Assembly: GCA_045290365.1 (NCBI GenBank)
Contig: CP145882.1
Span: 492,189 to 556,188 of the forward strand
Length of the DNA: 64,000 bases
Reading direction: 5' to 3'
DNA from: Candidatus Dasytiphilus stammeri
GTDB lineage: Bacteria > Pseudomonadota > Gammaproteobacteria > Enterobacterales > Enterobacteriaceae
The position numbers and the translations under genes are program-made. Positions 1-64,000 of the stretch are shown here, piece after piece. Under the pieces are notes generated by a model. That model had not been told where the DNA came from, searched no databases, and was given only the letters and a program-made list of their open reading frames with translations. Within the stretch, counting starts at the first letter, position 1. Each line of letters starts with the position of its first letter.

Positions 1-1224
1 TAGACTATAACCGCGTATAAGTGTAGCTAGCGGACTAAGAGTTTCAAGTTGGGCAACCGTAGAAACCAGATGTTGACGGTATTTATTAAATAATCTAGAG
101 ATAGATTTTTGTATTATATATTGCAATTGCTGAAGTGTTTTATGCAAGCGATAAATATTGAGTTGTGGCTGAATAGTAAATAAACGTTGTTCCAATAATG
201 TATATTGCTGAGTAGCATTTCGGAGTAGCATTTGCACAAGATCTTCTAATTGGTAATATTTTTCAGTTAAAAGAGTTCTTTGACGCATGATAGATAATTG
301 TGGATGATGTTGTTTGAGATGATGAAATAAAGATGTCAAAGAGTTATGTTGTTGTGCTAAAAAATAATCCATGGCCATTGCCAGACGTTGTTTTTGAGAT
401 TGTATTTGTCGTAATAATTCATTTTTATTGCGGCTCACCATTTCAGCGGCGGCTGATGGTGTAGGCGCTCGTACATCGGCAACAAAATCCGCGAGAGTAA
501 CATCCGTTTCATGGCCTACCGCACTTATAGTAGGAATTTTGCTGGCAAAGATCGCACGTACTACACGTTCATCATTAAAACACCATAAATCTTCCCAAGA
601 TCCACCACCACGACCGACAATGATCACATCGCACTCATTACGTTTATTAGCTATTTCAATCGCATACTTAATACTTTCTGGAGCAAGCTCTCCTTGTACT
701 ATGGCCTGATAAATTATTATCGATAATAATGGATCACGACGATGAAGTATTCTTAAGATATCATATAGGGCTGCTCCGGTAGTTGAGGTAATAATACCAA
801 CTTGTTGTGCTGGATTAGGTAACCCCTGTTTAAATTTATGATCAAATAATCCTTCAGTAAATAATAGGTTTCTTAATTGTTCATATTGTTGTTTTAATAT
901 TCCGTCACCGGCTGGTTGTATGCTTTCGGCAATAATTTGATAATCTCCCCTTGATTCATATAGCGTAATAGCTGCATGTACAACAATTTGCTGTCCGTTT
1001 TTAGGACAAAAGATGGCACGCCTATTACAGTTACGGAACATTACACAGCGCACCTGTGCGATATTATCTTTTAGCGTAAAATACCAGTGTCCCGAAGTCG
1101 GTTGAGAAAAATTAGAAACTTCAGCGTTTAACCAAATACTTTTTAGTTGTTTTTCCAGAAGTTCTCTTACGGTTTTATTAAGACGACTCACTGTAAAAAC
1201 GGTTGGTAAATATTTATGTGACAT
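1..1224 (-). CDS. xseA: Exodeoxyribonuclease VII large subunit (partial; 3' end runs off the window)
   Basis: The reverse-strand ATG at 1224 gives [65 protein letters not shown]..., close to E. coli XseA (..[46 protein letters not shown]..). No stop-bounded minus ORF is listed in 1-1224, and my hand check of 1-240 found no in-frame stop, so the frame is open to the window edge. It is divergent from guaB as in E. coli. Confidence 0.85.
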
Positions 1225-1367
1225 TAAAGTAAAATTATTAATCAAATGAATTATCAAATATTACCTATCTGTAATAGATGATCAATAGTTTTTTAATAAA
1301 ATAATAGAGATGAATTAATCTGGAATGTATAATCTCATAAAATATTTTAAGGAATGGAGATATTTTA

Positions 1368-2828
1368 ATGCTACGTATAGCTAAAGAAGCACTGACATTT
1401 GATGATGTTTTACTAGTTCCTGCTCATTCGACAGTTTTACCTCATACAGCAGTTTTGAGTACTTGGTTAACCAATAAGATTGCTTTAAACATTCCTCTGT
1501 TATCTGCTGCTATGGATACAGTTACTGAATCTACTTTAGCTATTAGTTTAGCACAAGAAGGAGGATTAGGTTTTATTCATAAAAATATGTCAATTGAGCA
1601 ACAGGCAGAAGAAGTACGTAAGGTTAAAAAACATGAAAGTGGTATGGTCCTCGATCCACAAACGGTATTACCTGAAACCAGATTATGGGAAGTAAAAATT
1701 TTGACTAAACGTAATGGTTTTGCTGGTTATCCAGTGGTAAATAAGAATCATGAACTAATTGGAATCGTTACTCGACGTGATCTTCGTTTTGTTACAGATC
1801 TTAATAAACCTGTTTTTGCCGTCATGACGCCAAAAGATCGTTTAGTAACAATTAAAGATGGAGAATCCCGCGATGTTGTTTTACAAAAAATGCATGAAAA
1901 ACGTGTAGAAAAAGCCTTGGTAGTAGATGCCAATTTTCATTTACGCGGCATGGTAACAGTCAAGGATTTTCAAAAAGCAGAACGTCAACCTTATGCATGC
2001 AAAGATGAACAAGGGCGTCTACGTGTTGGTGCTGCTGTGGGAGTTGGAATTGGAAATTATAAACGTATTGATGCTCTAGTAGCCGCCGAAGTTGATGTAT
2101 TACTAATTGATTCTTCACATGGTCATTCAGAAGGAGTATTACAGTGTATTCGTGAAACACGTGACAGATATCAAAACCTGCAAATTGTTGGAGGTAATAT
2201 AGCAACTGCCGCAGGTGCCTTAGCATTAGTAGATGCGGGTGTGAACGCTGTTAAAGTAGGTATTGGACCTGGTTCAATTTGTACTACTCGTATCATTACT
2301 GGTGTAGGGATACCACAAATTACTGCCGTTTCTGATGCGGTAGCTGCTTTACATGAATCGGGGATTCCCGTGATAGCAGATGGAGGGATTAGATTTTCCG
2401 GAGATATAGCTAAAGCAATTGCGGCTGGTGCCTCGTGCGTTATGATAGGTTCATTATTAGCTGGAACTGAAGAATCTCCAGGAGAAATTGAATTGTACCA
2501 TGGACGCGCTTTTAAATCATATCGTGGTATGGGTTCTCTCGGATCAATGTCACATGGTTCATCAGATCGGTATTTTCAAAATCAAAATCTTGCCAAACTA
2601 GTACCAGAAGGTATTGAAGGACGTGTAGCTTATAAAGGGAAACTTAAAGAAATTATTCATCAGCAAATGGGTGGCTTAAAATCCTGTATGGGTCTAACAG
2701 GGTGTAGTACTATTGAAGAATTACGTACCAAAGCACAATTTGTACGTATTAGTAATGCCGGTATTACCGAGAGTCATGTTCATGATGTAATTTTGACAAA
2801 AGAACCTCCCAATTATCCGATGCATTAA
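1368..2828 (+). CDS. guaB: IMP dehydrogenase
   Basis: The 486-aa ORF starts [18 protein letters not shown]. It has the catalytic loop [11 protein letters not shown] and a CBS-pair insert. It lies directly upstream of guaA. Confidence 0.97.
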
Positions 2829-2892
2829 TGAACGGTTTGATTTTAAAAGTAGCAATCACATATTTTTACTAAAAATTTCAATGGTATTAATT

Positions 2893-4452
2893 ATGATAGA
2901 AAATATTCATAGATACAGGATATTAATAATTGATTTTGGATCACAATATACTCAATTAATAGCTCGTCGCATACGAGAAATCGGAGTTTATTGTGAATTA
3001 TTTCCCTGGAATCTTACGGAAGAGCATCTTATTAAATTTAAACCTAATGGAATTATTCTTTCAGGGGGACCCGAAAGTACTACTGAACCTCACAGCCCAC
3101 GGGCACCAGATTATGTATTTAAGGTAGGATGTCCAGTATTAGGAATATGCTATGGTATGCATCTTATGGCTATACAGTTAGGTGGTAAAGTAGAGAAAAC
3201 ATCTAAACGAGAATTTGGTTCGGCACAAGTTAAAGTAGTTGCTGACAGTATGCTTATTCATGATATAAAAGATGCTCTTGGCAGTAAAGGATCGTTATTA
3301 GAAGTGTGGATGAGTCATGGTGATAAGGTTACAGTTCTTCCATCAGATTTTATCTCTCTAGCTGCTAATAATAGCTGTCCTATTGCTATGATGGCTAACG
3401 AACAGAAGTCTTTTTATGGTGTGCAATTTCATCCGGAAGTCACACATACTAAACAGGGACACCTTATACTGAAACGTTTTGTATGTGAGATTTGTGCTTG
3501 TAAATCTATCTGGATACCAGTTAATATAATTGAAGATATAGTTATAACCTTATACCATCAAATGGGTAACAATCAGGTTATTTTAGGTCTTTCCGGAGGA
3601 ATTGATTCTTTAGTTACAGCAATACTATTACATCATGCTATTGGTAGGCGATTAACCTGTATTTTTATTGATAACGGATTACTAAGAGTAAATGATATCA
3701 CAAATATAGATATATTAAAGAATCTTTTTGGGCTTCAAGTTACTCATATTTCCGCAGAAGAGCGATTTATTTCAGCACTAGCTGGAATCACTGATCCTGA
3801 AATTAAACGTAAAATTATTGGTCGGATTTTTATCAATATTTTTCATGAGATCGCAGAAAAATCTCCGTCAATAAAATGGCTTGCACAAGGGACGATTTAT
3901 CCTGATATCATTGAATCCATAGGTCAAGCACAGTTGATCAAATCACATCATAATGTAGGTGGACTACCTAAAAATATGAAACTTGGTCTAGTAGAACCTC
4001 TAAAAAAATTATTTAAAGATGAGGTACGAAAAATAGGATTAGAATTAAAAATACCTCATGATATATTATATCGGCATCCTTTTCCAGGACCTGGATTAGG
4101 AGTAAGGATCTTAGGAGAAGTAAAACCAGAATATTGCAAATTATTACGTCATGCAGATTCAATTTTTATTGAAGAGCTTTATAAAGCTAATTTATATTAT
4201 AAAATTAGTCAAGCGTTTGCTGTTTTTATCCCAGTGCGTTCAGTTGGTATTATGGGAGACGCTCGCAAGTATGATTGGGTTATTGCATTACGTGCGGTAG
4301 AAACTGTGGATTTTATGACAGCTAAGTGGGTAAAGTTACCTTATGATTTCCTTGAAGGGGTTTCTAATCGTATACTTAATGAAGTTCCAGGAATTTCCCG
4401 TGTAGTTTACGATATTTCTAGTAAACCACCTGCTACCATTGAATGGGAATAA
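2893..4452 (+). CDS. guaA: GMP synthase (glutamine-hydrolysing)
   Basis: [22 protein letters not shown] aligns with the E. coli GuaA N-terminus, so the track start at 2881 is probably an upstream extension. It has the GATase Cys (GICYGM), the PP-loop SGGIDS and the C-terminus KPPATIEWE. Confidence 0.96.
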
Positions 4453-4455
4453 AAA

Positions 4456-4977
4456 TTAAAAGTTAATAATATTCTTGAATAGACCTACTTTTAAATCCTT
4501 TGCAGTATAAATCATCTTACTATCAACCGTTACTTCACCATCTGCTACTCCCATAATAATTTTTCTATTAATGACGCGTTTTAAATGGATTTGATACATT
4601 ACTTTTTGAGATGTTGGTAATATCTGCCCGGTAAATTTTACTTCCCCAACTCCAAGTGCACGACCTTTTCCTTTAGATCCCAACCAACCCAGATAAAATC
4701 CCACTAATTGCCACATTGCATCTAAGCCTAAACAACCCGGCATCACTGGATCTCTAATAAAGTGGCAATGAAAAAACCATAAATTAGAATCTATATCTAA
4801 TTCTGCTTCTACATGTCCTTTATTATATGATCCTCCATATTGAGATATATTAATGACACGATCTATCATTAACATATTACCGGCTGGTAAATTTGGGCCT
4901 TCCTTACTAAATAATTCACCTCTTCCAGAAGCTATTAAATCATCTTTAGTATAAGATTTACGTTTATCTCCTACCAT
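4456..4977 (-). CDS. fabA: 3-hydroxydecanoyl-ACP dehydratase/isomerase
   Basis: The 173-aa ORF contains [34 protein letters not shown], nearly identical to E. coli FabA. It is convergent with guaA with only 3 nt between the stop codons. Confidence 0.96.
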
Positions 4978-5004
4978 GTTTCAAGCCTTCCCTCCCTAAT
5001 ACTT

Positions 5005-6756
5005 TTATTTCAACCATTTTTTCCAAGGTAAAAACCATCTTTTGCGTTTAAAAATTTTGCTAGTATTTATTTTAGTAATGCGATCTTTAATTTTTTGCAG
5101 TAGACCAGGTTCATTATCGGCATTCCATTTCATTCCGGTTAATAATGGAATAGCATCATTCACATGGTTCACTATCCAAATATTAAATTTACCATTATGA
5201 ACTGCTTCGATAACATCTCTTTGCAAACATAAATTAGATAAATTGGTTCTGGGTATAATAACTCCTTGACTACCAGTTAATTTACGTTGATTGCAAATCT
5301 GAAAAAATCCCTCAATTTTTTCATTAATACACCCAATAGATTGTACATTGCCAAATTGATCTACTGATCCAGTAACAGCGATCTGCTGATCAATTGGTTG
5401 ACATGATAAAGCACTAATAATTGCACATAATCCTGCTAATGAAGCACTGTCACCATCTATTCTTAGGTAAGTTTGTTCAAAAACTAGTGATATGGAAAAT
5501 GGAAGGTGAGAGTCTAATTCTAAGGCAGCAATTAACCAAGATTGTATGATTATCATCCCCTTAGAATGAATATTTCCACCTAAATCCACTTTTCTTTCTA
5601 CATCCATTAATTCACCATCTCCATTATGTACAACACAACTAATACGTAATGGCTCTCCTAAAAGAGAAGGATAACCTGGTATTTCTATTACCGATAAACC
5701 ATTGATCTGTCCGATAACTTTTCCTTCAGTTTGAATAATTGTTTGACCAAGTAAAATTGACTCTCTTAAACGTGCGGCTAGATAATTTAACTGCCATTCT
5801 CTGGTTAATAAAGCACGTTGTAAACTTTCTCCATTCAGTTCTGATGAAGTACCATATTGTACTGATGAACCAAGTTGCATTTCAATCCAAACAGGACAAA
5901 GAGGTAAAAATTGTTGATTTCCTGTATAGCGTGCGGCGGCCTGAAATAAGACCGGCCAAAAATCTGCTGTAATGCGTGGTTTATTAGTTTTTAAAGCTAT
6001 CTGTGTTACCCATTGGCACCACATTAATACATTTTCTTCATTTAATACCTCTAATTCTTCTTCAAACTCACTGTAAATGCAAATGGAAGCTAACTTATGC
6101 TCCATCTCTCGAAATTCATCTAAGAGCTCCCTTTCACCAGTAAGAATTAGTTTAAAATATAATGGCATTGATGGAATACTCACAGGTAACGGTGTTTTTG
6201 TTAGTGATAACCAATCAAAGCGTTTTTGTATTAATATTTCTTTAATGCGGAACCATATTTTAGGTTGATCTAATAGGGCACGCAGTGCTAGTATTAGTAC
6301 CCCACCATTAGCACGATGTACTAAGCCAGGTTCTAGAGTAATTTGGTGCTTAAAAATCCGCACACATCCAAAGAGCTGCTCTGGAGTACTCCATTCAGAA
6401 TAGATTATTTCACCATTACTAGAAAAATTATCTTTTATAGAACGTGCTGGCTGCAAAATTATTGTGTCTTCTTGGATATGGTAGTGACCTCCTAGTAGAA
6501 TTTTTTCAGAAGTTTTTTGACGTGCCGAATTCGCAATCATAGAAAGATAATCAACATGTTCTGCACATTTAACTAACATCACGGGAATGGTGGCAGTGGA
6601 ATATTTTAATAGATCTTCTATCGCATTATTTAAACGAGGTTGAATATTATAAAAACATGTAGGATCCCCATTAAATTTAGATAAAAATAGATGTTGAAAT
6701 TTTGAAAGATCAGGTTGTAGCTCATACGATTTAAGTTTCTTATTCAAAGTCAGCAT
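5005..6756 (-). CDS. ycbZ: Lon-like (LonH/YcbZ family) protease
   Basis: The 583-aa ORF has a C-terminal Lon proteolytic domain with the serine motif IDGDSASLAG. It sits between fabA and ompA, exactly where E. coli ycbZ lies. Confidence 0.8.
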   Translation of the reverse strand: MLTLNKKLKSYELQPDLSKFQHLFLSKFNGDPTCFYNIQPRLNNAIEDLLKYSTATIPVMLVKCAEHVDYLSMIANSARQKTSEKILLGGHYHIQEDTIILQPARSIKDNFSSNGEIIYSEWSTPEQLFGCVRIFKHQITLEPGLVHRANGGVLILALRALLDQPKIWFRIKEILIQKRFDWLSLTKTPLPVSIPSMPLYFKLILTGERELLDEFREMEHKLASICIYSEFEEELEVLNEENVLMWCQWVTQIALKTNKPRITADFWPVLFQAAARYTGNQQFLPLCPVWIEMQLGSSVQYGTSSELNGESLQRALLTREWQLNYLAARLRESILLGQTIIQTEGKVIGQINGLSVIEIPGYPSLLGEPLRISCVVHNGDGELMDVERKVDLGGNIHSKGMIIIQSWLIAALELDSHLPFSISLVFEQTYLRIDGDSASLAGLCAIISALSCQPIDQQIAVTGSVDQFGNVQSIGCINEKIEGFFQICNQRKLTGSQGVIIPRTNLSNLCLQRDVIEAVHNGKFNIWIVNHVNDAIPLLTGMKWNADNEPGLLQKIKDRITKINTSKIFKRKRWFLPWKKWLK

Positions 6757-6779
6757 AATAATCTAGTTAATTAAGAAAG

Positions 6780-6846
6780 TTATTCTACCTAATATTAAGA
6801 TATTAAGCATCAAAGATGCTCAATATCTTAATATTAGGTAGAATAA
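6780..6846. repeat. 67-nt near-perfect palindrome (25 bp + 6 bp stem, one mismatch, 3-nt loop)
   Basis: The left arm 6781-6804 (tattctacctaatattaagatatt) is the exact reverse complement of 6822-6845, and 6780/6846 also pair. The inner segments 6806-6811 and 6815-6820 pair, with loop aaa. It lies between the ompA 3' end and the ycbZ 5' end. Confidence 0.9.
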
Positions 6847-6873
6847 TTTAAAAGTTTTTTCTAATAAAAATTT

Positions 6874-6902
6874 TTAAAATTATAACCCCCATACTATGGG
6901 GG
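6874..6902 (-). terminator. Probable rho-independent terminator of ompA
   Basis: A GC-rich hairpin ccccc-atactat-ggggg lies at 6886-6902, about 40 nt after the ompA stop. It is followed on the minus strand by the T-rich run TTATAATTTTAAAAATTT. Confidence 0.6.
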
Positions 6903-6941
6903 CTATATGATACTACAAATATAGAAGATAATTTTCTATTT

Positions 6942-8030
6942 TTAGATAACTCGGTTTTGTGGTATGCTTACTTCTTTGATACCAGTCACCTCTATTTCTA
7001 CGCGACGATCTGGTGATAAGCAATTAATTAAAGCAGAACCACTTTTTAGATCACACCTGTGATCAGTAATAGGATTATATTCTCCCATACCGCGAACTAA
7101 AATTTTTTCGGCGGGCAGACCTTTTAAAATCAGATAATCTGCAACAGATTGAGCACGTTTTTCAGATAACTTCTGATTATATGATATTGAACCGATGCGA
7201 TCAGTATAACCGATTACTATAGTCTGACTATCGTTTGGATCTATAGTTTTTATTTGGGAGTATAATTGATCTAGTTCTTGCTTGCCCTGCTGTTTTAAGG
7301 TTGTTTTATCAAAGTTAAAGAGAACATCTGATTTAAGGGTAAAATGTTTATTTTCTATTAATGGTTCTTGAACTGGCATCTGTGTACTAATGTTAGTAAC
7401 ATGTGGTACGTCTACTACTTCATGATTAAATCGATAAGTAAGACCTAAACTTAGCATTCCATTGTCTGGGGTAGTACCTACAGAATCCACATCTCCTATA
7501 TTATTAATCCATTGGTAATCTAACCTGCTTACTAGATTTTTAGATAAAGAGTATTCGAGACCTACAGCACCTAAAGGTGAAATGCCTGTATCATGATCTT
7601 GGATTTTACCCCAAATTGGATTATTTTGTGTTGATTCAGCATGCCAAACCATACCACCTAAGCGGGTATAGACTCCCATATTATTAGTAATAGGATAACT
7701 TAGTTTGGTAGTAAGTTGTGCTCCATAAGCTTTAAATGCTCCATTAACTACAGTACCTTTATTGGGCATACGACCTAACCAATCATAGCCTAATTCCCAT
7801 CCGAGATAAGGATTCAATTGATAACCAAGAATAGCACCAGTACCAAGTTGATTTTCATGAGTTGGACCATCATTATTTATGTAACCATTGCCATAGTAAT
7901 CTTTATTATGGTATTGAGACCATCCAAATTTTGCACCAGTATACCAATTGTTATCTGTGGTAGTAGATTGCGCCATAGTAGCGAATCCAACCAGTGCCAC
8001 TGCAATTGTGATAGCTGTTTTTTTCTTCAT
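6942..8030 (-). CDS. ompA: Outer membrane protein A
   Basis: The ORF has a signal peptide [21 protein letters not shown]. It then reads [16 protein letters not shown]...[35 protein letters not shown], followed by [19 protein letters not shown] and [15 protein letters not shown]. This is very close to enterobacterial OmpA. Confidence 0.97.
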
Positions 8031-8234
8031 TTTTATGCCTCGTTATCATCAAAATAGGCTATAACCTTGTGTTATAAGCTATTTATTTAAGAACTTGCTA
8101 AGGTAATTAATCTAATTATATTATTTTGCCTGGTAATCTCTAAACTAATATTACAAATAGATAGAACTCCCTAGCTAATTAAAGTCTATAACGTAGTCAA
8201 AAACTTACAAGTATGTTGTAATCATATATTATAA

Positions 8235-8298
8235 AATATATTAAGAATTTTTTATAAAATTCTTAATATATTCTCTTAAGATAATGCTATCTTAAGAG
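8235..8298. repeat. Two abutting perfect hairpins (17-bp stem, then 11-bp stem)
   Basis: Segment 8235-8251 (aatatattaagaatttt) pairs with 8256-8272. Segment 8273-8283 (ctcttaagata) pairs with 8288-8298. Both lie in the ompA/pyrC divergent spacer. Confidence 0.85.
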
Positions 8299-8414
8299 TT
8301 TATACTACATTTATAATTATATTATAAATTTTATGATTCATTATTATACTAATAATAATCTAGCACTAAATATTCCCATGAAAGTTACTTTAACTTTTAT
8401 GAAAAGGTTAAATT

Positions 8415-9473
8415 ATGTATATTTCTACAGAAGAAATTATTATTCATCGTCCCGATGATTGGCATCTTCACTTACGTGACCATAATTTATTACAAACGGT
8501 GCTTCCTTTTACTAGTAGAATTTTTGCACGTGCCGTCATTATGCCAAATTTATTACCACCCATAACCAGTATTAATAGTGCTCTTAATTATCGCAAACGC
8601 ATTCTAGCAGTTTTACCTATCGAACATTGTTTCCAACCTTTGATGACTTGTTATATAACAGAAGATATCATTCCAAAAGAATTAATTATTGGTTTTAAAG
8701 AAATGGTTTTTGTAGCTGCCAAACTTTACTTTGCCAAAAGTACTACTAATAGCAATTGTGGTATAAAAGATCTTAAAAAAATTATTCCGATTTTAGAAGA
8801 GATGCAAAAGGTTGGAATGCCTCTATTGATACATGGAGAAATATCGAATGCTCAAGTGGATATTTTTGACCGTGAGGTTAGATTTATTGAAGACATTTTA
8901 GAACCCTTGCGGAAAAATTTACCAGAATTAAAGATTATTCTTGAACATATCAGCACCAAAGAAGCGGCTCAGTATGTTTTAGAAGGAGATCGTTATATTG
9001 CGGCAACTATTACACCACAACATTTAATGTTGAATCGTAATCATATGTTAGTTAATGGTATTAATCCACATTTTTATTGTCTACCGGTACTAAATCGTGC
9101 AATTGATCAGCAGGCATTACGTGAAGTTATTAAGACGGGTTGCGATCGGTTTTTTATTGGTACCGATAGTGCCCCTCATCTTAAACGCCATAAAGAAGGT
9201 AAAAGAGGATGTGCTGGTATATTTAACGCACCTACTGCTCTTTCAGCTTATACTACCGTGTTTGAAGAAATGAATGCTTTACCTTATTTAGAATCTTTTT
9301 GTGCTATCAATGGTCCGCGCTATTATGGTTTACCTTTAAATAAAGATAAGATTAAACTAGTACGTATTCCTTGGACTGTTCCAAATAAAATTAAGGTAGA
9401 TAATAGAGATCAATTAGTTCCTTTTCTTGCTGGAAAAAATCTTATCTGGTCAGTTATAACTAACGGGATATAA
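8415..9473 (+). CDS. pyrC: Dihydroorotase
   Basis: [20 protein letters not shown] (the carboxylated Lys), [16 protein letters not shown] and GTDSAPH all align with E. coli PyrC. Confidence 0.95.
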
Positions 9474-9474
9474 A

Positions 9475-10089
9475 TTGAACGTGAAAAAAATTTTATTAGC
9501 TACTTCAAATACAGGAAAATTACTAGAATTTTTACAAATCATTAAACATCATTATTCGGTTCAATTTATTATTAAACCAATTTCTAAAGATATAGGAAAT
9601 ATTCCAGAATCTGGAGGGAATTATTTAGAGAATGCTTTAATCAAAGCCAAGATAGTTTATCAATATTACCAATGTCCAGTTCTTTCTGATGATTCAGGAC
9701 TGGAACTAATAAAGTTTAACAATATTCCAGGGATTTATTCTGCTAGATACGCTGGAATTAATGCTACTGATCAACAGAATCGCCATAAATTAAAAAATTT
9801 TTTATTGTGTAATCATCTGACATCTACACCGGCAAGATACAGATGTGTCTTAGTTTACAAAAAAAATATTAATAATTTCAAAAAATTTGAAGCCGTATGG
9901 AACGGCAAGATAGTGACATATAATAAGATTGATAACGGATTTGGTTACGATCCAATGTTTATCCCAATTGGTTTTAATCAAACCGTTGCTGAAATAGATA
10001 TAGAATCTAAAAATCAATATTCTCATCGAGCTCAAGCAGTGATGAATTTTGTAAAATTTATAGATGATTATTTTAACAAGAGCGATTAA
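9475..10089 (+). CDS. rdgB: dITP/XTP pyrophosphatase (RdgB/HAM1 family)
   Basis: It carries LATSNTGKLLEF, SDDSGLE..IPGIYSARYAG, FGYDPMF and SHRAQA. It uses a TTG/GTG start 1 nt after the pyrC stop. Confidence 0.88.
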   Translation: MNVKKILLATSNTGKLLEFLQIIKHHYSVQFIIKPISKDIGNIPESGGNYLENALIKAKIVYQYYQCPVLSDDSGLELIKFNNIPGIYSARYAGINATDQQNRHKLKNFLLCNHLTSTPARYRCVLVYKKNINNFKKFEAVWNGKIVTYNKIDNGFGYDPMFIPIGFNQTVAEIDIESKNQYSHRAQAVMNFVKFIDDYFNKSD

Positions 10090-10447
10090 TTTGTTAATGG
10101 ATAATTCTCAATTGGACATGATCTCATTCAGCTATAAAAAATGTTCATAATTCTTTTCTAGACACCTAAGAGGTTCACTTAGATGACGTTTATAACAGAT
10201 TGATTTGAACCATTTTTTTTTATTGATTGTCCAAGGCTAAGATTTATTAGCCTTGGAATGACCACGATAGTGATCAGAGATCATATCTCTTTTATTATCA
10301 AGCATCTAATATGCGATAAGAATGAGTAATATTTCAATTAGCATAAAGATAAGTATCTATCCTAGTTAGAATACTTAATAGATAAATCATTTACCATTAA
10401 TTATATTAATACCTTATAACCAAGTGTTCTCTTCTATTGATATTAGA

Positions 10448-10981
10448 TTAGAAGGGAATATCATCAAAATCTACTTGAGTATCATTATCTGATTCTGATA
10501 AAAGCTCATTAGATTGTGTTGGAAATGAGGTTTGACTCTTATTGCTACCTAATTTATTGGGTGTTGAGGTGGTGGAAGATGGTGCCCAGTTATTATTGGT
10601 CGGAGGAGATTGCATAACATAGTTTTTTACAGCTCTCTTCCCGAGCATTTGCATAGTGCCATGAGTCGTGACAACAATCTCAGTTGTATATCTTTCATGC
10701 CCATTTTGATCTTGCCATTTTCTGGTTTGTAAAGAACCTTCAATATAAACCTGTGCTCCTTTATGTAAAAATTCTCCGGCGACTTCAGCTAATTTCCCAA
10801 ATAAAACTACACGATGCCATTCAGTTTTTTCTCTAGTTTCTCCAGTTTGTTTATCACGCCAGTTTTCTGAGGTAGCGAGAGTAATATTAGTTACTGCTCC
10901 ACCATTTGGCATATAACGAATCTCTGGATTTTGACCTAAATTTCCAATCAGAATTACTTTATTTATACCCCTGCTGGTCAT
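10448..10981 (-). CDS. ssb: Single-stranded DNA-binding protein
   Basis: It starts [48 protein letters not shown] and has the acidic tail DFDDIPF. Confidence 0.97.
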
Positions 10982-11329
10982 TTGATTGAATCTCTATTAT
11001 CTATGATAGTATGTTTGTATTTTAACATATTACTGCTAAATTTAGTATTAATCATATTTCAAATATAATATTTGAGGGGTTAACTATCGTATTTATCTAT
11101 ATTAGATTGACTAAAGATCTAAAATAGAACAATATATCAATATAAAATAATACCATTTCTAAGTTAAGGTATATATCTTAATCTAAAATCCAACAGATTT
11201 TCAGAGATCTTCTGCTACTATAAAATCTATAGTAATTATCTTGAGGAATTTTACCATCAATCTTAATAAGAAATTGATCTTCAGTATTTAGGACTCTATA
11301 AAATTACATGAGCATTTTAAATTTAGTAT

Positions 11330-11364
11330 TAGGAGATTCATCTTTCGATAGAGAGAATCTCCTA
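11330..11364 (+). promoter_or_regulatory. 10-bp perfect stem hairpin in the presumed dnaB leader
   Basis: The arm taggagattc (11330-11339) pairs with gaatctccta (11355-11364) across a 15-nt loop. It ends 46 nt before the dnaB ATG. Confidence 0.35.
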
Positions 11365-11410
11365 CAACGAGAGTAGCTATTTAATAAAAATCAATTTTTA
11401 TAGAATCATT

Positions 11411-12814
11411 ATGAGAGAAATAGAAAATAAATTTAATCATAAATCTAGTTCGCAGCAAACTAATCTAGTTAAGGTACCACCACATTCTCTAGAAGCCGAA
11501 CAATCTGTTTTAGGTGGTTTAATGCTAGATAATGATCGTTGGGATAACGTAGCTGAACATCTAGTAGCTAGAGACTTTTTTAGTTCACCTCATAGGTTAA
11601 TTTTTGGTGAAATGCAACACTTAATAGAACTCAGGAAACCTATTGATTTAATTACTCTAGCAGAATCACTTGAACAGAAAGGAAAATTAGAAGAGGTTGG
11701 TGGTTTTGCTTATCTCGCTGAATTATCTAAAAATACACCTAGTGCCGCAAATATTTGTGCTTATGCTGATATTGTGCGAGAACGCGCTATAGTTCGTGAT
11801 ATGATTTCTGCTGCCAATTATATTGCTGAAGCGGGTTATGATCCCCAAGGACGTAGTAGTGAAGATTTACTGGATATGGCCGAATCTCAGGTTTTCCAGA
11901 TTGCCGAAAAACGCACTAAACATTCTGGACCTAAAAGCATAGATCAGATTTTAGAATCTACTATATCACGTATACAAACTCTTTACGAATTTCCAAATAA
12001 TGGAGTTACAGGTATTTCTACTGGTTATCATGATCTAGATAAAAAAACTACTGGATTACAACGTTCAGACTTAATTATTATTGCGGCTCGTCCTTCAATG
12101 GGTAAGACTACTTTAGCGATGAACTTATGTGAAAATGCTGCTCTCACACAAGATCAACCGGTACTTATTTTTAGTCTGGAAATGCCTGGAGAACAAATTA
12201 TGATGCGCATGTTAGCATCTCTCTCCAGGGTAGATCATACTAAAATTCGTACGGGGCAACTTGATGATGAGGATTGGGCTAGAATCTCCCGCTCAATTGG
12301 ACTACTTTTGGAAAAACGTAATCTTTATATCGATGATTCTTCTAGTCTTACTCCTACGGAGGTGCGTTCTCGAGCGAGACGGATATTTAGAGAGCATAAC
12401 GGATTAGGTTTAATTATGGTTGATTACTTGCAACTGATGCGAGTTCCATGGCTCTCTACAAATCGCACATTAGAAATATCTGAAATTTCTAGAGCATTAA
12501 AAGCTTTAGCAAAGGATTTACAAGTACCGGTTGTGGCATTATCACAGCTTAATCGTTTATTAGAACAACGCAGTAATAAACGACCAGTGAACTCTGATTT
12601 ACGTGATTCTGGTTCTATAGAACAAGATGCTGATTTAATTATATTTATTTATAGAGATGAAGTTTATAATGAAAATACTGAAATGAAAGGAATTTCTGAG
12701 ATTATTATTGGTAAACAACGCAATGGGCCCATTGGTTCTATACGTTTGACATTTAATGGCCAGTGGTCACGTTTTGATAATTATGTAGGTAGAGAACAAT
12801 ACAATAATAACTAA
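11411..12814 (+). CDS. dnaB: Replicative DNA helicase
   Basis: The 467-aa ORF contains PPHSLEAEQSVLGGLMLDN, the Walker A motif ARPSMGKTT, and SQLNR...RDSGSIEQDADLI. Confidence 0.97.
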   Translation: MREIENKFNHKSSSQQTNLVKVPPHSLEAEQSVLGGLMLDNDRWDNVAEHLVARDFFSSPHRLIFGEMQHLIELRKPIDLITLAESLEQKGKLEEVGGFAYLAELSKNTPSAANICAYADIVRERAIVRDMISAANYIAEAGYDPQGRSSEDLLDMAESQVFQIAEKRTKHSGPKSIDQILESTISRIQTLYEFPNNGVTGISTGYHDLDKKTTGLQRSDLIIIAARPSMGKTTLAMNLCENAALTQDQPVLIFSLEMPGEQIMMRMLASLSRVDHTKIRTGQLDDEDWARISRSIGLLLEKRNLYIDDSSSLTPTEVRSRARRIFREHNGLGLIMVDYLQLMRVPWLSTNRTLEISEISRALKALAKDLQVPVVALSQLNRLLEQRSNKRPVNSDLRDSGSIEQDADLIIFIYRDEVYNENTEMKGISEIIIGKQRNGPIGSIRLTFNGQWSRFDNYVGREQYNNN

Positions 12815-12826
12815 TTTTTAGTTATT
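12806..12826. terminator. Weak 9-bp hairpin containing the stop codons of both dnaB and apaH
   Basis: The arm aataactaa (12806-12814) pairs with ttagttatt (12818-12826) across the loop ttt. The stem has only one G:C pair, so any terminator function is doubtful. Confidence 0.25.
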
Positions 12827-13645
12827 CAGCGAGGGTTGAATCACTAAAGATTTATTCTCCCAGCATAACATTGTTAAGGAGCCACCCCAACAGCATCCTG
12901 TATCCAGACAAATAATACCTTTTGGAGTACCTTTTCCGTTAAGCGACGCCCAGTGACCAAAAATGATCGTATAATCAGAATCTACTCCTAATATAGAACT
13001 GCTAATTTTAAACCATGGGTTTAAGTATGCGGGTGCTAAAGATGGTGGTGTTTTACAAATCATATCTAGTTGTCCATTGCGGAAACAATAACGCATGCGC
13101 GTTAGAACATTAGTAATGAAACGTAATCTGGCCATTCCACTAAGTTGTTCTGACCAATGATTTGGCATGTTACCGTACATATGATGAAGAAAGTATAAAT
13201 AGTCCTTGCTAGTAAGTATTAATTCTACTTCTTTTGCACACTGTTTTGCAGTACTTAGATCCCACTGAGGTAAAATTCCCGCATGAGTCATAATCAGCTT
13301 ATTTTCTTTATCAACTTGTAGTAATGGCTGATGACGCAACCAATGAATGATCTCATCCCCATCATAAGATTCTCTTAAATTTTTAAGATAAAAATTGTTA
13401 AATTTGTTAATATTTTTATCATAATATTCTGCTAGAAGATTTAAATCATGGTTACCCAGAACTATGCGGGCGTTAGTTCCTAAAGAACGTATATAACGCA
13501 GTACTTTGATAGATTCTGGGCCTCTAGCCACTAAATCACCAGTTAACCATAAGGTATCTCTTCTAGTATCAAAATTTACTTGTGCCAAGATAGCACATAA
13601 TTCTTGATAACAACCATGAAGATCGCCAATTAAGTATGTAGCCAT
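12818..13645 (-). CDS. apaH: Bis(5'-nucleosyl)-tetraphosphatase, symmetrical
   Basis: It carries [21 protein letters not shown] and LGNHDL. It is the last gene of the apaH-apaG-rsmA-pdxA-surA block. Confidence 0.95.
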
Positions 13646-13676
13646 AAATTACTAATCTTTTATAAAATAAACATTC

Positions 13677-14054
13677 TTAATGAAGATGACTTTGAATAGC
13701 TAATCTAAAAACTGGAATATCTACTTTAAATATTACACCTTTGTTGTCACACATGTTATAATAACCTTGCATAGTTCCTATTGGGGTATCAATTATAATG
13801 CCACTAGTATATTTAAATTCATTATTCGGTTGAATATATGGCTTTTTTCCTAATACTCCTTCACCTTGAACTTTAGTCACCCGTCCGTTCCCGTTAGTAA
13901 TTAACCAAGAGCGACTCTGAAGCTGAATGGATTTCTGTCCTAAATTACGAATATTAATTGTATAAGCAAAAACATAATGTGCTTCTTCAGGTATCGATTG
14001 TGATGCAAGATAGACACTTTGTACATTTACATAAACCCTAGTAGTTTCCTCCAT
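13677..14054 (-). CDS. apaG: ApaG (DUF525) protein
   Basis: The 125-aa ORF contains [13 protein letters not shown]...[21 protein letters not shown]. Its position lies between rsmA and apaH. Confidence 0.9.
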
Positions 14055-14075
14055 ATCATTATTTATCCTTGAGTT

Positions 14076-14885
14076 TCATTTTGAATGTACAGTTAACCAA
14101 TTAGCCAGCTTGCAATATAGTGCAACCGGAATATTTTCTGCTCGTAAATTTGGGTTAATCCCTATTTCTTTGAGCACTTTAACTGTTACTAATTTACTAA
14201 GACTATTTCTTAGCATTTTTCGACGATGACTAAAAGCGGTTCTGGTTATCAGATTTAATTCACTAATATTTTCTACTATATTTGGCATAAAACTATATGG
14301 TACTAAACGAACTAAGGCAGAAGATACTTTTGGAACTGGTATAAAAGATTCTGGAGTAATATCTTGAATTAAAACTCCCTTACAATAATATTGTGACATC
14401 ACACTTAATCTACCGTACTTTTTACTGTCTGGAACTGCAATAATACGGTCAACTACTTCTTTTTGTAACATCAAATGCATATCTTTGATAATAGTTATAT
14501 ATTTAAATAGATGAAAAATAAGTTGACTAGAAATGTTATAAGGTAAATTTCCAAATATTCTAAGTTTGTGTCCTTTCTGTCGTAACAGTTCGTTAAAATT
14601 AAAATTTATGGCATTTTGTTGATAAATAGTTAATTTTTTACTAAGAAGAACATTTTTTTTTAAATGATTAACTAAATTTTTGTCTATTTCAATAGCTATT
14701 ATATGTTTAACATATTTACTAAGAGGTTTAGTTAACGCTCCTAGTCCTGGACCTATTTCTACTAATTGATCATCAGTCTGTGGATTTATAGCACTAACAA
14801 TATTATTAATAATATTAACGTCTTTAATAAAATTTTGACCCCATTTTTTACTTGCAAAATGCCCTAAGTAGAAATTATTGATCAT
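14076..14885 (-). CDS. rsmA: 16S rRNA (adenine1518/1519-N6)-dimethyltransferase
   Basis: It carries KKWGQNFI, the SAM motif [10 protein letters not shown] and GNLPYNISS. Confidence 0.95.
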
Positions 14886-15870
14886 GATTATTTAGATTTA
14901 GCATATTAATTGTAAGTTTAAGTGCTGCTATCAAACTGCTTGGATTGGCTTTTCCAGTAGCCGCTAATTCCAAAGCGGTACCATGATCTACTGAGGTGCG
15001 TATAAAAGGCAATCCAAGAGTAAGATTCACAATCTGTCCAAATCCTTGAGATTTTAACACTGGTAATCCTTGGTCGTGATACATAGTTAAGATAACATCT
15101 GCGGCCTTGAAATATTTTTTTTGAAAGATAGTATCTGCTGGTAAAGGACCAGTAATTTTAAGGCCCTCTTGTCTTAAGATTTGTATGACAGGAATGATGA
15201 TATCTTGTTCTTCTCTACCTATATGTCCTCCTTCTCCTGCATGAGGATTAAGACCACATACAAATATGTGTGGTTTAGTAATTTTAAATTTATTTTGAAG
15301 CTCTTGATATAAAATAGTAATTACTTCCGATAGACTATCGTGTGTAATTGCATTAGGAACTTTTTTTAAAGGTAAGTGTGTTGTAGTTAGTGCGACACGT
15401 AATTCTCCCATAGCAAAGAGCATCACTCCTCTTTTTATATTAGAATGTTCAACCAAATATTCTGTATGACCAATAAAAGTTATTCCAGCTTCATTCATCA
15501 CTCCTTTATGTACTGGTCCAGTAATGATCGCTGAAAATTCACCATGTAAACATCCATTACAAGCCCGTTCTAAAGTTGAGAGAACATATTTACTATTATC
15601 AATACATAATTGACCTGCTTTAACTGGTTTAATTAAATCGATTTGCAGGATTTTTAGATGGCCCGGCCGGTGAAGTTGGGTAATTGGTTCAAATTGATAA
15701 TCATGTAAGATCAATGGTAAATTTAAAGCTAAAGCTCTTGAATGCATAAGTTCAGCAGAGGCACACACTACCAGTTCAATCGGCCAATTGTATTGAGCTA
15801 ATTGAATAACTATATCAGGACCTATTCCAGCCGGCTCGCCTGGTGTAATAATTACACGGTGATGATTCAT
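14875..15870 (-). CDS. pdxA: 4-hydroxythreonine-4-phosphate dehydrogenase
   Basis: It carries [22 protein letters not shown] and SVDHGTA. It overlaps rsmA by 11 nt and surA by 4 nt. Confidence 0.95.
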
Positions 15871-17135
15871 TTTGCACCTTTGCCCAAAATTTTAACGTAA
15901 CTAGAGTTCTTTAACTGCTGCTGTTCTTTGGTCCATAATTTTACCGCTTCCACCAATTTCCGCATATATAAAATATGCAATGCTTGCTCTTGAAATATTA
16001 TATTAGTTTTATCTACTTTACGTGATCCTAATAACTGAATTAAGTGCCATCCCATTGGAGATCTAACTGGTAAACTTATTTCATTATTTTTTAATTTTAA
16101 TAATCCCGTACTTAATTTATAACCTAATATATTTGGTGAGTTCCAGCCTAAATCACCTCCTAATGGAGCGGATATAGTATCTTGTGAAAAATATTTTGCC
16201 GCACTAGTAAAATCTATTTTTCCAGTTTTGATTTTATTTGTAATTTGTTTCATTATTTTGATTGCTTGTTTATCATCTATCCGATTAGATAGTTTTAGCA
16301 AAATATGTCGTAGGTGTATGTCTGTAATAAATATAATTTTATTAGTAATTTCATTAATTTTAAAAATATGAAAACCCCTATTAGATCTAATAGGACCAAT
16401 AAGATCTTTATTATTAAGATTTTTTAATAAAATATTAGGAATATCTTTGATTTGACGCCCGCAGACTTTTTGATTCTTAAATATAATTATATTATTGAGT
16501 ATATCAATATTTTTATGATTTTTAATTTTATAAATGATTTGCGTCACAAGTAATCTTGCTTGAGATTCTTGTTGGTTGGTTGGATGTTTTGATAATGGAA
16601 TTATTATATTAGTGAGGTTAATTTCGCTAAAATCATTATTTTTCATTTGGTTTATTAAACCAGTAATTTCTGATGGTGTAATATTTACACTATTATGAAT
16701 AATATTATTATATACTTCTTTAGTAATCAGCTCTTTACTAAGTGTTGCGCGATACTGATGATAATTGGTATCATGAGTCATAATTTGTTTATAAAATTGA
16801 GCTAGTGTCATGTTTTGGGTTGCAGCTTTACTTTTTATGGTTAAGTTGATTTGTTCTTGAGCAACTGATAAATGTTTCATTTTACCTAAATTGTATAAGA
16901 TCTGATTATTAATCAGATCTTCAATGATCTTAGAACGTAAATCGCTCTCAGGAAACAATAAAGTTTCATTTTTATGATTATGTTTTATTAAATTAATACG
17001 ATCCTCAATTTCACTTTGTAAGATCACCTGGTCATTTACAATTGCCGCAATTCGATTAATTATTTGTGTAGCTGCAATAGATGGAAGACTAGTTATAAAA
17101 TTGATACTGATTATCAATATTATAAATTTTTTCAT
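15867..17135 (-). CDS. surA: Periplasmic chaperone/PPIase SurA (divergent)
   Basis: It has a signal peptide [22 protein letters not shown], an N-terminal chaperone region ([14 protein letters not shown]) and a parvulin-like C-terminal part (GGDLGW...GWHLIQL). It lies upstream of pdxA. Confidence 0.85.
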
Positions 17136-17387
17136 ACCTTAAATACCTTATTACTTAAAAGACAGGCGGGAGTGGGTAATAAGCTACTCAATTACATAAC
17201 ATATTATTTATATCAAATTATTCTAAACACTGTCAAACAAAAGTCTAATCATAATAACTCTCTGGGTAATATGAGATTAGTAATCTTGCGGATTTTATTT
17301 GATAATATATTATAATAAGGTACATGTTAAGATAAATTTAAAATAAACTGATCTGTCCAGTGTCAACCTGAATTGAGGTACCTCTCA

Positions 17388-18200
17388 ATGCATTTATTTG
17401 GAAAAACATTAGGATTATTTATAGGCCTGGCATCTGGAACTGGAATAGTGGGAGTGGTCGTTGGTCTATTTATAGGACATATCATTGATAAAACTCTCGA
17501 CTTCTCTGTAAAGATTAATTTTACTAACCAAAGTAGACGTCAAGAGCTATTTTATCGTACAACTTTTCAGATTGTTGGTCATATTAGTAAATGTAAAGGA
17601 AGAGTAACTGAAATTGATATTAAAAATGCCTTAAATTTAATGGATCACATCCAACTTTCTGGTGAAGAAAGAAAATTAGCACAACAAGCCTTTAGAGAAG
17701 GAAAGCATTTTAAATACCCATTACGTTCTAAATTACGAGAATTACATCAAATTTGCTTTGATCGATTTGATTTAATCAGAATGTTTCTTGACATTCAAAT
17801 TCAAACCGCATTGTCTGATGGTTTATTACATCCTAAAGAACGCAAAGTATTGCATATTCTGGCGGAAGAACTGGGAATTTCACAAATACAATTGGAACAA
17901 TTTTTACAGATGATAGAAAGAGAAATAGACGGAGTAAAGTCTTCTGCTACACAGAATTATGGACGTTATACATCTGAAACATTTACAGAGTTAGATGAGG
18001 CTTGTAAAGTTTTAGGAGTAAAAATCAGCGATGATTACGTTACTATCAAACGTGCGTGGCGTAGACGAATGAATGAATATCATCCTGATAAACTTTTAGC
18101 CAAAGGATTACCAACTAACCTGATGAAAATTGCCCAACAAAAAATTCAGGAAATTCAAAAAGCTTGGGAACTTATCAAAAAAATCCGCGATTTTAAATGA
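17388..18200 (+). CDS. djlA: Membrane-anchored DnaJ-like co-chaperone DjlA
   Basis: It has an N-terminal TM segment and FDLIRMFLDIQIQTALSDGLLHPKERKVLHILAEELGIS. A C-terminal J-domain carries EYHPDKL. The ATG at 17388 matches the E. coli start better than the track TTG at 17373. Confidence 0.92.
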   Translation: MHLFGKTLGLFIGLASGTGIVGVVVGLFIGHIIDKTLDFSVKINFTNQSRRQELFYRTTFQIVGHISKCKGRVTEIDIKNALNLMDHIQLSGEERKLAQQAFREGKHFKYPLRSKLRELHQICFDRFDLIRMFLDIQIQTALSDGLLHPKERKVLHILAEELGISQIQLEQFLQMIEREIDGVKSSATQNYGRYTSETFTELDEACKVLGVKISDDYVTIKRAWRRRMNEYHPDKLLAKGLPTNLMKIAQQKIQEIQKAWELIKKIRDFK

Positions 18201-18627
18201 TTATATCCAATTTAAATTGATTAATTATTAATCCCAATTAAGATTATACTATAATATTAATACTTTCATAGCATATGGAACTAGCAGTGATTAAATAGCA
18301 CTTAAATTTTAAACAACTGCCGAACCATTTTTAAATAACAAAAATAAACTGATTAATAATACCATTATTGGTATAGTTCTTCTCAAAATCCTGCTACCTT
18401 AATAATAAATTTAGATAAATCACTGCTTCCTAGATTACTACCTAGGCATAATTTACTAGAAGTAAATAAAATCTGAGCTCATAATATTCCTTGTAATCCA
18501 TATTGTGAAAATTACAATTTCTTCTTAAGCTATTGTAGAATGTAGCTAGCTAAATTTAATAAGATTACTTTAACTCTATCATTAATCTTTAGCAGATTAA
18601 TTTCTTGATAATTTAATTAAGGGTTAT

Positions 18628-19569
18628 ATGGATAACCATACAAGCGTACTTGTCGATGTAGCAGTGAATGCTCTGAATATTAAAGATCATGGAATATATA
18701 TTGATGGTACTTTCGGGCGTGGGGGACATTCTCGATTAATATTATCTCATTTATCGTCTCAAGGACAATTGTATGCTATTGATCGTGATCCTATAGCTGT
18801 AGCCGCTGGTAGGAGTATTATTGATTCAAGATTTACTATGATTCACGGAGTTTTTTCTAGTTTAGTTAATTATATCTCACCTAGAGGATTAATAGGTCGG
18901 ATTAATGGGATCTTATTAGATTTGGGATTATCATCACCCCAAATTGATAATGCTGAGCGCGGTTTTTCTTTTATGCAAGATGGACCACTAGATATGCGGA
19001 TGGATCCTACTCATGGCATATCAGCTAAAGAGTGGTTATTAGAATCTCAAGTAGAGGATATTGCTCTGGTATTAAAAAAATACGGAGATGAACGTTTTGC
19101 CCAACGCATTGCTCGTGCTATAGTTAAACGTAACAGCAGTAGTACTCAACCTATCACACGTACTAGCGACCTAGTATCAGTCATTAAGGCGGCGATCCCA
19201 TATAAAAAAAATTTTCATAAACATCCCGCAACTCGCTGTTTTCAAGCAATACGGATTTTTATCAATAATGAGTTAAATGAGCTTATGAAAGTATTACAAG
19301 GCACATTATTAACACTAGCTCCAGGAGGAAGATTAGTTGTAATTAGTTTTCATTCATTGGAAGATCGAATTGTAAAGCATTTTATTAGGAAGTATAGTCG
19401 CTCCTTTAGTGTTCCAAAAGGAATTCCATTGACTGTCAATCAAATAAAAGGTTTAGATTCTACACCTGAGTTAATAGCCATAGATAAAATAAAACCCAAT
19501 AAAATAGAAGTTGCAATTAACCCACGTGCCCGCAGTGCAATTCTTCGGATTGCCGAAAAAAGGATGTAA
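18628..19569 (+). CDS. rsmH: 16S rRNA (cytosine1402-N4)-methyltransferase
   Basis: It carries [36 protein letters not shown] and [11 protein letters not shown]. It is the first gene of the dcw cluster here. Confidence 0.96.
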
Positions 19570-19629
19570 TAATCTTTCTAAAAGATCCTAAATAATTTTA
19601 AGCAATTCTTTGTGGAACATATATACTAA

Positions 19630-19710
19630 ATATTAATTGTGGTCATTTTATTATCGGATCGCCGAATTCAAAGCATTGCTGAAAATTCGATAGTTTCTAT
19701 TTTTACGTAA
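19630..19710 (+). pseudogene. Possible relic of ftsL (very short, speculative)
   Basis: The frame at 19630-19707 reads ILIVVILLSDRRIQSIAENSIVSIFT*. The segment LSDRRIQSIAEN resembles the conserved FtsL C-terminal segment (E. coli LGDHSRVERIATEKL). It sits exactly where ftsL belongs. I had no statistical support for the match. Confidence 0.2.
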
Positions 19711-19828
19711 TTCATTTAGTGGTGAATACTCTGGATCTAAGAAAATAATTAGTGCCATGAAACTGGTATCTTACCTGATGTGAGGTAAGCCACGACCACT
19801 AAATCTAAATGAGTAAAGCTAAAAAGAG

Positions 19829-21328
19829 GTGAATTTATTGCGTAATTTACATGAGATATTGACACCTTGGGTGACTTCCGCTCCTAACCTTTTAATCAGA
19901 GAAATGACTCTGGATAGTAGGTTAGCCAAAATTGGAGATGTCTTCATAGCTATTAATGGAGATCGTGTGGATGGACGTTCTTTTATATCTCAAGCTATTG
20001 CTAATGGGGTCAAAGCGGTTATTGCTGAGGGCACACCTTATCAGAATGGCTCTATTGGTTATTTAGATAGGGTTCCGATCATTTATGTTAAAAATTTATC
20101 TCAGCAACTATCTGAAATAGCTGGACGTTTTTATGATCATCCAGGGAAAAAATTATGTTTGATTGGAGTAACCGGAACTAATGGTAAAACTACTACCACA
20201 CAATTATTAGCACAGTGGATAAAATTACTTGGTGAGAAGAGTGCTGTTATAGGAACTCTAGGAAATGGTTTATATGGTAACTTAACTCATCTAGAGAATA
20301 CCACTCCTTCAGCAGTGGATGTTCAACGATGGTTAAATTTTTTATGGAAAAAAGGTGCAAAAGTTGTAGCCATAGAAATTTCATCGCATGGACTTGTACA
20401 ACATCGAGTGGCTGCTATACAATTTGCCGCTGGTGTCTTTACCAATTTAAGTCGCGATCATCTTGATTATCACCTTAATATGGAAAATTATCAAATGGCC
20501 AAGTGGTCGCTGTTTTCTAAACATAGTACTAAATTAGCTATCATTAATGCTGATGATTATATAGGAAGGGCTTGGTTAAAGCGTTTACCAGAAGCTATAG
20601 GAGTCACCATTAAGAAAAAATATTGGTCATTATGTAATAATAGGCGCTATTGGCTAAAGGGACTAAGAGTGCGATACAATGAGGGTAGTACAAATATTTA
20701 CTTTAGATCTGTTTGGGGACATGGAGAAATCAATACTAATTTGATAGGGGATTTTAATGTGAGTAATCTATTGCTAGCGCTGACAACCCTTTTAGCCAAT
20801 GGATATCAGATAGATAGCTTAATAGCAACTAGCAATAAATTACAACCTATATGTGGTCGTATGGAAATATTTAAACTAAGAGGTCATGGAAAACCAACTG
20901 TTATTATAGATTATGCACATACTCCTGAAGCGCTGGAAAAATCACTACAAGCTGCCAGATTACACTGTCGCAGTAAGTTATGGTGCATTTTTGGTTGTGG
21001 TGGTGATCGTGATAAAGGAAAGCGCTCCATTATGGGTAGAATTGCTGAAAAATTTTCTGATAAATTAGTTATTACTAGTGATAATCCACGTCATGAAGAT
21101 CCTAACGCTATTATTAAAGATATTTTAAGTGGATTACAGTATATCAAAAATGTCAAGATAATGCATGATCGTAGTATTGCAGTGACAGATACAATTATGA
21201 GAGCACAGGAAGATGATGTAATTTTAATAGCTGGGAAAGGACATGAAAATTATCAGATAATAGGAAATCATCGTATGAATTTTTCTGATCGCACAATAGT
21301 GGCTCGTATGTTAGGAATAAAAGAATGA
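19829..21328 (+). CDS. murE: UDP-MurNAc-tripeptide synthetase (meso-DAP adding)
   Basis: It carries [31 protein letters not shown] and [11 protein letters not shown]. It has a GTG start and its TGA stop overlaps the murF ATG. Confidence 0.96.
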
Positions 21329-22689
21329 TCCCTATCTCATTAATTCAATTAGCCAAAATTATTGATGGTGAACTAATTGGTAGTGATATTGAGATTTGTA
21401 AGGTTATTACTGATACGCGTCAAAGTACTGAGGAAGCTCTTTTTATTGCTTTGATCGGAAACAATTTTGATGCCCATGATTTTGTAGAAGAAGCTATAAA
21501 TAATAATAAAATTATTGCAGTTATAGTAAGTCGGATATTAGTTATTAAAGTACCACAAATTCTTGTAAAGAACACTAGTATTGCTCTCGGAAACCTCGCT
21601 AAATGGCTTAGACAACAGCTCCATACCAAAGTTATTGCATTAACAGGATCTTCAGGTAAAACTACTGTTAAAAATATGTTAACCGCTATTTTAAAACAGT
21701 GTGGTAACACTCTATCTACAATGGGAAATATGAATAATCATATTGGTGTCCCATTAACGCTGTTGCAATTAAATAAAGAATATATTTATACGGTGATTGA
21801 AATGGGTGCTAATCATCCTGGAGAAATTGATTATGCGGTACAATTAACTAACCCGGAAGTGGTCTTAATTAATAATATTACACTATCACATCTCCATGGT
21901 TTTGGTTCAATATTAGGAGTGGCAAAATCTAAAGGAGAAATTTTTACTGGTTTAGTGGAAAATGGTATAGCTGTGATAAATGCTGATAGTCATTATTGGT
22001 CGTATTGGCGTCATTTATTAGGTAATCAATTAGTATGGAGATTTTCTCTGACTCCTAAGCATGAAAGTAGCTTTTTTGCAACCAATATTATTTTAAATAT
22101 TACCAGTACACAATTTACTCTTAATACGCCAAAAGGGTGTATTGAAGTCTTCTTACCATTACTAGGTAAGCATAATATTGCTAATGCATTAGCGGCAGCA
22201 ACTTTAGCTTCAGCAGTTGATATATCTCTCCAAGACATTAAGACTGGATTAGCTCACTTAAAAGCGCTACCAGGTCGGAGTTATCCTATACTAATAGATA
22301 GAAATAAATTATTAATTGATGATAGCTACAATGCGAATGTAGGCTCAATGAAGGCAGCCGCTTATACATTATCAAAAATGCCAGGTTATCGAATTATGGT
22401 AGTAGGCGATGTAGCGGAATTAGGTAATCATTCTGTTAGATATCACCAAATGATTGGTTGGATAATGCGTTTAGCTGAGATTGATAAAGTGATTAGCATA
22501 GGAATACTGAGTAAAAATATTAGTGATCTGAACCATGAGGGTGAGCATTTTTATGATCAAGCTAAATTGATTCAACGTCTCAAAATACTAATGGAAAAAT
22601 ATAAAAATGTTACTATTTTAATTAAAGGTTCCCGGGTTGCTAAAATGGAAAAGATAGTACATAACTTACAGGAAAAATACTCATGTTAA
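21325..22689 (+). CDS. murF: UDP-MurNAc-pentapeptide synthetase
   Basis: It carries [19 protein letters not shown] and DDSYNAN. Its position lies between murE and mraY. Confidence 0.94.
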
Positions 22690-22736
22690 GGTTGCTCATC
22701 TTGCCTTACTATTTTTAGGTTTTATGGTATTGTTGT

Positions 22737-23777
22737 ATGGATGATATTTTTTCAGATATCGTCTGGAGAGCGATTTTCAGCCTATTTACCGCATTATTTA
22801 TTTCCATGTGGATGGGATCATATTTAATTGTATGGTTAAATAAATTTAAGATAATTCAAATTGTACGTAATTATGGACCAAAATCTCACGCTTGCAAGCA
22901 AGGCACTCCTACTATGGGTGGAGTTATTATTCTTGTAGCAATCAGCATTGCAGTATTATTATGGGCTAATCTTTCTAATCCATATATTTGGTGTGTATTA
23001 TTGGTTTTAGTAAGTTACGGTCTTATTGGATTTATTGATGATTATAGAAAAGTTACAAGCCAAAATAGCCAAGGATTAATTGCTTTTTGGAAATATTTTT
23101 GGCAATCAATAATAGCACTATTAATTAGTCTGATCTTATATCATATGGGTAAAAGTACAGTTGCCACGCAACTGGTAGTACCATTTTTTAAAGATTTAAT
23201 CCCACAAATGGAGATGACGTATTTATTATTAACTTATTTTGTAATAATAGGAACCAGTAATGCTGTAAATTTAACAGATGGTTTAGATGGATTAGCTATT
23301 ATGCCAACTTTATTGGTTGCGGCTGGTCTAGCGTTCATTTCATGGTTAACTAGTAATGTTGATATGGCGGGTGAATTGCATATTCCTTATTTACCTTATG
23401 CTGGAGAACTAATGGTTTGTTGTACTGCCATTATTGGTGCCAGCTTAGGTTTTTTATGGTTTAACACCTACCCAGCTCAACTATTTATGGGAGATGTGGG
23501 ATCTTTAGCCTTAGGTGGTATATTAGGAACAATTGCTGTCCTGTTAAGGGAGGAGTTATTATTATTGTTAATGGGTGGTATATTTGTTATCGAGACACTA
23601 TCGGTAATTTTACAAGTAGGATCATTTAAATTACGTGGTCAGAAAATTTTTCTGATGGCTCCTATTCATCACCATTATGAATTAAAAGGGTGGCCTGAGT
23701 CTAGGATTATAGTAAGGTTCTGGATCATATCGTTGATATTATTATTGATTAGTTTAGCAACCTTCAAGGTACGTTAA
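22737..23777 (+). CDS. mraY: Phospho-MurNAc-pentapeptide translocase
   Basis: It carries [41 protein letters not shown] and [12 protein letters not shown]. See the finding on the in-frame TAG upstream of this start. Confidence 0.93.
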
Positions 23778-25100
23778 ATGAATGACTATTGCAATAAAAA
23801 CATTGTCATAATTGGACTAGGAATTACCGGAATGTCCTGTATAAATTTTTTTTTATCTCGTGGAGTAATCCCTAGAGTTATGGATACACGTCTTTATCCT
23901 CCAGAAAGAGAAAAACTACCTAATTTTATTGAGTGCTGTTTAGGTTCTTTAAATAAAGAATGGTTACTGTATGCGGATATGATAATTGTTAGCCCTGGAA
24001 TGTCTATGCATCCTTTATTAATTAAATCCGCGAGAACTGGTATAGAAATAATTAGTGATATTGAATTATTTTGTCGTGAAGCACGTGCTCCAATTATTGC
24101 TATAACTGGTACCAATGGCAAAAGTACCGTATCTGTTTTGATTAGCGAGATGGCACGATCTTGTGGTTTGGTCACTGGTGTGGGTGGCAATATTGGACTA
24201 CCAGCTCTAAATTTATTACAACAATCTTACCAATTATATGTTTTAGAACTTTCTAGTTTTCAACTCGAAGCTACTTATAGTCTACATACAAGGGCAGCTA
24301 CAATCTTAAATCTTAGTGAAGATCATAGAGATTATTATTTTAATAAATTTTATAATTATAAAATGGCAAAATTACGTATTTACGACTATGCTGAAGTATG
24401 TATATTCAATGCGGAGGAAAAAAATACAAAACCCATAATACTTAATTCTAACCAAAAATCTGTAAGTTTTGGTATTCATAAAGGAGATTATCATCTAAAT
24501 TTTAATAACGGTAATATTTGGATGTTGGTAAATGGTACTAAAATCTTAAATACCGCAGAAATGAAATTAATTGGACAACATAATTATACTAATGCACTAG
24601 CAGCGTTAGCCATGGCAGATGTAATTGGATTATCTAAAACTTGTAGTATTCAAGCATTAAAAAATTTTACTGGTTTACCTCATTGTTTTCAGTTAGTTTT
24701 TAAAAATAAAGGAATATCTTGGATTAATGATTCGAAGGCTACTAATGTATGCAGTACTATAGCAGCACTTAGAGTTAGTAACTTATTAGTACGCGGAATG
24801 ATTCATTTACTAGTCGGGGGAAATAGTAAATGTGCTGATTTAAAAAATCTATCATCTTATTTGCAAGATGATAGATTGCAGCTTTATTGCTTTGGGCGTG
24901 ACAGAAAAAAATTTGCAAAATTACGACCTAATCCTAGTATTCTCACAAACACAATGGTTGAAGCAATGGAAGATCTTGCTAAGAAGGTCAAACCAGGTGA
25001 TTTAGTTTTACTTTCTCCAGCATGTTCTAGTAAAGACCAATTTAAAGATTTTGCTCATAGAGGCAGAATCTTTACACAACTTGCTAAAATATTAGGATAA
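23778..25100 (+). CDS. murD: UDP-MurNAc-L-Ala--D-Glu ligase
   Basis: It carries IIGLGITG, ITGTNGKSTV and NLSEDH. Its start codon abuts the mraY stop. Confidence 0.94.
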   Translation: MNDYCNKNIVIIGLGITGMSCINFFLSRGVIPRVMDTRLYPPEREKLPNFIECCLGSLNKEWLLYADMIIVSPGMSMHPLLIKSARTGIEIISDIELFCREARAPIIAITGTNGKSTVSVLISEMARSCGLVTGVGGNIGLPALNLLQQSYQLYVLELSSFQLEATYSLHTRAATILNLSEDHRDYYFNKFYNYKMAKLRIYDYAEVCIFNAEEKNTKPIILNSNQKSVSFGIHKGDYHLNFNNGNIWMLVNGTKILNTAEMKLIGQHNYTNALAALAMADVIGLSKTCSIQALKNFTGLPHCFQLVFKNKGISWINDSKATNVCSTIAALRVSNLLVRGMIHLLVGGNSKCADLKNLSSYLQDDRLQLYCFGRDRKKFAKLRPNPSILTNTMVEAMEDLAKKVKPGDLVLLSPACSSKDQFKDFAHRGRIFTQLAKILG

Positions 25101-25223
25101 TGAATGCATAAAACTCTGTCTATCTAGTAATACGGTATTATTGAATGCTATTTATAATTTTTATAAGGTGTACAGAATACGGTGATTTAATTAATAATAG
25201 AGCTAGGATGCGAGGTATTATCA

Positions 25224-26294
25224 TTGATTCCGTCTAGGCGCTTAATAGTCATGGCTGGTGGAACCGGTGGCCATATTTTTCCCGGCATTACGATTGCACA
25301 ATATCTTATGAATCAGGGTTGGAAGATTCTTTGGCTAGGAACTCCCGATCGATTAGAAGCTACCTTAGTACCACAACATGGTATTGAAATTGAATTTATT
25401 CGTATACAAGGCTTACGTGGTAAGGGAATTAAGGGATTTTTAAACAGTTGTCCAAAATTTATCAGTGCAGTACGTAAAGCTTCTCAAATTATAAAATTAT
25501 GGCATCCTAATGTAGTACTGGGAATGGGAGGTTATGTTTCTGGTCCGGGTTGTTTAGCTGCTTGGAGATATGGTATTCCAATAGTTATACATGAACAAAA
25601 TAGTATTGCCGGATTAACTAATCGATGGATCGCCAAAATTGCTAAAATCACACTACAAGCATTTCCAGGAACCTTCAAGAATGCTGTTCTAGTAGGAAAT
25701 CCTATACGCCATAAATTGCATACGTTACCTTCTCCAGAAGTGCGTTTTGTCTGCAGAAAACAATTTCCTCTTCGTATTCTAGTACTAGGCGGTAGTCAGG
25801 GATCACACATTTTAAATTTTACTATCCCAAAATTAGCAATTATTATGGGCAGTAAAATTATAATATGGCATCAAGTTGGCAAACAAGCCTTTGATACTGT
25901 TATGAAATATTATCAACCAGTATATCATACTAAATATCGACTCAATGAATTTATAGAAGATATAGCATTAGCCTATACTTGGGCTGATATAGTAATATGT
26001 CGTTCAGGTGCCATGACGGTCAGTGAAATTGCAGTAGTTGGATTGCCGGCCATTTTTGTCCCTTTTAAACATAATGACAGACAGCAATATTGGAATGCTT
26101 TACCTTTGGAAAGGATTGGTGCTGCTAAAATTTTAGAACAATCAAAATTTACCGCACCATTGGTTGCAGAAATATTGGAAAAATTGGATCGAGTAACATT
26201 ATTAAATATGGCAGTATCAGCGCGTTCTTTAGCTATTCGTGATGCTACTGAACGAATTGCCGCAATAATATGTAAATCTGCCACAAAAGCCTAA
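25224..26294 (+). CDS. murG: Lipid II synthase (UDP-GlcNAc:lipid I GlcNAc transferase)
   Basis: It carries [25 protein letters not shown] and [32 protein letters not shown]. Confidence 0.95.
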
Positions 26295-26358
26295 AATAGT
26301 TTTCGAAGATTATCTAAACTATAAAAGACTCACCTAAAAAAGCTGCGTAAAATAGTAA

Positions 26359-27807
26359 ATGAATACTCTAAAATTAGCACCATATTATATAGTTCCTGGA
26401 AAAAATATACACTTTGTAGGTATTGGTGGAGCAGGAATGGGCGCTTTAGCTTACTTATTAGCTAAGGAAGGCTATCAAATTAGTGGTTCCGATCTAGTCC
26501 CCAATACCATGACACAACTTCTGATATCTTTAGGAGCAAAAATATATTTTTATCATCATCCAGCTAACATTAAAAATGCTAGTATAGTGATTTTATCAAC
26601 AGCAATTTCTAATGACAATGTAGAAATTTTGGCAGCTTACAAAGCACGTCTCCCGGTAATTAGAAGAGCAGAAATGTTAGCCGAACTGATGCGTTTTCGT
26701 TACGGAATAGCTATAGCCGGAACACATGGTAAAACTACAACTACAGCTATGATTGTCAGCATCTATGATGAAGCTGGATTAGATCCCACGTTTATTAATG
26801 GTGGATTAGTAAAAGCAGCTGGTACGAATGCTCGGAGGGGCAAAAGTAAATATCTGATTGTAGAAGCTGATGAAAGTGATGCTTCTTTTATACATTTACA
26901 ACCTATGATAACTATTGTTACCAACATTGAAGCAGAACATCTCGATTACTATCAAGGTAATTTTGAAAATCTCAAGAAAACTTTTATGAATTTTTTACAT
27001 AATTTACCTTTTAATGGCAGGGCGATAATATGTCTTGACGATCAAGTGATTCGTCAGATGATACCTCATATAAAACGTAAAATTATAACATATGGCTTCA
27101 ATAAAGAAGCGGATATATGTATTAAAGATTATGAACAACATGGAATCAAAGGACATTTTTCGATTATTCGCAACTCGATACCAAAATTATCCGTAATCTT
27201 AAATGCACCAGGCCGTCATAATGCGCTTAATGCTGCCGCAGCAGTAGCATTGGCTACTCAAGAGGGTATTAATGATAAGATAATTTGTCATGCTCTAGAA
27301 AATTATCCGGGAACCACACGTCGTTTTGATTTGCTAGGTGAATTTGATTTAGAAAATGTTAATGGTACAATAGGGAAGGCATTGTTAATAGATGATTATG
27401 GACATCATCCTAATGAAGTGGAGGTAACTATCCAAGCGGTGAGAGCGAGTTGGCCAGATAAAAGGATTATTATGGTTTTTCAACCACATCGTTATACGCG
27501 GACACGTGATCTTTATAATGATTTCGTTAAAGTACTGTCTCAGGTAGATATTCTATTACTATTAGAAGTCTATCCAGCCGGTGAACAAACTATACCTGGA
27601 ATCAATAGTGATGCATTATGTAGTACTATTAGGGAACAAGGAAAAATACATCCTATATTAGTCTGCGAAAACCATGATTTACCTAAGATCCTTGCTCCAG
27701 TATTAGCGGATAATGATGTTATTCTTACACAAGGAGCAGGAAATATTGGAAATATTGCTCATAATCTAGCTAAAATTAAATTAAATCCAGAGATCAATAA
27801 TGATTGA
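26359..27807 (+). CDS. murC: UDP-MurNAc--L-Ala ligase
   Basis: It carries [20 protein letters not shown] and DDYGHHP. Confidence 0.95.
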
Positions 27808-28720
27808 TAAGGTAGCTGTATTACTAGGTGGTAATTCTGCCGAAAGAGATGTTTCTTTGCGATCTGGTTCAGCAATATTGGTTGGTTTAAAAAATGCTGG
27901 GATTGATGCATATGCAATAGATGTAAGATATTTCTCAGTAATGAGTTTAAAAAAAAAAGGATTTAACAAAGTTTTTATGGCACTTCATGGAAGAGGAGGA
28001 GAAGATGGTATCATCCAGGGGGTGCTAGATTTTATGGAACTTCCTTATACAGGAAGTAAAGTTCTAGCTTCGGCTATTGCCATTGATAAATTGCGTACTA
28101 AATGGTTGTGGAAAGGTATGGGTTTACCAGTGGCTTCTTGGGTAACGGTAAAACAAGAGGATTGCAAACCATATTTGAGCACAACTCTAAGAGAACGTGT
28201 AAGAAATTTATCAATGCCAGTAATAGTAAAACCTAGTAAGGAGGGTTCCAGTATAGGAATAACTAAGGTTAATTATCTTCAAGAACTAGATGTGGCTTTA
28301 AATACCGCATTTTATTATGATAATACAGTATTAGTAGAAAAATGGTTAAGTGGTCCCGAATATACCGCAGTTATTTTAGGAGATAGTGTTTTTCCTACAA
28401 TTAGAATTCAATATTCCGGGAATTTTTATGATTATCAAGCAAAATATTTTTCACAAGATACCAAATATTTATGTCCAAGCGGTTTATCAATAGTTCAAGA
28501 AGCTAATTTAAAAAAATTGGTATTAAAAGCATGGAGCGCTTTAGGCTGTACAGGTTGTGGTCGTGTAGACATTATGCTAGATAATGATGATCATTTCTAT
28601 CTCCTCGAAGTAAATACCTCTCCTGGTATGACTAGTCAAAGTTTAGTTCCTATAGCAGCGCTATCGGTTGGAATAAATTTTTCGCAGCTAGTTAAGTGTA
28701 TCTTAGATCTTGCTGATTAA
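27800..28720 (+). CDS. ddlB: D-alanine--D-alanine ligase
   Basis: It carries [35 protein letters not shown] and [10 protein letters not shown]. It contains an in-frame A10 tract at 27949-27958. Confidence 0.95.
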
Positions 28721-28912
28721 AAGAGATTTAAAATGGTATATAGTTGATAACATGATGATCAGATCAATAAAAGTACTTTTAAATGCATGAAATCAGTATA
28801 AATTTTTATAGAGACCTGAAATTAATTTTCAGCAAAATGCTCTATAGTGTACCTATTATAACTTAATTATAGAATCTTATGTAAGAGAACATCAGATAGG
28901 TGTTAAATTTTG

Positions 28913-29413
28913 CTAATTATTTTTATTCTTTATATTTATTTTAGCTAAAGCTGCCAATTTTTCTAATGCAGCTTTGATGTTATCCGGACTTTTCATTGCA
29001 ACCTGACGTAACATAGCTGCACTTTTATTACTTAAAGTTCTATATAACATAATATTTTCTGTATGCTCTGGTAAAATCTTTCGGTCATGTGTTAGTCGTT
29101 CCCATGATGGATTTATATAAAAATTGATAGATACTAATGAAGGTAATATTTTAGATCTTAAAATATTAATTAAACTGTGTTGTTCATAAAGTAATCTTTT
29201 CATCCATTTAGCATTTGCTGTTTCAAGTATTAAGGTATTATGACGAAGATTAGCAACCCGGCACCAAGGGTTAAAATATGAAGGAAGTATACTTTTTACT
29301 GCACGATCTAAATTAATCAGTATCATCGCTCTACGTTGTAGAAAATTTAGTATACTGTGCTGTTTAGCATCATCAAAAATCTTTCTAATAGGATATAAAT
29401 TACTATAGCGCAT
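28913..29413 (-). CDS. DUF721/DciA-like protein (putative replicative-helicase loader)
   Basis: The 166-aa ORF is divergent from secA. The core PWCRVANLRHNTLILETANAKWMKRLLYEQHSLINILRSKILPSL fits my recollection of the DciA/DUF721 N-terminal domain, which has a buried Cys-Arg-Val, then a strand, then 'A.W..RLRYE...L...LR'. The call rests on memory of the family pattern, not a search. Confidence 0.6.
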   Translation of the reverse strand: MRYSNLYPIRKIFDDAKQHSILNFLQRRAMILINLDRAVKSILPSYFNPWCRVANLRHNTLILETANAKWMKRLLYEQHSLINILRSKILPSLVSINFYINPSWERLTHDRKILPEHTENIMLYRTLSNKSAAMLRQVAMKSPDNIKAALEKLAALAKINIKNKNN

Positions 29414-29590
29414 AATGTCTTCCCGTCATCGATAGTATTGATTAGGATATCAAAGATAATTAATAATCTTATAAAAATTCCGTCTTTATAAGATTTATAA
29501 ATCTATCAAAAAAAACATAGGTAATTATTATTAATTACAGTAATTTATAATAATTATTATCAAACTATATAATAAAGAGATTGGATTTTT

Positions 29591-32272
29591 ATGTTATTAA
29601 AATTTTTTACTAAAATTTTTGGTACTAGAAATGATCGTATACTTGATCGCATGAATCAACTGGTAGATACAATTAATCTACTAGAAAATAAATTTAGTCA
29701 ACTATCTAATAAAGTACTAAAGGAACAAACGAATCTATTTCGTTTACGTTTAGAAGCGGGAGAAAAGTTAGATAATTTGATTCCAGATGCTTTTGCTACA
29801 GTACGTGAAGCTAGCAAACGGGTTTTTAATATGCGTCATTTTGATGTTCAGTTACTGGGTGGAATCGTATTACATAATCGTTGTATTGCTGAAATGCGTA
29901 CTGGTGAAGGGAAAACCTTGACCGCGACATTACCAGCATACTTAAATGCTCTTACCGGAAAAGGTGTACATATAGTTACTGTTAATGATTATCTCGCTAA
30001 GCGAGATGCTGAGATTAATCGTCCTTTATTTGAATTTCTGGAACTTACCGTTGGCATAAACTTACCAGAAATGTCTACTGCCCAAAAGCAAGTGGCTTAT
30101 GCTGCTGATATTACTTATGGAACTAATAATGAATATGGATTTGATTATCTGCGGGATAATATGATTTTTAATCAAAAAGAACGTGTCCAACGCAAGTTAT
30201 ATTATGCATTGGTTGATGAAGTAGATTCCATACTTATTGATGAAGCACGCACACCTTTAATTATCTCGGGACCTGTGGAGAATAGTTCTGAGCTTTACAT
30301 TCGAGTAAATAATCTTATTCCAAAATTAATTAGACAAGATAAAGAAGATTCGAAGAGCTTCAAAGGTGTTGGACATTTCTTTGTAGATGAAAAATCGCGT
30401 CAAGTTTACTTGACAGAACGTGGTCTAATTTTAATAGAAGAGTGTTTGGTTAAAGAAGGTATTATGAATCAAGGTGAATCACTATATTCATCTTATAATA
30501 TAAGACTAATGCATCATGTTACAGCAGCTTTACGTGCTCATACATTATTTTTTCATAATATAGATTATATTGTAAAAAATGGAGAAATTATTATTGTTGA
30601 TGAACATACAGGTCGTGCTATGTCTGGGAGACGCTGGTCTGATGGTTTACATCAAGCAATAGAAGCTAAAGAAGGGGTACAGATCCATAGTGAAAACCAG
30701 ACCTTAGCTTCGATTACTTTTCAGAATTATTTTAGACTTTATGAAAAATTAGCAGGAATGACCGGCACTGCTAATACAGAAGCATTTGAATTTACTTCTA
30801 TTTATAAATTGGATACCGTTGTAATTCCTACTAATCGGAAAATGATACGTACTGATTTACCAGATTTAGTTTATATAACTGAAAAAGAAAAAATTAATGC
30901 CATTATTCAAGATATCAGAAAACGTACGGCTAATGGTCAACCTGTATTGGTAGGTACTATTTCAATTGAAAAATCAGAAATAATTTCTAGAGAATTAACT
31001 GATTCTGGTATTCTTCATAATGTATTAAATGCTAAATTTCATGCCTATGAAGCAGATATAGTAGCACAAGCTGGTCAGCCAGGAAAAGTAACTATTGCTA
31101 CTAATATGGCGGGACGAGGTACAGATATTGTATTAGGAGGAAATTTACCGTCGGAAATTTCTAAAAAAAAACAACCAGAAGATCTTAAAAATATTAAGAA
31201 TGCTTGGCAAATTCGCCATAATGCTGTAGTTAATGCAGGAGGATTACATATTATCGGAACGGAACGTCATGAATCTAGAAGGATTGATAATCAGCTTAGG
31301 GGGCGATCAGGAAGACAAGGAGATCCTGGGTCTTCTAGATTTTATCTTTCTATGGAAGATACTTTAATGCGTATTTTTGCCTCTGATCGATTATCTAAGA
31401 TCATGCGGAAAATAGGAATCCGATCTGGTGAGGCTATAGAACACCCTTGGGTTACTAAGGCTATTGCTAATGCACAGCGTAAGGTTGAAATTCGTAACTT
31501 TGAAATTCGTAAACAGTTATTGGAATATGATGATGTAGCTAATAATCAACGTCAGGCTATTTATGCACAGCGTAATGAATTACTTGAATCACCAGATGTT
31601 AGTGAAATTATTATTACCATATATGAAGAGGTTTTTAGAAATATTCTGAATAGCTATATTCCCTTCCAATCTATAGATGAAATGTGGAATATTACTAGTT
31701 TAAAAGAACATTTAAAAATTAATTATGATATAGATTTACCGATTGAAGAATGGATCAAAGATAATATCTTTATTTACGAGCAATTAATTGAGCGAATCAT
31801 TTTAAATATAAAAAATATATATCAGCAAAAAAGAAAATGTATTGGAATTGAAGCCATAAGTAATTTTGAAAAAAATTTAGTATTACAAACCTTGGATTGT
31901 TTATGGAAAGAACATCTAGCTGCTATGGATTATCTACGTCAAGGTATTCACTTACGTGGTTATGCGCAAAAAGATCCAATACAAGAATATAAGCGTGAAT
32001 CCTTCACGATGTTTTCTACTATGCTAGAAACAATGAAATATGAAATTGTTAGTATATTATGTAACATTAAGGTGGATCTCAACCAAGGATTAGGATTAAA
32101 TCCTACAATAACTAGTACTAGTAGTAGTAGTAATCAACATCTTACTGAATCTCAACTTAGAGCATCTACATCTAAGAATAATGAGGCGTATAAAATCGGT
32201 CGCAATGATTTATGTCCATGTGGTTCTAATAAAAAATATAAGCGATGTCATGGTCGTGTTCAGTTAATTTAA
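29591..32272 (+). CDS. secA: Preprotein translocase ATPase SecA
   Basis: The 893-aa ORF contains [38 protein letters not shown] and the C-terminal zinc finger [14 protein letters not shown]. Confidence 0.98.
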
Positions 32273-32428
32273 ATTGTGAGTTTCATCAGCAGCAATATAA
32301 AGGCATTTTACTTCGTTTAACCATTCTTCTAAATCGATTAACTTACAATGATTACTACAGAAAGGACGCCAGATATTATCTTGATTCCAGATAATTTCTT
32401 TGCTACAGATTGGACATGGAACTTTCAT
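32264..32428 (-). CDS. yacG: DNA gyrase inhibitor YacG (zinc finger), 54 aa
   Basis: This ORF is not in the track because it is under 60 aa. Hand translation gives [54 protein letters not shown]. It has the CPxC...RPFCSxxCxxIDLxxW signature of YacG. Its 3' end overlaps the secA 3' end by 9 nt in convergent orientation. Confidence 0.85.
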
Positions 32429-32436
32429 TATTTTAT

Positions 32437-33044
32437 TCATTTTTGTTCAGCTAAGGCAAGAGATAAATAATATTGATGTAACCTCTTAATTTTTAAAATC
32501 CACATTTCTTTTGATCCATTATTATCAATGACATCATCTGCAATAGCAAGTTTATCTTCTCTTGTAGCTTGCAGAGCAATGATTTTTTCAGCTTGTTGAC
32601 GATTGACCTGGTCACGTAACATAGTCCTAATTAACTGTGTTTCACGATCTACATCAACTACTAATACACGTTGAGCCAATGTATAAATTTTATTTTCTAC
32701 TAATAATGGCACTACCCAGAGACACCACCCCGATCTGCTATTAGCCAATTGAAGGTTAGTTTCATGATCAATTATAGGATGAAGTAAATTATTTAACCAA
32801 ATTTTCTCTTTTGCTGAATAAATAATTATTTGGCGTAATTTAGCTCGATTCAGAGTTCCATCTGGTTTCAAAATACTATTACCAAATTTTTTTTTATTGC
32901 AAAGAGTGCTGGTTTTCCGGGTTCGACGATTTGGCGAGAGATTACATCAGCATCTACTACATCAACCCCTAATTTAGCAAATTCTTGAGCTACAGTAGTC
33001 TTGCCACTGCTAATTCCACCTGTTAAAGCAACTTTATATGGCAT
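32437..33044 (-). pseudogene. coaE: Dephospho-CoA kinase, interrupted by a -1 frameshift in a poly(A) tract
   Basis: The ATG at 33044 gives [53 protein letters not shown].., including the P-loop. This frame runs into a TGA shortly after the A9 tract at 32887-32895. The track ORF 32437-32871 (..KPDGTLNRAKLR...WVVPLLVEN..DDVIDNNG) is the rest of CoaE in the adjacent frame. One extra A would join the two as ..[17 protein letters not shown]... Confidence 0.85.
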
Positions 33045-33089
33045 ATATCTATTCTAATAATTTATCATTAATTTACCTGAACCAATTAT

Positions 33090-34043
33090 TTAATTAATAA
33101 TATCTCCTGGAGTAAACCATTCACTCTTAGATTTCAGAAATTCTCTAACTGTCATTACTTTTCTACCTGCAGTTTGTAGCTCTTCTATATTTAAAACTCC
33201 ATTTGAAGTAGCAATTTTAATTCCATGTTGATTAGCTTGTAAAATCTTTCCAGGCTGAGATGATTTATATAAACTTGAATCGATACTTGATGCTTTCCAA
33301 ACTCTTATCATGTGACCCTTCACTATAAAATCACTACCTGGCCATGGATTAAATGCTCTGATATAGCGCTCAATTTTCATGGCTGAGAATGTCCAGTCAA
33401 TGCGGGACTCTTGCTTATGGATTTTAGTAGCATAGCTAACATTTTGTTGGGGTTGTTTAACCGGGCAGGTGGTACCACCAGTAGCAAATTGTTTTAAAGT
33501 AGCTAGCATACTCCTGGAACCAAGTTTAGATAACTTGTCGTAAAGTGTAGCACTAGTATCTGTATTTTCAATTTGGCAGTGAAGGGTATGGAGAATATCT
33601 CCGGCATCAATCTCAGTATTCATTTTTATCGTAGTTACACCGGTTTCTACATCACCTGCGCATAATGAACGTGGGATAGGAGCAGCCCCACGCCATCTTG
33701 GCAGTAGAGAAGCATGTACGTTAATACAACCTAATCGAGGTAATTGAAGTACTGTTTTAGGTAATATCTTACCATAAGCTACTAGTACGATAATATCCGC
33801 ATTTAAAACCTCAATTTTTTGTTGAAGATTTTCCTCCATAAGAGACTCGGGCTGTAAAACTGTTAGATTGTTTTCAATAGCAAGTTGTTTTACTGGGCTG
33901 AAAACTAATCTCTTACCGCGACCAACATATCTGTCAGGCTGTGTCAAGACCCCAACTACTGGATATTTATCAAGTAGCGCTTCTAGATGACGTGCTGCGA
34001 ATATCGGTGTTCCAGCAAAAATTATTTTTAACCTATTAAACAT
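33090..34043 (-). CDS. fmt: Methionyl-tRNA formyltransferase
   Basis: It carries IIFAGTPIFAA, QPDRYVGRGK and NVHASLLPRWRGAAPI. It lies downstream of def. Confidence 0.95.
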   Translation of the reverse strand: MFNRLKIIFAGTPIFAARHLEALLDKYPVVGVLTQPDRYVGRGKRLVFSPVKQLAIENNLTVLQPESLMEENLQQKIEVLNADIIVLVAYGKILPKTVLQLPRLGCINVHASLLPRWRGAAPIPRSLCAGDVETGVTTIKMNTEIDAGDILHTLHCQIENTDTSATLYDKLSKLGSRSMLATLKQFATGGTTCPVKQPQQNVSYATKIHKQESRIDWTFSAMKIERYIRAFNPWPGSDFIVKGHMIRVWKASSIDSSLYKSSQPGKILQANQHGIKIATSNGVLNIEELQTAGRKVMTVREFLKSKSEWFTPGDIIN

Positions 34044-34060
34044 CTCAATACCTCTTTAAA

Positions 34061-34585
34061 TTAGGTTCGATACCGAGATTTTCTACGGTACTTTTTTTCC
34101 CATTTTTCCAATCTTTGACGAATTAGATGACGTTTTATTGGTGAAAGATAATCAATAAATAACTTGCCTACTAAATGATCCATTTCATGTTGGATGCAAA
34201 CCGCCATTAAGTTATGGGCTTCAATAGTGAAAGTATTATTTTTCAGATCTAAAGCCATAATTTTGACGCTTTTGGATCGTGGTATAAAGGCTCTTTGTTG
34301 TGGAATAGATAAACATCCTTCTTCAATACTAATACTACCTTTCTTTTCTAAAAATTCCGGATTAATTAATATTAAAGGTTCGTTGCGTAAAGTTGATACA
34401 TCAATAACGATAATCTGCTGATGTAAATTAACTTGTGTAGCCGCTAGGCCAATCCCATCTCTTTCATACATGGTTTCCAACATGTTATCAACAATTTTTT
34501 GGATAGTTTGATCCACTTTTTTAACCGGGAGAGCAATTTCTCTCAGCCGATTATCAGGATAATTTAATAGCTTCATAACGGTCAT
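34061..34585 (-). CDS. def: Peptide deformylase
   Basis: It carries [14 protein letters not shown] and HEMDHL. Confidence 0.96.
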
Positions 34586-34663
34586 AAATTTTTATATTTA
34601 GGAAAATAGATATTTATTATTTATAATAATCACTATTATTAGTAATTTTTCAAAAAAAATCAT

Positions 34664-35230
34664 ATGAACTGTAAGTATAATATAAATTTTTTTTTAAAAA
34701 AACTCCGTGAAGATGCGGTGATTGCTTATCCAACCGAATCTGTCTTTGGGTTAGGTTGTAATCCAGATAGCAAAAAAGCTGTAATGCAGTTATTATCGTT
34801 AAAACAGCGTCCCATTGAAAAAGGATTAATTCTGGTTGCCGCCGATTATCAGCAAATCAAACCTTATATTGCTGATCAAAAATTATCATCTAAACAACGT
34901 GAAATTATTGGTTCTCTATGGCCCGGACCTATTACCTTGGTGCTTCCCGCCAATCATAAAACTCCATATTGGATTACTGGGATATTTTCTTCTGTAGCAG
35001 TTCGTGTAAGTAATTATCATCCAGTAAAAAAGTTATGTAGGGCTTTTAAAAAGCCATTAGTTTCAACTAGTGCAAATTTTAATGGAGCTCCTCCATGTCG
35101 TTCCGTAGAAGAAATCCGAAATCAATTTGGTTATCAATTATTGGTTTATCCTGGAAAAGTGGGAAGATTACAGTATCCTACTGAAATTAGAGATATATTT
35201 ACTGGTAAATTAATTCGTTCTGGAGAATAA
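34664..35230 (+). CDS. tsaC: Threonylcarbamoyl-AMP synthase
   Basis: It carries the YrdC-domain motifs VIAYPTESVFGLGC, PGPITLVLP and STSAN. It is divergent from def and upstream of aroE, as in E. coli. Confidence 0.9.
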   Translation: MNCKYNINFFLKKLREDAVIAYPTESVFGLGCNPDSKKAVMQLLSLKQRPIEKGLILVAADYQQIKPYIADQKLSSKQREIIGSLWPGPITLVLPANHKTPYWITGIFSSVAVRVSNYHPVKKLCRAFKKPLVSTSANFNGAPPCRSVEEIRNQFGYQLLVYPGKVGRLQYPTEIRDIFTGKLIRSGE

Positions 35231-35234
35231 TCTA

Positions 35235-36062
35235 ATGATTAGTTATGCGGTTTTTGGAAATCCTGTAAAACATAGTCAATCACCACGGATTCATCAATTA
35301 TTTGCTGAGCAAATGAACATGAAACATCATACTTATGGTAGTATTTGTGCATCTCTAGAAAACTTTAAAGAAGAATTAAGGAAATTTTTTGACTCGGGGG
35401 CACATGGTGCGAATATAACTATACCGTTTAAAAAACAAGCTTATAATCTGTCTCATAAGTTGACTAAACGGGCTTTATTGGCTGGTTCCGTAAATACTAT
35501 TAAAAAATTAGAAGATAATCAATTATTAGGAGATAATACGGATGGTATTGGGTTAATTTTTGATCTCAAAAGAATTAATTTTATCAAACCTAAAGATAAT
35601 ATTTTAATTGTAGGTGCAGGTGGAGCAGCATATGGAATTATCTTTCCGCTTCTCTCTTATGGTTGTTCGATTATGATTAATAATCGAACTATCTCTCATG
35701 CTGAAGAAATAGTTCATAGATTTAAAAAATATGGTAAGATTTCAATCTTAACCAATTTCAACCAAGATGATTATAAATTTAATATAATTATTAATGCTAC
35801 TTCTTGCGGTATCTATGGAAAGAAGCCTGAATTACCGAATCAATTAATTACGCCAAATACTTGCTGCTATGATATATTTTATCAGCCTAAACTCACTCCA
35901 TTTTTACAATGGTGCAAACAACAAGGATGTCAACAATATACTGATGGAATAGGCATGCTAATAGCACAAGCTGCAGAATCATTTTTATTATGGCATGGAG
36001 TATTGCCACCATTACAAAATGTAATAAAAACAATTCAAGATGAAATTAGGATTTCTATATAA
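35235..36062 (+). CDS. aroE: Shikimate dehydrogenase
   Basis: It carries YAVFGNPVKHSQSPRIHQ, NITIPFK, NTDGIG and GAGGAA. Confidence 0.94.
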   Translation: MISYAVFGNPVKHSQSPRIHQLFAEQMNMKHHTYGSICASLENFKEELRKFFDSGAHGANITIPFKKQAYNLSHKLTKRALLAGSVNTIKKLEDNQLLGDNTDGIGLIFDLKRINFIKPKDNILIVGAGGAAYGIIFPLLSYGCSIMINNRTISHAEEIVHRFKKYGKISILTNFNQDDYKFNIIINATSCGIYGKKPELPNQLITPNTCCYDIFYQPKLTPFLQWCKQQGCQQYTDGIGMLIAQAAESFLLWHGVLPPLQNVIKTIQDEIRISI

Positions 36063-36069
36063 TATAAAA

Positions 36070-36078
36070 TGGTATAAT
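36070..36078 (+). promoter_or_regulatory. Extended -10 promoter element (TGgTATAAT), candidate promoter of tRNA-Trp
   Basis: The sequence tggtataat lies at 36070-36078, 8 nt after the aroE stop and 25 nt before the tRNA 5' end. No good -35 hexamer is present. Confidence 0.4.
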
Positions 36079-36102
36079 GTAGAGACTTACATGTGTACTG
36101 TG

Positions 36103-36178
36103 AGGGGCGTAGTTCAATTGGCAGAGCACCGGTCTCCAAAACCGGATGTTAAGGGTTCAAGTCCCTTCGCCCCTGCCA
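36103..36178 (+). tRNA. trpT: tRNA-Trp (anticodon CCA)
   Basis: The sequence AGGGGCGTAGTTCAATTGGCAGAGCACCGGTCTCCAAAACCGG...GGTTCAAGTCCCTTCGCCCCTGCCA folds as a cloverleaf and closely matches E. coli tRNA-Trp. The CCA end is encoded. Confidence 0.95.
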
Positions 36179-36329
36179 TGATAATAATCTGAAATTAGGA
36201 TTTGTCTAATTTAGAGATAGTTAGACTGAAAGATAATCTTAGGAGGTTTTAATTATGTGATGCTATGATATTCTCTCATTTACGGTATAATATTTAACGT
36301 AATCAAATTTTGATTTAGGAGTAAATCAA

Positions 36330-36668
36330 ATGACTATTGAAAGTTTTTTTACAAAAAGTCGTTTTTTTGATAATAAACATTATCCACGGGGATTTTCCCG
36401 CTATGGAGATTTTACTATAAAAGAATCGAAATTATTGGAACGTTATGGTTATGCATTTAATGAGTTAGATCTTGAAAAACGTGATCCTATAAATATTGAA
36501 GAGCAAAGATTTGTCGAAGTATGTCGAGGAAAACTTCCACCTGAAACGGATCAAGAACGTGTTTGGATAAAATATATTACGCGTATTAAACGTCCTAAAA
36601 GGTTTCATACTCTATCTGGGGGTACGTCTATGGAAAACTTAGAAGATTATTTAGATAATGATGATTAA
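36330..36668 (+). CDS. maoP: Macrodomain Ori protein MaoP (YifE, DUF413)
   Basis: The sequence [37 protein letters not shown]...[14 protein letters not shown] is nearly identical to E. coli YifE. Confidence 0.9.
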
Positions 36669-36998
36669 ATAATAAAAATTCAATACATTAAATCTATCGA
36701 AAGTCAAAATAATTTGATCAATACTTACATTATACTTAATCTATTGAATAACTAAACAGTTTATCAGAGTATCGTATTTCTATAATAAATTGTTTATTTA
36801 ATTACTTTAATCAACCAAAGTAATTTTGTGATCAAAATAAATCTCTTACTTTGTGAATGATTAACTAATAATTTTACTTCACGCTCATAATCAGATAAAT
36901 AGCAATTGCTATGTATAAGCCATTCATCGTCTAGGATTGCTAAATTCAAACTGCTTTAGGTTAATTATTTTTAGCTAAATATCTATGTGGAGTATAAG

Positions 36999-37340
36999 AT
37001 GAGCGATAAAATTATTCAATTGACAGATGATAATTTTGAAACCAATGTGTTAAAAGCTGACCAATGGACGCTAGTAGATTTCTGGGCAGAATGGTGTGGA
37101 CCTTGTAAAGTAATTGCACCTATTATTGCCGAAATTGCTGAAGAATATCATGGGAGGCTTAAGGTGACTAAATTAAATGTAGATGAAAATCAGAATACGG
37201 CCCAAAAATACGGAATTAGAGGGATTCCTACTCTGTTACTATTTAACCATGGTGAAAGACTGGCGAGTAAAGTAGGGATTTTATCTAAAGGACAGATGAA
37301 AGAATTTATTGATTCATATTTAGATTTTAACATAGCATAG
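36999..37340 (+). CDS. trxA: Thioredoxin 1
   Basis: It reads [37 protein letters not shown]...[11 protein letters not shown]. The ATG at 36999 is preceded by GGAG. The track GTG at 36987 is an upstream extension. Confidence 0.97.
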
Positions 37341-37603
37341 ACGTAATTAACTCTTGTTAGACGTATGAGCTTAATTATCCTCAAGTATTGCCAGATAAAT
37401 TTATATTGATTTTTAAGCTTATGGCTTTCATGATCTCTAGATCTTATACCTCACTATCATTCATGAGTGTTCGTTCTAAGGTATGTTGGTTTCTATGTAT
37501 CTCTGAAATAGAGATAATAAACTATTAATAAAATTGAAATAACTATCGTCTTCTTCACAAGAAACAAGTTCGATTGAACTTCCTATTTTAAGAACTCATA
37601 ATT

Positions 37604-38866
37604 ATGAATCTTACCAAATTAAAAAATACGCCAGTCTCGAAATTAATTACTATTGGCGAGAGTATTGGAATAGAAAATCTCGCACGTATGCGTAAACAAG
37701 ACATTATTTTTGCCATTCTTAAACAACATGCAAAAAGTGGCGAAGATATTTTCGGTGATGGTGTATTAGAAATATTACAGGATGGGTTTGGTTTTTTACG
37801 TTCGGCAGATAGTTCCTATCTAGCCGGACCAGATGATATTTATGTATCTCCTAGTCAAATTAGACGCTTTAATCTTAGAACAGGAGATACGATTGCTGGT
37901 AAAATTCGCCCTCCAAAAGAGGGGGAGCGTTATTTCGCACTATTAAAAGTGAATGATGTTAATTATGATAAACCTGAAAATGCGCGTAGTAAAATATTAT
38001 TTGAAAATTTAACTCCATTACATGCCAATGCACGTTTGCGAATGGAACGAGGAAATGGTTCTACAGAAGATTTAACGGCACGTGTCTTAGATTTAGCATC
38101 ACCTATTGGCCTTGGACAAAGAGGTTTAATTGTAGCTCCACCAAAAGCCGGGAAAACCATATTACTTCAAAATATTGCACAAAGTGTAGCTTATAATCAT
38201 TCTGATTGTGTTTTAATAGTACTTCTTATAGATGAACGCCCTGAAGAAGTTACCGAAATGCAAAGACTTGTACAAGGAGAAGTAATGGCGTCTACTTTTG
38301 ACGAACCTGCTTCTCGTCATGTTCAAGTTGCTGAAATGGTGATTGAAAAAGCTAAGCGTTTAGTTGAACATAAGAAAGATGTAATAATCTTACTTGATTC
38401 TATTACTCGTCTGGCCAGAGCTTATAATACCGTAGTTCCTGCTTCTGGTAAGGTATTAACTGGTGGAGTAGATGCAAATGCTTTACACCGTCCAAAAAGA
38501 TTTTTTGGAGCCGCTCGTAATGTAGCTGAAGGTGGTAGTTTAACAATTATAGCTACTGCACTAATTGATACTGGTTCTAAAATGGATGAGGTGATTTATG
38601 AAGAATTTAAAGGTACGGGCAATATGGAATTACATCTAGCTCGTAAAATTGCTGAAAAACGTGTCTTTCCAGCTATAGATTATAACCGTTCAGGAACGCG
38701 TAAGGAAGAATTATTAACTTCACATGAAGAGCTTCAAAAAATGTGGATTTTAAGAAAAATTATACATCCTATGGGTGAGATTGAGGCTATGGAATTTCTT
38801 ATAAAAAAACTCGCTATGACTAAAACTAATGAAGAATTTTTCAATATGATGAAACGTTGTAGTTAG
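37604..38866 (+). CDS. rho: Transcription termination factor Rho
   Basis: The 420-aa ORF contains [29 protein letters not shown], the Walker A motif PPKAGKT and the C-terminus KTNEEFF. Confidence 0.98.
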
Positions 38867-38932
38867 TCTTCGTAAGAAGAAAATATGATGTAGTTGCTTA
38901 TGCATAAATTTATAATTACTATAATTATTAAT

Positions 38933-39009
38933 GCACCCGTAGCTCAATTGGATAGAGCGTTGCCCTCCGAAGGCAGAGGTCTCAGGTTCAAATCCTGTCG
39001 GGTGCGCCA
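38933..39009 (+). tRNA. argX: tRNA-Arg (anticodon CCG)
   Basis: The sequence is GCACCCGTAGCTCAATTGGATAGAGCGTTGCCCTCCGAAGGCAGAGGTCTCAGGTTCAAATCCTGTCGGGTGCGCCA. It is the first gene of an argX-hisR-leuT-proM type cluster. Confidence 0.93.
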
Positions 39010-39054
39010 TTTTATTTGGTAGATAAAATCAAGAATATGATATTATATATGTAT

Positions 39055-39131
39055 GGTGGCTATAGCTCAGTTGGTAGAGCCCTGGATTGTGGTTCCAGTT
39101 GTCATGGGTTCAAATCCCATTAGCCACCCCA
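39055..39131 (+). tRNA. hisR: tRNA-His (anticodon GTG, with encoded G-1)
   Basis: The sequence is GGTGGCTATAGCTCAGTTGGTAGAGCCCTGGATTGTGGTTCCAG...CCCATTAGCCACCCCA. Confidence 0.93.
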
Positions 39132-39147
39132 ACATAATGATTTCATA

Positions 39148-39236
39148 GCGAAGATGGCGGAATTTGGTAGACGCGCTAGCTTCAGGAGCTAGTTTCTCTA
39201 TAAGATGTGAGGGTTCAAGTCCCTCTCTTCGCACCA
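39148..39236 (+). tRNA. leuT: tRNA-Leu (anticodon CAG), long variable arm
   Basis: The sequence is GCGAAGATGGCGGAATTTGGTAGACGCGCTAGCTTCAGGAGCTAG...GGTTCAAGTCCCTCTCTTCGCACCA. Confidence 0.9.
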
Positions 39237-39258
39237 TTTATAATTATATATATTTAAA

Positions 39259-39335
39259 CGGCGAGTAGCGCAGCTTGGTAGCGCAACTGGTTTGGGACCA
39301 GTGGGTCAGAGGTTCAAATCCTCTCTCGCCGACCA
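39259..39335 (+). tRNA. proM: tRNA-Pro (anticodon TGG)
   Basis: The sequence is CGGCGAGTAGCGCAGCTTGGTAGCGCAACTGGTTTGGGACCAGTGGGTCAGAGGTTCAAATCCTCTCTCGCCGACCA. Confidence 0.93.
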
Positions 39336-39483
39336 ATATTGGATTATTATTAAGAGTTACATTTTATTAGTGGCATTTTTTTTAAACAACACTATAGTTA
39401 ATTTATCAATATTTAACTTTGTTAAAGTCTATATAATAGATATTATTTGCTGATTAGTATTTATTATGCATGGAGGAATAGAT

Positions 39484-40149
39484 ATGTTACCTAATAGACA
39501 GAAAAAAAATGGTAGTCCAGTACTAGCACAAGAAGTTATAAAAAAACGTTCTAATTTACTATGGTGGTTAATTCCTTTATTATTTTTATTTTTACTTATT
39601 TTATATTGGTTTTTTTATCATTCAGAAAGTACAGTATCTCATCAACCACAATCATCTGTATGGTTACATGATGGTAATAGTAAGAGTTTAAGTAATACCC
39701 ACTACGTAACCTTACCAGATGGTGTAGTAATCCAAATCAATAATGACAGTGTTGAAGCTAAACTACTGAAAATTATTCAAAATCCTAACCAACAATTAAA
39801 CATTGATAAAATTGGTTTGAATTTAGATCGCATCAATTTTGATAGCAATAAGGTGTCAACTGGAGCACAATTACAGATTAATAATATTGCAGCTATTTTG
39901 AAAGCATATCCACATGTCAAGATTAAAATAGTTGGCTCTACTGATAATAGAGGTAATGCAGAACAAAATAAAGCATTATCAAAAGCTCGAGCCGAGGCAA
40001 TAATGAAAGAATTTATTAAATTAAAAGTGGCTGATCAACAATTAGTGGCTGAAGGTGATGGGGAAAATTATCCTATAGCTTCTAATGAAACACCAGAAGG
40101 ACGTGCTAAAAACCGCCGAGTATCTATTTCGGTGATAAAAATCTTATAA
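39484..40149 (+). CDS. Membrane-anchored OmpA_C-like (peptidoglycan-binding) protein
   Basis: It has a GGAGGA Shine-Dalgarno sequence before the ATG at 39484. It has a single TM segment LLWWLIPLLFLFLLILYWFFY. The C-terminal OmpA-like domain carries GSTDNRGNAEQNKALSKARA and EGRAKNRRVSISV. Confidence 0.8.
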   Translation: MLPNRQKKNGSPVLAQEVIKKRSNLLWWLIPLLFLFLLILYWFFYHSESTVSHQPQSSVWLHDGNSKSLSNTHYVTLPDGVVIQINNDSVEAKLLKIIQNPNQQLNIDKIGLNLDRINFDSNKVSTGAQLQINNIAAILKAYPHVKIKIVGSTDNRGNAEQNKALSKARAEAIMKEFIKLKVADQQLVAEGDGENYPIASNETPEGRAKNRRVSISVIKIL

Positions 40150-40209
40150 TCTAGTTAATCAAAACTTAGAAAGTTTCATCTGAAACTTAATGTAATAAGG
40201 AGTTTCATA

Positions 40210-40899
40210 ATGAGCTATGAAAAAATTGTTACTTTATTTGATAGTCTTGAACATGCCAAAACTGCCAATAAAAATCTATTAAAATCTGGTTTTTATAATA
40301 AAGATATCAGTATAATTCATAGTAAGCAGTTGAAAGCTGAGAAGATAATATTCCCAGAACATGATATTTGGCAGAGATTATTAGGTAATAGTTTAACTGA
40401 AAAAGAAGCTAAAATTTATGCACAGGCAATTGATATTGGAGGAGTATTATTAATACTTCGTACTCATCATGAAAATGAAACTACTCGCGCTATGGAGATA
40501 CTTAATGCATCTCAACTGGAAATGGATAATGACACAACATTATCTCAGAACTGTAGATATCTAATTGATGAGTATAATCACCAAAACATTTTTGGTAAAA
40601 ATAGTAAGGAAGGCTCAAAACGAGTTCGTCGTTTTGTAACCGAAAAACATGTAGAAGGTGAGAAACCTCTCCATGAAGAGCATCTTGCTATTTTACGTTG
40701 TACTCTTAATAATAAGCCTCAGTTGTATGAGAACCTTGATGGGTTTGAGACCAAAATAAATCACACTATAGAACAACCTAGAATTAATAGAACTACCCAT
40801 CTTGTTGAAGAAGTATGTAAGGAGGATACTGAGAGGGTGCAAAAAAATCATGATACGGTACGCAAACAAGAAATTGAATGTGATACCCATGACAAATGA
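40210..40899 (+). CDS. YsnF/AvaK (DUF2382)-type stress-response protein
   Basis: It has an AAGGAG Shine-Dalgarno sequence. The N-terminal part (IVTLFDSLEHAKTANKNLLKSGFYNKDISII...EAKIYAQAIDIGGVLLILRT) fits the GSP17M/YflT-like domain. The segment KRVRRFVTEKHVEGEKPLHEEHLAILR fits the DUF2382 repeat. Both assignments are from memory of the families. Confidence 0.6.
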   Translation: MSYEKIVTLFDSLEHAKTANKNLLKSGFYNKDISIIHSKQLKAEKIIFPEHDIWQRLLGNSLTEKEAKIYAQAIDIGGVLLILRTHHENETTRAMEILNASQLEMDNDTTLSQNCRYLIDEYNHQNIFGKNSKEGSKRVRRFVTEKHVEGEKPLHEEHLAILRCTLNNKPQLYENLDGFETKINHTIEQPRINRTTHLVEEVCKEDTERVQKNHDTVRKQEIECDTHDK

Positions 40900-40923
40900 T
40901 CTTAAAAAATAAATTGTTTGATT

Positions 40924-40952
40924 ACGAGAGCATAAGCTCTCGTACCTTTTCA
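40924..40952 (+). terminator. Probable rho-independent terminator after the YsnF-like gene
   Basis: The hairpin tacgagagc-ataa-gctctcgta has a 9-bp stem with 5 G:C pairs and is followed by ccttttc. Confidence 0.5.
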
Positions 40953-41111
40953 AGTAGTAAATATTGAATTATTTAGCAAATATTTAATAGTTTGATTTAT
41001 CGCTTCGATAACGAATAATTATTAAACGGTGATGACACCCGTAAGTTTTTATTTACCTCGGAAAATTCAAAAAAATCCATAAAATTATAATTTTATAAAA
41101 CGGAGCTGTAA

Positions 41112-41945
41112 ATGCAGTTTTCGAAAATGCATAGCCTTGGTAACGATTTTATGATCGTTGATGCTATCACACAAAATATTGATATTTCACCTAATCTCAT
41201 TTTAAAATTAGCGGATCGACGTAGAGGTATTGGATTTGATCAATTACTTTTAGTTGAATCAACAGATAATCCAAACTTTGACTTTCACTATCGTATATTT
41301 AATGCTAACGGTGATGAAGTTGAACAATGTGGAAATGGAGCCCGCTGTTTTGCACGTTTTGTTCTTATAAAGAAATTAACTACAAAAAATACCCTTCGGG
41401 TGAGCACCAATAAAGGTAATATGGTGCTTAAGATTATCAATCATGAGCAGATTTGTGTAGAAATGAATGAACCTAATTTTTTACCAACTAAAATACCATT
41501 TATTACTCATAAGAAAAAAAAACAATACCAAATGGTAGTGGGAGAACAACTGGTAATTTTTGGGGTAGTATCAATTGGTAATCCCCATTGTGTAATTAAG
41601 GTAGATAATATAAAAAATGCCCCGGTGGAAGAGCTGGGTTCAATCTTAGAAAAACATGAAATGTTTCCTGAGCATGCTAATATTGGTTTTATGGAAGTTA
41701 TTAATCGGGCACATATTAGATTGCGCGTATTTGAGCGAGGGGTTGGTGAAACTCCTGCATGTGGAAGTGGGGCTTGTGCAGCAGTTGCCATAGGTATACA
41801 GCAAGGTTTATTAGATAATGATGTACAGGTTAATTTCCCAGGAGGAAAATTACAGATTTTCTGGACAGGAGTAGGACATGCATTATTTATGACAGGACCT
41901 GCTATACATGTTTATGATGGGGTTTTATGTATCAAAAAACCATAA
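41112..41945 (+). CDS. dapF: Diaminopimelate epimerase
   Basis: It carries [13 protein letters not shown], the catalytic Cys motif [11 protein letters not shown] and the second catalytic Cys motif [12 protein letters not shown]. Confidence 0.96.
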
Positions 41946-43918
41946 ATATTTATGGATGTCTAAAGAATTTAAATGATAAACAATATGAAGCAGTTACTGC
42001 TCCCCGGAGGAATTTATTAATACTGGCAGGAGCAGGTAGTGGAAAAACTATGGTTTTAGTAAATCGAATAGCTTGGTTATTACAGTTTGAACATTGCTCA
42101 CCATTTTCTATCATGGCAGTTACCTTCAATAAAAAAGCTGCGTTAGAAATATTACAACGTACTGAACAACTGATAGGAATGAGACCTACAGATATCTGGA
42201 TTGGCACTTTTCACAATATCGCACATAGATTATTGCGTACTCATTATTTAGAGGCTAATTTAGCATCAGATTTTCAAATTATTGATAAACAAGATCAATT
42301 ATGCTTACTAAAGCGATTAATTAAAATAATGAATTTAGATGAAAAAAAATGGTCAGCATTACAAGCAATGTGGTATATAAATAATCAAAAAGATAAAGGC
42401 GTACGACCTCAGTACATTCAAAGCTTCAATAATTCTATTGAACAAACCTGGCGAAATATTTATCATTTTTATCAAGAAACTTGTGAGCGATCTAGACTAG
42501 TAGATTTTCCTGAATTGTTGTTGCGTGCTCATGAACTTTGGTTAAATCATCCATTTATTCTAAATCATTATAGTAAACGCTTCACGAATATTTTAGTTGA
42601 TGAATTTCAGGATACCAATACTATTCAGTATGCTTGGATTCGTTTATTAGCAAATAATAAAAGCAGTACGATTATTGTTGGTGATGATGATCAATCCATT
42701 TATGGTTGGCGTGGGGCTAAAGTAGATAATATTAAGCACTTTTTAACTGATTTTAGTAACGTAAAGATGATTCGGCTAGAACAAAATTATCGTTCTACAA
42801 ATAATATTTTAAAAGCGGCTAATGTACTAATTTCTAAAAACTCTGGGCGTTTAGGAAAGCAACTTTGGACTAATTATAGTAATGGAGAATTAATTACGGT
42901 TTATTGTGCTTTGAATGAGTTAGATGAAGCTCGTTTTGTAGTGAATAGTATTCAGGCCTGGCAGAAAAATGGAGGAAAACTTAGGAACTGCGCCATTCTT
43001 TATCGCAGCAATGCTCAATCAAGGATAATTGAAGAAATTTTACTACAATTTAGTATTCCCTATTATATTTATGGAGGAGTGCGTTTTTTTGAAAGAATGG
43101 AAATTAAAAACGCGTTAGCATATCTTCGGCTAATTGTTAATCGGAATGATGATGCCGCTTTTGAACGCATAATTAATACTCCAGCAAGAGGCATTGGAGC
43201 TATTACTATGAAGTTATTACGGCATATTTCAAAAAATCGTCAGGTCACACTCTGGTATGCAGGTGATCTTTTATTAAAAGAAAAACTCTTAGCTAATCGT
43301 ACTGCCTTAGCTTTAAAAAAGTTTATGCAACTTATAGATGAAATGGAAGAAGATATTGAAGGATTATCTCTATATTTACAAATTGATCGAGTGATTAGAA
43401 GTTCTGGTCTATGGGAACTATACAAAAAAGATCAAAATGAACCATTTCAAACACGTGTAGATAATCTTAAAGAACTGGTAAATGCCGCGCGACCAGATAA
43501 AATCTTGAATACGACTGAAACTGAATATGAAAATTCTTTACGACCATTACAAATGTTTCTTTCTCATATAGTACTAGATGCAAGTCACGGAGAAAAATTT
43601 GATGTTGTAGAAGATGCAGTACAATTAATGTCAATGCATGCTGCTAAGGGGCTGGAGTTTCATCAAGTATTTATAGTTGGAATGGAAGAAGGAATTTTTC
43701 CGAGTTCAATGTCAATTAAGGACCAATTAATGATTGAAGAAGAGCGTCGTTTAGCTTATGTTGCTATTACAAGAGCTATGCAAAAATTAACCTTAACATG
43801 GGCAGAAAACCGTCATTTTTATGGTAAAAATAGGTATCATCAACCATCACGTTTTATTAAGGAGTTACCTAAAACATGCATTAATGAAATCCGGGCGGGT
43901 CTTTATAAGAGAAGATAA
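41927..43918 (+). CDS. uvrD: DNA helicase II (UvrD), C-terminal tail shorter than in E. coli
   Basis: It carries [58 protein letters not shown] and VTRAM. At 663 aa it is about 57 aa shorter than E. coli UvrD. It overlaps the dapF 3' end by 19 nt. Confidence 0.9.
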
Positions 43919-44084
43919 CCTTCTTTCTAGCCCAGAATAATTTAAATTGATTAATAGATGATTGTAATTGAAAACCTGGCATTGTTCTTAAATGTTTAAA
44001 AATTAATAACTAAAATTATAGAGAGTGTTTTACTTAATTTACTACTCTATTTGCACCCCATATTAAAGCATTGAGAATTTCTGT

Positions 44085-45035
44085 ATGTTGCACGCATATA
44101 AACTAATTGAAAATCGTTTAACACGGCTTGAGTTGGATGAAGGTGATGATTTAGCAGATTCTATTTGGGTAGATTTAATGGAACCAGAATTTAAGGAACG
44201 TGAAAAAATTCATAAAATTCTTGGTCAGAGTTTAGCTACTAGCCCCGAGCTAGAAGATATAGAAGCTTCAGCACGTTTTTTTGAAGATGAAGATGGATTA
44301 CACATCCATTCTTTCTTTTTTTATGAAGATGTTGATGATCATGCAGGGAATGTTACCGTAGCTTTTACTATTCGTGATGGTAGATTATATACCCTACGCG
44401 AAAAGGAGTTACCTGCTTTTAGACTTTACCGTATGCGTGCTCGTAGTCAGATCTTACTATCTGGTAATGCTTTTGAGTTAATGTTAGATCTGTTTGAAAC
44501 TAAAATAGAACAATTAGCTGACGAAATTGAAACTATTTATAGTGATTTAGAAAAGTTGAGTCGTGTAATTATGGAAGGATCTCGTGATGATCAATGTGAT
44601 GAAGCATTGTCAATGTTATCAGAATTGGAAGATATAGTATGGAAAGTTCGTTTATGCTTAATGGATACACAAAGAGCATTAAATTTCTTAATACGTAAAA
44701 CGCGTCTTCCTCTTAAACAATTAGAACAAGCCCGTGAAATCATACGTGATATTGAGTCTCTATTACCACATAATGAATCCTTACTTCAAAAGGTTAATTT
44801 TTTAATGCAAGCGGCCATGGGTTTTATTAATATTGAACAGAACCGAATAATAAAAATATTTTCAGTAGTTTCGGTTATATTTTTACCCCCTACATTAGTA
44901 GCTTCTAGTTATGGTATGAATTTTGAGGTAATGCCAGAACTTCAATGGAGTTTAGGTTATCCAGCCGCAATTCTTCTCATGATTTTAACGGGTGCTGCTC
45001 CATATGCATATTTTAAATATAGAAAATGGCTCTAA
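44085..45035 (+). CDS. corA: Magnesium/cobalt transporter CorA
   Basis: The 316-aa ORF has the YGMNF motif followed by two C-terminal TM helices. The N-terminal region aligns with E. coli CorA. Confidence 0.95.
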
Positions 45036-45131
45036 TTTATTAAAAATCAGGATATTATACCTATGTTGTTTAAGTTTACTGAAGAATATATTAGGCCACC
45101 TCTTTGAGTTGAGGTATTGGAAATGAGTAGT

Positions 45132-45953
45132 ATGTACCATATTGTAGTTTCCGATTTAGATGGCACTTTACTGTCAGCCGATCATAGAATTATGCCTTAT
45201 ACTAGGAAAATTCTTAAATTATTAACCGTACAGGGAATACATGTTATTTTAGCTACTGGACGACATCATGTTGATGTCTCAAAAATCCGAGATAATATTG
45301 GTATTAAAGCCTATATTATTACTTCTAATGGTGCACGTGTGCATAATACCGCTGGTAAACTAGTTTTGAGTCATAATCTAGATGAAGATATTGCATATAC
45401 TTTATATGGTATGTTTTTTTCAGATCCTGATATATTAACTCATGTTTACCGAAATGATAATTGGTATCTAAGTCGTTATTCTAGAATAGAAAAGGAATTT
45501 TTTATAGAATCAATGTTCACCGGTAAGTCGTTTCAACCAAATTTATTAGGTACTGATGGTGTTAGTAAGATTTTTTTTACTTGCAATAAGGTAAAGAAAC
45601 TTTTATTAATTGAGAAAATTATTCTTGCCAGATGGGGTAAGAGGGTAAATACAACTTTCTCTTGTCCCACTTGTCTAGAAGTTATGGCTGGTGGTGTATC
45701 TAAAGGCTATGCATTAAAAGATGTAATCCATTATATAGGTTCTTCTATTAAAAAATGTATTTCGTTTGGTGATGGTTTGAATGATAAAGAAATGTTATCG
45801 ATAACTGGTAAAGGATGCATTATGCAAAATGCGCATCAGCAACTTAAAGATAGTTTGCCATATTTAGAAATTATTGGCTCGAATATAGAAGAAGCAGTCC
45901 CACGTTATTTATGTAAAATATATTCTATAAGAAATATGAATTTACCAAATTAA
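45132..45953 (+). CDS. yigL: Cof-type HAD phosphatase (YigL-like sugar/pyridoxal phosphatase)
   Basis: MYHIVVSDLDGTLLSADH...ATGRHHVDV...GDGLNDKEML aligns with E. coli YigL, beginning at its first residue. The track start at 45117 (TTG) is an upstream extension. Confidence 0.85.
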   Translation: MYHIVVSDLDGTLLSADHRIMPYTRKILKLLTVQGIHVILATGRHHVDVSKIRDNIGIKAYIITSNGARVHNTAGKLVLSHNLDEDIAYTLYGMFFSDPDILTHVYRNDNWYLSRYSRIEKEFFIESMFTGKSFQPNLLGTDGVSKIFFTCNKVKKLLLIEKIILARWGKRVNTTFSCPTCLEVMAGGVSKGYALKDVIHYIGSSIKKCISFGDGLNDKEMLSITGKGCIMQNAHQQLKDSLPYLEIIGSNIEEAVPRYLCKIYSIRNMNLPN

Positions 45954-45979
45954 TAATTAAGGCTTTTTTTATATTTTAG

Positions 45980-46021
45980 AATTTATCTCTATGATTTTTA
46001 CTAAAATCATAGAGATAAATT
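45980..46021. repeat. 19-bp perfect inverted repeat (4-nt loop) 25 nt upstream of the metE start
   Basis: The arm aatttatctctatgatttt (45980-45998) pairs exactly with 46003-46021. Confidence 0.9.
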
Positions 46022-46046
46022 TGTATAGAGGTCTTAGAAGAAAACC

Positions 46047-48335
46047 ATGAAAATTAAGAATCATATTCTAGGATTCCCACGTGTAGGATTGTATAGGGAA
46101 TTAAAAAAAGCGCAAGAAAAATACTGGGTGAATGCTAGTACAAAGCAAGAATTAATTAATCTGGGGCGCCATCTCCGCAAGAAACATTGGCAACAACAGA
46201 AGGAAGCTGGTATAGATTTATTACCAGTAGGTGATTTTGCTTGGTACGATCATGTATTAACCACCAGTTTATTATTAGGGAATGTTCCCGTAAGGCATAA
46301 AAATCCAGATGGATTGATTGATATAGAGACGCTTTTTAGGATTGCTCGTGGAGTAGCACCTACTGGTCAAGTTACCACCGCGTCTGAAATGACAAAATGG
46401 TTTAATACTAATTACCATTATATTGTACCGGAATTTATTAAAGGACAGCAATTCAAACTAAGTTGGATGCAGCTATTTGATGAAATAGATGAAGCTTTAT
46501 GCTTAGGTCATAAAGTAAAACCAGTGTTAATTGGACCTTTGACCTATTTATGGTTAGGTAAAGTTAAAGGTGAAGATTTTAATCGTCTTACATTACTCCA
46601 AGATCTGTTACCAGTTTATAATAAAGTACTCTTAGAATTGAAAAAACGAAAGATTACATGGGTACAAATTGATGAACCTATTCTAACCTTAGAATTACCC
46701 ACTACCTGGTTAGCTGCTTTTAAACATACTTATGAATTTTTATATGGAAAATTACAACTAATTTTAACTACCTATTTTGATAGTATTAATCATAATTTAG
46801 AGAGCATTCGAGCACTTCCAGTACAAGGATTACATATTGATTTAGCTTGTGGAAAATACGATTTATTAAAAATCAGTAAAGATATACCGGAAGAATGGGT
46901 ACTTTCACTTGGTATAGTTAATGGTCGTAATGTATGGCGAACTGATCTGATATTTTGGTATGATCGATTACAGCCGATAATTGGAAAACACGATCTTTGG
47001 ATAGGTAGTTCATGTTCTCTACTTCACAGTCCAATGGATCTCAATATTGAAACTGGTCTAGATGAAGAAGTAAAAAGCTGGTTAGCTTTTGCTTTGCAAA
47101 AATGTCATGAAATATCGATTTTGAGTCTTGCATTAAATAATCAGGATAAAAAAATATTAGAATCTTGGAGTCAATCGATCCGTAATAGATACCATTCGTC
47201 ACATGTACAGAATGCGAGAATAAGTCATAAAATTTCCAAAATTACTGCCGAAGATAGCAAGCGAAAAAGTAATTATGTTAAACGTGCTAAAGCACAAAAA
47301 AATCGTCTTCAATTACCACTTTGGCCAACCACTACTATAGGTTCGTTTCCTCAAACAGAGGAAATCCGCTGCCTACGTCGTGATTTTAAAAACCGGAAAA
47401 TAGATAGTAAATCCTATAATGCTGGTATTGCAGAACATATTAAAAAAGTTATTTCTGAGCAAGAAAGATTAGAACTAGATGTTCTCGTTCATGGTGAAGC
47501 TGAACGTAATGATATGGTGGAATATTTTGGTGAAAATCTCATGGGATTTGTTATTACTGATCATGCTTGGGTACAGAGTTATGGTTCACGTTGCGTAAAA
47601 CCTCCTATTATAATTGGTGATATAAGTAGAAAATATCCAATAACATTAAAATGGACCAAATATGCACAATCTCTAACCAAAAAACCTGTAAAGGGTATGT
47701 TAACTGGTCCAGTGACTATGTTATGTTGGTCATTTGTACGTGAGGATATTTCTAGGGTTACTATTGCTAAACAAATAGCCTTAGCACTGCGGGAAGAAGT
47801 GAAAGATTTAGAAAATGCCGGAATTAGTATTATTCAAATTGATGAGCCGGCTCTAAGAGAGGGATTACCATTACGCTCTTCTGAATGGAAAGCTTATTTA
47901 AATTGGGCCGTGGAAGCTTTTAGCTTAAGTTCATCTGGAGTTAGTGATGATACACAAATTCACACACATATGTGTTATGGCGAATTTAGTGATATAATGC
48001 CAGCTATTATAGGATTAGATGCAGATGTTATTACTATTGAAACCGCCAGATCAGATTCCGAATTACTGAAATTATTTGAAAAATTTGATTATCCTAATTC
48101 AATTGGTCCTGGTGTCTATGACATTCACTCACCAAATATACCCACTATAGAGCATATAGAATTATTATTACGTAAAGCTGCATCTTTTATTCCATTTGAG
48201 CGCTTGTGGGTGAATCCAGATTGTGGTTTAAAAACTCGCAATTGGACAGAAACTCTTATGGCATTACACCATATGGTACAAGCCGCTAAAAAATTGCGGA
48301 GATCTACTACTATTTCTAGTTCTGAAAAATGTTAA
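46047..48335 (+). CDS. metE: Cobalamin-independent methionine synthase
   Basis: The 762-aa ORF contains [10 protein letters not shown] and TTIGSFPQT. The C-terminal Zn-site region carries HMCYGEF and NPDCGLKTR. Confidence 0.97.
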
Positions 48336-48372
48336 TATGTAACGGTACCTTTCATTATTAAAATCATGAGAT

Positions 48373-49068
48373 ATGAAAAGATTAAAGTGCACAGTAGTAT
48401 CTATAGATCATATTATTAATAATGTATTTAAAGTTCATTTATTGCCGTCTGACGATTTTTCTTTCCGTGCCGGTCAATATTTAAGATTAGTGATAGATGA
48501 AAAAGACCAACGTTATTTTTCGGTTGCTTCTACACCTATGGAAAAAAATATAATTGAATTACATATTAGAGCTTCTAAATCAAATACTAATGCTATGAAA
48601 CTTCTGGAGTGGATTCATATCACACCAGAAGTAATCATTGAGATCCCTTATGGTAATGCCTGGTTACGAGAAGATACTAATAGACCTCTGATTTTAATTG
48701 CCGGTGGTACTGGTTTTGCATATGCACGTTCAATTTTATTTACTGTACTCTTGCGACAACCTGAGCGACTCATTTCGCTTTATTGGAGTGGTCGTAAATT
48801 AGCACATCTTTATGCACTAGAAGAATTAAAGCTGCTAGCCTGTAAATATACCAACTTAAAGGTAATCCCCATTATAGTTTATGATTATTTTCATGGATCT
48901 CATCGTACCGTATTAAATACGGTAGTCAGAGATTATTGTAATTTAAGTTCTCAAGATATCTATCTTGCTGGTAATTTTGAAATGGCTAAAAGTGCTAGGG
49001 AGATCTTCTGTAAGATGCGTGGTGCGATAGTATCGCGAATTTTTGGTGATGCTTTTACTTTTATATAG
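48373..49068 (+). CDS. fre: NAD(P)H-flavin reductase
   Basis: It carries [32 protein letters not shown] and the C-terminus FGDAFTFI, all matching E. coli Fre. Confidence 0.92.
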
Positions 49069-49097
49069 TAAAAATTATTAAATGGAGCAGGCGAAAA

Positions 49098-49973
49098 ATG
49101 CCGCCGATTAAAGTCCATCAGGATTTACCTGCTATTAAAATTTTGCGTAATGAGAATATTTATCTCATCACTACCAAATGTACATATACATCAGAAATGC
49201 GCTTTTTAAAGATATTATTATTAAATCTGATGCCTAAAAAGATAGAAACTGAAAATCAATTTTTGCGATTACTATCGAATACATCATTAATGATTGAAAT
49301 CACCTTACTTAGAATTGATAACCATGATTCACATCATACCCCAAGAGAACATTTGAATAAATTTTATGGTAATTTTGAAGATATTGAAGGTAAAAATTTT
49401 GATGGAATGATTATAACTGGAGCACCACTAGGCTTAATAAATTTCAAAGATGTAAGATACTGGCCACAACTAGAATTAGTAATTAATTGGGCCAAAAAGC
49501 ATGTGAAATCAACACTGTTTGTTTGCTGGGCAGTACAAGCCGCTTTGAATATCTTATATAGGCTCCCAAGACAGACCAGACCCACAAAATTATCAGGGAT
49601 TTTTTTACACCAAACATTACAATCTCATGCCTGGTTAACTAGAGGATTTGACGATAATTTTTTAGCACCTCATTCGCGTTATGCCGCTTTTCCCGGTAAA
49701 TTAATTAGTCAAATTTCTGAATTAGATTTTTTTGCTACTTCCGCTGAAGCTGGAGCTTATCTTTTTGCTAGTAAAGACAAGCGCTTTGTATTCGTAACTG
49801 GTCATCCAGAATATGATTCTTCTACATTAGCTAACGAATATCTACGTGATTATCAAGCAGGATTAAGACCCAGAATCCCTGCTAATTATAATACAGAATT
49901 AGTACCTAAAGTAAGTTGGCGGAGTCATAGTTACCTACTTTTTTTAAATTGGATAAACCATTATGTAAGCTAG
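49098..49973 (+). CDS. metA: Homoserine O-succinyltransferase
   Basis: It carries [34 protein letters not shown] (the active-site Cys) and GHPEYD. It is about 17 aa shorter at the C-terminus than E. coli MetA. Confidence 0.94.
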
Positions 49974-52357
49974 GTAGTTTCCAGAGTAATTCTTACTTCC
50001 TTAGCCAATAAGGAAGCAAGAAAACTATAAATTTTTTTGATTGGTTTTACTTTTAATTGACCTATATGATTAATATATCCTTCATTACGAAGTGTTACTA
50101 AAAAATGATTAAAATTTTTTTTATTAAATAAATCTGGGATATTAATTCCATGGCGTCTGGATAAGATATTTGCCAAAGTGCGACTCTGTATTTCTAATCT
50201 TTGTCTAGAAATCGATAAATTGATACTTAAAATATAAAAAATCACCGCATATTTCTGTATAGTTTCATGCCCGGCGGCTGCTAATAATTGCAAATGATAT
50301 ATTTTAGATGGACATGAACATACATGTAATGTATTATTATTTACTATCAAAAATCCTTGTCTAGCTAATTCTAATGTAAGTGCCTCTATTAAATATGGTA
50401 GAGCTATGCTATCCCAATGTAGAAATAATTCTTTTTTTAGTAGAGGAAAAATTATTTTGACTTTACTTAGTAGTTCAGTGCGTGAGAGATTAAAATCTCT
50501 AGTTACTATCGCCGCAATAATAGCTGGCAATACTATCATATGATATATATTATTACGATAATAGGTCATAATCATAGCCTTATTAGCTCGGATACTCAGC
50601 CGATCTTGTTTGTGATTTTCTAATAGATCTATTTTAATAATTAATGAATTCATTTTAATAAATTTTTCAATTATCTCTATGGAAGATAGAGACGGTATTT
50701 TACTTTCCGGTGCATAAGGTACATTACGTAATAATTGCAGATAACAATCTAATTGCTCAGTAAGTTGGTGGCGAGTTAATGAATATTGATGTGCTGCTAA
50801 TAAAACTGTACAACATAAATTCATAGTGGTTATTGCCGCCGCATTATTAATGCGTGTCATTATACAACTCGCTATATCATTAACTACAGGCATTAACCAA
50901 GATGGTCGGTTTTTTTCAGATCCGACAGTCTGACGCCAATAAGGAATATGCTGGTTTAAATAAGGAATTATAGATAATGGTTTACCAAAGTTAACATAGC
51001 TTTGACCAAATGTTCTTAATTTCTTGAATATTCGTAATATTTGTATAATACTTTCTTTTTCTTTGCGAGCCCCATTTAATTCATTCACATAAGTAGAGAC
51101 TTCCATTATATGATTATAACCAATATATATTGGTATTAGAGTAATTTGAAGATTAGGATTACGTAAAACAGTTTGAATTGTCATAGCAAGGGTTCCTGTT
51201 TTAGGAAATCGTAATTTTCCGGTTCTCGAACGACCTCCTTCGATAAAATATTCTATTGAATATCCATTAGATAATAGTTCTTCAAAATATTCTTTAAAAA
51301 CTACAGAATATATTTTTTGTCCTTTGAAGGTTCGATGTATAAAGAATGCACCAAGTCTTCTAAAAATTGTTCCCGCGGGCCAAAAATTCAGATTTATTCC
51401 CGCGGCAATATGAGGTGGAACTAATCCTTGATGATAAATTACATATGAAAGTAATAAGTAATCCATATGACTTCGATGACATGGAAGATAAACAATACCA
51501 TGTCTACGATGGGCTAGTTGACGCACTAATTGAATACCACTAACTGTGATATTATGATCAAGTAATTTCCATAAATAACTTAGAATGCGATCAGCAATTC
51601 GTATGGCTTCATATGAAAAATTAGCAGCAATTCCATTAAAAATAGTTATTATATTAAGTTGGACTTGTTTCTTAGAAATGTTTTTAAAACGAGCTTCTTT
51701 TTCTATGACTTTGATAATTGCTTTAGAGTGTAGTAATTTATTCAAAATATCATGTGGTGCTGGTAAGTTTTGCCCAACGCTAGCAAAACGTTGACGAGTA
51801 AAATATATTCTTGCTAATTTATTTAGTTTTGTTGCAAGAGATTTATCTGTACCGTGTTTTTGTACTATATAATGAAGAGAAACTTTAGGAGAAAATTGTA
51901 TAAAAACATCCCGTCCTAGCAAAATCATCGCCAATATTTTTTTTATATAGTTCAATTTAAGATTCGTTGGATTGGCTCTCCTACGATCTGATGCACCTCC
52001 ATATATTACTGATACAGGTATAATTTGCATATCAATATTAGGAGATCTTAGATACAAATCTATATATTCCTGGAATAACTTGACAGATTTTTTCAATGGA
52101 TGAAGAAAGATATAACGTGGTAATACTATTCCATTAATATTTAAAGATAGTAATGGATCTGGAAGAAGATTTTTACCACATTGTTTACGTAAGATAAATA
52201 GATCAGTAATGGATAAATCAGGTAATAAATAGATTATAGGACTTGCCGTATTAAAATCCAATTCTTTAAGAGGGTCGCTAGGAATAGTATTTATACTCAC
52301 TAATAAATTAACTATTAAATTCCAAAAACTATTATAAATAGAACGCCAGAAGATCAT
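49970..52357 (-). CDS. plsB: Glycerol-3-phosphate acyltransferase
   Basis: The 795-aa ORF has the acyltransferase motif I ([12 protein letters not shown]) and [11 protein letters not shown]. Its stop codon overlaps the metA stop (CTAG). Confidence 0.94.
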
Positions 52358-52410
52358 ATCTTATAGAGACTTGAGATTTAAGCAAGAATAATAATTAAAT
52401 TATAGCTCAA

Positions 52411-53367
52411 TTAAAGTATTGCTATATTGCTAAGTAGATTATTTTTTATGGTAGTTCCATTTATGAAAAAACTGCGTGTATAGTCTCTTAGCCATTTATG
52501 GGCTGGAGAATTATCATTTCTTGGATGCCAAGCTTGTACTACACTAACTCCTGGAAGGCAAATTTCAGGTTCAAAAGCCGCAATTTCTATTTTTAATCTC
52601 TCTAAAGTCCTAAAAAACAATCCTGGGACAACCGCCAGAGAATCAGTATATCTAACCGATTCAATGGTAGAAAAATAACTAGGACTAATTCCAATAATTT
52701 TTCTTTGATAACCATTAGCCATAAAAGCATTATCAATATCGGTATTTAATTTTCCTCTTGTACTTATAAAATTATAATTAATTATGTTATCTAATGTTTT
52801 ACTTTTTTTAAATACTTCATGTTCTCTATGAGCAATCATTAAGCATTTTTCACGATAGATAGTTCTAATTTTTACTTCAGGACTTAACTCACGTGGTTCA
52901 CCAATATATAAATCTACATTTTCTTTACGTAAAAAATCATCTGGAACATTATCATATTTGAATTCAATCATAATATTAGGTCGATCTTTCTTGAATTGAT
53001 TAAGAAAATTACAACTAAGCATTGACATTAAAAGATCATTAGAAGCAATAGTGAATAATAGAGTTTTTTCACCTATATCAAAATTAACATTTTGATTGAA
53101 TATACTTTGTATATTCTTAATAAGATTTTTTATTTGTGGCTTTAACTGTACAGCTAAAGGTGTTAGCATCAATTGAGATCCAGAACGTACTAAAATTTGG
53201 TCCTGAAAAGTATCTCTAATTTTATTTAATGATTTACTAATGGCTGGCGGTGTTACATTTAATTTCTTAGCGGTTTTACTCACACTACATTCTTCAAGTA
53301 ACATATCCAATACTCTCAATAAATTTAAATCGGTGCGATGCACAATATAACCCTCCATAGTCATCAA
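52411..53367 (-). CDS. LysR-family transcriptional regulator (YidZ/LeuO-like)
   Basis: The N-terminal wHTH sequence DLNLLRVLDMLLEECSVSKTAKKLNVTPPAISKSLNKIR resembles E. coli YidZ (..SVTKAAKRINVTPSAVSKSLAKLR). The C-terminus has WH.RN...P...WLR. Confidence 0.75.
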   Translation of the reverse strand: MMTMEGYIVHRTDLNLLRVLDMLLEECSVSKTAKKLNVTPPAISKSLNKIRDTFQDQILVRSGSQLMLTPLAVQLKPQIKNLIKNIQSIFNQNVNFDIGEKTLLFTIASNDLLMSMLSCNFLNQFKKDRPNIMIEFKYDNVPDDFLRKENVDLYIGEPRELSPEVKIRTIYREKCLMIAHREHEVFKKSKTLDNIINYNFISTRGKLNTDIDNAFMANGYQRKIIGISPSYFSTIESVRYTDSLAVVPGLFFRTLERLKIEIAAFEPEICLPGVSVVQAWHPRNDNSPAHKWLRDYTRSFFINGTTIKNNLLSNIAIL

Positions 53368-53561
53368 ATAATCAATAAACTACAGGAAACATGAAATTAA
53401 CAGTTTTTTTATTAAAAGTAATTAATAATCTATCTTTTAAAAAGATTAGGTGGTTGCGCATAAAATTCCATTGCTAATAATTGATTATTGAATATGCTCT
53501 ATTATTTGAGAGACCAGATTTAATCTGTTTTTTAAATTTTTAGTAATTGGTTGGATTTGAT

Positions 53562-54266
53562 TTATAATAACGAATGTAAAGTAAGATGTACCATATCATT
53601 GAATGAATTTTGTCGTTCTTCTGGAGTAAGTTCTTCAGAAGAACCCACATGATCTGATACCGTACAAATAGTTAATGCTTTCACATGATATTCTGCTGCT
53701 ATACCATATAGTCCTGCAGCTTCCATTTCAACACCTAGAATACCATATTTTTCCATTAATTCGTAAATATTATTATCTATAGGATAAAATAAATCTGTAG
53801 TAAATAAATTTCCTACATATACAGTAATACCTAAAGTCTGAGCTGCATTAACAGCATTACATACCAAATTAAAATCCGCGATCGCTGAAAAATCATATCC
53901 GTGAAATTTGTTTCGATTTACTTGAGAATCAGTACATGCTCCTAAGCCAATAATAATTTCGCGAAGCTTAATTTCTGGAAGTACCGCTCCACAAGATCCA
54001 AGGCGAATAAAGGTTTTTACTCCATAAAATTTAATTAATTCTTTACTATAAATATAACAAGATGGGATTCCTATTCCATGTCCCATTACTGATATCAACC
54101 GATTTTTATAAATCCCCGTGTATCCTAACATCCCACGTATATTAGTTATTTCCCAAGATTCGTCAAGAAAATTTTCAGCAATATGTTTTGCACGTAGAGG
54201 ATCTCCTGACATGAGCACAATGTCTGCAAAATCTCCTGGATTAGCATTAATATGTGGTGTAGTCAT
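53562..54266 (-). CDS. deoD: Purine nucleoside phosphorylase
   Basis: It carries [35 protein letters not shown] and VEMEAAGLY. Confidence 0.96.
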
Positions 54267-54308
54267 TAAGATTTCCTTAGATTCATATACCTATTGATAA
54301 TTAGCTAT

Positions 54309-55535
54309 TTATAACATACTTCTACCATAATCCATATTAGTTAGTCCGAAATATTTAGCGATGGTTTGACTAATATCAGCAAATGTTTCACGTTTTCCCA
54401 AATAACCTGGATGAATATTTGGACCATAAATTAATACTGGAATATGTTCTCTTGTATGATCTGTCCCATGCCAAGTAGGATCACAACCATGATCAGCAGT
54501 AATAATTAAGATATCGTTATCTTTTAAGATGGATAATAATTGTGGGATTCTGCGATCGAATAGTTCTAATTCAGTAGCATATCCAGCTACATCGCGGCGA
54601 TGTCCCCAAATTGAATCAAAATCTACAAAATTTGTGAAAACAATAGTATTATCTGTTGCCAATTTAATTTCTTTAATAGTGGCTTCAAATAACTCATGTA
54701 ATCCGGTAGCTTTTACCGACCTAGTAATACCACAGTATGCATATATATCAGCAATTTTACCAATAGAAATGACAGTTCCGGCTTTTTCAATTACAAGTTT
54801 TTTTAACATGGTGGGGGCATGAGGTTCTATAACTAGATCGTACCGATTACTAGTTCTTTTAAAAGTTTTTTTCTTGGTTCCAATAAATGGTCGTGCAATT
54901 ACTCGACATATTTTATATCCTTCTTCATTAAGAGTTTCCCGAGTGATTTTACAGAGTTGATATAAATGATCAAGTCCAAAACTTTCCTCATTACAGGCAA
55001 TTTGAAAAACAGAATCATTAGAAGTATAAAAAATTGGTTTGTGTGTTTTGAAATGTTCTTCACCTAGTTGATTAATAATTACTGTGCCCGAAGCATGACA
55101 ATTACCTAAATATCCTGGAAGTTTTGCACGTTTCATAAGTTGATTAAGTAATTTTTGCGGGAAACTGTTTCTTTTTTTTATGAAATAGTCCCAATTGAAA
55201 AAAACTGGAACCCCGGCCAGTTCCCAGTGCCCAGTTGGAGTATCTTTAGCTGAAGATATTTCACTTGCATAAGCATAGGCTCCAATTATTGGTGTGTTGA
55301 TATTAAGACCCAGTGGAAATTTTCCAGTAGATTGTTCTGCAGCTTTTCCTAATCCCAAAGCGGTCAAATTAGGTAAATTTAGTGGTCCATTGCGTAAATG
55401 ATTGTTAGCATGACCTTTAAAACAAGCTTCAGCAATATGCCCTAAAGTATCCGCCCCTTGATCTCCAAAAATTTTGGCATCATTAGTAGCTCCAATTCCA
55501 AAAGAATCCAATACTATAATAAATGCTCTCTTCAT
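54309..55535 (-). CDS. deoB: Phosphopentomutase
   Basis: [17 protein letters not shown] matches the E. coli DeoB N-terminus. The motifs ADHGCDPT and DHTREHIP are present. The 47 extra codons in the track ORF (to 55676) are an upstream extension. Confidence 0.95.
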
Positions 55536-55555
55536 AATTTTAATTTTAAATTTTA

Positions 55556-55584
55556 CTTGAATATGTTCTTGATTACCCCATATT
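55556..55584 (+). promoter_or_regulatory. Sigma32 (RpoH) heat-shock-type promoter for hslVU
   Basis: CTTGAA (55556-55561), a 14-nt spacer, then CCCCATAT (55576-55583) match the consensus CTTGAA-N13-17-CCCCATnT. The element ends about 64 nt upstream of the hslV ATG. Confidence 0.6.
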
Positions 55585-55647
55585 ATTAATTTATGCAATA
55601 TAAATATTAAATTATATAATGATCTTAGTAAAAAAGAGGGTCTGTCC

Positions 55648-56178
55648 ATGACAACAATAGTAAGCGTGCGTCGCAATGATCAAGTTGTTATCGGCGGCGA
55701 TGGTCAGGTTACCTTTGGTCATACTATAATGAAACGCAATGTCAAAAAAGTCCGTCGTCTCTATAATGATCAGGTGATTGCTGGTTTTGCTGGTGGTACA
55801 GCCGATGCCTTTACACTATTTGAACGTTTTGAACGTAAATTAGGAATTCATCAAGGACATCTTATAAAAGCCGCCGTTGAATTAGCTAAAGACTGGCGCA
55901 CCGATCGGATGTTAAGAAGGCTAGAAGCACTATTAGCCGTCGCAGATGAAAAGGCTTCTTTAATTATTACAGGTAATGGTGATGTTATTCAGCCCGAAAA
56001 TGATCTAATAGCAATTGGATCTGGTGGATGTTATGCTCAGGCAGCCGCTCGAGCAATGTTAGAAACCACTAATTTAAATGCCCTTGACATTACAACAAAA
56101 GCCTTAACAATTGCGGGAGACATCTGTATATATACAAATCAAAATTTTACTGTTGAAGAATTAACCTCTAAAGCGTAA
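55648..56178 (+). CDS. hslV: ATP-dependent protease subunit HslV
   Basis: It starts MTTIVSVRR (the N-terminal Thr nucleophile follows Met removal) and carries [10 protein letters not shown]. Confidence 0.97.
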
Positions 56179-56189
56179 GGATCGTTATT

Positions 56190-57521
56190 ATGTCTCAGAT
56201 GACTCCGCGCGAAATCGTAAGTGAGCTAGACAGATTTATTATTGGTCAGAACCGAGCTAAACGTGCTGTAGCGATAGCTTTGCGCAATCGTTGGCGTCGG
56301 ATGCAGTTAAATGAAGAATTACGTCATGAGGTCACTCCTAAAAACATTCTCATGATTGGTCCCACTGGGGTAGGAAAAACCGAAATTGCTCGACGTTTAG
56401 CTAGATTAGCCAATGCACCATTTATTAAAGTGGAAGCTACCAAATTTACTGAAGTAGGTTATGTAGGTAAGGAAGTAGACTCTATCATACGTGATTTAAC
56501 TGACTCGGCAATTAAAATAGTAAGAATGCGTTCTATGGAAAAAAATAGACAGCGTGCCGAAGAAATGGCTGAAGAACGAATTCTTGAGGTTTTAATTCCT
56601 ACCGCCAAAAATAATTGGGCTCAAGCAGAAACTCCACAAGATATTTCAGCTACACGACAATCATTTAGAAAAAAATTACGTGAAGGAGCATTAGATGATA
56701 AAGAAATTGAAATTAATCTAAGTACTGCGCCAATGGGGATAGAAATTATGGCTCCTCCTGGAATGGAGGAGATGACCAGTCAATTACAGTCTATGTTTCA
56801 AAATTTAAGTGGCCAGAAGCAAAAGACGCATAAGCTAAAAATAGCAGATGCCATGAAACTTGTAATAGAAGAAGAATCTGCTAGATTAATAAATCCTGAA
56901 GAATTAAAACAGGAAGCTATTGAAGCCGTAGAACAACATGGTATCGTATTCATTGATGAAATTGATAAAATTTGTAAAAGAGGAGAATCCTCTGGACCAG
57001 ATATATCTCGTGAAGGTGTACAAAGAGATCTGCTTCCATTAGTTGAGGGTTGCAATGTCTCAACGAAACATGGAATGGTAAAAACGGATCATATTTTATT
57101 TATTGCTTCTGGAGCCTTCCAAGTCTCTAGTCCTTCGGATTTAATTCCTGAGCTTCAAGGACGTCTCCCAATTCGGGTAGAATTACAGGCTTTAACAACT
57201 AAGGATTTTGAGCGGATTCTTACGGAACCCAGTGCATCCGTAACTATACAGTATAAAGCCCTTATGGCTACCGAAGGAGTAAAAATTGAATTTACCGTTG
57301 ATGGTATTCGCCGGATTGCAGAAGCCGCTTGGCAAGTTAATGAATCTACTGAAAATATTGGTGCTCGCCGATTACATACGGTATTAGAGCGTCTCATGGA
57401 GGAAATTTCTTATGACGCGAGTGATCGTAGTGGTGAATCAATTATTATTGATGCACCATATGTTGGTGATCACTTAGATAAATTAGTTGCAGATGAAGAT
57501 TTAAGTAGATTTATTTTATAA
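56190..57521 (+). CDS. hslU: ATP-dependent protease ATPase subunit HslU
   Basis: It carries [11 protein letters not shown], the Walker A motif [23 protein letters not shown] and the C-terminus DEDLSRFIL. Confidence 0.97.
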
Positions 57522-57708
57522 ATTAACTTAATTATCAATTAATAATTTGATTATACTGCTCTAATAAAATTGTCATTCCTAATCTCAATAAATAGAACGT
57601 TATTTTCTATCAATAAAAGTTATTATGAAGATATCATTCATTAACTTTTTATACATAGTTTTTATGTTTACCATATAATTTTATTTTCCTGGTATTGAAG
57701 AGATCAAC

Positions 57709-57726
57709 TAGCTGTATATACAGCTA
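57709..57726. repeat. 18-nt perfect palindrome TAGCTGTATATACAGCTA upstream of glpK
   Basis: The sequence is exactly self-complementary and lies 70 nt before the glpK ATG, within the hslU-glpK spacer. Confidence 0.85.
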
Positions 57727-57795
57727 TGTTAATAATATGGTTTTATTTTTCTCATTTAGTTAACTTATTAACATTTAAAATATCAGGAAATATTT

Positions 57796-59301
57796 ATGTC
57801 TCTAGATAAAAAATATATTGTTGCTCTGGATCAAGGGACAACCAGTTCACGTGCTGTAGTACTAGATCATGATGTAAATATCATTGCAATTTCACAACGT
57901 GAGCTTAAACAAATTTATCCTCAAGCTGGTTGGGTTGAACATGATCCATTAGATATTTGGGCTTCTCAGTGTTCTACTTTAGTAGAAGCTCTAGCACAGG
58001 CAGATATTAGTTGTGATCAGATTGCTGGAATGGGAATTACGAATCAACGAGAAACTACAGTAATTTGGGATAAAAAAACCGGACGCCCGGTTTATAATGC
58101 TATTGTATGGCAATGTTCTCGTACTGCAGACATTTGTGAACAGTTAAAAAAAGCAGGTTTAGAAAATTATATTCGTGAAACCACCGGACTTTTTATTAAT
58201 CCATATTTTTCTGCCACCAAAGTAAAATGGATTTTAGATCATGTTTCAGGTGTACGTGAAAAAGCTAAACGTGGAGAATTATTATTTGGTACAATTGATA
58301 CCTGGTTAATTTGGAGAATGACTCAGGGACGTATTCATGTTACTGATTATACTAATGCTTCACGTACTATGTTATTTAACATTCATACCTTACAATGGGA
58401 TCAACAGTTATTAGATATCTTTGAGATCCCACATTTAATCTTACCACAAGTTCGTCCTTCATCCGAAGTTTATGGATATACTAATGTATGTGGAATTCTG
58501 GGTAAAAATATTTCGATAGCTGGGATAGCAGGAGACCAACAGGCGGCTCTTTATGGTCAGCTTTGTGTAAATTTTGGTATGACTAAAAACACTTATGGTA
58601 CCGGATGTTTTATGTTAATGAATACTAAAGAGACAGCAATTAATTCTCAGCATGGTTTATTAACTACTATAGTTTGTGGTCCTCATGGAGAAGTAAACTA
58701 TGCACTAGAAGGTACAGTATTTATTGGTGGAGCATCTATCCAGTGGTTACGTGATGAAATGAAATTAATAAATCATGCAGAAGATTCCGAATATTTTGCT
58801 AATAAAGTAAGAAATACTAATGGAATTTATGTTGTTCCAGCGTTTACTGGGTTAGGAGCACCTTATTGGAATCCCTATGCGCGCGGTGCAATCTTTGGTA
58901 TCACTCGTGGTGCTAATTATAACCATATAATTCGTGCGACTTTAGAATCTATTGCTTATCAAACTCGTGATGTTCTTGAAGCAATGCAATCAGATGCTAA
59001 TCTTCAAATAAAGATATTACGTGTAGATGGAGGTGCGATTGCAAATAATTTTCTCATGCAATTTCAATCAGATATTCTTGGCTTAACTATAGAACGTCCA
59101 AAATTGCGCGAAGTTACTGTCCTAGGTGCGGCTTTTCTAGCTGGTTTAGCAGTAGGGTACTGGGTAGATTTAGATGAAGTAGCTACGAAATTAATAATTG
59201 AACAAAAATTTGTTCCTAATATGAAAGAATATGAAAGAGATGATAGGTATGCTAATTGGAAAAAAGCGGTGTCCTTAATACAAGAATGGAAAAACTATTG
59301 A
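57796..59301 (+). CDS. glpK: Glycerol kinase
   Basis: It carries [26 protein letters not shown] and GDQQAAL. It is 501 aa long. Confidence 0.97.
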
Positions 59302-59371
59302 TTGATGACTCGATTCTGGCAATAATTACTATTTTAATTCAGTTTCAATATAATACTAAGGAACCAATCAA

Positions 59372-60124
59372 ATGAATAATTGGGTCGTGGCCAAAGTTAT
59401 AGAAGTAATCCATTGGACGGATAATTTATTTACTATTAAGCTTGAAGCTCCAGTATCTCCTTTTATGGCAGGACAATTTACAAAACTGGCGATTAAAATT
59501 GATAATAAATATAGACAACGTGCTTATTCTTATGTAAATGCTCCTAGTAATAAGATTTTAGAGTTCTATTTAGTAGCAGTTCCAGGAGGTAAATTAAGTC
59601 CATATTTATTTGAGTTAAAAAAAGGAAATAATCTTTTAATTGCTAAAGAAGCCACGGGATTTTTTGTATTAAGTGAAATTCCTGAATGTAATATTTTATG
59701 GATGTTAGCAACTGGTACGGCAATTGGACCATATTTGTCAATGCTTCAGGAAGAAAAAGATTTAGATAGATTTCAGTATCTCGTGTTAGTTCATGCGGTA
59801 CGTTATGCACAAGATTTATGTTATTTATCACTTATGCAACAACTAAAGCATCTTTATAATGGAAAATTAAAAATTCAAACTATAATTAGTGGTGAAAATT
59901 TTAATGGTTCACTTTGTGGACGTATACCTAATTTAATAAAAAATGGTGATTTAGAAAAAATAGTAAATCTTCCACTTGATGCGGTGAGTAGCCATATAAT
60001 GTTGTGTGGAAACCCTAATATGGTACGAGAAACCATAAAAATCTTACAAGATACTCGCAACATGCATAAACATTTAAGGCGTGGCTCTACTATTGGTCAT
60101 ATAACTACTGAACATTATTGGTAA
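59372..60124 (+). CDS. fpr: Ferredoxin/flavodoxin--NADP+ reductase
   Basis: It carries RAYSYVN, LATGTAIGPY and the C-terminus TEHYW, as in E. coli Fpr. Confidence 0.92.
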   Translation: MNNWVVAKVIEVIHWTDNLFTIKLEAPVSPFMAGQFTKLAIKIDNKYRQRAYSYVNAPSNKILEFYLVAVPGGKLSPYLFELKKGNNLLIAKEATGFFVLSEIPECNILWMLATGTAIGPYLSMLQEEKDLDRFQYLVLVHAVRYAQDLCYLSLMQQLKHLYNGKLKIQTIISGENFNGSLCGRIPNLIKNGDLEKIVNLPLDAVSSHIMLCGNPNMVRETIKILQDTRNMHKHLRRGSTIGHITTEHYW

Positions 60125-60164
60125 TTAGATAAATGATTAATTGATAAAAATATTAGGTGATCAA

Positions 60165-60938
60165 ATGCGTTTTCCGTTAGTGATAGGTAATTGGAAATTA
60201 TATGGTGATAAAAAAATCATTCATGATTTCATAGTAAAGTTATGTAGTAATTTAAAAAATTTTAAAAGATGTAAAGTAATAATTGCTCCACCCTTAATTT
60301 ATTTAGATTATGTAAAAAATCTCCTTAATGACAGTTTTATCGAAATATGTGCTCAAAATGTAGATATTAATTTATCTGGTGCTTTTACTGGAGATATATC
60401 TGCTCATATGATAAAAGATATTGGAGCACGATACATTATCATCGGACATTCCGAACGTCGGATACATCATAAAGAGAACGATAAATTAATAGCTCAAAAA
60501 TTTTCAGTATCAAAAAGTGTAGGACTGATACCAGTACTTTGTATAGGTGAGACTAAACAAGAATATGAAACTGGTAGTACTGAAAAAGTTTGTATTAGAC
60601 AAATTAACGCTATTTTAAATAAACACGGAATAGAAGCTTTTCAAAATGCAATAGTTGCGTATGAACCCATTTGGGCCATTGGAACTGGCAAATCTGCGAA
60701 ACCTGATCATACCCAATATGTACATAAGTTTATACGTGAATATCTCGCTAATAAAAATCACGAAATCGCTGATAATTTGATTATCCAATATGGTGGTTCA
60801 GTAAATTCATCAAATGCTGCAGAATTATTTTCACAACCTGATATTGATGGAGCATTAGTAGGGGCCGCATCTTTAAATGCGGTAGTTTTTAATGATATAA
60901 TAAATGCGGTAATTAAAGCAAAATTAGGTTATTCATAG
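60165..60938 (+). CDS. tpiA: Triosephosphate isomerase
   Basis: It carries [30 protein letters not shown] and YGGSV. The ATG at 60165 is preceded by AGGTGA. The track TTG at 60141 is an upstream extension. Confidence 0.96.
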
Positions 60939-60945
60939 TTTTAAT

Positions 60946-61854
60946 CTAGTGATTTGGTGCATTTTTTTTATCCCTTGAGATAACTAAATAGGGATCCTGA
61001 CGGATAATAATATCAGAACTAGGAAAATGTTTTAATAAAGTTTGTTCTACTTGTATTGTAATATGATGTACTTGACTTAAAGTTAAATAATCATCCATTT
61101 CCAAATGAAGTTGAATAAAGCGCGTTTGTCCAGATTGTCTCGTTCGCAATTTATGAATTCTAATCACACCAGGCCAAGAAGTTACCAGACTAATAATTTT
61201 TTCAATTTCCTCATTTGGTAATGCACGATCTAAAAGAGATTGGATAGCTTGATAACCCATATTTAAGGCACTGTAAAGAATCCAAATTCCTATAATGAAA
61301 GCAAAAAAAGCATCCGCCCATTTTAATCCATAACTACTTAGTAACAATGCACTTATGATTGCTCCATACACTAAAATATCAGATTTATAATGAATCATAT
61401 CAGCTTGCACTGCTTGACTATAAGTTTTTTGTATAACCCATTGTTGAAAAATAACTAAAATTAATGTAAAGATAAGAGCAATAAATGCCACAATAATTCC
61501 AAATATAGGATATTGCATAGTAGTAGTTGGTTTTGCTAGATGATGTATTCCAGTAAGAACTAAAAATAATGCTGAACCAGCTACAAACATACTTTGAGCA
61601 AGAGCTGCTAAAGATTCTGCTTTACCGTGACCAAAAGTATGTTCTTCATCGGCGGGTTGTAATGAATAACGAACTATTAATAGGTTAGTGATAGAAGCAG
61701 CTATATCTACTAGTGAATCTACTAATCCTGCCAGCATACTAACTGATCCAGTATTCCACCATGCTAAAAATTTAATTAAAAAGAGTGTAATAGCAAGTAA
61801 CGCAGCAGCAAGCGATGCATTATTAACCATACGAGAATATTGATGGTGCATCAA
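60946..61854 (-). CDS. fieF: Cation-diffusion-facilitator Fe/Zn efflux transporter
   Basis: The segment [47 protein letters not shown] is nearly identical to E. coli FieF. It is convergent with tpiA with a 7-nt spacer. Confidence 0.94.
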
Positions 61855-61889
61855 TTTATTATCCGATCATAAAATAATAAATACACCTC

Positions 61890-62324
61890 TTATCTCCTAA
61901 CTAATGGTAAATTAGCTTTATTCCATCCATTAATACCTGATTCTAGTATAAAAACTTTTTTAAAACCTGATTCAGTTAATTTTATTGCAGAATCAATTTG
62001 TTTCATTCCATGAGTATCTGTACTAACAATAATAATAGGAACTAATTGATAGTTATCAATGATTTGATATTTACCTTTTTTGATATCACTAGCCAATATA
62101 TTTATAGAATTATAAATATGACCTTGACAATATTCTTCATATGAACGTATATCAATTACTTTAGCATTAGCTTTATTAATTAAGAGAGTAGCTTCATTAC
62201 AACTAATGGTTTTAAATTTATAAAAATATGTTTGAATTGTAGAAAATACTAAAAAAAACAATAACATAATCCAACTAATAAATAATACTGGATGGTTACT
62301 GTAAAATTGCACTATTTGTTGCAT
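61890..62324 (-). CDS. yibN: Rhodanese-domain inner-membrane protein YibN
   Basis: MQQIVQFYSNHPVLFISWIMLL... and the C-terminus GINGWNKANLPLVRR align with E. coli YibN (MQEIMQFVGRHPIL...GWAGENLPLVRGK). Confidence 0.85.
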   Translation of the reverse strand: MQQIVQFYSNHPVLFISWIMLLFFLVFSTIQTYFYKFKTISCNEATLLINKANAKVIDIRSYEEYCQGHIYNSINILASDIKKGKYQIIDNYQLVPIIIVSTDTHGMKQIDSAIKLTESGFKKVFILESGINGWNKANLPLVRR

Positions 62325-62701
62325 TCGGTAACAACTCCTCATCAATATTAATTATTATATAGTAAAATTTATAATATAGTTCTCAGGATAGGCTAACCTT
62401 TTAAAAAAAGCTAAATATCGTTTAATAAAATCTCCAATGAAATTTATCAATATACATTTAGATATTTTTAATCTTGTAGATCGAATATTTGATAAGGCTA
62501 TAGCTCATAATAAAAACTCTGCTTACCTAAGGTAATTAATGATTTTTATTATGAATCTCTATGTTACTAAATAGATAAGATTTTTCATATTTAAAAAATT
62601 CTGAGCGATGATTTATTATTTTAGTTGCTATTTATCAATAGAAGTGCGTTTTTAATCAGTATTAAAAGCATTAAGAAAATTAATTTGAAAAACCTCGGAT
62701 G

Positions 62702-63511
62702 TTACTTTTGGCATTTAATGCAAAAAAAGGTACTGCGTTGTCTATACTTAATATGTTCAATTAATGTACCACATTTATTGCATGATTTACCTGTTCTACC
62801 ATATACCTGAATTTTTTGATAAAAATTTCCTATTAATCCTTCTGGATTAGTGAAATTACGTAAGGTTGTTCCTCCGCATATAATCGCACATTGTAAAACT
62901 GTTTTAATAGCACTCACCAATCTGTTAGTTTCACACAAAGTTAACGTTAAGGCCCGTCTCGTAGGATTAATGCCAGCTCTGAATAAAGATTCATTTGCAT
63001 AAATATTGCCAATTCCTACCACGAATTGATTATCCATTAACCACGGTTTCACTGCTACATGCTTATGGCGAGATTTTATGAACAAATAACTACTAGAAAA
63101 TTCTTTACTTAATGGCTCTGGTCCTAATTTTTGTAATTTAGAACATTTATAAGGATCATCACTCCAGATCCAATATCCAAAACGTCGCGGATCCGTATAA
63201 CGGATCACTTTTTTATTATTTATTACTAAATCTATATGGTCATGTTTCGTTGGTATTCTTCCTGAGGGAAGAATACGTAAACTACCTGACATACCTAAAT
63301 GGATAATTAGATATCCTTCACTTAATTTTATTATAATATATCTCGCACGACGTTGTATGCCTAATATCTTTTGATAATTAATTGTATATATTTCCTTGGA
63401 TACTGGAAATCTTAAATTTCCATTTCTTACTTCTGAATTTATAATCGTTGTACCTAATAGAGATAATCTCATACTATGACAAATATTTTCGACTTCTGGT
63501 AATTCTGGCAT
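62702..63511 (-). CDS. mutM: Formamidopyrimidine-DNA glycosylase
   Basis: It has the N-terminal MPELPEVE and a C-terminal zinc finger C.KCG......R.TFFC..CQ. It lies 14 nt downstream of rpmG, matching the rpmB-rpmG-mutM operon order. Confidence 0.96.
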   Translation of the reverse strand: MPELPEVENICHSMRLSLLGTTIINSEVRNGNLRFPVSKEIYTINYQKILGIQRRARYIIIKLSEGYLIIHLGMSGSLRILPSGRIPTKHDHIDLVINNKKVIRYTDPRRFGYWIWSDDPYKCSKLQKLGPEPLSKEFSSSYLFIKSRHKHVAVKPWLMDNQFVVGIGNIYANESLFRAGINPTRRALTLTLCETNRLVSAIKTVLQCAIICGGTTLRNFTNPEGLIGNFYQKIQVYGRTGKSCNKCGTLIEHIKYRQRSTFFCIKCQK

Positions 63512-63525
63512 AAAGCTCCATATTT

Positions 63526-63693
63526 TTAAATTTTATTTTCCTTGTAGATTACATATTTACGGATTTTTGGATCAAATTTTCTTAATTCTATTTTTTGATT
63601 TGGGGTGTTTTTTTTTCTGGTAGTAGTATAAAAATGTCCGGTTCCTGCTGAAGAAACTAATTTTATTTTTGTTCTTATTGCTTTTTTAGCCAT
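63526..63693 (-). CDS. rpmG: 50S ribosomal protein L33 (55 aa)
   Basis: This ORF is not in the track because it is under 60 aa. Hand translation gives [55 protein letters not shown], which matches E. coli L33. It starts 1 nt after the rpmB stop. Confidence 0.93.
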
Positions 63694-63694
63694 T

Positions 63695-63937
63695 TTAAAA
63701 TTTCCTTAATTTTTTACGGGAGCTTACATTTGTCAGGATAGAATCCAGACCCTTTTTATCAATCATACGAATTCCCTTTGCAGAGACACGTAGTCTAATA
63801 AAACGATTTTCACTTTCTATCCAAAAATTATGATAATGTAAGTTGGGTAAAAACCGGCGCTTTGTAGCATTCATTGCATGTGAGCGATGATTGCCTACTA
63901 TTGGACGTTTCCCAGTTATCTGACAGACTTTTGTCAT
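63695..63937 (-). CDS. rpmB: 50S ribosomal protein L28
   Basis: It reads [57 protein letters not shown]. Confidence 0.96.
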
Positions 63938-64000
63938 AATATTCCTCTATGTACTTATTAAATTTTATTTCAAGATATCTTTTTATGATCAAAATAAACT

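Follow-up and report, generated by a model that had tools for sequence, protein, structure and literature searches.

Our results show that Candidatus Dasytiphilus stammeri and its relatives lost mraZ, ftsL, ftsI, ftsW, ftsQ, ftsA, ftsZ and lpxC in place from the dcw cluster, before the known Dasytiphilus lineages diverged, and that purifying selection constrains the seven lipid II genes of the cluster to the same degree as secA, def and fmt. Across the genome, the divisome, the elongasome, Min, Tol-Pal, amidases and LPS synthesis have all vanished, and the loss from the cluster belongs to this wider pattern. The explanation that best accounts for these observations jointly, to which we assign a probability of about 0.72, combines an ancient, in-place loss of the divisome with a minimal wall module and a fission that would be independent of both FtsZ and peptidoglycan, being L-form-like and/or host-assisted.

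Results

The 64-kb window, by which we mean the whole stretch of DNA analysed, contains the dcw region of a chromosome of 600,652 bp. Its GC content of ~33% reflects the reduced, AT-rich genome of a host-restricted bacterium, and the loci nearest to it are CP145881.1, CP145883.1 and JBAPLR010000003.1. Dasytiphilus is a bacteriome symbiont of Dasytinae beetles with genomes of 0.44-0.60 Mb (PMC11191362) and coccoid or short rod-shaped cells 2-4 µm across (PMC5031591); extracellular transmission, through gut passage and over the egg surface, has been proposed in the literature. Genome-wide gene loss amounts to ~88%, and gene order is rearranged relative to Escherichia coli, with djlA adjoining rsmH and deoB adjoining hslV.

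Genes were identified from ORF calls and NCBIfam equivalog matches scored against the curated cutoffs. As the initial annotation had proposed, the eight genes from rsmH to ddlB are uninterrupted and in canonical order: all eight are full length and score above their equivalog cutoff, and the mur, mraY and ddl genes are collinear on a single strand in the dcw order of E. coli K-12 and Erwinia. The first is an intact rsmH, encoding the 16S rRNA m4C1402 methyltransferase (18628-19569, + strand; TIGR00006, 369 bits, cutoff 154), whose product is 64% identical to that of Erwinia. It is followed, all intact and on the + strand, by murE (19829-21328; NF001123, 732.6 bits, cutoff 586), murF (21325-22689; NF008041, 641 bits, cutoff 551), with the 4-nt overlap between its start and the murE stop that E. 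coli also has, mraY (22737-23777; TIGR00445, 461.6 bits, cutoff 192) and murD (23778-25100; TIGR01087, 365 bits, cutoff 212), which shares 90% identity with Dasytiphilus Dsp02 and 87% with Dbic. Further along lie murG (25224-26294; TIGR01133, 342.5 bits, cutoff 250), with a TTG start from which the alignment with Erwinia begins at residue 1, murC (26359-27807; TIGR01082, 557 bits, cutoff 335), whose product is identical to GenBank WWP01064.1 of Ca. Dasytiphilus stammeri, and ddlB (27800-28720; NF002378, 393 bits, cutoff 243), which overlaps the end of murC by 8 nt, again as in E. coli.

Among Dasytiphilus strains, including a Listrus-clade strain at dS > 1 (up to ~1.3), dN/dS of the mur genes was 0.16-0.30. 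Values for the individual genes were 0.21-0.25 for murE, 0.19-0.29 for murF, 0.16-0.20 for mraY, 0.18-0.25 for murD, 0.23-0.30 for murG, 0.24-0.28 for ddlB and 0.22-0.34 for rsmH, to be set beside housekeeping references of 0.15-0.20 for secA, 0.15-0.30 for def and 0.18-0.26 for fmt.

The positions of the division genes are occupied by short non-coding spacers of exactly the lengths first reported. The ftsL-ftsI slot is 259 bp (19570-19828) and retains a conserved Shine-Dalgarno region just 5' of murE; aligned to Dsp02 and Dbic, its indels are not multiples of three and its conservation is limited to the 3' AAAGAGGT region. The ftsW slot (25101-25223, 123 bp) is little conserved between strains except for the GAGGT ribosome-binding site ahead of murG, and the ftsQ-ftsA-ftsZ-lpxC slot (28721-28912, 192 bp), with a mean column identity among strains of just 54%, has shrunk to 12 bp in the strain of the Listrus clade. 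The reported absence of mraZ also held: in E. coli and Erwinia this gene lies directly upstream of rsmH, and here the 427-bp djlA-rsmH spacer (18201-18627), which in free-living relatives holds mraZ and the dcw promoter region, gave no MraZ match. Indeed, tblastn searches of the 64-kb window with Erwinia rhapontici MraZ, FtsL, FtsI, FtsW, FtsQ, FtsA, FtsZ and LpxC returned no match even at E<1, and the ORF scan of the cluster spacers found no ORF of note.

The third slot is bordered on the right by a DciA/DUF721-family gene of 166 aa (28913-29413, - strand; Pfam PF05258, E 1.2e-11), whose product is 45% identical (E 4e-36) to that of the ORF following lpxC in Erwinia and whose dN/dS is 0.28-0.30. 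A gene of this family stands at the same position in at least 30 Enterobacterales loci; it is the ancestral neighbour between lpxC and secA in many Enterobacterales. The block ends with an intact secA (29591-32272, + strand; NF009538, 1235.6 bits), its product identical to WWP01067.1.

Of the cluster genes, the 7 for peptidoglycan precursors are all retained and the 6 fts genes are all gone (Fisher exact p = 5.8e-4), so retention and loss are not distributed randomly over functions. The initial annotation had gone further, regarding the empty slots elsewhere in the window as additional signs that the losses were not random decay. Compared with the E. coli K-12 order, the zapD, matP, sulA, zapB, ftsN and xerC slots are indeed empty, but mutT, yacG, yigA, yigB, menA, rraA, glpF, glpX, uspD and yiiQRS, none of them division genes, have gone from the same intervals, so these slots are not specific evidence. 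They mirror the genome-wide loss rather than a targeted loss of division genes.

The same fts-less layout is common to three further Dasytiphilus species-level lineages, one of them at dS > 1, and loci L003, L004 and L077 have the architecture of the window. We surveyed 81 dcw loci, taking the verdict on fts presence from those of full length; among these, only the Dasytiphilus loci and one other, from Candidatus Malihini (L062), were without fts genes. There, rsmH, murE, murF, mraY, murD, murG and murC are intact, ftsI and ftsA lie in pieces in differing frames, the ftsW slot holds a remnant of ~150 bp, and ftsZ, ftsQ and ddlB are gone, which shows an intermediate, pseudogenised stage. The route was thus ordinary pseudogenisation followed by deletional erosion, leaving short AT-rich spacers in which just the ribosome-binding site of the next mur gene persists.

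Gene content beyond the window was taken from the published orthogroup-by-KEGG table of 20 complete or draft Dasytiphilus genomes, which also covers unannotated orthogroups (PMC11191362). Genome-wide absence rests on this KEGG/OrthoFinder table, which may omit single-strain orphans and is blind to very divergent small proteins such as FtsL, FtsB, FtsN or LpoB. For the 20 strains it has no row for ftsZ/A/K/Q/L/B/W/I/N/E/X, zipA or min*, none for mreB, mrd* or rod* and no 'Cytoskeleton' category, and none for amidase, tol, lpx, lpoB, endopeptidase, carboxypeptidase or, in any strain, alanine racemase (alr). It does list mrcB (PBP1B), murJ, uppS, mltG and bamA, and glutamate racemase (murI) is listed in some strains and missing in many (PMC11191362). 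With no alr and a patchy murI, the peptidoglycan pathway is therefore not autonomous. In 4 of the 20 strains, which are FtsZ-less as well, it has been lost wholly (PMC11191362), and mrcB and murE are absent from identical strains wherever both rows are readable.

Discussion

It may be that the cluster mur genes, together with murA/B, uppS, murJ and PBP1B encoded elsewhere, constitute a minimal module for wall synthesis, independent of any cytoskeleton. The sacculus it is predicted to build would be isotropic, which would match the large (2-4 µm) coccoid cells. Division, for its part, would use no FtsZ and seems not to depend on peptidoglycan, given that the module as a whole has been dropped by four sister strains that still propagate. 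We suggest that fission is most likely L-form-like, through membrane growth and mechanics, and/or host-assisted, and that the wall is probably retained to preserve envelope integrity, for instance on gut or egg-surface passage, rather than for septation. Splitting a closed sacculus made by PBP1B would be difficult with MltG as the only hydrolase and neither amidase nor endopeptidase, so either the wall is incomplete or hydrolases from outside are needed.

One could suppose that the fts genes simply moved to another locus on the same chromosome, as the initial annotation had allowed. The rearranged gene order around djlA/rsmH and deoB/hslV makes relocation conceivable, but three other lineages have the same fts-less order, the ftsN, zapB, zapD, matP, sulA and xerC positions of the window are empty too, and no divisome KO appears in the 20-strain orthogroup table, which includes three Dasytastes-clade genomes of 590-601 kb (PMC11191362). 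The only rows with fts names in that table are ftsH, ftsJ/rlmE and ftsY, and the hflK and hflC rows merely cite the FtsH protease in their descriptions (PMC11191362). The absence of any divisome or elongasome row therefore indicates loss; relocation we regard as highly improbable. Alternatively, the mur genes might be functionless leftovers in a cell that makes no peptidoglycan, the pattern reflecting a chance order of decay. That the module is already gone in four strains, that alr is missing everywhere and murI in many strains, and that LpoB, which activates PBP1B in E. coli, is unlisted would all agree with this. Nevertheless, the seven genes are full length with scores above equivalog cutoffs, their dN/dS of ~0.16-0.29 is like that of essential housekeeping genes at dS up to ~1.3, and the co-loss of mrcB and murE suggests one functional module, so that we consider leftovers unlikely.

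The initial annotation had favoured FtsZ-independent division that still needs peptidoglycan, as in Chlamydiae, where a transient septal ring made from lipid II is required for fission. Dasytiphilus does resemble Chlamydiae in being intracellular, in lacking FtsZ while retaining murA-G and mraY, with the full lipid II pathway conserved under purifying selection (in the window, and in the published table for the genomes), and in having no dedicated alanine racemase listed. Chlamydial division, however, is defined by MreB/RodZ, SEDS and class B PBPs, FtsK/FtsQLB and the amidase AmiA, and Chlamydiae are without a class A PBP (PMC5814848). Dasytiphilus has the opposite set: these defining parts, with the MreB/RodZ that would direct septal synthesis, are unlisted in the 20-genome table, ftsI, ftsW and mrd* are absent, and mrcB is present, so that its sole listed synthase is the class A enzyme PBP1B. 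Indirect comparison with the four sister strains, which persist without any peptidoglycan pathway, further indicates that peptidoglycan is dispensable in some strains and is probably not required for division. The earlier proposal does not fit these data, and a requirement for a septal ring now appears very unlikely. Under host control of division, the beetle could supply the missing activities and set when and where the symbionts split, through hydrolases such as PGRP amidases and lysozymes, D-alanine, or horizontally acquired bacterial genes. Amidase, endopeptidase, carboxypeptidase and alanine racemase are unlisted despite conservation of Ddl, MurF and PBP1B, and as precedents the Dasytiphilus authors cite peptidoglycan enzymes encoded by mealybug and aphid hosts. 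Yet the peptidoglycan-less strains show that fission is possible without a wall to remodel, and we hold division and wall remodelling run by the host to be a tentative, rather doubtful reading.

The pattern of wall genes without a divisome has precedents in a small number of other symbionts undergoing genome reduction. Dasytiphilus has the reduced, AT-rich, host-restricted genome of divisome-less endosymbionts, with division genes missing and precursor genes persisting in both window and table, and it departs from the canonical dcw cluster in that fts genes are no longer interleaved with mur genes, the slots being down to 259, 123 and 192 bp. Ca. Malihini olakiniferum (bicoloratus group), an Enterobacterales co-symbiont of Hawaiian Pariaconus psyllids, has similarly lost or inactivated division and shape genes and largely kept its peptidoglycan and membrane pathways (PMC12360927), its dcw mur genes being intact and its fts genes broken or gone in place. 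It is, however, at an early stage, with fragments of ftsI, ftsA, ftsW and mraZ still visible, whereas erosion of the Dasytiphilus slots is complete and the whole clade shares this ancient state. Moreover, Ca. Malihini has an intact lpxC and has lost ddlB; Dasytiphilus keeps ddlB and is without LPS synthesis. In Ca. Endolissoclinum faulkneri, ftsZ is likewise missing with no detectable pseudogene and most peptidoglycan genes are kept; dnaA is also missing in one strain, and the cells are irregular (PMC3851785). This tunicate symbiont belongs to the Alphaproteobacteria, has a genome of 1.5 Mb and keeps rod-shape and other peptidoglycan-synthesis and shape genes, whereas Dasytiphilus is without divisome and elongasome and has a class A PBP only.

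Buchnera, Blattabacterium and Baumannia are, like Dasytiphilus, bacteriome symbionts of insects, with genomes of 0.6-0.7 Mb, peptidoglycan genes and a partial loss of division accessories, but all three have FtsZ, and Buchnera and Blattabacterium also have most of the core divisome. Baumannia of the glassy-winged sharpshooter has kept FtsZ and MinCDE and lost FtsA, FtsQBLWIN and mrcB, unlike Dasytiphilus, which has no divisome at all and keeps mrcB. Finally, Leaver et al. 2009 and Mercier et al. 2013 reportedly found the proliferation of L-forms to be FtsZ-independent and driven by membrane synthesis. By analogy, Dasytiphilus may likewise divide through FtsZ-independent fission by membrane synthesis, but L-forms are wall-less, whereas most Dasytiphilus strains keep the wall-building module. 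The membrane lipid genes fabA and plsB are kept in the window.

Loss of fts genes from the dcw cluster

The window is AT-rich (GC ~33%), and its rsmH-to-secA block, within 18.2-32.3 kb, contains rsmH (18628-19569), murE (19829-21328), murF (21325-22689), mraY (22737-23777), murD (23778-25100), murG (25224-26294), murC (26359-27807), ddlB (27800-28720) and secA (29591-32272), all on the plus strand and each a full-length match to an NCBIfam equivalog above its curated cutoff. By the reference gene order, which we confirmed against the E. coli K-12 annotation, ftsL-ftsI, ftsW and ftsQ-ftsA-ftsZ-lpxC would be expected between rsmH and murE, between murD and murG and 3' of ddlB, where spacers of 259, 123 and 192 bp are found; a 427 bp spacer between djlA and rsmH occupies the expected position of mraZ. 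Queried with MraZ, FtsL, FtsI, FtsW, FtsQ, FtsA, FtsZ and LpxC from the intact cluster of Erwinia rhapontici, the whole 64-kb window gave no tblastn match at E<1 to any of these eight missing proteins. Pseudogene remnants of the lost genes can therefore be rejected as far as tblastn, run at E<10, detects them, and none of the small spacer ORFs is conserved among strains. Spacers of closely related Dasytiphilus strains remain alignable, with many indels; conservation is confined to the ribosome-binding regions that precede murE and murG.

Within the cluster all seven peptidoglycan-precursor genes are kept (7/7) and all six fts genes are lost (6/6; Fisher p = 5.8e-4). The initial annotation had described this intact mur/mraY/ddlB order and the sizes of its three slots, which the ORF and NCBIfam evidence reproduces exactly, and had argued that fts loss beside wall genes was not random, as the counts bear out. 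The loss of fts genes from the dcw cluster is thus real and non-random. Selection on the retained genes was assessed as Nei-Gojobori dN/dS between the window and the strains Dsp02, Dbic and Lsp00. Values for murE, murF, mraY, murD, murG, murC and ddlB were 0.16-0.29, compared with 0.15-0.20 for secA, 0.15-0.30 for def and 0.18-0.26 for fmt, so that selection preserves the wall-precursor genes as strongly as these three housekeeping genes. A promoter and terminator scan of 17300-29700 was uninformative on operon structure (66 promoter-like sites, where chance alone predicts 66.4), and an Rfam scan of the window returned only five tRNAs, with no regulatory RNA in the spacers.

The slots of matP, sulA, zapD, zapB, ftsN and xerC had also been reported as empty, and comparison with E. 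coli K-12 confirms that these genes are missing from the window. However, the same intervals also lack mutT, yacG, yigA, yigB, menA, rraA, glpF, glpX, uspD and yiiQRS. Because non-division genes have disappeared alongside them, we reject these slots as division-specific evidence; they are a product of general genome shrinkage and contribute little to the argument.

The right edge of the third slot is formed by a 166-aa ORF (28913-29413, minus strand) of the DciA/DUF721 family (Pfam PF05258, E 1.2e-11), 45% identical to the Erwinia ORF directly after lpxC. The same gene occupies the same position in Pectobacterium, Brenneria, Yersinia, Edwardsiella, Xenorhabdus, Serratia symbiotica and others; as an ordinary lpxC/secA neighbour in many Enterobacterales, it is ruled out as a novel division factor. 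This member of the ancestral helicase-loader family is kept beside secA under purifying selection, lying at 15130-15609 (minus strand) in the Dsp02 locus, at 15021-15503 (minus strand) in a further Dasytiphilus locus (L077) and at ~15110-15426 in the Dbic locus, where it is in two fragments. The published table of 20 Dasytiphilus genomes contains dnaB and neither dnaA nor dnaC.

Division genes in Dasytiphilus and other symbionts

Dasytiphilus is the bacteriome symbiont and tyrosine provider of Dasytinae beetles, with 20 genomes of 437-601 kb available (PMC11191362). MurC and SecA of the window are identical to the GenBank proteins WWP01064.1 and WWP01067.1 of Candidatus Dasytiphilus stammeri, from a chromosome of 600,652 bp, and its MurD is 90% identical to that of CP145881.1 (Dsp02), 87% to that of CP145883.1 (Dbic) and 58% to that of the distant Lsp00. 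Three other Dasytiphilus loci have the identical fts-less order, and since dS exceeds 1 against the Listrus-clade strain, this state is old.

Genome-wide absence was read from Supplementary File 2 of PMC11191362, which covers all hierarchical orthogroups of the 20 genomes with their KEGG assignments, unannotated groups included; such a table may omit orphan genes of single strains, and absence here means absence from the table. It has no entry for ftsZ, ftsA, ftsI, ftsW, ftsK, ftsE, ftsX, ftsQ, ftsB, ftsL, ftsN or zipA, none for min, rod, mreB or mrd, no 'Cytoskeleton' term, and none for amidase, endopeptidase, carboxypeptidase, murein, lpoB, lpx, lpt or alr. The string 'fts' occurs only in ftsH, in the descriptions of hflK and hflC, in ftsJ (rlmE) and in ftsY, and 'tol' only in cutA, which leaves Tol-Pal without an entry. 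The table does include mrcB (PBP1B), murJ, uppS, bamA, mltG and murI, of which mltG and murI occur mostly in the Dasytastes clade. Relocation of the fts genes elsewhere on the chromosome, the alternative raised in the initial annotation, would turn the apparent loss into a rearrangement; given the shared order in the other loci and the lack of any divisome entry across 20 genomes, it is very unlikely, and loss in place is upheld.

Among 81 Enterobacterales dcw loci, truncated contigs aside, only those of Dasytiphilus and one from Candidatus Malihini olakiniferum isolate 25 (JBHKFL010000008.1, 2826-16434), a co-symbiont of psyllids whose genome reduction is at an early stage, were fts-less. In the Malihini locus mraZ is frameshifted, ftsI lies in five or more pieces spread over different frames, ftsW is down to ~150 bp, ftsA is fragmented and ftsQ, ftsZ and ddlB are gone, with rsmH, murE, murF, mraY, murD, murG, murC and lpxC intact. 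The Malihini bicoloratus group has 'lost or inactivated nearly all' shape and division genes and kept many peptidoglycan pathways (PMC12360927). The Malihini locus shows the intermediate stage of the same process in an independent symbiont lineage, a process that runs from pseudogenisation in place to deletional erosion limited by the selected neighbours.

FtsZ is normally retained in symbiont genomes of ~0.6 Mb. Buchnera and Blattabacterium keep it with most of the core divisome, and in Baumannia of the glassy-winged sharpshooter FtsZ and MinCDE survive, with FtsA, FtsQBLWIN and mrcB lost. Candidatus Endolissoclinum faulkneri and Malihini have already been described as FtsZ-less with peptidoglycan genes; Dasytiphilus is a more extreme and more ancient case, set apart by keeping the class A PBP branch alone. 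The main and supplementary text of PMC11191362 never mentions fts genes or division. The point is therefore new for Dasytiphilus, its facts being implicit in the supplementary table without discussion there, although the general phenomenon has been reported in other symbionts.

Wall synthesis and division

The published gene tables list neither divisome nor elongasome, yet still include lipid II synthesis together with a flippase and a single class A PBP. The initial annotation was right in seeing a real and non-random loss, but its proposal of a Chlamydia-like division that still needs peptidoglycan does not hold. The chlamydial or 'peptidoglycan-intermediate' signature is a SEDS protein with a class B PBP, no class A PBPs and guidance by MreB (PMC5814848), whereas the Dasytiphilus table has the inverse set, a class A PBP without any MreB, SEDS or class B PBP entry, which places Dasytiphilus outside that system. 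Nor, by comparison within the clade, does fission require peptidoglycan, since the peptidoglycan-less sister strains, the symbionts of D. plumbeus and D. virens among them, are also FtsZ-less. L-form-like or host-assisted fission is the most economical reading.

Where the wall genes persist, PBP1B alone would polymerise and cross-link the wall without cytoskeletal guidance, and such unguided synthesis may give an isotropic sacculus, which would fit the coccoid cells of 2-4 µm. A likely use of the wall would be to keep the envelope intact, perhaps when the symbionts are transmitted by the route proposed for them, via the gut and the egg surface. Alanine racemase (alr/dadX) is listed for none of the 20 genomes and murI only for some, ddlB and murF being conserved, so that the listed genes do not account for the source of D-Ala or, in many strains, of D-Glu. 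Since the table lists no alanine racemase, no amidase and no endopeptidase, the symbiont cannot run the wall pathway autonomously, which leaves room for host-supplied activities, to us the most interesting open possibility. In its full form, that a real sacculus is made by PBP1B and MurJ without FtsZ, MreB or SEDS/class B PBP, with MltG as the only hydrolase of its own and with growth and splitting dependent on the host, we consider this unlikely (probability about 0.2). If true, the beetle would directly control when its symbionts divide through the hydrolases and D-amino acids that it supplies, and Dasytiphilus would represent a naturally occurring 'aPBP-only' bacterium with a wall, opposite to the 'SEDS/bPBP-only' state of Chlamydiae.

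A 0.6-Mb gammaproteobacterium without divisome or elongasome that keeps lipid II synthesis, MurJ and PBP1B is a natural test case for what a lone class A PBP can do and for how a cell divides without any known cytokinetic machinery. The peptidoglycan-less sister strains provide a built-in comparison separating the wall's roles in integrity, transmission or host signalling from a role in division.

Other features of the window

The coaE gene (32437-33040, minus strand) is frameshifted at a run of nine A (poly(A) tract 32887-32895), so that the P-loop N-terminus and the other 144 aa lie in different frames. The frameshift is also present in Dsp02, and coaE of Dbic is in a single frame; transcriptional slippage of the kind described in other endosymbionts is a candidate mechanism for its rescue. 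In the dapF/uvrD region (41112-43918) there is a 19-nt overlap (41927-41945) where E. coli has yigA-xerC-yigB in between, and UvrD matches profile positions 6-646 of 720, its C-terminus appearing shortened. A 583-aa LonB-like protease (5005-6756, minus strand; weak family scores, AAA_32 1.3e-11 and Lon_C 5.5e-8), kept in this 0.6-Mb genome, adjoins fabA and is the positional counterpart of E. coli ycbZ. A four-tRNA cluster directly follows rho (38933-39332), and a single tRNA follows aroE (36103-36175).
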